A program made the translations under genes and the position numbers. The notes beneath the pieces are model-generated. The model did not search any database and had not been told where the DNA came from. It saw only the letters and a program-made list of their open reading frames with translations. This document shows positions 1 through 64,000 of a DNA stretch of 64,000 nt, in pieces (within the stretch, counting starts at the first letter, position 1; each line of letters starts with the position of its first letter). The DNA comes from Gnetum montanum. Its lineage: Eukaryota > Plantae > Gnetophyta. Location of the stretch: positions 147,051-211,050 of the forward strand of contig MNCI01003108.1 of the NCBI GenBank assembly GCA_015680685.1, in the 5' to 3' direction.

Positions 1-3000
1 CCCCCCCCTTGGCAAATGGGTTAACGTGGTATGGGGGAGCTCCAAACCTTGCAGGCACCAGAGGCCAGAAACCGTGCCTGAAGAACCTAAATGCAGCCCG
101 GTGATGCAAAGCGGTGAAGGCAAACCCAGGTGACCGAATGCGACTCGTGCCAGAGACAAGCAAAAACAATGGAACATCAACTTGGGATTCCAACAGACCC
201 TTCGGGAGGTCTACTAGTGCCGCACCCCCAATCACCCATGAAGTTGTTCAGTTGGAATTGCAAGGGACAGGGTACCCCCTACAAAAGAAATACCCTACGC
301 AGAATTGTTCGTGATGAAGATTGTGATATTGTTTGTCTCTAGGAGACCAAGCTACGGGCAACGGAGTCGCACTTCCTCCAATGGGAAGGTTGGACCACCC
401 ACGTGCACCCCTGCTTGGGCTGAGCCGATGGACTCGCCATTCTGGCCCGCTACGCCATGAATCTCATGGATGCATCGCAGTGGGCCATCACTGTCCAGCT
501 CCCCTCGCAAGGGGTCTGGTTGACTAATTTTTACGGGGCACAAAGCTGGGAGCAGCGGTTACACGAGTTGGCCCGAGTGGCGACGCTAGTTCCAGACCAT
601 CAATCGTGGATCGTGGTGGGGGACTTCAACCAACGCCTCCACCCTTGGGAGAAGTCTGGGGGGGCTATCCTTCTCCACAGGGGGTGCCTGAATTCCAAAC
701 TTTTCTGGCAACCTTCTCCTTGGTAGATTTGCCCATCGAGAACTGCCGTTTCACGTGGAGCAATCGAAGGAAGGGCCCAGACCGCGTCCTCACCCGAATT
801 GATCGGGTTTGCATTAGCACTGACCTCCTACTCCATTCCTCCATCCGTGTGTCGGGGTAGGAGAGGGTAGCTTTAGACCACCGTTCGCTGACCTGTTTGA
901 TCGGGTTGGATAAACCCAGGGCCCCACGATCGTTCCATTTTGAAGCTGCTTGGTTAGCCAACCCGTGGCTGAGGCCGCTGGTGGAGGAGATCTAGGCAGA
1001 CTACCGGCCCGGCCAGGGGGGCCCACGGAACTTCCTTAAGGAGGCCTTACTTCGGCTAAAGTGGGCCATCAGGGCCCTACCTGTGGATGATAAGTTCTCC
1101 TTTCGAACAGGCCTGCGGACGCTCCGTGATCAGCTTGGCCAAATCCAGGCCCGGCAGGAAGCAGGAGAGGACCTGCACACGGAGGAGCAGCACACATTGC
1201 GTCAGCTTCAGTCCCTTGACCTGGAAGAGGAGACATACTGGCGACAACGTTCCCGGGTTCGATGGATCAGGGAGGGGACAGGCAAACCAGATTCTTCTTT
1301 GCCATGGCCAAGACACGTGGGGGATGTCAACCATGCTGTCTCCACAACCAGGACGGGGAGACAATTGATGATGCACAGCGAATTGCGCATGAGCTGATGC
1401 AATACTGGGGCGGGATCTGGGCCAAGCGCCCCATCAGGCCAATCTCAATCCCCGTACAGCGAGTGTTGAGTGAGCACGACAATGTACAGCTGCTAGCCCC
1501 TTTCTCCTAGCAAGAGCTCACGGCCACGATCAATAGCATGCCAAGTGGAAAAGCACCTGGTCCTGATGGCTGGAGCCTTGAATTTTTTAAGACGTTTCTA
1601 GATATTGTGGGACCCAATATGCTAGATGCGTTCAATCTCATGCTGACCAGGAGACAAGTTCAGAGGGAACTCAACTACTCCCGTTTTGTGTGCATTCTGA
1701 AGCAATCTAACGCACACCGCCCTGAACACTTCTGCCCCATCGGGGTATGCAATGTACTCATCCGGATCTTCTCCAAGCTGCTGGTGCATAGGCTTGTACC
1801 ACTCATGTCCAGGCTTGTGGGGATCAACCAGGCAAGTTTCGTGCAAGGGTGGGCCATTCAGGACCAGATCCTCCTCTTGCAAGAGGTGATTCATTCGCTT
1901 CGAAATTCGGGCTTCCCTGGGCTTTGCCTCAAGGTTGACATCACTAAGGCATACGACACGCTCAGCTGGGAGGCATTGCAGTCCATTATGCACCTGAAGG
2001 GGTTTGATCCGCAGTTCATCCGACTTCGCATTCACATGCAGTCCTCGGCCGATTTCTCCTTTGATGTGGGGGGGCGGTTGTGGGGCCTCTCCTCCCCAGG
2101 GCAGGGGCTAAGGCAAGGGGACCCACTCTCACCCCTCCTCTTCATCATCACCATGGACTTAATGCAACACTACTGCAACACATCGAGGGTGGATGGTCTG
2201 AACATTGCCAGAGTGGCATGTCGGGCCGAACACTATGCGGACCATACGATGTTGCTCAGTAGGGCGGCGGTCCCGCAGGCACGGTGCATCAATGTTGCTT
2301 TGTCCCACCTGGCGGCCGAGTTGGGGTTGGAAATCAATAGAACCAAATCCTCAGCCCACTTCATTAATGTGGATGAACAAGTTAAAAACCGGGTGATACA
2401 AGTCTTGAATATCTTGCCAAGGACAAACAGTGACACATATCTAGGCATCCCCCTCTTCAGGTGGGGACGGACCACGGCGTGGGGCCCGTTGTTAGAAAAA
2501 ATCGAAAGAAGAATGGACCACTGGGCGAATAGATTCCTTAGCCGCAAAGGTCGCCTGCTTGTAGCTACTGGAATCCTCACGACAATCGCTCGTTTCGTGG
2601 CTACCGTTGCCACCCCCCAAATGTCGTCATCAATGCAGTTAACACGCTAATCCGTAGCTTCGTCTGGGAAGGGGGCAAAGGGGGGAGCAAAATCCATTTG
2701 GTTCGTTGGGAACGGGTGGCACGCCCTCGAAGCCTGGGTGGGTTGGGCATCACATCATTTGAGGACGAGCTAATGCTGGGACAACAACGGTTAGTGCTTT
2801 GGTTTTCGCGCCCACATAGAGAACCGATCCCATGGATCCGCATCATGAATGCCAAATATCTGTGCTGGGAAATGGGGGTGCGGGACTCTAGGCCTTGGCA
2901 AGTACTGTGTCGACACGCATGTGCGATGCAAGCCTTGGGATGGGGGGGCCTCGAGCCACGAGCCCTTCTGACGGCCAAATACCCCTGACTTGGTGGCTGG

Positions 3001-5100
3001 CTGCGGATCTGGCAAGGGTGGTTGCTCGAAAAAATCAAAACATTTTTGTGGTTGTTCAAGCACGATGCACTGCCTGTACGTGCACTGCTGCGATGGCACA
3101 GAATGCTGCAAAGCGACACATGCCCTGCATGCGGCGCTGCTGCAGAAACGACACAGCATTTCGTGTTTGTGTGCTTGCATGCGCGTCACATGACGTGCGG
3201 CGGCAATGCCCCCCCCCCGAGGTGCCTCACAGGTGACTCTTGGGCCACGCTACTTTTATGGGTAGCGTGGAAAGTGCGAAATAACACTATTTTCTGGCAG
3301 AAGCAGCGCCCCCCTGCAGCGGCTGGTCTCCCAGGCTCCCAAGTGTGGAAGGAAATCGAGGCGACGATGGGAATCACACCCACGTTCGAGCCGGATTGCG
3401 CTGCGTTCCAGGAAGACGAGGCGCTCTGGCAGATGGTGACCCAATGCGGCTGGTCTGACCCTCTGCAGCAGCTGGTCGGGGATCCAGATCTGGCAGATGA
3501 CGCGTTCTTCTCCAACTGGGCCAACAACCGTACCTTTTTTGGGGACCGTGAAATCTTGATTACAGAATCTTCTATTGCCAGTTGCCTGGGGGCCCCAATC
3601 GATGGAGAGGTCATTCTGCCCTCCACCTGCGGCCTCCAGGACGCTGAACTGTTCTTTGATGGGCCGGTTCCTCGAACCAGGAGCAGACAACTGCCCAGAT
3701 CTTTCCTACCCTACCTCTAGGCCCAGGGCACGGAATTGGTGGACCGATTTTTTGTCCAGTCTGGCAACGGCTCCAAGTTGCAGGGCCTACACTTCGCTTT
3801 TCTACGCTGTCTCAAGTTGGGGCACCAGGTCAACCTCCCCTGCTTTTTTAAGGAGGCACTTCTGCTAAAGTGCCACAGCCGCCACTCTGGTTTAATTCTG
3901 GCGCTNNNNNNNNNNNNNNNNNNNNNNNNNNNNNNNNNNNNNNNNNNNNNNNNNNNNNNNNNNNNNGCCCCCCCCCCCCCCCCTCGGCTAGGCCACAGGA
4001 CCCTACAGCGTTGCCCGGACAAGGGGTGGTTGGCCCCTCTGGGGTTCCACCCCTACACGGAGCCGGAGGACCCTGCAGGAGCGACGACCCCCCGAATGCC
4101 CTGACAGACCAGTTTCCCCCCCACCAGAGACCTCTAGCCATGGGAACTGGAATGAGGAGCTTCGGCAAGCCACGTAGAGGGCAGTGGACGAGGGTCTGGA
4201 GGTAGAGAGGAAGGAATGGGAAGCCAAATGGAATGAAGCCCTCGCCCAGGCCCGGGCCGACCTGGAGGCCCAGTTCTCTGAGCACGAGCAGGAGCGGGTG
4301 AGGCAGCAGGATCGCATGGCTGAGGCTGCCAAGGCTCGTCTAATTGACGAAATCAAGGCCCAAGTACGAGAAGAATTGATCCAAGAGGACGAGGCCCAGA
4401 GACGACGTGAGCAGGCGGAGCGGGCGGAGCAGGAGCGGCTCCAGGAGGAGGAGGACGAGTGTTAGCACCAACTTGACCGCACCCACCAGCACAACACCAG
4501 ACAGTGGCTAAGAGGAGGGCGATGCCCATACCTCATTCTTGGCATCAGCTATGAAAGCTCGTGGGCTGAGCTTAGACATCATATCCGCCAAACCTCAGCA
4601 CGCTTCCATCGGATGTGGGAGCTTCGCAGGTGGACAGGAGCCAACGGGAATCGACCATGCAGGGCATCCAGTAGGCTGCCAGCTTCGTGGACACGGAGGA
4701 CCACCGAAACACTCTGGATATCCTCCACGAACTGGAGCGCCCCGACTGCGCCTGCCGACGAACCCATAAGGGGTTGTCGGGCCCGGGTGGTGGGGGACGC
4801 TTGCCCCCCTCTACCGGGTCGGTGCCCCCTGGTCTCTCTGCTCTTCTGGCCCATCCGCCGGGTGGGGGTGCGCCCCCCTCTCTGTTTCCTAGGGGGCACC
4901 CCCCCTTCTCTGTTTCTTGGGGGCGCCCCCAGGGCTTGTGTTTGTTTTGGTTCTATCGTTGGCGCTATTTTGATTTTTTTGGGGATCCTCCCCTCTCATG
5001 GTGGGGCCATTCCTGATGGCCCACCACTTGTAAACTCTTGTACCATGTTTTGTGTTTCTAAGTAATTTAATCCCGACTACTTTCTCAAAGAAAAAAAAAA
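1..5100 (+). mobile_element. L1-clade LINE copy A (5' end outside window), degenerate
   Basis: End of ORF1; ORF2 from ATG 238 (MKLFSWNCKGQG) with APE endonuclease (VGDFN), RT (KAPGPDG, GLRQGDPLSP, YADH), zf-RVT, extra C-terminal module about 3367-4770, and poly(A) 5091-5100. Many stops and frameshifts. Confidence 0.95.
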
Positions 5101-7398
5101 GTTAGCTGAAAATGTCATGCCAAATTGGCAATTGTTTTCTTTTTAATCACTGGTTGTGGTGCCCTCAAGGATGCACCCTCACTCTCCTTTTATAGGTTTT
5201 TTTTTTTTTTTTGTGATCGTTTAACATTCCTTGGCATCCAAATTTAACTTCTTAAGATGATCCAAATGAAGTGATACAATCCATTAGAACTACCCCTTGT
5301 TTTTGCCAAGACATCGTCTCCACACCAAGGAAGCCTGGATTTGCACTCAAAACATCTCACAGGTGTCAAGATGTCTCACCTGCACTACCAAGATGTCTCA
5401 ACAACCTATCAAGATGTCCCAAGCTTCCAAAATGTCTAAACAACAATCCACACCAACCATCAAGCAGCATTGAACCCTTGATCCCTTGACCTTCTTTAAC
5501 ACCATGGACTCAAAATGCCCAATTCCTGCCCACACATAAAGATAATTAGACAATGACTTGAACACTCAAAACTTAGAGATTGTAATGGTTGATGTCCTCA
5601 TCATTTCCCTCCCTTTTAAAAAGACAAACACATACGAGACCCTTGGGGATGGCAAATGCTCCCTCACTTAGGCCAACAACTCACATACACAAATGACACC
5701 AATAGAACGACTAGAGCTTGCAAAATCGCCACTGCCATCAAATACAAACATGCATCACAAATTACATACATACACACACTAGCACAATTCTGTGCACATA
5801 CATACAACAATGAAGAATGAATTACAACAGAGAAGAAATGTCTTGGTTTTTGCCCTCAAAGGCTCCACCATGCTTCCATCTTGAAAGCATTGAATCCCAC
5901 ATGTCTTCCTCATGGCCTATAGCACATGAAGAACAAGAAAATGCAAAAGTATTAGTAGGATTAGGTCTTCTCAACCTAACAGTCCTTCCTTTCTTTGTCC
6001 TCTTCTTTACTTTATTTATTTTGGTGTTTGAATGCTTTTCTTGTTGCCTTTTTGCACCTTCATCATTACCCTCTCTTGGATATATTTCAAGTTGTTCAAT
6101 CACATTCAATAGTTCACAGCCAACACCATCAACACAATCATCACATTCAATAACACATATCCATGCTATAATCAATGGCAAGCATTGCCAATTTCTGAGC
6201 AACACATTCCCTCATCATAGGACTCAATTCCATCAGAAATATAAGTCCACAATCAATTTAACATTATTATATTTATCACAATTACTAACAATGGTACTAT
6301 AAGTCATATTGCTTTCCATACACACAACACGAGTATTATGGCTATCATGGACCACACCACATACAAGCTCAAGTGAAGAACTAGCATCAATCAAGCTATC
6401 ATCAACATAAGAGATGATACCATCATGAAGTTTAAGTTTGTCTTTACTTACCTCTCCATGGTTACTCTCATGCAATTTAGGTTCAACATGCTTTTTGTGT
6501 GGCTGTCCAAAATCCTCAAAATCTAAAGACCCTTCATCCCTAATTAAAGGTTCCATATTCCATGGTTTCTCCCCTTCAATGGGACTGTCATCCCATTTTG
6601 GAGGTCCCTAAACTTTCCTTCATGAATTGATCAATACTCAAATCAAGAATATCATCATATCAAGCATTGACACACATACCTTGGCTAGAAGACTCACCAT
6701 CTCCCATAATGGAATGACCTCCACTTGGTCAAGAATCTCCATTCCCTTGCCACATGGTAAAGAACACTTGCAAAAAGGATAACTCATACCTTCTCTTGCT
6801 GCATTGAATCCTCCTTGAAGATGTCTCTTGATCTTGACCTCCTTTTTGGCTTGGATCTTTCACTCTCCATGGAACATGAGGTAGGAACTCTCCTAGATCA
6901 GCAACATAAATCATCTTGGACTTTGAAGACTTCTTGGTCCCTTTGATGAAGCTCTTGGTTTCCTCCCTTAAAACCCTTGAGCCTTGAGCACTTCCTTACC
7001 CAAGAAGAGACACTTTAGAACTCACTTTCCTCATGATATCTACTTCATCAAACTTTCCATATTCCTCTCATCCTTGATGGTTATAAGGCAAATTCTGCGA
7101 TCTTCTTAAAAGGCCATTAAATTACACTAATAACCTCGAATCAACATAAAATAAAGTACCCACAATTCGTTTTTCAATTATGAGTATTCAACACAACTAC
7201 TCACAACAATCAAGCATATGCACTCAAGCCACAACAAAATTATGCAATTCTAAAACAATCTATAACAAACCCTAACTCAACCAAGCTAATGGGTACTCCG
7301 TTAATTCGAATTCAACAAGATTTAACAAAGAACTCAAAGACCCATAAGCAATTTGGATCACCAAACCCTCAATCTCATACAATTAAAATATTATACCA
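5101..7398 (-). mobile_element. Degenerate LTR-retrotransposon remnant
   Basis: Minus-strand PPT-like AAAAGGGAGGGAAA followed by TGATG at 5603. The LTR-like segment toward 5101 contains a TATAAA-like box. No recognisable enzyme domains. Confidence 0.4.
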
Positions 7399-9585
7399 GA
7401 ACTTTATATCGAACACCTTTTCTATCATCACCTTCCTAAGTGCCAACTAGCTCACAATGTCATAGGCCTTGGTTATATCCAGTTTGATGCACATGCCTGG
7501 AAATCTAGCCCTCTTAATTGAGTGTAAGATCTCTTGCAAGAGCAACACTTGGTCTTGCAAGTATTGGCCCTTCACAAACCCCACCTGATGCTCTCCAACC
7601 AGCTTCCCCATTAGTGGCGCAAGGCATGCCACCAACAGCTTGGAGAAAACACGCAATAGTGTGTTACAAACCCCAATAGGCCGAAAATGTCCTGGTGCTG
7701 TCGGGTTTGGAACCTTGGGTAGCAGCACCACCCTAGAGCAATTGATTTTCCTCCTAATCTACTACCAACTAAGCATACTGTTGTATGCATCCAGCAAATT
7801 GGATCCCACAAGATCCTCATACTCCCTAAAAATTTCAATCGGCCATCCATCCGAACCTAGAGCCTTATTGGACTACATGGATTCCAAAGCCTGCCGCAGC
7901 TCCTCCGATGAGAAGGGACACAGTAAATTGGTGTTGTCAACACTTTTGATAACCCTTGTGATTGGCAATGAGATCGGTTTCGTGGCCTACCATCTCCATG
8001 TCTCCCCAATATTTTTGCAGTACGTCCAGCCCCCTCCTGCTACTCTATGGACCTCCCCCACCAATATCCTCTAGCAAATGCTGGATTTTGTTCCCGTGGG
8101 CTCTATTTTGTTTGCCCGTGGCAAAGACAAACTGTGTATGTTTGTTTGCTTCCCGTAGCCAAGTCACCCTCGACTACTATCGCCAGTAGCTCTCTTCTTC
8201 CCTATCCAACTCCTAAAGTTCCCTGAGTAGCTCATGTTCTTCAATGTCCTCAACTACCCCCATTTCTTGCAATCGTTGGATCTCCTGCAATTCCATCTGC
8301 ACCTGCTGTCTGTATCCCTGGAAGTTGTACTTATCATCCAATGCTCTAGCCTTGATATTATTTTTTAGCTCTTGCAACCCATCCCTCAGGAACTGTCAAG
8401 GCTCCTGTGCCCTAGTGTAATTGTCCCAAATTGTTGCCACCATTGGTTTCATCCAACCTTTGTGCAACCAAGCTCGCTCAAACATGAATGGCCTTGGCTC
8501 TTGTCCCTCCCCCAACCAAAGACGGCAAACTATGGACTGGTGGTCAATCTTTGTATTCAAATGCAACGAAGTGGCAAGTATTCCCTTGACATTGATGGGA
8601 GGCTCTATGGGTTTGCTAGAACAGGACGTGGACTGAGGCAGGGGGATCCATTGTCATGGCTCTTATTTATCATGGTCATGAACTTGTTTAAAGGCTATTG
8701 CCTAGGTGAAAGCATTTAGGGACTGTAGGTTGCTGGAGTGCACAGTGTGGTGGCCCATTATGTAGATGATGCGATGGTGTTTTCCAAAGCTGCAGTGCTA
8801 TAGGCTGCAGCCTTGTTATGGGCAATGGAGAGGATGCAACCGAAGGTTGGCCTACAAGTCAATAAAGGAAAATCAGCCATCTATTGCACCCACATGGAGG
8901 GAAGGGTGCAGGCCAAGATTATAAAATGCTGGGTATTCTACTAGGCCAGGCACATGGCATGTATCTAAGGATGCCTATTTTGGACTGGAATAGGCAGAGG
9001 ACTTGGCAAGGACTAATAGAGCAGGTACAACAGCGGACCACACTTTGGACTAGCCGATTTCTGTCCAGGAAAGGGAAGATGGTGCTAGTGACGATAGTCC
9101 TAATGAAGATTGCCTGATTTACAACGTCCATGGCAACACCTCCAACCACGGTGATGCAAAAGATTAATAGCATTGTGAGGGAGTTTGTGTGGTCGGGAGG
9201 CAAAGGGGGAAGGAAATTGCAGTTAGTGTTGTGGATGGTCACAGTGCAACCCAAATTGGCCTTTNGTGTGTGCGCTGCACGCATTGGTATTTTGGGATTT
9301 GGAAACGAAATGGCATTAGGCACTCACCGGCTGATGAACAAGTACATGGGGTAGAGTAAGGGGGCTGTGCCGTGGGTGCAGATGTTGTGGCAGAAATATC
9401 AGTGATGGGAGGCTCATCTGGACTACTCACAACTCTAGAAAATTTTTTTCCACCATGCTAATGTGGTAGAGCAACTCAAATTGTTGGGGTAGCACCCAAA
9501 GGAACTAGTCAAATTCTGATACCCACAAGAAGAGGGATGGGAGGAAATCTAGAAGGGCCATCTCCCTGAAAAGATCAAGGAAATC
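7399..9585. mobile_element. L1 copy D with inverted 5' segment
   Basis: 7399-8545 is antisense ORF2 (DHQSIVCRL...KAYDIVS*LALRKVMIEKVFDIKF). 8543-9585 is sense ORF2 continuing VNLCIQMQRSGKYSLDIDG...GLRQGDPLS...HLPEKIK. Confidence 0.9.
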
Positions 9586-9969
9586 TTGGATCTGAATCTT
9601 GAATTATACTTCTTTTTCCCCTATACCTTCTCAAGTCTGATTTTGATATCTTTCTATAAGTTGATGGAGTGGGGGAAAACCTAGGATGTTAATTTATATT
9701 TGTGATCTATCTATTCTCTGTTGTTGAACATATGAATTTCTTGATTAAATGATTAATGGTAAAATGGTTACAAGAGTTAAATTCAGGTGATCTTGTTTTG
9801 TGTGTTGCTAGAAATTATAAAAATATTATTATGTGATTGAACAAATATGAGATTATTAATTTATCTGCTTTTGTGGTCATTTCTTTGGTTTACAAATGTG
9901 TAAATGATCCTGATTAGATNGGTGGCTTTCTTTCTACAATAATCAAACTAACATTAACCTATNAATTTT

Positions 9970-12900
9970 CTTCTTTTAACTAGCTTTCTTGGGGGCTTCA
10001 AGTGTTAGCTCTTGCTCCCTATGAATGGGTATTACATGGCATCCCCTCATCATAGAACAAATTTGGGATCTTGGAATCTAAGAGTATTGAGGAATCGATG
10101 GAAGAAGCTACAAATGGCATAGCTAACAACAACCCCAAAGGTGGTTATGATGAGGCTTAGCCTGATCAAGGTGTTGATGGATAGGCCAATGGCCATCAAA
10201 AGCCTAGCATAGGAGTCTTGGACTAGGGATCTATGACCAATGTTGATGGCCCACAAGAGCAAAAGAACATGCACCAAGGTAGAACCCCTTTTCAAGTTTC
10301 AAAGACGAGTGCCTTGGATGAAGAGCTGCCACCTTTGGAAATGTGGGTTACACCAAATCAATGTATGGCCTCCACTTCTCTATCCTAGAGCTAGTAAAGA
10401 GTAGAATCTTGGACAACAATGGGGCCAACTTCAAGGTCTTGCCAGAAGTAAGGAATATAGTACGGCTATCACTGGAAAACATATGGATGAAGATGACAAA
10501 ACAAGATGTTAAAATGCACTTTCAAGGAACCCTTAAGGAGGTCTACAAGAAGCAGTCTCACAATAGGTCATGAAACTGATTACTTGGAGTTGCAGGGACT
10601 AAGGTACCACTATAAAAGATGCACTCTACATGAAATATTGATTCAAAGTCAATGTCATGTGGTATGTGTAGATGTCTTGTACACAATAGGAATTATTAAC
10701 ATGGAAAGGATGGCATGCTGTTTTTGTGGACGCAAGGGGTCACACAGGTGGATTAGCTATTCTCACAAGATTGAAAGCAACCCTAGTGTTCCAATCAAAA
10801 TGGAATCTTAGTATCTTTCTCCTAAATATTCAATTGTGGATTACTTAATTTTATGGCCTTTAGAGTGCCCAGGACAAGACCTAGGAGATTTCTTGTATGG
10901 TAGAGAGGGTTAGTAACCTTGCTAGATGGAAAATAGCTAGAGACTTCAACCAAAGGCTCTATACCTAGAAAAAGTCCCTCTAGGATCAAACTACCCCTTG
11001 GGTAGCACAAATTGCATGGAAATTTTAGCCTAGTTCAACATGACAAACCTAGAGATCCAAGGCTGCAAATTCACTTGCACTAATCATAGAAAGGGTAAGG
11101 ACAAAGTCCTATCTCAAATTGATAGTGTTTGAATAAGTTCACAACTTCCTCTTCAATTTCAGGAGGAACTAGTTGTGCTTGAGCACACGGTGTCTAACCA
11201 TCACCCTCTAGTCCTCTCTTTGGACCCAAAAGAGAAAAATCCATCATTGTCCTTGAAGTGTGAGCAAGTGTGGCTTGCAAAACATGGTTCCAAAGGTATG
11301 TTAGGGAAATCTAGAGCAATATTCAACTGTTTGGATTCTAAGGATTTCTTAAAATAAGGGCTCCAAGTGCTAAAGTAGCGAGTCAAATCCCATCCTAAAC
11401 AAAACATGTTTGCCTTCAAATTCTAGAAGGATTGGGCGGCTTTAGAACTCCAACACATCCAAAGTATCCAAGAACAAGGCTATGATTTAGAAGACAAAGA
11501 GAGGACAACCTTCCGCTAACTATAGTTATTATCTAGAGAGGAGAAAATGTGCTGGAAGGAGTGATCTAGAGTTCAATGGCTAAAAGAAGAGCATCAGAAT
11601 ATGAAGTTCTTTTTTGCAATGGCCAAAGCCAACTAGAATGCAAGGAAAATCCAATGTTTAGAAGTCAACAAAGAACTCACCTTTGATCAAGATAAGATTA
11701 CAAGAGCTATACAAAAACTCTAGGGGTGTATTTGGTCAAAAGGACCATGCTTCTTGGTGACTATTTCTATCACGTGAATTCTTTTTGACCATGATAACAC
11801 TCATCTCCTTGCCCCAATTACCAAATTTGAAATCACAGATGCCATTTTTACCAAGAACATTGGGAAAGCTCCTAGGCCTAACATGGGTACAATTGAATTC
11901 TCTATTTGATATTCTAAGTGACAATCCGGTAAATGTGTTTAATTTGAAGCTTACGAAGGGGCACATTAGGAGGGAACTAAACTGTTCCAGAATTGTCCTT
12001 ATCCCTAAAATTAGGTACCCCTGCCTCCCCTCCAACTACCAACGAATTAGGGTATGTAACACTCTCCTCCAAGTGTTCACTAAGATCCTTATCAAAAGAT
12101 TCAAGTCATTGATGCCTATGCTTGTGGGGCCACATCAAGTAGGCTTTGTTAAGGGGAGATTTGTTCAAAACCAAATCCTTCTTTTGCAAGAGCTTATTCA
12201 TTCCATTAAGCACAATCATTTCCTAGGTATGCTCCTCAAATCACACATTGCTAAAGCTTATGATTCTATTGAATGGCATGCTCTCCAACAAATTCTGCTC
12301 ACCAAAGGATTTGAAGCAAGGTTTGTTAAACTTTGTGTTCATATCCAAGAGTTGAGAGCTTTCTCATTTGATTTTGAAAAACAACTCAGGAGTTTCTCTT
12401 CCCCCCAATGTGGTCTTAGACAAGGAGATCCACTCCCACTTGCTTGTTCATTTTGGTTATGGATCTCACGAAGGACTACTATAGCGTCAAGGAGGTCCAT
12501 GGGCCCTTGGTCAAGGGAACAATATGCATTGCCAACCATTATGTTGATGACACCATCTTGATCTCTAAAGCCATCGTATCGAAGGCACTTACTATCAAGA
12601 GGGCACTAAATCGCATGGGTAGGAAGCTTAGATTGCACAACAATTGGTGGAAGTCACAGGATCACTTTGTTCATATAGATGCAACAATAATAGGCAGAGT
12701 GTGTAGAGCCCTCGGGTTGGGTAATGGTGTGACATAGGATACACAGTTAGGCCTCCCCATTTTTAACTGGAATAGACTTTGAAGCTAAAATAACTTCTTA
12801 TAGAAGCTGCAAAACAAAGTGGACCACAAGACTGCTAGTTTTCCCACCAGCAAAGGAAAAGTCGTGTTGGCCAATTCTATTTTAGCAGCTATGGCCAACT

Positions 12901-15238
12901 ACGTGGCATCCACCTGCAAACCTTCCAAGAATGTCATTTCTAAAGTCAATGCCATCATCAACAATTTCACTTAATTAGGGGGAAGAGGACACTCCAAATT
13001 GCATCTTGTGTCCTAGGAAGAAGTATCATAGCCAAGAAAGGAAAGGGGCTTAGGCGTGCCAAAATTATGATGAGCCAACAGAATTTCAGCCATGTACCAC
13101 CTAGATAAGGCACATGACCACAATGAGGAGGAAAAGAAAGTTAGATTGGCAATCGACGAAGTACCAAGATTTCCACTAGGTGGCCGATTTTATTAACTCC
13201 AAGGAGGCACACAACACGTTAAAAAATTTTACTACGAGTTGAGGTGTCGATGCTCTTACATCCATCTACTGTTTTTCTGATGAGTTTTTGCTTTTCAAAG
13301 TCCATGCGTGGAAAGAAATCGAGGTGGTGATGGGAATCACGCCGACGTTTGAACCGGATTGCACCGTGTTTCAGGAGGACGAGAAGCTCTGGCAGATGGT
13401 GACACAGTGCGGCTAGTGCAACCCCCTACAGCGGCTGGTCAGGGACCCAAATCTGGCTGACGACGCTTTCTTTGCTAACTGGCGCAATGACCGGACCTTT
13501 TTCCAAGGGTGCGAGGTTATCATCACAGAATCCTCAAGCGCCAGCTGTCTTGGGGCCCAGGCCGCCGGAGAGGTCATCCTACCGTCCACACATGGTCTGC
13601 AGCACACAGAATTGTTTTTCGAAGGGCCCGTGCCACGCACACAAAGCTGGCAGGTGCCCAGATCTTCTCTTCCCTGTCTCTAGGCCCAGGTGGCAAATCT
13701 AGTGGACAGATTTTTTGTCTAATCTGGCAACGTTTTCAAGCTCCATGGCATACACTTTGCGTTTCTGTGTTGCCTAAAATTGGGATGTCAAGTTAACCTT
13801 CCCTATTTTTTTCCTGGAGACCCTTCTACTTAAACGACGCGGCCACCNTAGATGGATGTAAGAGCATCGACACCTCAACTCGTAGTAAAATTTTTTAACG
13901 TGTTGTGTGCCTNCAACCCCCATGCTGACCCCCCTAGCCCTACAGCTTCATCCAATCGGGGGAACCGCTAGACCCTGCCGGCAACAACCTTCACACGAAA
14001 GCGGCAAACCCAACGGGAACGGCGCCCCCCTACCAACCTCGCCGGGCCAGAATCCCCCTCGTCGGAAACCTCCGACCACAGCACGAATTGGAACGAGGAG
14101 CTACGACAAGCCACACAAAGGGTTGCAGCCAAAGCGCGTGAGGCTGAACGGCGGGAGTGGGAGGCCAAATGGCACAAAGCCCTTGCGCAAGCCCAGGCCA
14201 ACTTGGAGGCCCAGTTTTACAAGCAGGAGCAGGAGAGGCTGAGGCAACAAGATCTCATGGCCAACGCCACCTGGGCCCGATTAGTGGATGAAATCCAGGC
14301 CCAAGTGTGGGAAGAACTGCTACAGGAGGATGCTGCCCAAAGGGAACATGAAGAGGCGGAGTAGGTGGAACAGGAACGCATACAGGAGGAAGAGGAGCAA
14401 CGACAGCGACAGCTCGATCAGGCACACGAGCACAGTGCTCGACAATGGCTTAGAGGGGGGCGGTGCCCGTACCTCATCCTAGGCATCAGTTGCGAGAGCT
14501 CCTGGGGGGAGCTCAGGCGCCACATCTGCCGAACCTCGGCACATTTTCATCCTAATGGGGGAACTTCGCTAGCTGACCGAAACAGGTGGGAGTCGGCCAT
14601 GCAGGGTATCCAGTAGGCCGCTAGTTTCATGGACACGAAGGACCACCGAAACACGTTGGACCTTCTTCATAAGCTGAAGCGCTCACACTGCGCCTGCCGA
14701 CGAACCCCTAGAGGTGTGTTGTTTCTAACCACGGACGGTGCTTGCCCTCCCCCCCCCACCCCGCCGTCGTNNNNNNNNNNNNNNNNNNNNNNNNNNNNNN
14801 NNNNNNNNNNNNNNNNNNNNNNNNNNNNNNNNNNNNNNNNNNNNNNNNNNNNNNNNNNNNNNNNNNNNNNNNNNNNNNNNNNNNNNNNNNNNNNNNNNNN
14901 NNNNNNNNNNNNNNNNNNNNNNNNNNNNNNNNNNNNNNNNNNNNNNNNNNNNNNNNNNNNNNNNNNNNNNNNNNNNNNNNNNNNNNNNAAAAAAAAAGTT
15001 CGTTAAGGGGGTGTCACTGTGATTTTTGGGTCTTCTAAGGGATCTGGGTCATGAGATAGGGCCCAATTGGCATTCAAATTTCGACTATTTTTTTGTAAGG
15101 GGAGCCTCCTCCCCCAATTTCATCCTCATGGTTGGGTTACCACTATGAAGGGGATTAATCCTCACCTTCCTTTTTGTTTGGTCTTGTACTCTGCACATTT
15201 TTGCAATATAATACATTCCCAATCCTTAAAAGAAAAAA
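9970..15238 (+). mobile_element. Old L1 copy E (internally deleted; copy C nested inside)
   Basis: Decayed ORF1 (CCFCGRKG), endonuclease and RT (11785-12737, GLRQGDPL, HYVDD), then a jump to a J-domain remnant at 13080-13255 (ISAMYHLDK). A 3'UTR-like segment with A-rich end follows at 15005-15238. The 5' boundary is approximate. Confidence 0.75.
13305..14998 (+). mobile_element. 5'-truncated L1 copy C (extra C-terminal module only)
   Basis: WKEIEVVMGITPTFEPDC... domain, coiled coil, RCPYLILGISCESSWGELRRHICRTSAHFHPNG, and poly(A) after the N gap. Candidate decayed TSD aaagtccat/aaagttcgt. Confidence 0.9.
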
Positions 15239-17025
15239 CACTTCACTTACATAGTTTTGTCTTATTATATCTACCACTTCACTTGTGTAATTTTATCTTA
15301 TTAGATCTATCATTTCGCTACCTACATATGCTGGATAAACCTTTTTCACCACTTATGTTATATTAGCATGCCATAAGCTCTAACAATACCACAAAATGAA
15401 TAGTTAGACAGGCAGTGTTGGGGCTGGATTACTAAGTTATGATGGGAAACTCTCCGATGTTCTTGGGATGTCAGGATGTGTCAGGAACATGTTTCTACAT
15501 CCTAGGAATGCATCTCAAAAATGTGTTCCAAAAATGAAAAAATTTCTGACAAGTGAACTCATTCCAGGAAAAAGAAAAAGACTGAAAAATCTCTAAACAT
15601 AACTGTCTTATTCAAGATTGATTTCAGATTTTCTGTTCCGTCAAATTGCTGGATTTGCAGGTTAATATGGTTTCTAAAGCAATGAAAAATTCTACACACT
15701 ACAAACAGTTTTAAGTTTCAGGATTTGGTCAGATTCTTTCTTTCATCTTTCTGTCTTTGCTCGGTTCCTGGCTTCATGGTGAAAGGCTACATCTGTCACT
15801 GTCTCAGGGCTCCAAAATTTTAAGTTTCTCAATGGAAAAATGACCTGCACAGCATGACTGGCCAGCTTCCTAAATCTACTTACCATTGTCATGTGCTTTG
15901 CTGTCTTAGAACCCATGTTCTTTACTGATTATTTACAATTTCTCTTGTTTGTTTCTTAGTTAATATGTTGAGCTTTTAGAATCTAAGGGGTTTTTTTTAA
16001 TGATGAATGTAGTTAGTTTAACTGTTTAATATAATTGCACCTTGTTAATTTTAAAATTTTTTATTTTATTTTATTTTATGTCAGGAAAGTCCTGCACCAT
16101 GATGGGCAAAAAGAGTTAAACCAGTGTTAAACTTCAGTCAGCCCTACCCTAGCCCTAGCCTATCTCTATAGAAGAAACCCTCTAACCATGTCCTTTACCA
16201 CAACGTACTGTTTGCTCGAGAATTCTTGGCTCAGCTCAGATTCTACCAATTATTTGCAACTTCCTGGTATTAGTATGTCTCAGAAGGCTTTGTTCAAACT
16301 CCCTGCCTACATATGAAGTTTCAAGATTCGCTCATACTCTTAGCCTATATGTAAAGTTTCTTTTACACACTGTGCATCTGAAACTTTCTTATTTTTCTGG
16401 TAAGGGTTTCTTCTCTATCCTACCCTAAGCTACTTCACCATAATCCTTTGGTTGTTTCATTGAGATTGCAGGCTTTTGTTGATCCTTTATTCCCATTATT
16501 CATATCATCGGATAGAGGAACTACATATCAACACATTTCATTTAAAAGGATTTTGGGACAAAGGTTTGACCCCTAGAGTGATTCTACACCAAAGCTTTGG
16601 CCCTGGGTAATGTCATTGGTAGAATTAAGCCTCTAGTGCAATGGAGGTGTATGTAGCCATTGTAAGTTCTTTAATAAAGGTGGTAGATGCTTTCTTATTT
16701 TCCTATGAAATGCTAGGACTTGATGAGCATGTTGACTCAGAAATGAGGCTGGCTTGCTATTTTTATTTTCGCATGCACAGGGACTTTTCCTCTTTTCTCT
16801 GTTGCGTTTTTCCATGAGTGATACGTGCTATATGAAGGCTGCCTGACGTTGTCTAGGGGTAAGTGAGAAAAAGACATACATGCACTATGTGTTGCATTTT
16901 AAAACTACCCCATGCAAAATTCACTGGATCCAACAGTTAACCAGCTAAATCTTTCCTTAACGTAGAGAAGTAAAAAAATAAAAAAATAACTCCAATTCTA
17001 CAAGATCAGGAAAAATAAAACATAC

Positions 17026-17074
17026 CACAAGTAATCTTATTTTGATTGTTTGCATATGCTTTAACCAGTTCACC
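17026..17074 (-). CDS. Host gene exon (last visible)
   Basis: ttgcAG|GGT...G|GTatg, 49 bp, GELVKAYANNQNKITC(D); directly continues the family motif RKGELVK..AN...KITCD. Confidence 0.9.
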
Positions 17075-17499
17075 CTGCAAATAATTATCCACTTATTGAT
17101 TGCATGTTGATGAAGCCATAAATAGAAACGAAGAAAGAAATAAAATATTAGAACGATTCAAGAACCGTGATGACTTATTCCATTTGATTTGTCTCAAGAC
17201 ATGAATCTTCACAAAGACAGAATGAAATGTGCAATAGCAATATATCCTACAGTGCCCCATTTTTGTACATGTGACCTTAATACTTTATATCCTATGTTAC
17301 ATTGTCATATAATGATTAAATAAATGGTCTTGAACTTGTTTTTGAAGCTCATATACCCCTGAAGATGTATCTTATGTACTATGAAAAGTAAATATAGTGT
17401 TTTTTAGTATTTTTCTAATTAAACATAAAGAAAAAAAATGTTTCAATTGTTGAATCAGAGAGAAAAGTTTAACACCATCTTACAATTAATTCTAAGATT

Positions 17500-17760
17500 G
17501 ATTTTCTATTGTTTATGTTGGCATTTTTCTTAAAATTTTAATATATTGAATATTTTAAGTGATAAAACTGCATCAAAATTCAAAGTTAGACAATCCGCTG
17601 AAATTTGGTGGTCTATTGCATGTAGATTATGAATGTATAATTAATTCCTTATATAAAGTTATAGTTTATAATATTTTAATATTAAATGTTTAAAAAGTAC
17701 CTTAGTGCTTAGATTTTCAAATGTTTAATTGAAATATTAATTTTTATTACTGTAAACAGA
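17500..17760 (+). repeat. AT-rich dispersed repeat (second copy at about 32490-32730)
   Basis: Shared AAATTTGGTGG, TTAAATG..TTAAAAAGTAC and AAATATTAATTTTTA. Confidence 0.55.
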
Positions 17761-18437
17761 GCATTTATCCGCTCATTTTGATCATGTTCATATGTGTTGG
17801 ATGCATAAAAAATTGTAAAATCAATGTCTTTTGATAGTTAAAACATAGAAAATGGGAAAAATATTAAAACTAAATTGAAACCTATACATAGTATGGGTTG
17901 TGCACTGCACATACCATTTCGCAAAGCAAGGAGGCCATGCTACTTTGAGGAGTGGCAGGGAAAGGAAAAAAGGAAGGCTAAACATTGCTAGTCCTAGAAG
18001 ACGCTTTGGCTATGTTTTGGCTGAAATTGGGGCTGTTCTTCAAGCTTTTAAAAACAAAAAAGAAAACACTATTAGTAGTTGAATATGACTGCTCTTGCAT
18101 GGTTTTTTAGGACTGTTCCTGGAAGATTCGAGGCTGCATGTAACTGATGTTTGGGACTGTTCTGAAACGATTCTTGAATGCTGTTGACAGAAAGAGGCAA
18201 AAACTTTAAAGGGCTCAACAGAAACATAACCTTAATATCTTTCCTGTCTCTAAAACATATCACTCAAGTAATTGAGATATTTATTCCCAACCTTTTGAAG
18301 CCTTTCAATTAGTAAGAAGTGCATGGCTCCTTAGCTTGGAATATTTATAGGTTCTCTTTAGTAGGTATGTTGGATTAATTTGCAAATTGTGGATGCATTA
18401 GGTACATGAGTTTGGTTTGTTTTTGTCATTTGCATAA

Positions 18438-18492
18438 GTGCTAGCCAACCTGGTTTTGTTGGGACAAGGCTAAGATGATGATGATGATGATG
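18438..18492 (+). mobile_element. RTE-type LINE/SINE 3' terminus
   Basis: tagccaacc...gttgggacaaggctaa followed by a (GAT)n tail, resembling plant RTE 3' ends. Confidence 0.5.
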
Positions 18493-19989
18493 TACGTAAG
18501 CGCATTGGGTACATAAGTTTAACTTTTTGTTTAAATGTGTATTTCTTGTTCCAAAGTTGTGTTATCATAATTAACAGATATCCCCATTATTCTATCCAAA
18601 CCAATTTTACACTCTTGAAAATCAATTTTTCCTTTCAGCATATGCTAGTAGTTTCATCTCCAATTCATGTTTGTTATTTAAGTCTTCAGGTTCCATGTTC
18701 GTAGATTTTTAAAATAAAAAACTAAACTACCATAGAACAAGGAAACCATTGGTCACTTCCTACTCTTTGAGATGAGTTTTGGTTTTCAACTATGGTAACT
18801 TATGTGGAGACAACTCATTCCCCTCACAAGAAAACATGGATGTATAATCCAATTTCCATACATGAATCCAGCTCAATTAAAAATGACCAAGAAAACACAC
18901 TTTCCCCTTTCCACAGGAAATCAAACTCCTATTTTAATATGTGACTTATAGTGAGAACAAATTGCCATGACAATTCTTAATTGTCCATGCCTTCCTTTTG
19001 AAATATTTAAAAATTATTTGGAAGTAGAATTACCTGTTGCATAGTTTAATTGGTTGTTAACTGCATTGCAGAAATTTGCTAATTCCTTTAGCATGCATTA
19101 TAAATTATAGTATAGTTAAAATTTTCTTCTATCCAAGTGATTTGTTCTTTAATTAATTTTCTTTCATTATACTAACCCCATCTATTTACAAACATTTATG
19201 TTCTGTTATTTGGGCTGAAAAAGGCTCCAAAGCAAAAATTATATGTTTATGACAATGTAAAATCAGATTGCATGGGCAAGGTTGTTAAAGCTTATATATA
19301 TTTTTTAGCACTACCCATTGTACAAAGCCTCTATAGATATAATAAATAATCCTGTTTAATGAATATATAACGTAACATTAGGATTACCCCAAACCACATC
19401 CATTGGTGCTACTTGAAAGCAAACTTGAAATGAGTGAATCATACAATTTTTTGTTAATTTCAAGCTTATTAAGTGATTGGAAATTATAGTTGTCATCATT
19501 AGCCATGCATCTCCGTGAGGAAACATAGTGTTTGGAAAAGACAGAAGGTAACATTAGCACTATAATCAACCTACCGCTACGTAGTAATTCACATTTGTAC
19601 ATGTAGCCTTAATAGTTCATATTCCATTGGGTGTTGTTGCATACTGATTGAATACTTTGAAGATGTGCTTTATGTCTATAAATTAATATGAAAATTATTA
19701 ACTGGATAGTTAATGCAACTTTATTATTGATTAGCAATTTTTTTTAATTATACCCCATTTAAAATGGAAAATATATATTTTTATTATTAGATGAGAAAGA
19801 TAAGGTTTAGTCAATTTTAGAATACTACCTTAAAATTCATAGAAACATGATCCATGGTTTATTTTAGTGTTTGCTGAAAATTTTAACTTATTGAATATTT
19901 AATTAATATGAAACTAAAACTAAATTTTTACTTATGACCGCTGAGACCCTCTAAAAATCTATTAACTCAACATTGCCAGCTGAAATCAA

Positions 19990-20655
19990 ACATGTACTTC
20001 ATCAATGCAAAATCCAATGAAATTAGACATAAAAATTGTCATGAATGTTCTGCAATATGTGAAAGATATCAATATAGGTCTACAACATATGGATAATCAA
20101 CCATTCAAGATGACAGCATTATTCTAATGCAAATCCAATGACAAGGCAATCACAAACTAGATTTTTAATTTAACTTGGTTTAGCAACATTAAACTAGTGC
20201 AGTGTGAAGCAGAAGACGGTGACCATCTGTTCAAAGGAAGCTGAATATGAGGGAGATGCTAAAAGATCTCCCATGATTGAAAAACTTTTTGAAGAAATTA
20301 GAATGAAGTTACCACAATTAATCATCTTGTATTGTGATAACACAATAGCCATCAAGATTACTCAGAATCTAGTATACAATGAAATAAGCAAGGATACTAA
20401 AGGTGATATGCATTATTTATACAAAGGTATGAAAGTATATTTATAACCTCAAATTACATAAACACCAAATTCCAACAGGAAGATGGTCTCACCAAGCCAC
20501 TACCTCAAGAAGACTTTGCTAGATTCCAAGATTCCCTAGAATTGGGAAAATCTTCTAACTAAAAAGTGAGGAGGAGTTGAGACAATCACGGAGCTGTAAC
20601 CATAAGTGAGAAGCAAATTATTAACGCAAAAGATGAAGTAACAATTGAATGATGA
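19990..20655 (+). mobile_element. Ty1/copia RNase H remnant with PPT and start of 3' LTR
   Basis: KQKTVTICSKEAEY...LYCDNTIAIKI and DGLTKPL motifs; purine tract GTGAGGAGGAG at about 20566-20576. Confidence 0.7.
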
Positions 20656-20897
20656 GACGGCAGGAGCAACCATAGCAGGCGCAACCACAGCAGGAGCAAC
20701 AACGGTAGGAGAAGGAGCGACAGGCGGCACAACAGCCGTCAATGCGGGTATGGCAGATGCAACCGCTGCCAGCGCGGGGGGACGGGCACGGTTGCTGCTG
20801 CTGCTGCGGCGGGTGCGGCTGCAGCTGATGCGACAACCGGAGCAGCGGCAACCGAAGGGGGAGCATCTAGGACCATTGCGGCCTCCTCCCGTACAGA

Positions 20898-22169
20898 ATG
20901 CACCCTGCGCCTGCACATTCACCACCCCCTGCCGAGGGCGTTCGCACAATGGAACATAGCCTCATCGGTCGCTTCATCTCCCGGGGGAGCCGCCCCCGAC
21001 TGGACCTGATTCATCGCTGGACGAAGGAGCAATGGAAACTTGAGGACGTCGCTGTCCGGAGCCTCTCAGAGGACCTACTCCTTTTTATCCTCCCCTCCCT
21101 ACAGGACCGCGACTCCGTCCTTCTCGGTGGACCCTGGTTCTATGGGGCCCGGGGTCTCGCTTTGACCCCCTGGCGCCCAGGGGCCCATAGAGAGACCGAC
21201 CTGTTCACCCGTGCCCCGGTATGGATCCGAGTGGCCGGCATCCCATGGGAGTTTTGGAACCTTGAGTTCCTAAAGGAGGTGGCGGGTCACTTTGGAGAAT
21301 TCATCGCCTTCGACCGGGTTACGAGGTCAATGGAACGGATGGGCTTTTCCAGATTCTGCGTCTGGCGCAACCTGTCGGAGACCGACCTCGTTCGGGAGGT
21401 CGTGTTGGAACTCCCCGGGGGGGAGGAACCCCTCCAGGTTACCTTTGAAAACCTGGACCCTGGAGCTCCCCGGTTGCATGGCTCGGCCACCCGAGCGGAC
21501 CGGTTGACCGGCTACGGTTGCTGTGGCAAGCCCGAGCATCACGAGGCGGACTGTAGATTTCGAAGATCGAGACCGGCTAACCCGGCTCGCCAGTTGTTCG
21601 AGGGGGGCAACTGGNNNNNNNNNNNNNNNNNNNNNNNNNNNNNNNNNNNNNNNNNNNNNNNNNNNNNNNNNNNNNNNNNNNNNNNNNNNNNNNNNNNNNN
21701 NNNNNNNNNNNNNNNNNNNNNNNNNNNNNNNNNNNNNNNNNNNNNNNNNNNNNNNNNNNNNNNNNNNNNNNNNNNNNNNNNNNNNNNNNNNNNNNNNNNN
21801 NNNNNNNNNNNNNACCCCCTCTCTCCCACCTCCACACACACATCCCCAGCCAGGCCATCCCATCACTCACAAATATCAGACACTACCCACCCCAAACACC
21901 CACAGGAACCAGAACCAGAACCAGAACTCCCCCCCTTGGGGGAATGGGTTAACATTGTCCAGGGAAGCACTTGCACCAGACAACGCAAAGCGCAGCAGTC
22001 CCCAACCGAGGAGGCCGGCTGTACCCTGGTGGTACGAGCTGGGGAGGGACACCCCGGCCAACCGACCGAGCAATGGTCCCGAAGTAGACAGGCCCAACGG
22101 AACATTGATTTGGGCTAACAACAGACTTTACGGGAGGTCTACCAACGCCGCACATCTGGTTGTACATGA
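20898..22169 (+). pseudogene. L1 ORF1 (DUF4283-type RRM plus CCHC-like knuckle)
   Basis: SLIGRF...GGPWFYG...PVWIRVAGIPWEFW, CCGKPEHHEADC. Premature TAA at 22116; natural TGA at 22167-22169. The true start is probably upstream or truncated. Confidence 0.9.
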
Positions 22170-25100
22170 AGATTCTCAACTGGAACTGCAGGGGTCAGGG
22201 TACCCCCTATAAACGAAATACCCTGCGCCGTATTGTCAGAGAGGAGAATTGCGATCTGGTTTGCCTACAAGAAACCAAACTGCAAGCGGACGAATCTAGC
22301 CACCTCCAGTGGGTGGGTTGGACCACCCACTTGCAACCCTACCAGGGTAGAGCCGACGGTCTTGCCATCCTCGCACAGCCCACCACCACTCTGGTAGACG
22401 CCTCCCCTTGGGCCATTACAATCCACATCCCAGCCCACGGATTTTGGCTAACCAACTTCTATGGGGCGCAAGAATGGGAGTCACAGCTGCGTGAGCTGCA
22501 CCGCGTGGCCCTGCTGGTGCCCAACCGCTGCTCCTGGTTGGTGGTCGGTGACTTCAACCAACGTCTACACCCCTGGGAGAAATCTGGGGAGGCTGCCCCC
22601 CCACCTCCAGGCACGCAGGATTTCATGGATTGCCTAAATAGATTTTCCCTGGTTGATCTACCCATTGCGAACTGCAGGTTCACCTGGAGCAACCGGCGGA
22701 AAGGGGTGCACCGTGTCCTCTCCCGCATTGACCGAGTCTGTGTCAGTTCCGACCTCCTTCTCCGTTCCGCCATCACTGTGACGGGACAAGAACGGGCCGC
22801 CTCTGATCACCGCTCGTTGGTCGTCTCCATCGGCCTGCCTAAACCTCGGGCCCCGCACCCCTTTCAGTTCGAGACCGCCTGGTTCTCCAAACTGTGGCTG
22901 CGCCCCCTAGTGGAGGATATCTGGGCTGATTACCAGCCTAATCGGATGGACCCTCGGAGCTTCCTCAAAGATGCTCTCCTTCGGCTCAAGTGGGCCATCC
23001 GAGCCCTCCCAGTGGGGGAAAAATTCTCCTTTCGGGCTGGCCACAAGAGTGTTCGGGAGCAGCTCAGCCGCGTCCAGGCACAACAAGAGCAGGGAGCGGA
23101 CCTGTACTCGGAGGAGATGCATCTTCTTCGTCAACTCCAGAATCTTAACCAAGAGGAGGAAATGTATTGGCGGCAGCGATCTCGGGTCAGATGGCTCCGT
23201 GATGGAGATAGACAAACAAAATTCTTTTTCGCCATGGCCAAAACACGTGGCGAAACTCAGATCCGTGGCCTCCGCACGCAGACCGGGGAGTTGGTCGATG
23301 ACCCGCAGGGGATCGCCAATGAGCTCTCACACTACTGGGGGGAAGTTTGGACCAAGCGACCTACTCAACCCATCTCAGTCCATGTGGAGAAGGTGCTCAA
23401 TGCTACGGACAATCGACGTCTACTGGCCCCCTTCTCCTGGCCAGAATTGACTAACACCATCAACAACATGCCGGGAGGCAAAGCGCCTGGGCCAGATGGC
23501 TGGTCGCTGGAATTCTTCAAAGTTTTCCTGGACATTGTGGGACCCAACCTTCTGGATGCTTTCAACATTATGCTGGCCAAACGACAAGTGCAGCGCGAAC
23601 TCAACTGCTCTTGAATCGTTTGCATTCCAAAACAGGTGGACGCCCGCCGCCCGGAACACTTTCGTCCCATTGGAGTTTGCAATGTCCTCATTAGAATATT
23701 CTCCAAACTCCTGGTCAACCGCCTAGGACCCCTCTTACCCAAGTTGGTAGGAAGCAATCAGGCTGGTTTCGTTCAAGGTAGGGCCCTCCAAGATCAGGTT
23801 CTTCTCATGCAAGAGGTCCTCCATTCCCTTCGTACCACAAGCTTTCCAGGTATGTGTCTCAAGCTGGACATAGCCAAGGCATACGACACGCTTAGTTGGG
23901 ATGCCTTACAAGACATCATGCATAAAAAAGGTTTTGATCGTGGTTTTATCCAATTATGTATGCATATCCAGTCCTCTGCGGGTTTCTCCTTCGACGTGGG
24001 GGGCCGACTGTGGGGCTTCTCTTCACCTAGTAGGGGTCTGCGACAAGGCGACCCACTCTCTCCCTTGCTTTTCATCATTGCCATGGATCTCATGCAATAT
24101 TATTGCAGCACATCAGGCGTGGAGGGCTTGGATATTGTTGGGGTGGCATGTCGTGTTGAACACTATGCTGACGACACCATGTTACTTAGNNNNNNNNNNN
24201 NNNNNNNNNNNNNNNNNNNNNNNNNNNNNNNNNNNNNNNNNNNNNNNNNNNNNNNNNNNNNNNNNNNNNNNNNNNNNNNNNNNNNNNNNNNNNNNNNNNN
24301 NNNNNNNNNNNNNNNNNNNNNNNNNNNNNNNNNNNNNNNNNNNNNNNNNNNNNNNNNNNNNNNNNNNNNNNNNNNNNNNNNNNNNNNNNNNNNNNNNNNN
24401 NNNNNNNNNNNNNNNNNNNNNNNNNNNNNNNNNNNNNNNNNNNNNNNNNNNNNNNNNNNNNNNNNNNNNNNNNNNNNNNNNNNNNNNNNNNNNNNNNNNN
24501 NNNNNNNNNNNNNNNNNNNNNNNNNNNNNNNNNNNNNNNNNNNNNNNNNNNNNNNNNNNNNNNNNNNNNNNNNNNNNNNNNNNNNNNNNNNNNGGCCCGC
24601 ATCATTCAACGAAAATACACACCCTGGCAAATCGGCCCATGCCCCTCGCAGCCCTGGCAGATAATCTGCCGGCATGAACAGGAAATGATGCACTTGGGCT
24701 GGACCCACCTCGAGCCGCGCGCCCTGTTGACACAAAAATACCCATCGGAGGACGGCTGCCAGGAGATCTGGCGCGGGCAGCTCCCCGAAAAAATCAAACT
24801 GTTCCTCTGGCTCATTAAGTCTGCCGTGCTCCCTGTACGCACTGTACTACAGCAGCGCGGCATCATGCACGATGACACGTGCCCCCGATGTGAAAACGGC
24901 TCAGAAACCATCACGCACTTCATTCATGGGTGCCCTTGCATGCTTGCCATCGGNNNNNNNNNNNNNNCCCCCCCCCCCCCCGAGATGGTTTAATGGTGAC
25001 TCCTGGGAGTCCCTGCTTTTATGGCACGCCTGGAAGGCGCGTAATCACACGGTTTTTCTACAAGCTAGAACTCCCCCTCCCCAGCAGATCATCGTGCAGA

Positions 25101-26505
25101 CCAGGAGGGTGTGGAGAGAGATAACGGGTGCCATGGGAACTACACCGACGTTCGAGCCTGACTGCAGCAAGTACCGCGCCGACGAGGAGCTATGGCGGCT
25201 GGTTATCCGCTGCGGCTGGGCTGACCTACTACAACGGCTGGTCGGTGACCCTGACCTTGCTGACGCCCCATTTTTTACTAACTGGCAAACTAACAGTACC
25301 TACTTCCAAGGGCGCGTGATTCGCCTCACTGAATCTGCCATTGCCAGTTGTTTGGGGGTCCCGGCCGCTGGGGAAATCGTCCTGCCAACCAACCGTGGCC
25401 TCCAGGACACCGTGGCCTTTTTCGAGGGATCGGCCCCAAGAACACAGAGCCGCCAGATCCCCCGATCTTCTCTCCCACGCCTCTGGGCCCGGGCCGCTGA
25501 CTTGGTGGACCGCTCTTTCGTCCAATCAGGCAACGTGTCAAAACTCCAGGGATTGCACTTCACTTTCCTGCGATGCTTGAAATATGGTGTCCAAATTAAC
25601 TTGCCTCGGTTTTTTCTTGAGACCCTCCGTCTTAAGCGACAAGGTCGCCATTCGGGGCTGATTTTGGCGTTATGGAGGGGGGCGGGGGACGGGGGGCGCC
25701 AGGTCCGTCCTCTGCCCCCCCTGGGGGGAGCATCGTTGCGACTCCCCCCCTGACATCCCCGCTCCCCCCAGCCCGACCACTCAACCTCCACGGATGGTTT
25801 TCGGCCTCACCTGGGGGCACCGATCCCATCGCAACTTGCCCCCCAAGCCCGACCCTCACCCCGCCCCCCAAACTGGGCGGCGGACTTACATCAGGCCGAG
25901 CAGGCGGCGGCTGCTACTGCTTGGGAGGCTGAGCGGCGGGAGTGGGAGGCAAAATGGACCGAGGCCCTGGCAAAGTCACAGGCAGAACACGAGGCCCAGC
26001 TCCGCGAACGAGAACAAGAGCTAACCCGACAACACGCGATCATGATGGAGGCCTCTCGTGCCCAACTCATTGATGAACTCCGAGACCAAATCAGAGAGGA
26101 GCTGCGCCAGGAGGAGGTGGCCCGTCAAGCCCAAGAGGCGGCGGCCCAGGAAGAGCAGAAACGCCTACAGGAAGAAGAAGAGCAACGGCAAAGGCAGTTG
26201 GACCGAGCGCACGAGCACAGTGCCCGGCAGTGGCTTAGGGGGGGTGCTGCCCATATAGCCTCTTGGGCATTAGTTGTGAGAGCTCCTGGGGAGACCTCCG
26301 GCGACACATCAGACGCACATCAGCAAAATACCATCAGGATGCGGGCGACTCATCGGCTGACCGGAGCAGGAGAGAGGCTGCTATGCAGGGCATCCAACAA
26401 GCGGCGAACTTCATGGACACCGAAGAGCATCGCAACACCATGGACTTGCTGCATGAGCTTGAACGGCCTCAGTGTGCCTGTTGCCATCTGCCCACTCGCC
26501 CCTAA
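22166..26505 (+). pseudogene. L1 ORF2: APE endonuclease - RT - zf-RVT - Transposase_32-like - coiled coil - J-domain
   Basis: MKILNWNCRG, VCLQETK, GDFN, SDH, KAPGPDG, GLRQGDPLSP, YADD, CPRC...H...C, then the extra module. Disrupted by TGA at 23612, N gaps and slips in C/G homopolymers. Confidence 0.88.
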
Positions 26506-26786
26506 GACCCCTCATCCCGCCCGCTGGGGGTGCACCCCACCCCCCCTGTTTTTGAGTTATGAGGTTTTGAGATCTGAGCCTTTCATGCTCTGAATTCTGC
26601 AATTTTGAGGGGTGTCGAGGTTTCCACCTCCTACCCCTCCCAGTGGGCCATCCCTGATGTCCCATTGCTTTGTATACTTGTGTACCATACTTCATAGTAA
26701 TACAAACCCGAACATTTATCAAAAAAAAAACAATTGAATGATGAAGTAACCATAGAATTGAATGAAGTAACAATTGAATGATGAAG

Positions 26787-27847
26787 AGGGGGGGTGCGGG
26801 CAAACCCCGAGGGGGGAGGGGGCAAGCACCGTCCATGGTCCGAAATAACACCCCCCCTTTGGGGTTCGTCGGCAGTCGACGGCAAGCGCAATGTGGGTGC
26901 TCCAGCTCATGAAGAAGGTCCAACATGTTTCAGTGGTCCTCCGTGTCCATGAAACTAGCGGCTTGCTAGATACCCTGCTCCTCTTCCTCCTGTATGCACT
27001 CCTGTTCCGCCCGCTCCGCCTCTTCACATTCCCTTTGAGCAACATCCTCCTACAGCAGTTCTTCCCGCACTTGGGCCCGGATTTCATCCACTAACCGGGC
27101 TCGGGTGGCGTCGGCCATGAGATCTTGCTGCCTCACCCTTTCCTGCTCCCGCTCGTAAAACTAGGCCTCCAAGTTGGCCTAGGCTTGCGCAAGGGCTTCG
27201 TGCCATTTGGCCTCCCACTCCCGCCGTTCAACCTCACGTGCTTCGGCTACAGCCCTCTTTGTGGCCTACTGTAGCTCCTCATTCCAATTCGTGTTGTGGC
27301 CAAAGGTTTCCGACGGGGGGGATTCCGGCCTGACGAGGCTGGTAGGGGGGCACCGTTCCCATTGGGTTTGCCGCTTCCGTGTGAAGGTTGTTGCCAGCAA
27401 GGTCCAGCGGTTCCCCCAGTTGGACGAAGCCGTAGGGCCAGGGGGCTCAACAAGGGGCTGGCAGGGGGGCACACTAAGACGGGTGCTGCCCCCCCTCTGC
27501 CCCCCGCCACAAGGCTAAGATTAACCCCGAATGGCAGCTGCGTCGTTTAAGTAGAAGGGTCTCCAGGAAAAAATGGAGAAGGTTAACCTAGCATCCCAAT
27601 TTCAGGCAACGCAAAAACGCAAAGTGTATGCCCTGGAGCTTGGAAACGTTGCCAGATTGGACAAAAAATCTGTCCACCAGATCTACTGCCCGGGCCCAGA
27701 GCCGGAGAAGAGAAGATCTGGGCACCTGCCAACTTTGTGTGCGTGGCACGGGCCCTTCGAAAAACAATTCCGCATGCTACAGACCACGTGTGGATGGTAG
27801 GATGACCTCTCCGGCAGCTTGGGCCCCAAGACAACTGGCGATTGATG
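26787..27847 (-). mobile_element. L1 3' fragment copy F
   Basis: SSIASCLGAQAAGEVILPST...HSGLILALW, coiled coil, then J-domain C-terminus only (internal deletion). Confidence 0.9.
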
Positions 27848-28386
27848 ATAGTTGCATTATGAAATATGGAAAGTCTCTTTGAAGTAATTTCCTTCAATGC
27901 TAATTAAGTGTTGTAAGTTCTACTATAGTTTAAATTTTTCTTTTATAAAAGTAATTTATTATTACTTTATTTTTCTTTAATGTATAGACCCATTTATTTA
28001 CTAGAATTTATATTCTTTTATTTAGGATAGAAAAAAAATGCCCCCAAGAGAATATATATATTTATATCAAAGGTATTTGTATATGAGTTGCACGTCATTT
28101 AGGCAGTAGAGAAAGGACCTAAATCTATGTGTGTGTGTTTGATCATGTATGTTTGTTTGCTTTCCATAAAATAAACTCACATAAATTATGATCAAAGGTC
28201 CTTTGAACCCTAGGATAAGCAATTTCACCTCATCTCATAAGCAGTAATTATGAGTATAATGCATTTCTTTGGTGTATCATCTATGAAGCATGTAATATTT
28301 TTAGGAAAACCTAAATAAATTTTAACAATGTATTCACCTCCATACATTGAATAGATAGATTGCATTGTTTATTTCCATCCATCATG

Positions 28387-29456
28387 TGTTACGAATGTGA
28401 AGCTAAATCTTGTAGCTTTGTTGCTTAATTAGTAAACATAACTTTTTGTAAGGGACGAGCTATTGGTAGTTAAAGGGTTCTTTCTACATGGTTTTATGGG
28501 GTCAGTTTTTAATTTTAAAATGGATTCCCTAGAATGTTCTACATTGTTGACATTCTTCTAGAAAGATAACTTTAAGAAATTTCTAGATTCAAGTCTAGAA
28601 CATAGCCTATTTAAAAATGAAATCCCTAGTCATTATATATAAGCACCTTATTTGGATCAATTAAGCAGTAAGAGCTAGAATTCTCCTGTGGAGATTTCCT
28701 TTTGTTGTTGAAGGTTTCACCTTGTAAATTTTGTGTTTCTTATTTGTTGTTTCATATTAGTTGTTCTGGTTCCCATTTTGATTTTGCATTTCATTAATTA
28801 TGTTTAGGATTTTTCGGTGGTGTTCTCTCTATGTTTTCTCTCGCATGTTGTCATTCTCTAGCCATGTGCTTTACTATGATATTTTTCACCAATACAATGG
28901 TATTAGAGCAAGGTTGAGGGCTTACTAGTTTCCTTTGTAGCTGGTTCTTTTGTATAGGCTGGAGCAAGGTTCCATAGTGCATACGTGTGATCATGCAAAG
29001 AATAGAATTTTTGAAAATCCTAAAGGGGGGAATGATAGGAATTTCATATTGGAGAAGTGCTTTTTTTCAGCAATAGAGAAACAAGTGGGAAGGTAAATTA
29101 TGAGTTATTTCTTTAGATTCACTTGGATTTTTTGGTTTTCTATTTTAGAGTTTCTTGTTTCAATGGGAGTCATAGATCCAAACATGGCTCTAGTTCATAA
29201 GCTCAATGGAAGTTTCTATGGCCTTTGAAAGATGAAGGCTATAGATTTGTTGTATGAAAAGGCATCAGATGTTCTTTTGACTGGAAAACCTTCTTCCATA
29301 ACCAATGAAGATTTTCAAAAATTGGATCAAAGGGCACTAGACTTGATTCATAGGTACATTGTAGATTCAATTCTGATAGAATACCATAAGGAAAAGTCAA
29401 CATCAAATTTTCTCAAGAAATTGGATTCAAGGTTTCAGGCTAATACATCCTATGAC

Positions 29457-29500
<44 letters not shown>

Positions 29501-31112
29501 NCTACATTGGTTTGAAATGCAAGAAACTGATAGACTTGTTGATTTTTGATAAAATTTAATACCACAATAGCAAATCTAGAAGCAATAGGTCACAAGGCTT
29601 TTAGCAATGAATGCTCAATTTTGTTAAGAGCATTGCCTTCATAGCAATGGACTATGAGGACATTATCAACATTCTTAGAATGGAAGAAGTGTGTTATTCT
29701 CAAAATAGATAAACTTCATCAGGAAGTCAAGTGCTGGTTACAAAGAGCAATAAGAAAAAGAGAAAACCAATTTGTTGGAAATGCAGTAAACATGAGAATG
29801 TAAAGAAAGACTGCAAGTTTGTTTCTACAACAGTGTATTTGAAGCTAAAGCAGTAATTGAATTTTGATGTCTATTATGTTCTTTGAATATGAAAATATAG
29901 ATGTCATATAGTTTGCAATCTTTTCTGTGTTGTGCCCATGTTTATGGTTACTACATAAAAAAGGGTGAACCTATTGATGCTGAAGAGAGATTCATTAAGC
30001 ACATGCTTGGTTGAGTAAATTTGCTGAAGCTGAAACTTGATAGGATGCCGAATGGAAAGATTCATGAATCCTCTTAGATTATACCTTCATAAGTGAAATC
30101 CAGAAAGAACCAAAAATCAACAAAATTTGGTATATTTGGTGAGTCTATCCAAAATCCCACAATTCATCCTCACAAAATCACCCAAAATCAAACAAATTTT
30201 TAAATTTGATAAATAGAATTCAAAGATTTAGCATCCAAAGACTCATGTAACCAAACATGCCCTCAAACTAGCCATTTTGGATCTCCCTTAAATAAGTGTG
30301 AGATTGTATGTAGTCTATTTATTCCCACAAGTTGACATAGGATCTTAGTTTTGCAAGGAGTTTAGGAGGCCCTAGTTAGTTCATCCATGGAAGTTTTCTC
30401 ATCGAGTCCATGATAACTACAATTGTGTTTACTCTATCATGTTCATGCCTTTGGTTAGTCCATCCATGGAAATTTTCTCATTGATGACGGCTTTCGTGGG
30501 ACATCTGTCATTGAGGCAAGATGCCATGTGAATGGAGGTGGTAACATCTTCATGTAGCAAATGAGTTACTCAATGGAGAAGCAAGATTTATCTTCAAGTG
30601 GGACATTCTTATGAATGTGAAGCTATATTTTGTAGCTTTAATGTTTAATTGATAAATATGACATTTTGTAAAGGATGAGCTATTATTAGTTAAAGGGTTC
30701 TTTTAGATGGTTTTGTGCAGTTCATTTTTAATTTTAGAAGTGATTCTCTGGAATGCTTTACATTAGTGAGATTTTTCTAGAATGATAACTCCAAATGTTT
30801 CAAGATTAGAGTTGGTAACATGGTTTTTGCTTATTTAATGGTGGAATCCCTCGTTATTGCATTTGAGCACCTCGTTTTGATTAATTAAGCAATAAGAGTT
30901 GAGCTTCGTCTATGGAGGTTTCCCTCTAAGGATTTTAACTCATAAATCATGTTTCTTATTTGTTATTTTGTATCAACTGTTGTTCTGGTTCAAATTTTGA
31001 TTTTGTATTCCATTGATTAACTTTACGATTTTTCTATGGTGTTATCTCTGTTTTATCTTGCACTTTATCATTTTTCTGGCCATGTGCTCTGCTATGCTAT
31101 TTTTTGCCAACA
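28387..31112 (+). mobile_element. Internally deleted Ty1/copia element with two diverged LTRs
   Basis: Similar segments of about 500 bp at 28387-28896 and 30607-31112; PBS-like TGGTATTAGAGC at 28898-28909; gag-like remnant 29163-29800. No clean TSD. Confidence 0.8.
29999..30262. mobile_element. PIF/Harbinger (Tourist-like) MITE nested in the copia remnant
   Basis: Terminal inverted repeats GCACATGCTTGGTT...AACCAAACATGCCC; flanks TAA/TCA. Confidence 0.6.
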
Positions 31113-31332
31113 TATTGACCTAGAAATAAAGATGGAACACCACTATCTAACCCTAACAATACATATGCTTACTTAAGCTTAAATCCTGATGCATTATCCC
31201 CTCATTTCTTAGAAACTAAAATATTTCAAGATTTCTCAAGAAATATTGGAATCAATCATGAAACATAAAACGATGCAAGAAATAAAAGAAAAAAATTAAG
31301 AATACCATTTGCAGAATCCAAGATCACCATAC

Positions 31333-31424
31333 CTTCCGGTTTTTTTCATCAATTGGTACACATTCAACTGCAAGTATGGTGTCAACATCATCAGCAGTTA
31401 CATTGTAATCTGGTTGATTAGCCC
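31333..31424 (-). CDS. Host gene exon
   Basis: atcAG|...|GTatg, 92 bp, (G)ANQPDYNVTADDVDTILAVECVPIDEKNRK; A9-repeat-like Y.VTADDVD..LAVEC.P motif. Confidence 0.9.
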
Positions 31425-31558
31425 CTGATTACAAACTGAGTTTAATACTTAAAATGAAACCTTCGCAAAACGTTTTAAACAAAACAAAAGATTCTATTTT
31501 ACAGTGCTATCAGAAATTTAAATAAGCATTTTAGAACGTTTTAAATGTCACCTATTAC

Positions 31559-31601
31559 CCTCAATATAAAATATCGTCCCATCTTGTTGATGACGAACCC
31601 A
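31559..31601 (-). CDS. Host gene exon
   Basis: ctAG|TGG...G|GTaat, 43 bp, WVRHQQDGTIFYIE(G). Confidence 0.9.
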
Positions 31602-31749
31602 CTAGAAGCAGTCAGAAAAAAACATTATAAAAGGTTTGAACCAGATTTGAATAGTCTTGTAACAATGAGTTCAAGCAACATAATGTCCTCTCCATAAGGT
31701 TTCTAGTAACAATCCTTGTTTTGAAAAAATAAGATCAACCAACACAAAC

Positions 31750-32155
31750 CTCAAAATTACAGAGATGAGTTCCATTTACTGAATGCCCACAAGCTTGTAT
31801 TGTTTTTCCAGGTATAGCTTCACCTGCAATTTGCAGATCTGTAATTCCTGGTAATGGATCATCTTCTGCAAATTCAGAGACCTTTGTATCAAGTTCACGA
31901 TGCATTGATAATTTCAGAAATTCACTATCTATATAAAATAAAGTACCATCTGACACAGAAAATGGCTGTCCTCCACGTTGAACAGGAGAAGCTAATTCAG
32001 AATTTTGTTTCTTCAGTTCATCCTTTTTCTCAAACCTATTATCAGGAGTTTGGTAAGTGTGAAGCTGATGGGTGGAGACGTAAGTTGGATCCACTCGTGT
32101 TTGCCAGTCTTTATCGAAACCAATTGAATTATCTGGAAACTGAAATTGCAAATCC
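31750..32155 (-). CDS. Host gene exon (start of AIR9-like Ig repeat)
   Basis: tgtAG|...|GTttg, 406 bp. Ends DDPLPGITDLQIAGEAIPGKTIQACGHSVNGTHLCNFE, the conserved motif of this family. Confidence 0.9.
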
Positions 32156-32887
32156 CTACATGTAAAATTCTTGGTCAGAATGCTACATTGATGTTAAGAA
32201 ACCTAAGTTCTTGTTTTCTGTTAAAATGCTTTCTAGAGGATGTAGTACCCCATATTTATACATCTGACTTTAATGCCCTATTACATCCTCAAAACTTGAA
32301 ATTGTTTTGAAGGTTATATATATTTATAGATGTACCTAATGCTTCCAAGTTAAGCAAATTTACTATTTATTTATAATTTCTTTCTAATTATTTAAGGTTT
32401 TAAGATTTTAAAAAATATGTTTGTATTAATAAATGTGAATGTTAATCTAGCATTATTTTGAAATAATACTTTAAAATTAATGAAAATAGTATATATGGTT
32501 TTTCCGTTTTTTGTTTGAATATTTAATTAATAAAAATGTGTCAAAATTAAAGTTGTTGGATTGCACTAAAATTTGGTGGACTTAATGTTATGTGTAGTGT
32601 AGAGATCTATAATTAGTTTCTCAATTCAACTTTCGAATGTTGAGATTTTAATGTTAAATGATTTAAAAAGTACATTGTGGGCCCACAGTTTCTTTGGTTA
32701 AATTAAAATATTAATTTTTACTTAGTTAACTAAGGCATGTTTGTAATTGTTCTGACTGGCTCAACACGTGTAAAATGTGAAATATATGAAACTGAAACCC
32801 AAAGTTTTACTTACATCCATTGAGACCCTTCAAACCAGTTTCAAAATTCCTTTTACAGAATTTTCTTAAAAAATTTATAACTCACTG

Positions 32888-32958
32888 CTGCCTAGTAGAA
32901 TTGAACCTGTGACCTAGGGTTACCAAGCTAAGACCCTTACCAATAGGCAAACACCTCA
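32888..32958 (-). mobile_element. tRNA-derived SINE head remnant
   Basis: Minus strand has A-box-like TGCCTATTGGT and B-box-like GGTTCAATTCT. Confidence 0.4.
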
Positions 32959-34250
32959 TTATGAATGAGGTTTAACATCAATGATGTTTGCTAGCCAAAA
33001 TATAGAAATTGTGAAGAATAGATAAACCACCACAAATAAATTATAAATCCTCATAGCCTTATAAAGTAAAAGTGACTAAAACCAAGTCAAAAAAGTGGGC
33101 CATACAAGAAAAGTCAATGTAGAAAAGTAGGTAAGATAGAGATGTGTACTTGATGCTACTTTTTGACATGCCCATAATGACATCTATATTTATTATGCAT
33201 ATTATCTACTTCATGTTAATGGCTGAAAAAGTAAAAATGACTCATTCAATAGGGACATGTTGCTCTCTTCCATATTTTCATTTTCACATCTTCACTCCCT
33301 CGTGAGCTTACTTGTCCAACTCAAGTAGTCATCATGTCATGAATAAAAAGATATTTCTCGAAACTAGGTTGTCTAGTCTTTGTCTAGTGTGTAAACTTTT
33401 GTGCACTAGTCTTTGCCCAAACTTTGGGGTTTCCTTCATCGTATAATTAAAAGGGGTTTTTCTCTTGTTTTCATCTTTGTGTCAAGAGGGGGAAGCTAGC
33501 ACTAGCCTAAGGAGGAAGCAAAAGATATGTTGTTATTCCTGGTTTCTTCTCAACCTATCTTTTGAACAATCTTGAGTGATCTTGTAAGTTCTTGGTGGAG
33601 GCTTGGAGTGCTGACCTTGCTGCTGTTGTTGGAGGCTAGGCTATAACAGCTGATTTTGTGAGATTGTTGGGTTAATTCTTGAGACTGCTGACTAGACAAC
33701 AACCCAATCTTAGAGGTCTGTATTCGGAATGTTTGTTATGCATAAATTATCAACAACTGTTGGTTGGTTGCCTTGGACAAGTTCAGGATCATTTCATAAG
33801 GAGATGTGGGATTTCCTTGTGAATTGTGGATCATGCATGGAATCATTCATAAGTCATGAATCTGATTTTTGGCATAAATATATTGGACTTATGAGTAAAA
33901 ACAATTTCTGTGTCATGTGTCCTTGGTATTTCATGTTTTTGTGATCATTACTAATGAATGTCTCCCATCATTCTATCCAAGGCTGGTGATCTCTTGTGTA
34001 GGCTACAAGGGCTTCATCTTTGGAGGTCCTTGATGGTGTTAGACCCCACATTTATCCAACCCTGCTGTTCTTCTTGTGTGGGTTACAAGATGTTATATGG
34101 TTAGAGGTACTTGGTATGTGACAAATGGATGGCCAAAGGGTTCATTCGTACTTATTAGAATAAAAAGAAATTGTGCATATTGATCATTGTTTGGGTCTTC
34201 TGCATGATGGAAAGTGAAGTGCACATGTTCTTTTTTTCTTTTCTTTCCTC

Positions 34251-36480
34251 TTTTTTTTTTTTTTTTTTTTTGGAACAGTCAAGGGGATTTTTATATTAAC
34301 AAATAAACATAATATACAAAGGAACCAGGGCATGTAATAGAGAATATCAACCCTGGATCACATGCAAGTCCCTAGACATGGACCACAAAAATTGCCTGAG
34401 GGGCCCACAAACACCAAAAACCTATAACAATACCCACAAGCAAAACCACAAAAGCCTAGACGATCCATTACATATGTCAAGAATCCACAATAGTACTCAC
34501 TTTTACGTCCTATTGCTTCATTGATTCTTTGTAGCTTTGCAAGTCAATAACACCTCTTCTCCTAGCTCAGATTAACCAACTTATCAAGATGAAGCAATAC
34601 TGCCCTATGCCTCACCATGGCATTGATCCTAGACAAAGATGACTCTTTGATTACCCCCAACTCCACATATAGATATCAATGGTCTTTGAATCATTATTGA
34701 CTATGGCATCAAGCCCCTTTAGTAGTCTTCTTTCCATCTTCTGCCTTTCTGCCTCCTCTATCTACTTCCTCTGTTCCGCCTCATGGGATCTAACCTTGCT
34801 TCCTACTAGGCTCTAGCAAACTCCAGCTCTGACCAATATCAATCCTCCTCCTAATGCTGCTGGAAAGCCTCTTTTCATTGTTCCTCCTCCTCATGTTGTT
34901 TGTGCCTCTCCTCCTCCCTAGTAGCTTCTTGCTTGAGCTTCTCCCTAAGATGCACCCTACGCTGTTGCATCTTAATTAGTCATCTCTTCTATGCCTCAAA
35001 TTTTAGGTATACCTCAAGATCTTCAATATCCCTGAGGATTTCTGTTCTGCGAACTCCTTTGCCTGTTCTCTAATGCGGGTTTCAAACTCATGCTTTTCTT
35101 TCTCCATGTGTTCATTTATCTCAACTTCAATCCTCGAATAAAGGGAGTCTTCAATTGCAGCAATATCAGCTTCTGCATCCAGCACCCGTTGCTCTTCACC
35201 TAGAACTTGTCCTTGCATAGGCTAGGAAACATTATCTGACTACAAGGAAGCCAACACTTCTTGCTCAAACACGAAGCTATTTGCTAGAATAGGAGAGGTG
35301 GAATCAATCTAGAATGCTATGATGACTACCATTTTTGAAGATACACAAGGAAGATTATAGGAATTTTGACTACCTAAGATACTTAAGAAGGGAAAAATGA
35401 ATGCCATACAACTTAGAAAAACTGCTTAATTAGACGAAAAATATGTCAAGAACCTCTGTTGTGCGCTACTAAAGAGGCTACAATGAGGTCCTAGAAACCT
35501 AATCGCTTATGGTAGTTTGGATACCATCAAGAAAAAAGTCTACAACACTCCACAATCCCCCGGTGCCAGGAAAAATCACCTCCCCCTTAGTCAGCAGACA
35601 TATATATTATCCACTATGTTCCTCCATGTGCTGAATCTAAACATTTCTAAATGTAGTTGAATCTCCTCTCCATTGTGAGAAGAATTGTGTCACAATGAAA
35701 TCTCTTTCTCCACCCAATAATAGAAGGAAAGCATCCCATCCAACCCCAACAATGAATGGCTAGAACTTTGGTCCTACTGAAAAGGCGAGATGTCTTATTC
35801 AAAAGTGGGAGTAGCCACCATGGCATTGCAGATTTCCTTCCACTACTTAAATGCTTGCTTAGCCAACAACCACAGTGATGGCACAAGTTGGGATCTGAAA
35901 ATGCTCCAATTCCTAGCTTTCCAAATAAACTAGGTGACAACCACATGGGGATTATCTCCCATTAGCTTTGACAGGTTATGAATATTCATGGCCATCCAGA
36001 CCTGCCAACTATCAGCACAAATGAATATAAGATGAGCAATCATTTCTGTAGTGTTGTCCCAACACAGGACACACATCCCATCAATCCACATCCCCTGAAG
36101 ACATAAAAAGAACCTTGTAGAAATGGCATGTTGCTTCATAAACCAAGAGAACATTTTTCACATTTTTGAGAGTTGACCCTTTAACATTATGTTCCAATTG
36201 GATGCTTTCCCATACTTTGCAATCAAGAGGTTGCTTGTGCTGTAGTTCAATTGTACTTGAAGCCCATTCATGATAGCTTTAAATCTACAAATGACCTTGC
36301 AAAGTATAAAGTTCCTTGGTTGGCAATTTCAAGGCTAGTATTTTCTAGAGATGAGATGGACCTAGGCAGCATCCTTCTGGACAGCAATCCTCTATCTCAA
36401 CTTAAACTAACTACCAAAATGCAATCCTCAAATCTTAGTATGACAAAACCCTCACATTGTCTAGGCCTCACCACATCTCA
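34251..36480 (-). mobile_element. Diverged L1 copy G (5'-truncated)
   Basis: Poly(T) 34251-34271; zf-RVT (CVLCWDNTTEMIAHLIFIC), GEVIFP.../LYGIHF domain, coiled coil (35003-35218) and J-domain LYVELGVIKESSLSRINAMVRHRAVLLHLDK...AKLQRINEA. Confidence 0.85.
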
Positions 36481-36596
36481 ATAGAGAAAATGGGTTCTAT
36501 TGAATGTGTGAAGCCAAATTTGTTGTAACATTATGTTTTAACATTGACCCTTTTGTATAAGATAATAATAATAATAAAGTGTTGTAGAGAAAAGTT

Positions 36597-39500
36597 ATGC
36601 AACCAAGAGCAAGCTGCAACACCTACTGCAGGGGTTTAGATCCTGGAAGATGGCCAAGTGCGGGGCAAGGGCTCTCTCAGCTGCAGATGTACTGGGAGGA
36701 TATATGGCGATGGCGGCACACTGAGCCCGTCTTAGTTCCGATGCCTTGCATCTTAACCTTTGCCGAGAACCAACAACTATTACAACCATTTTTGCGGGCA
36801 AAACTCCATACAGCCATGAAAGCCATGCCAGTGAACAAAGCCTTGGGTCTGGATGGGTGGCTGATAGAATTCTTTTGGGAGTTTGAGGAGCTCTTGGGAG
36901 CGAACCTGTTGGACTCGTTCAATAGCATGCTCACCTGGCAACAGGTATGTAAGGAGATTAACTACTCCCGAGTAGTCCTTTCGAAAGTCCCGAACCCAAT
37001 GTCTCTTGGGCACTTCAAGCCCATTGGCATGTGCAACACCCTCCTTAGAATTTCTTCATAGATGCTGGTTAACCGGGTGGCCCCCCTCATGCCTAGGCTG
37101 GTCAGAGAGCATCAGGCCGGGTTTGTCAAAGGCCAAATCCTGCAGGACCAAGTCCTACTACCGTAGGAGATTCTACATTTGCTCCGAATTGCTCGGTTCC
37201 CTAAACTATGTGTTAAGCTGGATATTACTAAGGTGTATGATTCGGTCAGTTGGGCTACGCTCTGCATGGTCATGTTGGCGAAGGGGTTCAATGCCAAATT
37301 CGTCAACATATGCATCCAAATCCAACAAGACAGCAAATACTCCCTAGACATTGACAGGCAGCTATGGGGCTTCCAAGGCACTGGGCGGGGCCTACAGCAA
37401 GGAGATCCGTTATCACCTCTGTTATTCCTTTTGGTCATGGACCTTCTCAAGTCCTACTGTGTGGAGGAAGGGATGCAAGGGTTGAATATCGACAAGGTGC
37501 ACTGCTTGGCCACCGACTTCGCTGATGATACTCTGGTGGTCACCCGGGTGGCGGTGCCCCAAGTAGAGGCCTTGTTGAGGGCATTAGATCGATTGTGGAA
37601 GGAGGTGGGCCTCACAATCAACACAGCCAAGTCTGCCATTTACATGGTGCAAATTGCAGCCACGGTGGAAGCAAAACTTATACAAACACTAGGTATCTTG
37701 CCTAGGCACACTGAGGACAAGTATCTGGGCATCCCCATTTTTCATTGGCAACATAAGAAGGCTTGGCAGGGGCTATTGGAACAGCTCCAAACAAAGACTT
37801 CCCATTGGCTCAATCGATTCCTCTCATGCAAGGGGAAGATGATACTAGCATCTACCGTCCTAATGGCCATAGCCCAGTTCGCTGCCTCCATGGCCAGGTC
37901 GCCGAAGGGAGTGATACAGAAAGTTGATGGCATCATCCATGAGTTCGTATGGTCAAGGGGGGAAAGGGGACAAACGTGTGCACTTGGTATCATGGAACAT
38001 CACAGCATGGCCTAAGTCGACAAGTGGAGTTGGCCTCTTAACGCTTAATGATGAGATCGCGCTAGGGTTGCAACGGCTCCTTTGCAGAGTCTTGAATCAA
38101 GATAGAACCCAAACATTGTGGGTGCAACTACTTAACAACAAATATCGACGATGGGAGGCAAATGCTGGCGACTCCCACCTTTGGCAAAACTTGTGCCATC
38201 ACGTTCACTAGGTTGAGTCACTGGGCTTCTTTGATCAGCATCCACAGGAAATCATTAAGCATCGATACCTATCTGCTCCTGCTTGAGGGAAACTTTGGAA
38301 CGGCCACCTTCCAGAAAAAGTCAAGGCGTTTGGGTGGCTAATTATGCATCAAGCACTCTCAGTGTGTGCCACGTTACGCAAATGTGGGCTACAGGTGGAG
38401 CCCACTTGTCCCTTATGTCGTACAGACACTGAAATGCTCCACCACCTTATATATCGCTGCCCTTTCACAAGGGTTGTTTGACATGCTACCTGTCTTAAGG
38501 CATTTGAATGCCACGGGGACTCTCCTACCCTAGCAACTTTGTGGGTGTTGTGGAAGCACCAGAACTCGTAGATATTCAGGGGCACAGAGCTATTGGCACC
38601 GACAACGATGGCCAGAGGCATTCAACGGCTTTGGAACGAGGCTTCTATGGCTATGGGACAAAGACTCCTCTTCGAGCCCTTAGTCTCTAAATTCAAGGAC
38701 CACGCTGAGTTATGGCCTTTGGTTCAAAGAATGGGTTGGGATGAAATGCTTCACCGCCTAGAAGGGGAACCAGGATTACCCACGGCTCAATTCTACGACA
38801 ATTGGCAGGGCACTGAAACTACTTTCTAGGGCTGACGAATCACTATTTCGATGCCTATGCTAGCGGAAGTGTTGGGTATACAAGCTGAGGGAGAGGTCAT
38901 TGTGCCGGTTGTCCATGCGCAATTGGACATGGCTGAATTCTTCCAAGGGGACATCCCTAGGATGGCCAGCGGGCATATTTGGAGACTGGCGCTTTCAGGA
39001 GTATGGAGGGAAGTTGCCGTTTTAGTTGAACGGTATTTCATCCAATCTAGTTACCCCCACAAATTGGTGGGTGTTCACTTCATGTTTCTCAAACACGAGG
39101 CACAGGACACCCATTAACGTCCCTAGATTTTTCTAGGATTCTTTGCAGTGCTAGCGTCCTGGGAGACACCCAGGGGTTATCATGGCACTTTGGCGTGTGG
39201 GACCGCCAATCCTGTCATTAGAACCCATGATTGTCTATTCCAAACAACGGGGTAAGCAACAGGTAGCCTGGATGGGATCCCAAGAGAGGGAACGCATGGT
39301 GAGATTGGCAACTACACGCACGAGAGAGCCATAGAGCCAAGAGCTCAATACAAAGGGGAGGCACTTGCAGCGTGGGCGTAGATGGGACATGACAGCAAAA
39401 TGTAGTAGAGCGGCTGAACAAGCTAGACAAGAAGAAGGGAGTGGTGGCAACAATGATGGGCCAATATGCAAAGAGAAGTGTAGCAAGAGACCACACGAAT

Positions 39501-39930
39501 GCAGATACAAACGCTAAGATGTATGGAAGGCATCATCTCGAAGCACAGGACTAGGCTGGCACAACTCATTCAAAAGAACTGGCAACGCTTGGCCCTTAGC
39601 ACAAGCACCTCCACAACTAGAACCGAGGTGGACAACAACCCTCAATTGCAAACCACATAGGAGTATACGAGAAGGACACAAGGGCACAATCCCCATACAA
39701 AATAGAATGGGAAGGCCTGGATGACATGAGCTTTGTTTGCCTAGGACTCGAGGCTAACTTGGTGGGTAAGGACTTGCAAAATGGGGACAAGTAAATATAT
39801 TGTGGGTGCGGGGTGGGATGGCCATTGGGAGGGTGCAAGGCTCAAAAATTGAATAGTGCAGGGTTCTGTGGCGACGACGTCCGCTAGGCGTGGGGTCAGT
39901 AGCCCTAACCCGAGCTATACTCATGTACAA
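36597..39930 (+). mobile_element. Diverged L1 copy H (5'-truncated)
   Basis: RT (GLQQGDPLSP, FADD), zf-RVT (CPLCRTDTEMLHHLIYRC), Transposase_32-like domain about 38650-39200, short coiled coil. No J-domain seen. Confidence 0.9.
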
Positions 39931-39933
39931 CTC

Positions 39934-42570
39934 TTTTTTTGAGAGAGAATATTCGGGAGTATATTACTGAGAAAGAAAGAAATATAGTACAGAAGATTAC
40001 AAATCATGGGTCATCAGCAATGGCCCTCAATGGATGGGGAAAAATCCCCTAAGTCAAAAAATCCAACACCCCAACAATCATGCTAAACCCAAGAAACAGA
40101 ACCAAAAACGAGCAGGGGGGGCAGGGGGGGTGTGGAGAGAGGGGGAAGGGGGCAACCCCCCAACCAAAAAAGAAGAAGAAAAAGGGGGGCACCAAGACAA
40201 GGGGAGAAACGGGGGGCACCCTTTGATAGTGTCAAGAGGGGGGGGGCGGCAAAAGACAAGGAAAGCGACGATGCCCGGGGGGCGAACGTTGTCCACGGTC
40301 CAAGACACCCCCCTAGGGATTCGTCGATAGCCAATGGCAAGCGCAGTGTGGGCACTCCAGCTCATAAAGAAGGTCCAAAGTGTTTCGGTGGTCTTCCGTG
40401 TCCATGAAACTGGTAGCCTACTGGATACCCTGCATGGCTAACTCCCACCTATTCTGATCCGTCGGCAAAGCTCCCCCATCAAGATGAAGCTGCGCCGAGG
40501 TTCAGCAGATATGGTGCCTGAGCTCACCCCAGGAGCTCTCACAACTGATTCCTAGGATGAGGTACAGGCAACGGCCCCCTCTAAGCCATTGTCGAGCACT
40601 GTGCTCATGTGCCTGATCAAGCTGCCGTTTCCATTGCTCCTCTTCCTCCTGTAAGCGCTCCTGCTCCACCCGCTCTGCCTCTTCGCGTTCTCTTTGGGCC
40701 GCATCCTCCTACAGCAACTCTTCCCACACTTGGGCCCAAAATTTCATCCACTAACGGGGCCAAGGTAGCATCAGCCATGAGGTCTTGTTGCCTCACCCGC
40801 TCCTGCTCCTGCTCATAAAACTGGGCCTCCAAGTCGGCCTGGGCTTGTGCAAGGGCTTCATGCCATTTGGCCTCTCACTCCCATCTTTCAGCCTCACGTG
40901 CCTCGGCTACAGCCCTTTGTGTGGCCTACCGCAGCTCCTCATGCCATTTCATGTTGTGGCTGAAGGTTTCCGGTGAGGGGGAAACCGGTCTCATCGTTCC
41001 CGTTGGGTCCACCGCCCCCGTGTGAAGGTCGTAGCCAGTAGGATCCAACGGCTCCCCTAGTTGGATGAGATCGTAGGGCCTGGGGGGTCAACAAGGAGGC
41101 AAGTAGGGGGGACCTCTGCGAGGGGGTAGACGATGACGGGTGTTGCCCCCCTGCCCTCGCCACAAGGCTAAAATTAACCCTGAACAGCGGCCACGTCGTT
41201 TAAGCAGGAGGGCCTCCAAGAAAAAGCGGGGGAGGTTAACCTGGCAGCCCAATTTCAGGCAACACAGAAACGCAAAATGTAGGCCCTAGAGCTTGGATCC
41301 GTTGCCAGACTGGACAAAAAATCTGTCCACTAGATCTGCTGCCCGGGCCTAGAGACAAGGAAGAGAAGATCGGGGCACCTATCAGCTCCGTGTACATGGC
41401 ACGAGCCCTTCGAAAAACAATTCCGTGTCCTGTTGACCACCGGTAGATGGTAGGATTACCTCACTAGTGGCCTGGACCCCCAGACAACTGGCGATTGAGG
41501 ATTCTGTGATGAGAATCTCGCACCCTTGGAACAAGGTCCGGTCGTTGCTCCAGTTAGTAAAGAAAGTGTTGTCTGACAAATCTGGGTCCTCGACCAGCCG
41601 CTGTAGAGGGTCACACCAGCCGCACTCTATCACCATCTACTAGAGTTCCTTGTCATCCTGAAACGCAACGCAGTCCGGTTCAAATGTTGGCGTGATTCCC
41701 ATTGCTGCCTCGATTTCTTTCCATGCAGGGAGAGCTTGGAAAACTNGGGGGGGACAACCTTTCCTGATGAAACACAGTGCGATTTCTTGCTTTCCACGCT
41801 ACCCATAAAAGTAGCATGGCCCAAGAATCGCCGGTGAGGCACATCGGGGGGGTCACCACCGCCTCGAGCCACATGGCACGCATGTATGTATAGTCATAAG
41901 TGAAGTGTCGGACTGTCTCAGGCTCAACACCGCACCGGGGACAGGTGTCGTCTTGCATGATCCCACGTCAGCATAGAAAATCATGCACAGGCAGCGCGTT
42001 CATTTGTAGCAGCCAGAGGAAGATCTTTATCTTCTCGGGGAGCCGCCCCCTCCAAATCTGCTGCCAACCAACCACCTAGGGGTACTTGGCTATCAGCAGA
42101 TTGCGTGGCTCAAGGTTCAACCACCCCTGGGTCTGCATCACCCGCGCGTGCCAGTAGAGTGCCTGCCAGGGTCTAGAATCTCGCACCCCCGCCTCCAACG
42201 TTGATATTTCACATTCATGATGCGGATCCACTGGATCGGTTCCCTGTGCGGGCACGTAAACTGAAGTATTAACCGTTGCTGTCCCAACATCAGTTTGTCT
42301 TCAAAGGTCATGATGCCCAGCCCCCCACGCTACGAGGACGCGTGACTCGCTCCCAATTGACAAAGTGGATTTTGCCCCCCCCCCCCCCCTCCAGATGAAG
42401 TTTCTGACCAACATGTTAATCCTATTGATGATGGCGTTTGGGGGGGTGGCAACGGCCGCCACGAACCAAGTAACCGTCATGAGGATCCCCGTTGCCACAA
42501 GCAGTCGTCCTTTGCGACTCAAGAAACGATTTGCCCAGTGGCCCATCCTTCTCTCAACTTTCTCAAGCAA
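39934..42570 (-). mobile_element. L1 copy I (5'-truncated)
   Basis: Poly(T) at 39934-39940; ORF2 from LEKVERRMGHWANRFLSRKGRL through zf-RVT, the extra domain, coiled coil and J-domain (40314-40570). Confidence 0.93.
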
Positions 42571-42751
42571 ACTGATCTAAGAAGTCCCTTAGTTTACCTT
42601 CAAATAGCATAGTAGAAACCATGCAAGGCTCTACTTGATTCCAGGTCAGGAGTAAACCTGATCTCACAAGACATGTATCAGGCTTGGAATCTACCACCGT
42701 TAAAGAAGAATAATATCTGGTTAGAGCTTGTGGACAAGTCAATCATAGTTC

Positions 42752-43583
42752 TGTTATAATCAGATCTAAAAACAATTAGATCTGAAAACACACTACAAAT
42801 GCTCTAGAGAGATTATTAGAACCCTACAGATCTGAATAAATCATTAGAGGCAAAATATTGCGCTGTAGCAGGTCAAAAAATACTATAAATCACTCTCAAA
42901 ACATTCTAAACTCTAGCAAACATTTGTTGTGATACAAAATGAAAGCAGAATGAAAACAGTAAAAATAGCACAAGAACACAGAGAGTCATGTGGTTCATGC
43001 CCTTTTTACCCTACTTCCACAACAATGCTAATCTACCTTCTATTCAACTCAAATCTTCAGGACACAAGCCGTCCTTGTAACTTTTCCAAACACCCAATCT
43101 GTTATTCCACTAGATCTCAGATCAACACCAACAAGACTCACGTCTCCAAGGTAAAACCTTGATACAATGCTTTTACTTCAAAGCACACCATAAAAGGCTA
43201 CCCCAAGCCTTCTATTTATGAAACATGAGGACCAAACCCCAATCCTAATACATGTGGGATAAAACACCAACATTAATGATCATAACCGTCATCATTAATG
43301 ATTATAACCGCCACCATTAATAATTGTAGCCATCATCATTAATAATTGTAACCGCCATCATTAATGATTGTAACCGCCATCATTAATAATTGTAACCGCC
43401 ACCATTTATGATTGTAACCATCATCATTAATAATTGTAACCACCACCATTAATGATTGTAACCGCCACCATTAATGATTGTAACTGTCAATCCTAATACA
43501 TGTGGGATAAAACACACCCCCACATCAAATGCAACATAAAAGGAAATACAACAATTAATGTATTTGTCTTCATTTTTCCAACA
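42752..43583 (-). mobile_element. Copia solo LTR related to the 57775-63034 element
   Basis: TGTTATAATC...TTTCCAACA ends; 5-bp TSD AGTTC at 42747-42751 and 43584-43588. Confidence 0.93.
43271..43487. repeat. 22-bp tandem repeat, about 10 copies (CATTAATGATTGTAACCGCCAC)
   Basis: Units start at 43271, 43293, 43315 ... 43469; no spacers. Confidence 0.95.
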
Positions 43584-46500
43584 AGTTCCACTAGGGAAAG
43601 TCAATGATGTGATTAAAACCATCAGTGATTGGTCTTACCCTACAAAATTTTCTGGTAATCCATGTCGGTAAAAATAAGGAAGAATTTCCAATTATCATGG
43701 AAAGAGCTTGGCTTAACCCTATCGATGCTAAGCTTGGGATTCGTGACGAAGTTAGTAACAACACCAATGATGAGCAGTGGAGCAATCCAACACCCAACTA
43801 TACAAGTCACAAGCATTCACGTGCAACCAGATCATAATCCATGGACGAGGCAATGTTAATATGCTATCAATTGGTTTAAGTTTGAGACCATTGTCTTCCC
43901 ACGTGGAGCTAGTGAAGTCTATGTGTATGGTTTAGCTCATTGTGAGGTATATGATATCTAATGTTGTTTAGCCATTCTTGCTCCTAGCAAACATGATGAA
44001 ATGAAAATAGTTTCTAATCCTAAGTCTAAGTAATTGCAAGAAAGTAAATCTAACTTAGCCTAATGCGATGGATATCTGGTCCTGATCTACCGTACATGCC
44101 TTAGACTCATGTAGTCATCACTAGGATTACGAAGTGGTATTAATACTGAGCAAGTCAAGAAACACCACTATTGGGTTACCAAATAACTACACTTAGCACT
44201 CAAAACCAGTCATATCCATACCACTTACTTTCAACACGTAAAATAAAATGCTTGTAAACTAAAAGATTAACTAGGAAAATGGGAACAATTATTCTGAGTA
44301 AACGTAAGAAAACTAAGTGGATGTTGCAATGATGATAAGCAATCTCGATCTTTATTGTTGGTCATGAACTATGTCCAAGTACAATTCACTCGAATACAGA
44401 CACCGTACAATCGCTCAACACCACATTGCAGGCATACACTTTATCACTAACTACGGAATGAAATTGCAAAGGCTTTGCTACTAGTGGAATGAAAACTTAT
44501 AACAGATCCATGCACCTAAGTGTTGTATTTATAGGCTGGCACACATCCTACGATATCATTTATACGATGACATAACTTATGCTACGATATCATTGCTAAC
44601 TGAAATTGACTTCATCATACCCCCATGACTAATTGAAAACTTGTCCTCAAGTTAAAACAAAATGAGGATAGAGTCTTTTACAAAATTGGGAGGTAAATTT
44701 ACATGACTAACTATATACATGACACCAAATGCTACAATGGTGTTTTACAAAAATTGGCACAAGTTATGACAACATAAACTGAAACAAAACAAACAAAACT
44801 TGATGAAGCTCGATGTAGCCTAAGTAGTGCCTAGTGGTGGTTACTCCTCCATCAATTGCTTCCCCTTGTCATCAAGTTTCTAAAACTTGTATTTGTTGAG
44901 CAACGTCTGAAGTTTTTCTTCATCAATTCTAGGGTCATGTACCGTCCATGCCTATTATGCAATGTGTGATGGAGCCGATACATCCCATGGACATGGTAGC
45001 TGAGGAAACATCTAATTGGCCTTAAGGTACCATGCCACAAATTGCCTTCTCTCTTCTTCAAATGCCCTAGCCATCTTGCATAACTCCTAATAATTAGACA
45101 TTCTCATGTCTAGGTTTGTTGCAACATCTTTCTGCCCTTGGTAGCTAGCCTTAACTACTTCTAATTCAAAGTTTGCCACATGGGAATTTTGTATAGCATT
45201 TTTTTGATCTACAAACTCCTTTTCATACAATGCATATGTGGTTGCTACTTGTTGTTCAAGCTCATTTCTGGGCCTGCCTACTATCAACATGGCCAAGTTA
45301 GCATAACGAAGGTTCGCTAACCCCATGTATTCTTTCAAATCTTCTATCTGCAAATCTTTATTTTTTATCTCCACTTGGTGGACATGGGCATAGCTATCCA
45401 AGCAGTGCTACTAGTCTGGATTTTGTGCTGATATGGGATTGATCTAGGCTTTCACCATCTAGATTTCCTTCTCATTCATTTGTTTATGCATGCTTACCTG
45501 ATCGCCAAAGTGTTCTTTGAGTCTTTTGTGCTTCTTTGCTTCCTTCTACCACGTGCTTATCTCAATAGTTGATTTTTGTTAGATTGCGTGTACCTCCTCC
45601 ATTGAGAGGGTTCTGTTTTCTCTTGTTGAGTGGCTCATACCTTGGTTGACTCTCATCAATTGTTCTCTCAAATGATGGATGCTCTCCTCAAGAATGTTTT
45701 TCTGCTTCTCTACATTGATCAACCTGATATTGTCTGCAGCGAGTTGCTTATTTTTTTCTTCTGTTGCGATGAGTACCTTAGCATATGCATATGTCTATGC
45801 TTCTACTATTGAGGCATTCCACACTACTTTCTCCTTCTCATTCTCCACCTGCTTGTTTTGCTCCATTAGGCAATTGATTTGTTCTGTTCTAAACTACTCT
45901 AGCTAATCAAGCACAACATATTGTATAGGATTTCTGCATTCAACCCTCGAGGTTGCAAGCTCTTCTTGTAGTCTACAAATTTCATTTTCCGCATGCTCTA
46001 CCCTAGTTTCTGCCATGACCAACTTACCCTTGATTGTTATTAGTTCTAACTATACTGCAGTGACATCACTTGGTATGTCAAAAAGAGTTGTCCTAACTTG
46101 CCCAATCTGCAATAGTCGATCTAGCACATCTTCATGATTAGCAAGAGTCATCAAGGTACCATTTAGCATTTGAGCATCCCTAGCTCTAGTTAGATTTGTT
46201 GGTGGCACAACAAGTACATTAAATGATTCTTTGATGTGATTCATGATCACTTTTGCTACTCCTACTACATCCTGGTGCTGCATAACGACAACTGTGGCTC
46301 TTTCTCTGGTTTCAAGCACCACTTGGAACAATGCAGCGTTCCCAGAAATCTATTGTGACCATTGGGCCTCTCCTAACTGCAATGATATTTGTCCACTAAC
46401 ATGGTCTATGGAAACTGTGGGCTAGATGGCACTATCAATGACTTTGTAGAGGTTGGCCTCCTCACAAGTTCCCCAACTAATGGTCTATGCAATTTGTTAA

Positions 46501-47109
46501 AAATGACTCATTGATGGCCTATAATTCTGTGGCAGCAGTGGCAGAACTTGCTACTACTATTGTTCTTGTTGTTGCTCTTGCTCTTGCTATTGACAACTGG
46601 GTCTTGCTTGTTGTACAATAGTTTGTGTGGTTTTCCCAGCGTTTGTTTGTTTCTCCACCTGGTCTTTCTTTGGTGGCGCTGGCTTGATCATCTCAACATA
46701 GGAAGCATTTTGAGGCTTCCTGAGGACATCATCGATGTACCCTAGGATTCCAGCACATTTGCACATCTTCCTAATGAGGCAAGGGAATGGAAGTGTTAGC
46801 TTCCCTACCTTTTTTTCTTCAAACCGCCTTTGAATTTCCATGAAGTAGAGTTGTGTGATGTTTGCATTAAACTTTCCCATTAAGATCGCACTTCCCTTGG
46901 CCACATATGTTGATATTCTGTTTAATCTTGTTGTGGGAAATAGATGATATGCACCAATTTTGAAATAGATTCCCTTCAAGAATTAACTTATTGTAATCCT
47001 TGTCTTCTTTGCCATATGCCCTTTGCAACCACAATTTCCTTACTGGACATGCACAGTTATCTTCTTTCCATTGTAAGTTAAGTATAGATGAGCTTGGAAG
47101 TTTGCACAT

Positions 47110-47620
47110 CTCTTTGGAGTAAGATTCGTAATGCTTAATAAATGATTTGTAAATTTTGTCCTAAAATTTTCCTTTCATGCAAGTAATATATTATTCATTT
47201 ATTCTTGTTTTAATATGCTAGGCCCATTTGTTTACCAATGATTATGTTCTTTTATTTGAGGCAAAGAAAATAAAGAAAATATATATTGTGTGATCATGTG
47301 TGTTCACTTGCTTTTCACAAAATGAACCCCCATGAATAATGATTAGAAGCCCTTTGGGCCCTAGGATAAGCAATTCACCTAAATTCACAATTAGTAATTA
47401 GGTGAATGATGCATTTGGTTGGTGTGCCTTGTAGGAAGCATGCAGTATTTCTAGAGATAATTAACTAATTGTGTTAATAATAATACATTCATCCCCATAT
47501 GTTGAATGGATGGATTGCATTGCCTTTTTTTCTAACACCTTGCCCTTGAAGTGGAGATTAACACCACTATCCAACCCTACTCATACATATGCTTACCTAG
47601 GCTAATTATCCTAACCCATT
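47110..47620 (+). repeat. Unclassified dispersed repeat (second copy at about 27875-28386 plus 31113-31200)
   Basis: Shared blocks such as CCCTAGGATAAGCAAT..CACCT, GATTGCATTG, AACACCACTATC.AACCCTA and ATACATATGCTTAC. Confidence 0.7.
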
Positions 47621-47849
47621 GCATCTAAGGAAGTTGAGTTGCATGACACCTAAAGATTTTCAATAATGCAGCCATTATTCGTGTATACCCACCTCATGTA
47701 TGATCCCTAGTCACCTATCCTAGGGGTATATTGAGGTGCAGTCCAAAAACAATGGTTGAGCCAAGCCTTTTTTGTGTAACATAGAATCCCAACATAACCC
47801 AACTCATAGTCAAATGGTAACCAAATTCATCGAGCTGGATGATCCTCAA

Positions 47850-48080
47850 ATCGCATGGGCAAAGTTAAAACATATATATTTTTCTGTAAAGCCTATTATG
47901 AATTAAATAATCTAATCTTGTTTGACAAATACAGTGGAGGATTAGGATTACATCCAACCACATCCATTGATGCTACTTTTAAAATAAAACTTGAAACAAG
48001 TGACTTTTAAAACAAAACTTGAAAAAAGTGAATCACACAAATGTTTGATGTTTTCTAGCTTGTTAAGTGATGGGAAGCAA
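47850..48080 (+). repeat. Unclassified dispersed repeat (second copy at about 19268-19485)
   Basis: Shared GCATGGGCAA, ATTAGGATTAC, AACCACATCCATTG.TGCTACTT, AAACTTGAAA and AGTGAATCA.ACAA. Confidence 0.7.
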
Positions 48081-49001
48081 CAGCCACCACAATTAGCTAT
48101 ACTACTCTTTGAAAGTATCATAGTACTACTGAAGATAGGTGATATGTTATTGATGCAATAATCCTTAGAATTAAAAAGATACAAAAGTTCCATCTTGTCA
48201 ACAACATGTTAAAGGTCAAGGAAAAGGAAGGTAGGAGGTACATAGACCTTGTAATCAACTCAACATTATATTGAATCATATTATTATTAGTTGCTAGTGT
48301 AAATCTAACCCCATGTTCTTATTAGTTTAAGAAAAAAATGGAGTAAAAATTTTATTGGTTGATTATTAGAGGTCCTACAAAGGATAATGCTTACCTTTTG
48401 TTACATGAAAGCTTAGCTACATGCATGCCATTTTTATTATAATTCTCAAGTTTAATCTTATTAAGTTTGCATCACAGGAACTCCATGCACAATAAAACTT
48501 GGAGTGCTTTGCTAGCACATGATCTTTCAAATCTAGAAGGAAAGAAATCAAATAACTTCTAAAGGGATAGAACGTAAATAATGTATGATATATATATAGA
48601 TAAAGTTGGAAAGAGAATATTTTGTATAAATGAGACTTGACTGCCCATGTCTTTGTGCCATACATGATTATAATTTTCATTTCCAAAGTTAGGATTAGAT
48701 TAGCATCATGAGAAAACTTTTCATTAGAAATTTGATCCAATCATCTTATAGTTAATACTTAAGATCCTAAGACAAATTTCATTGTACTTCACATCCTATT
48801 TTTAATATAATCTGTTTTTACCCGTTCAAAAAAATCTTAATAAGAAGCAAAATATTGTTTTGATATCATGCTAAAATTGAATGAACAATAAATAAACAAA
48901 TACATCTATAAAAAATAATAAAAATTACATAAAAACAATATGTTTTCTAAAATTGCATCCATATCTAGATATTTTTTTCATTCAAACATATATAAACAAC
49001 A

Positions 49002-49176
49002 GGGACAACCACTTTAGAGTGATGATAAGGTGCTTGTTTCTCAACTTGTAAGACCTGGGTTCAAGCCTTTGCACAGCCACCCAAAAGAGGTTACGCTTTT
49101 GCTCATCTATTGAGCCTCCCAGGACCCCGCCTTGGCAGAATGAGAAGTGAGCCTTTCGGGGATGATCCTTTTAATT
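49002..49176 (+). mobile_element. Au-like tRNA-derived SINE
   Basis: B box GGTTCAAGCC, CCTCCCAGGACCCCGC body motif, CCTTTT end; 14-bp TSD ATATATAAACAACA (48988-49001, 49177-49190). Confidence 0.8.
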
Positions 49177-49629
49177 ATATATAAACAACACAATAATCAC
49201 ATTAACAAATATTTTGATAAACACCACAACTGTGATGCAAGTTTCTGAGCTTCAAAAAAGGATGATTAATGAGCTTATAGATTAACCTTAACGGCCAATA
49301 TGCCTCAATACTCCTATAGGTTTGGAAGGGTGTAGTAACCTAATTTCGTACATGTCCATTGCTATCCTCTAGAAAAGATAGTTTGACTGTTCGAGGACCT
49401 GCCACTAGGGAAAATATCTAGTTTTAAATTTCTGTTTTATCATCCTAAGTGTTGTTAAATAATGTGCTTAGATCTGCAATATTCACTACATGCTCTTTGA
49501 TATATTAATTTATTATTTCCGGTGCAGTTTTATGTTATAAGTAATTTAATGTAGTAGACATGTTAGATAATATAGATTACTTTTAAAATGAGACGTTCAA
49601 TACTTCATTGTCAAGAAAATCTGACATAC

Positions 49630-49766
49630 TCATTTTGTGATTGCAGTTTTTCCTCTTGGCCAGGAGGCTCTTTGTATTGAAACATTGTGTTGCCAATGCC
49701 ATTGTCATGCCCTTCATTTGATCCATCATTAAATGTAAACAAAGGTGAAGATGCCGGTAATTGTCC
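49630..49766 (-). CDS. Host gene exon
   Basis: tgcAG|GGA...GA|GTatg, 137 bp, open frame GQLPASSPLFTFND...LQSQN. Ends in phase 2, matching the next exon starting at 32155. Confidence 0.75.
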
Positions 49767-49912
49767 CTGCATTCTCATAAAAAAATAACATCATAAGAAA
49801 ACACACAAACTAAAACATTCAAAAAATCCAGAAAAGATTCAAAAACTAGGATGAACTCCTATTGTAAAAAGCAGAAATTTTCAATTTGAAAATGTATTCT
49901 AATTATCACTAC

Positions 49913-50029
49913 CGGAAACCGACGTGAATATTGTTCATTCCTATTTAATGGTGATTGAGGTGCAGATGATAGAAATCTAGAATCAGACTGCCACAACATC
50001 ATCTGATGGTCATACTCCGTCAATTTTGC
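49913..50029 (-). CDS. Host gene exon
   Basis: accAG|...|GTagt, 117 bp, AKLTEYDHQMMLWQSDSRFLSSAPQSPLNRNEQYSRRFP. Confidence 0.75.
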
Positions 50030-50778
50030 CTGGTTAAAAAAGAAATTAATAATGAACTGAGTCAATTAAGATTCATTAGATACATCGAGGATTCTGTATG
50101 CTCTTTCAAAACTATGAAATACATTCTCAAGCTAATTTATGAAGCCCATTGCACAATGAAAACAAATACATGATCAGATTTCAAGTAAGTCCTTCCTGAT
50201 TATCAGTAATTTTTAACCCATTTCTTTATAATAAGGCATTAATACACAGATATACACCTGCGTTCTTCTTAACCATCATATCCTTTCCCAAAAAAAAAAA
50301 ACTCTTTCCAGTAGACATCACAGCTGAAGTCAGCCAATTTTTCCAGCATACTTTCAAAGTCTGCAAGGTTAGGACTATTCCTTGGTAAAAAGGTGTAGGC
50401 TTCTGCTGTTATGTGTGGATATCTATAAGCCATGTTGGCTAGGATAGAAGCTTAAATCTCTCAACAACACCTTAATCTGATTTACTCATTAAAACAAAAT
50501 ATTATATTGCCAAATTTTTATATTTCAGGGATAAATCAAAAAACGATATTCCAGTTGTTTCTCATAAATTTTCAATAATTGTTTTCCTCAAACTGTATTT
50601 CTTTCCTACACAGTGAAATTAGTTAATGTTTACACCTTGTATATATATTTTAAGACATATCTCTACCAATAAAAAGGTCTGACTTTTAAAGCAATATAAA
50701 GAAAAACTTATAATTTTTCTTTCAGTCTTAGAAAATCCTCAAGTATCTATTTTCAAGAAATGCTGCTGCTTCTGGTAC

Positions 50779-50820
50779 CTCATTAAGATTCACTCTCTCG
50801 TGCAAACCTCGTACTAAAGC
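50779..50820 (-). CDS. Host gene exon
   Basis: ttgcAG|...|GTacc, 42 bp, ALVRGLHERVNLNE; in phase with neighbours. Confidence 0.8.
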
Positions 50821-50899
50821 CTGCAACACACAAACATAAGGTGTCAAATTTCATTCTATAATACTTTTCATGATCAGGTTAACCAAATTCCAAACTCTT

Positions 50900-51097
50900 G
50901 ACTCGTGCCTTTGTACTAACAGTTGGCAACATCCGCTGTTGCCTATCAGGTTTACGGTTCAAGTCCAAGTACCATGTATAGTGAGAGCAATTAACTGAGC
51001 GTATACTTGAGGGTCTAGCTTATACCACAACCCAGGGCCTCCCCTTCCCTCCCCTCCCCACCTCCCTCATAAAAATAAATACTTAAAACAAAAAAAT
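50900..51097 (+). mobile_element. Probable tRNA-derived SINE
   Basis: B box GGTTCAAGTCC and A-rich tail; no clear TSD. Confidence 0.4.
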
Positions 51098-51445
51098 TAT
51101 GAACTATTCAAATGAATATAGAATACCATAACAGAAAGCAGAGCATGGAGTTGAAAATGTCATGCCATTGCACACGGGCAACTGCTAAGTGATCTACAAA
51201 TAGATATTCATGCAATCAGAGCAATTTAAACATTTAAAATTCATAACTCGTGGAATTTTACCCATTATCAAAGCCTAACAAGTACATGATTTAACCATGT
51301 CCCTAACATCAAACTCACTGAATATTTTTTTTCCATGTCCCCAAGTTTCATGGATGGTGATCTAAAGAAATTGTTGAGAAACATTGTAACTCACACCATT
51401 TATTCAAATTTGTTAAAAATTAAATTTTAAAGAGAGACAAATTAC

Positions 51446-51556
51446 CCTGATACTGCTGGCTACTGAATAAGCATTAGCAACACCTGGCTGGATACTATGT
51501 TCTACTAGCAGCGGTAGTAACGATGACATAAATGTATATCTGTCTTGCTCCACTTC
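51446..51556 (-). CDS. Host gene exon (first visible); At3g03560/At5g23490-like plant protein
   Basis: AG/GT bounded, 111 bp, phase 0. Encodes EVEQDRYTFMSSLLPLLVEHSIQPGVANAYSVASSIR, resembling the ERYIFMTSLLGLLAEYG..P.V.NA..I.S.IK block I recall for this family. Confidence 0.85.
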
Positions 51557-51922
51557 CTATATCAATCACAAAACTTATAAAACTTGAAATTTTCAAAACG
51601 TTTAAAATATATATATTAAGCATCTTTAAAATGCACTATTTAATTAAAACCTTTCCAGCTCCATTGTATGTATATTTCATTAAAATCTTATGTGTTGGCA
51701 ATATAAATGTTTGCACATAAATTTCACCATTTCCAACTAAATAAAGTTTACAGAAAAAAAATGTTTGACAATAGCAAGGCCTTGCAGACTTATAAAATCA
51801 AGAATGTGTACATCATAAACTGTAATACTTGAAGGTGAGAAAATAATTTTTTTCACTTTATAGAGGATTCTTGCAAAGTTTACATTACAAGTGCAAAGTC
51901 TGCTGTTGTTTGTGTGTGTGTG

Positions 51923-52728
51923 TTTTTCTTCTTCTTCTTTTCTTTTCTTTGGGGGGAAATTCAGGTGTATATTAATCAACAACAAATATGTACAGCAGTT
52001 AGATATCCCCAAAAAGGAGGGGAGAAGTCTCCCCTCACCCCCACAAAAACCACCCCCTTTTGCAATTAGCCCCAATGTAAAACTGAGTGGCAGGTCCACC
52101 CCCTAGGACTCCAACTTGGTAACCCATCAACGTCACAAATTCAGAAAACAGCCAGAACAACCAAAGTATAAACAAATCCGCAATAGCAGCCCAACCAACC
52201 CCCACCCCACCCCAGAACACAAACTAAATATGGAATGGCAGCCTTGTACAGCAACAACAGCTCCATTCGTGGCTATGAACTGCATCTAGCACCACTCTAT
52301 GGTGCTCAATGTCAATGAAAGCCACCACTTGCTGGAACTCTTTGAAAGCAGCTGCTTTACTTGCACATTTCACAACATTTCCCTCCCCATCCAGGTGAAG
52401 CTCCTTGCCCTAGCGCGGATGTGCCTTCTCAATGCTCCCCAGGGCACATTGCGCCCAATGTTCATAATGACATATGGGCAGCGCCCCTCCCAAAGCCATG
52501 TTCAAGCATTGCTTTTGTGATTCCAATCAATTTGCTACTGTATGAGTGCCTCCTCCCGTGCCTCCTCCTCCCTGTGCTCCTGTTCCTCCCTCTCCCTCTC
52601 TTCTTGGAGTTGGGCCTCCTCCTGTAGCTTGTCCCGGATCTTTTGCCTGAGCTCATCTTCCAAAGCATGCAGGGCTGCTGCCTCTACCAAATCGCAGCAA
52701 ATCCTCTCTACCTTGGCCGCCTCATTTT
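51923..52728 (-). mobile_element. Diverged L1 3' fragment copy J (coiled coil plus J-domain)
   Basis: T-rich tail 51923-51950; EGRCPYVIMNIGRNVPWGALRRHIRARA..LHLDGEG...AAAFKEFQQVVAFIDIEHHRVVLD; candidate TSD TTTGTGTGTG(TG)nTTT. Confidence 0.85.
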
Positions 52729-53599
52729 TGTGTGTGTTTCTCCATTGTGAAATGAAATATTTATCATTTATGGAATAATCATAAATCTTTTAGATATCAT
52801 TAATGGTTTCAACATTTTAGTGTTGACCCACTTTACAACTTTGGTTTAAAGCCCCCACCTGGAGTTAATGGTCACAAGAGGGTCATAAGATGGGACAGCA
52901 GTGGTTGTGGATGGAAGCAACTTTTTCAACGCACATGCCTGTTTCATATTCCAGCAAGTTTGAGCCCCACCCATGAGAAATTGTCAATTAAACAATTTGG
53001 ATAGGACTCTAGGACTCTTACAATGAAAATTTCTTTAGGTGTCTGTTCAACTAAGACATGTAACACAAGAAAAAATGTATCATAGGTACTGATGTGCTCA
53101 GTGCCATCCCTGTTGACCAAAGGCCATGACGTATCGGGAGAGAGGCACCTGCCACATTTTCTGTTCACATCTTAATTGTTGCAGGCTTCATGTGGGATCT
53201 CTTTCTTTTTTGCTATTTCCACAAAGTTCTTCTGAACTCATTTTTTCATTCTAGCCTCCTTGCCAGCTCCATCGTTGCTGCAACATGCAACTCTCTAAGC
53301 ACCATTACCACCTGCACAATCACCTTATCAACTTTGCTGCCACCTGTGGCATTCTTGTCATTCCCTCACTCTCATCATTGGCACCTACAATCATCACCTG
53401 TGTTGTTGCCACCCACGCCTGCAAAAAAACAGTCCCTATTCTGATACATTATGACGTGACTGGTAAAACCCCCATTGCCCAAAATGCATGACCTGTGGAG
53501 AGGGAGGCACCTGCCACATTTTTTGTTCTCATCTTCTTTGTTGCAGGCTTCATGTGGAATCTCTTTCTTTTTGCTATTTCCACAACACTCTTCCAAAAT

Positions 53600-56500
53600 T
53601 GTTGTACGTGGGAAAAGTCTTCGTTTAAAAGAAAAGTGTCTTGTTTCTGGTAATATTTAAAGTTCCTCTTTTGTATGATGTAAAAGGGAATCTAAAGGTT
53701 CAACATATATCTGAAAAAGTAATTTCAAAAAGTTCTCAATGGTTGTAGAAACCCTTATGAGGGGCTATAAAAAAGATTGATTGTATGTTGGAGCATAGAT
53801 GCCTTTTGTACTTGGAGCTTCGTTTGCTTTAATACAAAAGCTCTGCACTGTTTTCCCATGATTTTTCCTATTACGGTTTTCCATGTAAATTATGGTCCGT
53901 TGTTTCTTGTTTTTTTTTATCCCCTATTTTCTTTCTACACTTTTATTTCAGCAATATTTTCTAAAAGAATTAGTATCAGAGCAACAATCAAGAAGTAATG
54001 GAGTGTTTGCAGAGCACAGATAGGCTAATAGGTGTAGAGAACTAGGTATTTGGAAGCTTAGGATGGAGGACAATCTCTACTAAAAGGTATGAAATATTGT
54101 ATTGCAAAAAAAGGATAAGGAACAAGTTACTTTAGGGTTGTCTATACAAATTGGCTGAAGAAGTATTTGGACGAAGAATGGAAAAGACTTGACAGAAAAG
54201 CACTTTCTTTAATAAGTCTTGTTTGGGAGAAAGGAATTCTTTAGTCCCATAGTTCAGTTTCTTCAATGCATGAACTTTTGACAGATTTGAAAGTCATGGT
54301 ATGATCAATCGACGGATATGAATCACTATTATAGGATTAGTAAGGTTCCTAAATTGAAAAGAATATGATCAACCGACGGATATGAATCATTATTATAGTA
54401 TTAATAAGGTTCCTAAATTGAAAAGAAGGAAGGCGCATTGTTATAAGTCCATCTAAACAAAAAACTTGCTTTCTATCCAGCAATTTGATGATGTTGGTTG
54501 TAGGCTTTCTATTTCTGATGGTACATGGAAAATCAGCAAAGGAGTAATAATTCTGTTGAGTGGAACAACGGAGGGTTCCATGTACACTTTGCATATTGTT
54601 GTCATCAAGAAACTAGGGGAGGGTGTCCCTATCGTTGCTGCATATCGTTATTTTTTGTTCATAATAATTTTACTTTTCCTGCAACTACTTGTTACATCTT
54701 TTAAATTAATTCTTTCTTTTTCTTTTTTCTTTTTTCAAATAATGGAAGAAAATACATTTCACATGACTTTTCTGATTTTATTTTGAAAAGAGAATAATCC
54801 ATCGTACTACTTTAGAAACACCACAACAGAATGCGGTGGTATAAAGGTGTAATAGATCATTATTGGAATGTGCAAGGAGTATGGTAGCCAAAGCAAATTT
54901 GTCAAAACCAATTTGGCATAAGGCAATACACATTGTTGCACATCTCATTAATAGGTCACCTCATTCAGCACTAGATGGGAAAATTCCAGAGATTGTATCA
55001 AGGGAAAAGAAGATCTCTTATAAGCACTTGAGACTTTTTGGCTGTGAAGCATATGTTCATGTGCAAAAATCTGACAGGTCCAAGTTGCATGACAGAGCAC
55101 AGAAATGCATTTTTATTGGATATGATAGCAATCTTGGATACAGATTTTGAGAACCTATTTCCAGACAATTAACCATATCCAAATATGTAACCTTTAGAAA
55201 AGATTCTGTTTTTTACCCCAAACAGGTTATGATCAAGTTGAGAAAAATTCTAATCCAAATGTTCCACAAAATGAGTCTATAAGATGTCCTCCTTATGACA
55301 GTGATGATAGTTAGCAACATGAAGCTATTGATGAGGGCAATAGACCAATTTCACAAGGCGTATTATATTATAATGAAGATAAAGAGCAAAAAGAGCATAT
55401 AAAAAAACGTGAAATTTTGCCTGAAACTAAAGACAATGAAACTCAAAACAACACTCCTTTACATTGGATAAGGAGGTCTACACATGCAACAAAGCCACCT
55501 AACAAGAATTCCCCTTTTTTGAATTATGCACTATTTACTGATTATGGAGAAGCAATGCCTTTTGTAAAAGCTAAAGCATCTCCAAATGCAAACAAATGAA
55601 ATGTAGCTATGAAAGAAGAATGACAATCCTTAAAGCAAAACTATACAACAGATTTAGTGCCTTTGCTTAAAGGAAGGATAGATCTAAGGAACAACTGGGT
55701 TTATAGATTGAAGATTGATTCAAATATTCAAAAAAACATACAAGGCAAAACCAGTGACATGCAAAGTTTCATGCATTTATAAAGAAGCTGAAATATAACA
55801 ACAGCCACTTTGACCAGAGTGTTTATATTTCAGGTAGTATGAAAGGTAAGTTCTGCATTTTGTTGATTTATGTCGATGATATACGTATTTCTGGTAATGA
55901 TATAGTTGAGATAAAGATAATTAAAATTAGAAATAGTAAACAAATTTGCAATGAACTTGGGACCAAAAAGGAAAATTCTTTGCATAAAAATCAAAGGGAA
56001 TAGAAAGAGAGTCATTGTAATTAAGTCAAGAAGAATACATTTCCAAAGTGTTGGACATGTTTAGTATGTCTAACGTAAATGCAATTAGTAATCCTCTTGC
56101 CCCTCATTTCAAGTTAAGCAATAATGATTATCCAAAAAATTAAGTAGAAAGAACATGAATGGAAACTATATCATATAACTTTACCGTTGGTTCACTGATG
56201 TATACTATGCTTTTGACTAGGCTTAAGATAGCATACACTATTGTTGTTGTAAGTAGATTCATTAGTCATCCAGGTTAGATACATTGGACTACAGTGAATA
56301 GACATTACAATACTTTCTTACAAACTACAATTTGAACGAGGAGATCTACAGGTAACAAATGCAAATTTTGCCGCTGATGATCCTCTTTTTTTTTCTTTTT
56401 TTTTTTCTTCTTTTGGCATTATTAAACAGAAGAGTTGCCATGTGTTTTGTAGTTGCCAAAGTGCAATCTTTCTGGCTAAAATCCAGCTTATCATGGAAGA

Positions 56501-57150
56501 AAAAAAAGCATAGATATAAAGTATTATTTCATCAGAGACATCATATAAGAGGGATTTACAAATGTATAAAATATTTACACTACGAAGAATGTTGTTGACA
56601 ACTCGAAAAGGACTGCGAGGATGCAAAAACAAGCTTTCTATAGGAAAAAACTTGGATTAATAGGAGCAGAAACTTAAATGAACTTGGAAAGCAGAGCAGC
56701 TCTTGTTCTTGAAGATTGGCCATATTTGTCTTCAAGGGGAAGAAATGTTCAAATGAAGCCAAATCTTTGTACGTTTAGAAAGTCCTTGAAAAAAAAAGTG
56801 TCTTGGCCCTTTTAATATTTAAAGTTACAATTTTTTGTATGACGTAAAGGGAATCTATAAGGTTCCAGATATATCTGAAGTAATTTCAAAAATTTCTAGA
56901 GGGTTGTAGAAATTGTTATAAGGGGCTATAAAAGAGGATTGGCTATATGTGTTTAGTGTGTTTGTAAAGGCTTGGATGCCTGTTGTATTTGGAGCTTAGT
57001 TTGCTCTAGTGTTCTTTAATACATGATTTCTACACTCCTTTGCCATAATTTTTCCCATTGCGTTTCTTAACATAAATCCTAGTGTATTATTTCTCTTTTT
57101 TCTCTTTTTGTTTTCTTTTTGCAATTTTATTTCAGCAATATTTTCTACAA
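53600..57150 (+). mobile_element. Degenerate Ty1/copia element
   Basis: LTR-like repeats about 53600-53968 and 56745-57150; PBS-like TAGTATCAGAGC at about 53971; gag, integrase (FGCEAYVHV...KCIFIGY) and RT remnants; PPT AAGGGGAAGAAA. Confidence 0.85.
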
Positions 57151-58399
57151 GAGGTAGAACTATGGATTTCAACAGAAATTTTGGAGAAAGTCAAGAAAAT
57201 CAGTATTTTCAAAACATAATTTTTTTTCAAAATAAAAAAACCTTATAGATTGCAGATAATATGTACTTGGCAAAAGAGGATTTATCAAGAAAAGGATCAT
57301 GCATTCTCACACGAGAACATTGATCATCAAATGTGCTGCTTCTTATCAAAATCCAAGAAAAAAATTTGGCATCCTAAGAAGAATAAGTACAAAGCTGCAT
57401 TTGTTGCATATTGTTCATATAAAGCTTCATGGTATGACATGAGTAATATAGTTAAAAGCTGAAACTCTCGTATTATTGTTTAAAAATATCAGATAATCTT
57501 TGGATCTTTGTATGCCCTCACATATTTAAACAAAATGGGATTCTACTTAACTTGACAATGTTAAGTACTCTTCAATTTTGGATATTTCATCCATGGAAAC
57601 CCAATATTCACAAAAAAGATTTTAATCACAAAGGTATTTGCATGTACCTGCGTTCAGATGTTTGGCCTAGATCTCAACATTTGGGATGAACAAATTTTCA
57701 ATAGACACATGAAACCTTTTGATGTATAGTTTTGGTGTGATTAGACTTAAAAGGTTGTTACACCTCCTAAAATATGTTATAATCAGAAGCGATAGTTTCA
57801 ATAAAATAGTCAACAGATCAGATCTGAAAAAAACACTAGAGAAGCTCTAGAGAAATTATTAAAATGCTGTAGATCTGAATAAAACATTAAAGGCAGAAAA
57901 TATCATGTTGTAGCAAATCAAATAGACGCAGTAAATCACTGAAAAAACCACTGTAAACTCCATGAAACGTTTGCTGTAAAAACATAATGAAAATAGCACA
58001 AGAACACAGAGATTTACATGGTTCGGGCTCCTTTTACCGTACCTCCATGACAATGCTAGTCTGCCTTCTATTCTACTCAAATCTTAAGGACACATGCCAT
58101 CCTTATAGCTTTCCCAAGCACCCAATCTGTTACTCCAACAAATCTCAAATCAACATCAAAAAAGACTCTCGTCTCCAAGGTAAAACCTTAATACAATGCT
58201 TCCACCTCAAAAACACCCACACCTAAAGGCTACCCCAAGCCTTCTATTTATAAGGAAACATTAGGACCAAACCCCAATCCTCACACGTGGGATAAAACAC
58301 ATCCCCACATAAACATCACTTTACAAACTGACCACTTTTAAAAACATAAAAGGAAATACAACAAATAATACTAATGTATTTGTCTTCATTTTTCCAACA

Positions 58400-58410
58400 A
58401 ACTCCCCCTT
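58400..58410 (-). promoter_or_regulatory. Polypurine tract
   Basis: AAGGGGGAGTT immediately before the 3' LTR. Confidence 0.85.
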
Positions 58411-58452
58411 GAAGACAAATCCAACCAACCTTCAAAAGATGTGCACTTTTGA

Positions 58453-61400
58453 TTAAACTTCAGCTATTCCGAGCTTCTTCCTACAAAAAATGTGTTTTTT
58501 AACTATCACTGGTTTTGTTAAAGCATCAGCAACGTTAAGCTTTGTATGGAACTTCTGAACATGCACCAAGCCATCCTCTATGATTTCTCTTATGAAGTGG
58601 AACCGGATATCTATATGTTTTGTCTTGGCATGAAAGGCAGAATTCCTTACAAGATGGATTGCACTCAAACTATCACAAAACACAGCAAACCTTTGTTGTT
58701 TTAATCCAAAAGATTGCAAGAATCTCTTCATCCATAACATCTCCTTGCATGCTTCTATGAAAGCTACATATTCTGATTTGGTTGTAGATAAAGTTACCAG
58801 TGGTTGTAGACGTGACAACCAACTCACTACTACACCACCAAAAGTAAATGTGTACCCTGTAGTGGAACGTCTTGTATCATGATCAGCAACAAAGTTTGCA
58901 TCTACAAAACCTTCAATGTGCAAATTAGTATTTGCAAAACACAAGCAATGTGTTTTTGTGCCCTTTAAATATTTTAAAATCCATTTAACAGCCAATCAGT
59001 GATTCCACCCATAGTTGGTCATAAATCTACTAACTACTCCAACGGCATAAGCAATATCAAGACGTGTACAAACCATGGCATACATCAATGACCCAACAAC
59101 AGAAGTATATGGGATGTTTTTCACCTTTTCAAAATCCTCCTTTAACTTTGGACAGTCCTCCTTTGATAAATTAAATTGTGCTGAAAGAGGTGTACTTACA
59201 GGTTTTGCATCCTCCATGTTGAAACGTTTTAGAACCTTTCCAATGTAATCTTCTTGACTCAACCACAGCTTCTTTCTTTTTTGATCCCTATAAATATTCA
59301 TTCCAAGAATTTTCTTTGCCTGTCCCAAATCCTTCATACCAAATTCTTTGCCCATTTCCAGCTTTAGATGTTTTATTTTTACCATGTCATTTCCAACAAT
59401 TAACATATCATCGACATACAACAACAACACTGTAAACTTACCCGAAACATCTCTAGAAAAATACACATAGTGGTCCAACTTGTTTCTTTGATAATTCAGC
59501 TTGTTCATGAAGGTATCAAAACATTTATACCATTGCCCAGGGGCTTGTTTCAAACCATATAAGCTCTTTTTCAGTCTGCAAACCAAACCTAAACCTTGTT
59601 GTTTTTCATCCCCTTATGACTATTTCATGTATATTTCCTCCCCCAAATCTTCATGGAGGAATGTTGTTTTTATGTCAAGTTGTTCCAATTCTAAGTCCAT
59701 GCAGGCTACCAAAGATATAACTAAATGTATAGAAGAGTGTTTTACCACCAGAGGAAAAATTTCTTGAAAGTCTATGCCTAGTTTCTGTGCATAGCCTTTC
59801 ACCACCAACCTGGCCTTAAAACGTTTTTCCCCATTGACCTCTGCTTTAATTCTATATAACCACCTGCACTCCAAGGGTTTTCTCCCTTTTGGCAATTAAA
59901 TCAACTCTCATGTTTTGTTCTGCTAGAGTGATTCCCATTCATCATTCATAGCTGCCTTCCACTTTGCAACATCAGTACACGTCATGGCTTCCTCCATTGT
60001 TTCCAGTTCACCACTATCACTATAAAGTTCATAATTCAACAAGGGAGAGTACCTGTCAGGACGTCTGGTAGCTCTTGTTGACCTTCTAACCACCACTATC
60101 ACTATCATCTTCTTCTTCATTTCCTTGTCCTCCATTCTCTTCTTGTTGTCCTGAGTTCTCAGCTTGCTACCATGTAGTTTCAACATGTTGTCCTATGTTT
60201 CCAGATCTAGAAAATCCATGAATTTCATCATTTTCAACTTCTTCAATCACCCTAAAAGGAGTTCTCATGCTATCTGAGCCTTTGTTGTCCTTGTCTTTCA
60301 TTTGCAACTCACTAAACATCACGTTTTCTCTAAATTTAACATCCCTTGATCTCACTACACATTTCAATTCAGGATCCCAAAGTCTGAATCCTAAATCATC
60401 TTCTCCATATCCAATAAATATGCAACGTTTAGCGCTATCCTACAATTTAGTTCTATTCTCCTTAAATGACTGTATGAAATGTCTTTACCTCTCCAAACAG
60501 CTTCTGGAACAACATTATCAATTAAAGAATGTGGAGACATGTTCACCAAATATGCTACAGTCTTAACAGCCTCTCCCCAAATCACCTTAGGTAGGCCAGC
60601 ACCTGAAACCATTGTTCTAGCACGATCCAACAATGTTTTGTTGCATCTTTCAACAACTCCATTCTCATGTGGTGTACCAGGAGGGGTACGAATGTGCCTA
60701 ATTCCTTTGCTATTGCAGAAATCAGCAAATACTTTGGAAGTGTACTCCCCGTCGTTATCAGTTTGCAAACATTTTATTTTCAGACTTGTTTCATTTTCTA
60801 CTCTTGCAACAAATGTTTTGAAAACTGAAAACACTTCATCTTTTGATTTCAGCATATAAACCCAAACCTTTCTTGTACAATCATCTATGAAAGTCACAAA
60901 ATAAACAGATCCACGAAGAAAAATGGGAGTCATAGGACCACAAACATCAAAATAAACCAATTCTAACTTATTTTTCTTTCTGTTGTACAGATCCCTACGG
61001 AAGTTTACTCTCCTAGATTTTCCAACTAAACAATCTTTGCAATCAATTTAGGCATAAGAAAATACAAGATTGAGAGACTGATTTTGAAGTACCTTTAAGC
61101 TTAACCAGCCAATGTGTCCAAGATGTCTATGCCACACTTCAAAACTTTCGGCATCAAAAACTACTGCAACAAAGTTGCATGAATTTGCCATCAACGTATA
61201 TAAGCTGCCCTCCTTCTTTCCTTTCTAAATGCTCATGATTCCCTTGGAAATCCTTCAGTGTCTACCTCCACTACTGAAATTTAGACATGAATCATCTAGC
61301 TATGGAATTGAAATTAGCTTCTTTGTGACTTCGAAAACATGTCTAACGTTATCTATTGTCACCTTTGGCATCCCTGCTTCTTGCAGACTTATACTTCCAA

Positions 61401-62385
61401 TTCCAAGAACTTTTAAAGCTTTTCCATTTGCGGCATATACAAAACTAGATTTGAGTTCATGATAAAATGTAAAACAAGACTTATTTGGACAAATGTGGAA
61501 GGAGGCACCTGAGTCAATCAACTAGATGTCACTGCTACATCCATCTACAACCATTGTACATAGTTCTTGAACCAAGAAGCTAATGTTTTCGTCAGCTGCA
61601 TTTACCTTTAATATTCCTTCTTCCAACTTCTCCTTTCCTTTATCTTTCTGTGCTTTCCATGCGAAGCAGTTCTTCTTCAAATGACCTTTCTTCTTACAAA
61701 ACCAACACTCTTGAGTTTGAGTTTTGTCACGTGATACACCGATGTTCCTGCTTCTCTTCCTACTTGGAAAATGTCTCCTGCTTCTCCCTCTTTCCTCTGC
61801 TACATGAACATTTCCAGATCCAGAAAACTCATCTACTCTTCCTTCTAAATCTTGAAGGGTAGACACAACCTGTTCAAATGTCATAGATGAAACACTCATA
61901 GAAGTAGTAATAGACATCACAATTACAGACCAGGAATCAGGAAAGGAGTCTAACAGAGCATAGGATTTAGCTAAATCTAGAATAACAATTTTATATTCTT
62001 CCAACTTATTCAGATTTCCCATCAACTCATCCAAATGATCTTGGAAAAACACATCAAATCTCTTCTTGCATCTAAAAACTTTTTGATAAATATGAAAGGT
62101 ATTCAAACCTGATACTTTATCAAACCTATTCTTCAACGTTTGCCACAGATCATATGGATCCATATCAAGTTTAATTGACACCAAGATCTCATTGCTTAGG
62201 GTTGGATGAATGAAAGATAATGCCTTCATCTTAATTTTTCTCCAATCAACATTCGACATTCTTGCTGGTTGAGAGGGTTTTAGGGCCTCCTCACACTCCT
62301 TTTGTGCTAAAACGGTCTTCATCAAAATGCTCCAAATGTTCCAATTCCTTCCTACCAATCTTTCCATTGTTTGCAAGCTCTCCAT
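58453..62385 (-). pseudogene. Copia gag-pol (Gag CCHC, protease DSGAS, integrase, RT YVDD, RNase H)
   Basis: CWFCKKKGHLKKNC, IDSGASFH, FVTFIDD...TPHENGVVER, LKKSLYGLKQAP, LLYVDDML, CDSLSAIHL; several in-frame stops and small deletions. Confidence 0.95.
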
Positions 62386-62394
62386 CTCTTTAGA

Positions 62395-62406
62395 TCTCCA
62401 ATACCA
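62395..62406 (-). promoter_or_regulatory. Primer-binding site (tRNA-iMet-like, decayed)
   Basis: TGGTATTGGAGA 2 nt after the 5' LTR. Confidence 0.7.
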
Positions 62407-63652
62407 ATTGTTATAATCGGATGCAATAGTTTCAATAAAATAGTCAGTAGATCAGATCTGAAAAAAACACTAGAGAAGCTCCAGAGAAATTATTAGAATG
62501 TTGTATATCTGAATAAAACATTAAAGGCAAGAAATATCACGCTGTAGCAAATCAAATAGATGCAATAAATCACTAAAAAACTGCTGTAAACTCCAGCAAA
62601 CGTTTGCTATAAAAATAGAATGAAAATAGCACAAGAACACAGAAATTTACATGGTTCAGGCTCCTTTTACCCTACCTCCATGACAATGCTAATATGCTTT
62701 CTATTCTGCTCAAATCTTAAGGACACAAGTTGTCCTTATAGCTTTCCCAAGCACCCAATATGTTACTCCAACAGATCTCAGATCAACATCAAAAAAGACT
62801 CTCGTCTCCAAGGTAAAACCTTAATACAATGCTTCCACCTCAAAAACACCCACACCTAAAGGCTACCGCAAGCCTTCTATTTATAAGGAAACATTAGGAC
62901 CAAACCCCAATCCTCACACACATGGAATAAAACACATCCCCACATAAACATCACTTTACAAACTGACCCCTTTTAAAAACATAAAAGGAAATACAACAAA
63001 TAATACTAATGTATTTGTCTTCATTTTTCCAACAAAATATGCACGTATTGCAATTTGATAGAATAGGTCATTTTCAGGAAATAGATAATTACAGTTAGCT
63101 GAGGAAGATGTATGAAAGATTAATATTCAATTTAAAAGCTTTCTTCAACAAACTCAACCAACATAATAATTCATCAAAGGTATGTCATTCTAACTCCTAT
63201 AATTAGTATAATAAGTGTAATCATCAAAGGTAGTTACACAAGAACAATTAGTTTCCATTTCTGAAAATGTAAATGGTAACATGGGCACTTAAAGCATTAC
63301 TAACAAGGAAGTCAATCAAGGAAATATAAATGATAGGAATGCTATGCAAATTATATTCTTGACCAATCCAAATCTTTTTGTTAATTACGAGCAATTAATT
63401 CATATAAATTTTTGACAATTAACAAAATTTTAACAAAAGTTGAATCTTTAGAAAGGAGTAGTTCATGACTTTTGACAATGAGATGCTATATCAAATCTTA
63501 ACTTTGAAATTATTACAATGGAGAAGTCCAGGATGGATTTTACAGTAGCAATGGATCAAGAGAAGGAGATCCTACATCACAATTTTTGTTTATTATGGTG
63601 GTTAAAGTTTTAAAATGCTTGACTAAATAGAAAGCTAAAATGGAAAAATTAA

Positions 63653-63906
63653 AGACATGTTTGGTTACCCAAATCCACCAATTGTTGAATCTACAAATTC
63701 AACTTCTTAACCTAAAACATTTGTTTGTTTTTGCAAGGTGATTCTTCAGATTTCTATGTGGGCAGCCAGATACACCTCATTCTTGTGCCTTTTTATTCTT
63801 TCTCTATTTGACCTTCCAAGATATAATATTTCCAAATTCATAAATTTATCAACTTAGTCACGATATTGGTAAAGGCACCAGCAAATTAGTGCAACCAAAC
63901 ATACCC
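63653..63906. mobile_element. PIF/Harbinger (Tourist-like) MITE
   Basis: TIRs AGACATGTTTGGTT...AACCAAACATACCC; TAA TSD at 63650-63652 and 63907-63909. Confidence 0.75.
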
Positions 63907-64000
63907 TAAAGCAATTACAGTAGCTTACGGTTTGCCTAATTTTACACATGCAATTTCATGATGACACTTTCATTTTCCTTGAAACTGAAGAATGATACAT

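Follow-up and report, generated by a model that had tools for sequence, protein, structure and literature searches.

An abundant L1-clade LINE family with a Transposase_32-like domain and a probable J-domain coding region behind its reverse transcriptase

A full-length L1 LINE and its relatives in the window

The stretch of DNA analysed here (the window, 64 kb) contains a full-length L1 LINE, copy B, which ends in a poly(A) tail and is flanked by a 14-nt target-site duplication, caattgaatgatga, in agreement with the duplication-bounded element described in the initial annotation (Table 1). The tandem 15-mers of its 5′ UTR score 69 in Tandem Repeats Finder. ORF1 encodes a DUF4283 domain (Pfam E 2.5e-25) and a CCHC knuckle seen in the translation, and ORF2 encodes an endonuclease (EN; Exo_endo_phos, E 9.1e-16) and a reverse transcriptase (RT; RVT_1, E 2.2e-23). 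With its APE-type endonuclease, reverse transcriptase, zf-RVT, DUF4283/CCHC ORF1, poly(A), target-site duplication and 5′-truncated copies, the element is a plant-type L1-clade LINE. Behind zf-RVT follow a further domain (X), a linker, a charged helical region (CC, for which ‘coiled coil’ denotes composition and heptad-like spacing only) and a J-domain (J), all of which, together with the 3′ UTR, are enclosed by the target-site duplication.

Three gaps interrupt copy B (21615–21813, 24190–24593 and 24954–24967); they are spanned by no contig or read, and only the loose ends of relatives enter them. With copy A as the yardstick, the 404-N gap is ~170 nt too short and the 14-N gap would be ~10 nt, which would place zf-RVT and X of copy B in one frame. 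X is joined in frame to the C terminus of ORF2, behind zf-RVT: copy A passes from one domain into the other through an open stretch (3022–3717), as previously noted, and both lie in one frame in a full but distant LINE on an independent metagenome contig (L001).

Table 1. Features of copy B and of the other module-bearing copies (coordinates of the window)
Feature	Position	Strand	Remarks
Copy A: EN-RT-zfRVT-X-CC-J	167–4755	+	Module 3211–4755; 61-N gap within the linker
Copy C: X-linker-CC-J	13243–14709	+	HPN; sole window copy with Pro kept in the HPD motif
Copy B, entire element	20656–26730	+	Full-length L1 LINE
Target-site duplication, 5′ copy	20642–20655	+	Same 14 nt again at 26731–26744
5′ UTR of copy B	20656–20897	+	Starts with a 15-mer in tandem, 3.5 copies, 20660–20711
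ORF1 (DUF4283 and CCHC knuckle)	20898–22118	+	Broken by assembly gap 21615–21813
ORF2, endonuclease and reverse transcriptase	22160–24189	+	Enters the 404-N gap; one stop, 23612–23614
zf-RVT of ORF2	24685–24953	+	Pfam E 5e-15; 14-N gap 24954–24967 next
Post-zf-RVT spacer	24968–25141	+	Conserved Met-Gly at its end
Domain X (Transposase_32-like; VANC/PMD-like fold by model)	25142–25681	+	180 aa; AF2 model, PF20167, dN/dS
Variable linker, G/C-rich, proline-rich	25682–25879	+	Likely ORF2 stop TGA 25751–25753; C-run at 25863
Charged α-helical region CC (coiled coil or single helix)	25880–26235	+	Conserved in A, C, I and K
J-domain and stop codon	26239–26505	+	Domain 26239–26502, stop 26503–26505; reads HQD
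3′ UTR and poly(A) tail of copy B	26506–26730	+	215-nt 3′ UTR; A10 tail 26721–26730
Target-site duplication, 3′ copy	26731–26744	+	Matches 20642–20655
Copy K: X-linker-CC and J end	26861–27893	-	CC in X+1 frame
Copy G: X, charged helix, J-domain	34484–35929	-	Diverged subfamily, strongly deaminated; HLDK
Copy H: RT-zfRVT-X	36621–39196	+	Diverged subfamily; X at 38512–39196
Copy I: zfRVT-X-linker-CC-J	40316–42171	-	Module 41850–40316; private 19-nt linker deletion
Copy M52: CC-J only	52227–52789	-	Diverged, 5′-truncated; HLD

Parts of the module recur in seven further copies in the window (A, C, K, I, G, H and M52; blastn and tblastn were among the searches), so the recurrence first reported stands, with seven other copies in place of eight. 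Copies M52 and C retain the 3′ part only, and a search for a J-domain behind X of copy H detected none. All copies read are decayed, and none among them is intact. The GC background is 31–33%, which fits a deaminated gnetophyte genome.

Outside the window, the tail of L001 forms a 638-codon frame that has 9 stops, where the off frames have 36 and 73, and that ends in a J-domain. The identity of X across the subfamilies that keep the module is only 28–39%. The module is, as judged from these comparisons, old, being present both in G and M52, which belong to diverged subfamilies, and in L001, from outside the window. The family is also very abundant, with thousands of DNA contigs 92–99% alike to copy B. 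The RNA evidence for it is weak: 321 poly(A) RNA reads are spread over the whole element on both strands, and 37% of them continue into unlike sequence.

Domain X and selection on the module

The AF2 model of X from copy B has a pLDDT of 92.6. A wide VIA-align search of the PDB with this model returned a sole match, the VANC21–DNA complex (9lnk_A; Z 6.2, r.m.s.d. 4.3, 169 of 180 residues aligned), the next structural match having a Z of 2.0 and values below 8 being such as may mean a mere common arrangement. Foldseek found no PDB match to the model, and a profile of the X family run against PDB sequences gave one chance hit only, with 9lnk absent even at E 10. The model suggests that X has the DUF1985/PMD-type fold of VANC21, on a match that is moderate and without sequence support.

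At the sequence level, PF20167 matches 4 of 26 members of the X family (best E 1.5e-5), and X of copy B scores 14.4 bits (E 0.037) against it, below the gathering cut-off of 45. Transposase_32 clusters account for 25 of the 30 named look-alikes of X in the ESM Atlas. The extra domain had been described as Transposase_32-like, a label that these matches sustain: X appears to be a distant relative of Transposase_32 rather than a member. Only 23 relatives were matched among 1.84 billion proteins, and these are gymnosperm proteins and LINE fragments. Relatives of X come from Ginkgo, Taxus and Welwitschia, and there are free-standing X-like proteins in Ginkgo and Taxus; the Met-Gly that precedes X aligns with the start of the free-standing gymnosperm homologues. 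A protein search with limits on length and on shared words, under which a blank says little, returned nothing for the X ORF or for the CC region.

X, CC and J are selected coding sequence. All three evolve like EN and RT, with nonsynonymous-to-synonymous ratios of ~0.1–0.4 in the true frame as opposed to ~1–2 in the off frames, which excludes the value near 1 that the initial annotation had named as speaking against its proposal. For X, dN/dS is 0.08–0.17, or 0.08–0.18 with the spacer in front of it included; for CC, pN/pS is 0.27–0.37 in frame and ~1–2 out of frame; and for J, dN is 0.16–0.23 with synonymous sites saturated. The benchmarks from copy B versus copy A are pN/pS of 0.27 for EN and 0.17 for RT. 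When the linker is compared with other subfamilies, dN and dS are both ~1.

This selection bears on whether the module could be a passenger, that is, a host gene fragment that 3′ transduction or template switching brought in on a single occasion and that was then copied without function for the element. L1 elements do transduce flanking DNA, and the Ginkgo and Taxus proteins, with Met-Gly at the position of their start codon, point to gene capture. As an account of the module we nevertheless consider this extremely improbable, given purifying selection as strong as that on EN and RT across lineages with saturated synonymous sites, the retention of the module in L001 and in subfamilies so dissimilar in X, and its position upstream of the 3′ UTR and poly(A) of the element rather than behind them.

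The reading frame behind domain X

The initial annotation proposed a single ORF2 of roughly 1,450 aa that runs about 1.4 kb past zf-RVT in copy B. The module does lie inside the element, as stated there; the unbroken frame was not borne out. In copy B, X and CC share a frame with only the TGA at 25751–25753 between them, and J falls out of the CC frame because 1 nt near 26240 is deleted in B specifically. In B, I, K, C and the distant L001, a stop closes the X frame ~30 codons behind X. A conserved stop, which the initial annotation had named as speaking against its proposal, thus divides CC-J from ORF2 and leaves X within it. The passage from X into CC in one frame in copy I, originally offered as direct evidence of fusion, is the product of a private 19-nt deletion. 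The corresponding claim for CC and J in copy C holds (14365–14613), and the two likewise share a frame in A (4466–4798) and I (40505–40708).

The distance from an anchor in X to an anchor in CC is 310 in K, 303 + 19 = 322 in ancestral I, and 288 or 289 in B and its relatives. Subject to the lengths of G/C homopolymer runs, which are error-prone, these distances place the CC-J frame at X+1 in K, in ancestral I and in those B relatives that have an extra C after 25863, a base found in 25–63% of the depth from relatives of copy B. The linker contains the overlap zone of the two frames, and its last 38 codons are constrained in the CC frame alone (pN/pS 0.47–0.51, p = 0.001 and 0.005), as opposed to ~1 in the X frame. 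Copies G and H were left out of this frame analysis owing to excessive decay, copy A has its 61-N gap at the critical linker position, and the frames of L001 cannot decide the layout because of a frameshift inside its ORF2.

These observations weigh on the alternative of one continuous ORF2, EN-RT-zfRVT-X-CC-J, in which the stops and offsets behind X would be decay or assembly errors. It would accommodate the common frame of X and CC in B and I, the lack of a conserved ATG in the linker that could open the CC-J frame and the unreliability of the run lengths, and the codon under the stop in C, I and K could have arisen from a sense codon through deamination. We nonetheless consider it unlikely: the shared frame of I is owed to its own deletion, K, ancestral I and the extra C all give X+1, a stop ~30 codons behind X recurs in five sources including L001, and past it the X frame is unconstrained whereas the CC frame is constrained.

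Given the stop after X, the +1 frame in K, ancestral I and the B relatives, and the deletion in I, CC-J is probably not in frame with ORF2 and is likely to be an overlapping ORF3 or a frameshift product. In the subfamily of copy B, stop read-through or plain fusion is possible. No conserved shift site or reinitiation signal was found, the stop contexts being CCC-TGA in B versus TGT-TGA in C, I and K. Two further readings were rejected. The stop behind X in A does not correspond to the one in K: the TAG of A belongs to the CC frame, and K has GAG at that place. A start of CC-J at the single conserved Met in mid-CC is contradicted by equal constraint on the half upstream of it.

The J-domain and comparison with known systems

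The last domain had been named a DnaJ J-domain, and three lines of comparison agree on this. The best piece in the window matches Pfam DnaJ (PF00226) over model positions 2–63 with E 6.8e-5 and 23.3 bits, below the gathering threshold of 27.8, and the second half of the L001 domain scores 22.1 bits; all ten matches of a PDB profile search are J-domains; and nearly all of the top ~45 rows of a Foldseek search of the PDB with the AF2 model are J-domains, at probabilities of up to 0.98, TM ~0.5 and E from 0.06. The model (pLDDT 75) has four helices, at 5–9, 17–33, 39–59 and 62–75. This supports the assignment of the C-terminal domain as a J-domain with a predicted four-helix fold.

The HPD site is HQD in B, HPN in C, HLD in I, G and M52 and YLD in L001, and that of copy A is frameshifted within CAT C-G GAT; HPD is intact in none of the six window copies read. 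The departures are of single nucleotides (CAT CAG GAT, CAT CCT AAT and CAT CTT GAT), and from them HPD can be composed. Leu in place of Pro in three copies fits C-to-T decay, and an HPD-less pseudo-J would fit too.

Such a J fold without Hsp70 activation, with no functional HPD and serving only as a helical interaction module, would also suit the YLD of L001, the Pfam score under the cut-off and the best Foldseek row, the ‘pseudo DnaJ’ J-domain 2cug. We hold it to be quite unlikely, since each copy is one nucleotide from CAT CCN GAT, mostly by C-to-T, the dominant decay here; B relatives differ from B mainly by A>G and T>C; and His-Pro is kept in C, as are His and Asp in B, I, G and M52.

The reading that we favour, and consider probable, makes this an L1-clade LINE family of great age and abundance with a permanent two-part accessory module, in which X is fused to ORF2 and a selected linker-CC-J region is likely to be read in the +1 frame. 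From the frames, ORF2 would end ~30 codons past X, and linker-CC-J would be read in the overlapping +1 frame, either as a separate ORF3 through termination–reinitiation or within an ORF2-CC-J transframe protein through +1 frameshifting or G/C homopolymer slippage. By extension from established knowledge of the domain families, the J-domain would dock on host Hsp70 and trigger its ATPase beside the LINE proteins or RNP, and the recruited Hsp70 could help with folding, assembly or remodelling. CC might oligomerize or tether the protein, and X may bind DNA or chromatin and so serve in choosing targets or in a VANC-like relief of silencing. The roles that the initial annotation had proposed, as possibilities, are RT folding, RNP assembly and stress-coupled transposition.

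A bolder proposal, which we regard as rather unlikely, is that the LINE carries its own host-manipulation kit: a VANC-like, RT-borne DNA-binding domain that would recognize the repeats of the element itself or its targets and would counter silencing, and a J co-chaperone, made by recoding (+1 frameshift or homopolymer slippage) on a fraction of ORF2 protein only, that would recruit Hsp70 to the retrotransposition complex. If true, a retrotransposon would for the first time be seen to encode an Hsp70 co-chaperone, and a non-LTR element to carry a domain of the anti-silencing type.

LINEs are thought to hold a small, stable protein repertoire; they depend on host chaperones and are restrained by DNA methylation. 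With a J-encoding family, natural proteins could be used to test directly how far retrotransposition depends on chaperones. A VANC/PMD-like RT domain would widen the range of modules for anti-silencing or DNA targeting beyond DNA transposons and Gypsy, to non-LTR elements and to a gymnosperm-like genome on which methylation and deamination have left a strong mark. The family is very abundant, a success in which the module may have had a share, and the overlapping-frame layout raises a testable question of recoding or reinitiation for plant LINEs. Our literature searches for LINEs with a J-domain (DnaJ) or with a PMD or VANC-type domain returned nothing relevant and no paper describing the family, in line with the initial annotation, to which no description of such a LINE was known; the Welwitschia genome paper makes no mention of such a LINE.

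The family resembles other plant L1-clade LINEs in the domain order of ORF1 and ORF2, target-site duplication, poly(A) and 5′ truncation. Smyshlyaev and colleagues are said to have described, in 2013, plant L1 ORF2s that gained an archaeal-type RNase H at the C-terminal end, the same site of addition; here there is no RNase H, and a Transposase_32/VANC-like domain and a CC-J coding region are found instead. Ty1 and Ty3 use a +1 frameshift, and human L1 ORF2 is translated without a dedicated AUG. As in these, the two frames overlap where the upstream ORF ends, and the downstream one lacks a conserved ATG; unlike in these, the stop contexts noted above hold no conserved shift site. A survey of L1 domains across 503 genomes leaves DnaJ unmentioned (PMC5203782).

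VANC21, a DUF1985 protein with which the Arabidopsis DNA transposon VANDAL21 counters silencing in a sequence-specific manner, is a transposon-encoded accessory protein and provides the only solved structure to match the X model. It is predicted to dimerize via a coiled-coil helix (PMC13547354), which resembles the succession of X and the helical region. VANC reportedly binds its own transposons in their noncoding regions (PMC10398659), beside which the tandem 15-mers in the 5′ UTR of copy B may be set. VANC21 differs in being free-standing and in belonging to a DNA transposon, whereas X is fused to RT in a LINE of a gymnosperm-like genome and has no detectable sequence similarity to it; VANC has also been described as dicot-specific (PMC13547354). 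Weak but repeated PF20167 matches and the ESM Atlas look-alikes likewise link X to the PMD, to Transposase_32/ATHILA ORF1 of Ty3/Gypsy elements and to host MAIN/MAIL1, although X lies below the Pfam threshold (14 bits versus 45). PMD-C and DUF1985 are reported to share structural features (preprint 10.1101/2024.09.27.615353; PMC13547354), and the relevant passage of the preprint places PMD in retrotransposons, host genes and DNA transposons, with LINEs unmentioned (10.1101/2024.09.27.615353).

The insect R1 and TRAS elements are a precedent in that a LINE can take up a foreign domain for good, past the usual domains of ORF2: theirs is a viral SF1 helicase domain at the ORF2 C terminus (PMC4686597, PMC5563155). 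They differ in the kind of domain, which was captured from RNA viruses, in their insect host and in having no separate frame downstream. Polyomavirus T antigens offer the parallel of a mobile parasite that brings its own J-domain to use host Hsp70, and one such structure, 1faf, is at rank 45 among the fold matches. Theirs is N-terminal in a regulatory protein of a DNA virus, whereas the predicted J-domain described here is C-terminal, follows a charged helix and belongs to a non-LTR retrotransposon.

Copy B and its 3′ module

Copy B, the reference among the LINE copies described here, is a complete non-LTR retrotransposon, flanked by a duplicated 14-nt sequence, caattgaatgatga, which abuts its first base and stands again directly after its A10 tail. 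Its ORF1 encodes DUF4283 (E = 2.5e-25) and a CCHC knuckle, and ORF2 encodes an APE-type endonuclease (EN; 9.1e-16), a reverse transcriptase domain (RT; RVT_1, 2.2e-23) and zf-RVT (5e-15). The element extends about 1.5 kb past zf-RVT, through a module consisting of a domain that we call X, a linker, a charged helical region (CC) and a J-like domain (J), and closes with a stop codon, a 215-nt 3′ UTR and the tail. The 5′ UTR starts with 3.5 tandem 15-mers (unit GCAGGAGCAACCACA).

Features of copy B, with the codon-by-codon comparison of copy B with copies A, C, I and K
Feature	Position	True frame	Shifted frames
Copy B	20656-26730		
Tandem 15-mers	20660-20711		
EN		pN/pS 0.27	about 1-2
RT		pN/pS 0.17	about 1-2
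zf-RVT		pN/pS 0.54	about 1-2
Domain X, 180 aa	25142-25681	dN/dS 0.08-0.18	about 1-2
X-frame stop (TGA)	25751-25753		
Linker, G/C- and proline-rich	between X and CC		
CC, charged helical region	about 25880-26235		
CC, upstream half		pN/pS 0.31-0.37	about 1-2
CC, downstream half		pN/pS 0.27-0.32	about 1-2
J-like domain	26239-26502	dN 0.16-0.23, synonymous sites saturated	about 1-2
Stop codon	26503-26505		

Just ahead of copy B is the C-terminal end of a copia-type pol remnant. The insertion site is a short tandem array of 2.9 copies of a 21-nt unit, which holds the duplicated target, and the minus-strand copy K directly adjoins copy B with its 3′ end (flanking positions 20204-20640 and 26729-26786). 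The relatives of copy B in the sequence runs depart from it chiefly by A>G and T>C (about 90 of 180 places per run; 20800-26730), which indicates that copy B derives by C-to-T/G-to-A deamination from a master richer in G/C; this state fits the 31-33% GC background of the window. Each of three DNA runs contains more than 3,300 contigs that match copy B at 92% identity or above; several hundred B-matching contigs reach at least 99%, and summed word depths run from hundreds to thousands. These figures mark the B subfamily as highly repeated. From oligo-dT RNA, one run yielded 321 reads across the whole element, including the tail; they fall on both strands, and many continue into dissimilar sequence. 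The reads place the family in RNA and say no more than that.

Parts of the module occur at seven other places in the window (blastn, tblastn and profile searches). Copies A, C, K and I share 60-72% protein identity with copy B, and copies G, H and M52 share 28-39% in X or J. M52 and C are 5′-truncated and keep the 3′ part, the pattern expected of LINEs. Further L1 copies of other subfamilies (7399-9588 and 10570-12563) are 30-64% identical to copy B in EN and RT, and within the window no X or J is detectable behind them. A distant full LINE occupies positions 339-7640 of L001 and is identical in L002, two JGI metagenome contigs of plant-like DNA (99.99% alike, 33.7% GC); its RT is 50% identical to that of copy B. 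Its tail frame contains 9 stops in 638 codons, compared with 36 and 73 in the other frames, and ends with a J-domain, 3′ UTR and A-run. Ahead of the J-domain, this tail ORF is far longer than in the window family, acidic and lysine-rich; about 6780-6900 may hold another, weak J-like stretch.

The in-frame fusion of zf-RVT with X, proposed in the initial annotation, is directly proved by a gap-free ORF of copy A (3022-3717) and by L001, in which both share one frame, and not by copy B, whose assembly gaps (21615-21813, 24190-24593 and 24954-24967) are bridged by no read or contig. The 404-N gap (24190-24593) is probably larger than estimated, because the same anchors lie 669 nt apart in copy A and 498 nt apart in copy B, about 170 nt short. 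By comparison with copy A, the 14-N gap would be about 10 nt, and zf-RVT and X of copy B would then share a frame.

Selection and reading frames across the module

In the codon-by-codon comparison, for which the two shifted frames served as controls, the true-frame and off-frame ratios indicate that the module was under purifying selection during subfamily divergence, at a strength like that on the core enzymes. The selection check named in the initial annotation thus came out in favour of a constrained module: neither X (dN/dS 0.08-0.18) nor CC (pN/pS 0.27-0.37) is near 1. That the module is a mere passenger is ruled out by purifying selection equal to that on the core enzymes. Between copies B (22160-26505) and A (167-4755), synonymous differences amount to 0.72-0.88 per site, at or beyond saturation, and non-synonymous differences to 0.13-0.35. 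Judged from their sequences, the A and B subfamilies are very old lineages, with selection kept on both.

A single ORF2 of about 1,450 aa that ends X-CC-J had been proposed at the outset. Five observations of frame and constraint speak against this plain fusion, which we now regard as unlikely. Counted from the start of SGLIL, the motif at the C-terminal end of X, the X frame runs for 27-33 codons before a stop in copies B, I, K and C and in L001; in the four window copies the stop is TGA. Between the X-end and CC anchors lie 310 nt in K (1 mod 3). Copy I has 303 nt, but a 19-nt deletion is private to it in the comparison with A, C and K, which puts its ancestor at 322 nt, also 1 mod 3. Copy B has 288 nt; an extra C after 25863, found in 25-63% of the depth of its near-identical relatives, gives 289 nt, 1 mod 3. 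The X+1 frame is closed by a TGA within the conserved Ser-Gly-Leu-Ile codons and is open onward into CC in K. Over the last 38 linker codons, comparison of A with K and C detects constraint in the CC frame only (pN/pS 0.47 and 0.51; Fisher p = 0.001 and 0.005), the X-continuing frame giving 0.97-1.04.

The most economical layout, and in our estimation the probable one, is that ORF2 (EN-RT-zf-RVT-X) stops and that linker-CC-J lies in an overlapping +1 frame, as read from decayed copies and homopolymer lengths. Linker-CC-J could then be translated as an ORF3 after reinitiation, or as a transframe extension through +1 frameshifting or slippage on a G/C run. Layouts other than the +1 frame and the plain fusion would be less probable again. 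No conserved ATG opening the CC-J frame was found among the copies compared. Translation from a single conserved Met in the middle of CC is ruled out, because the half of CC upstream of it is equally constrained.

Identity of domains X and J

Searched against 1.84 billion proteins, the X profile returned only 23 matches: free-standing Ginkgo and Taxus proteins beginning Met-Gly-Gly, a Welwitschia transcript fragment and short LINE-like fragments. X opens with a conserved Met-Gly that, when aligned, matches the first residues of the free-standing proteins, and this suggests that a whole coding sequence was captured. The free-standing gymnosperm proteins (P0002-P0004, P0006, P0012 and P0014 from Ginkgo; P0003 and P0016, Taxus-like) are 270-600 aa long, with the Met-Gly-Gly start and X-like domain followed by a C-terminal helical region, and at E 0.01 they match none of the Pfam families. 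Two X-like domains are present in P0002, and the P0013 gene model joins an X-like N terminus to a PPR-DYW protein.

Pfam Transposase_32 was matched by 4 of 26 X-family members (best E = 1.5e-5), and Transposase_32 clusters account for 25 of the 30 named look-alikes of X in the ESM Atlas. With the AF2 model of X (pLDDT 92.6, pTM 0.87), Foldseek gave no match in the PDB; in an exhaustive VIA search the sole chain above Z 2 was 9lnk_A, VANC21 with target DNA (Z 6.2, 169 of 180 residues aligned). A search of PDB sequences with the X-family profile found no sequence support for this pairing, and we take the likeness, a moderate match of a predicted structure, as a lead. VANC proteins are described as sequence-specific anti-silencing factors of VANDAL transposons (PMC5735166, PMC10398659); the fold of their DUF1985 domain is reported to be common with the plant mobile domain (10.1101/2024.09.27.615353; PMC13547354), and dimerization of VANC21 through a coiled coil is a prediction (PMC13547354).

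The terminal J-domain of the initial annotation is borne out by profile and fold. In copy B, the only open copy, J matches Pfam DnaJ across the whole model (E = 6.8e-5), and its 23.3 bits fall under the 27.8-bit cut-off. All ten PDB sequences matched by a profile of the window J pieces are J-domains; the AF2 model is a helical hairpin bundle (pLDDT 75), and J-domains fill nearly all of the best 45 or so Foldseek rows. The J-domain of L001 is more canonical, its second half being scored by Pfam at E = 1.7e-4. HPD is intact in none of the copies read (window copies and L001): the codons at this site are CAT CAG GAT in B, CAT CCT AAT in C, CAT CTT GAT in I and G, CAC CTG GAT in M52 and TAC TTG GAC in L001, and A has a 1-nt deletion. 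The window copies are each one step off HPD, mostly through C-to-T, the dominant decay change here.

Possible roles and precedents

Through their HPD motif, J-domains trigger ATP hydrolysis by the Hsp70 on which they dock. By analogy, a J-domain translated from LINE RNA would recruit Hsp70 to nascent ORF proteins or to the RNP, and the helical region could oligomerize or tether. If VANC-like, X could act by binding DNA, either to select targets or to relieve silencing. The 15-mer array at the start of the copy B 5′ UTR is a candidate X site; its interest lies in the reported binding of VANC proteins to noncoding parts of the transposons that encode them (PMC10398659).

No paper that attributes to a LINE either a J-domain or a domain of PMD/VANC/Transposase_32 type was found in a literature search whose scope lay outside subscription journals and Repbase; earlier annotation of a LINE with a J-domain or an X-type domain is possible. 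Plant L1s that gained RNase H are among the nearest precedents. The other is provided by LINEs of insects, in which a helicase of viral origin was added behind ORF2 (PMC4686597, PMC5563155).
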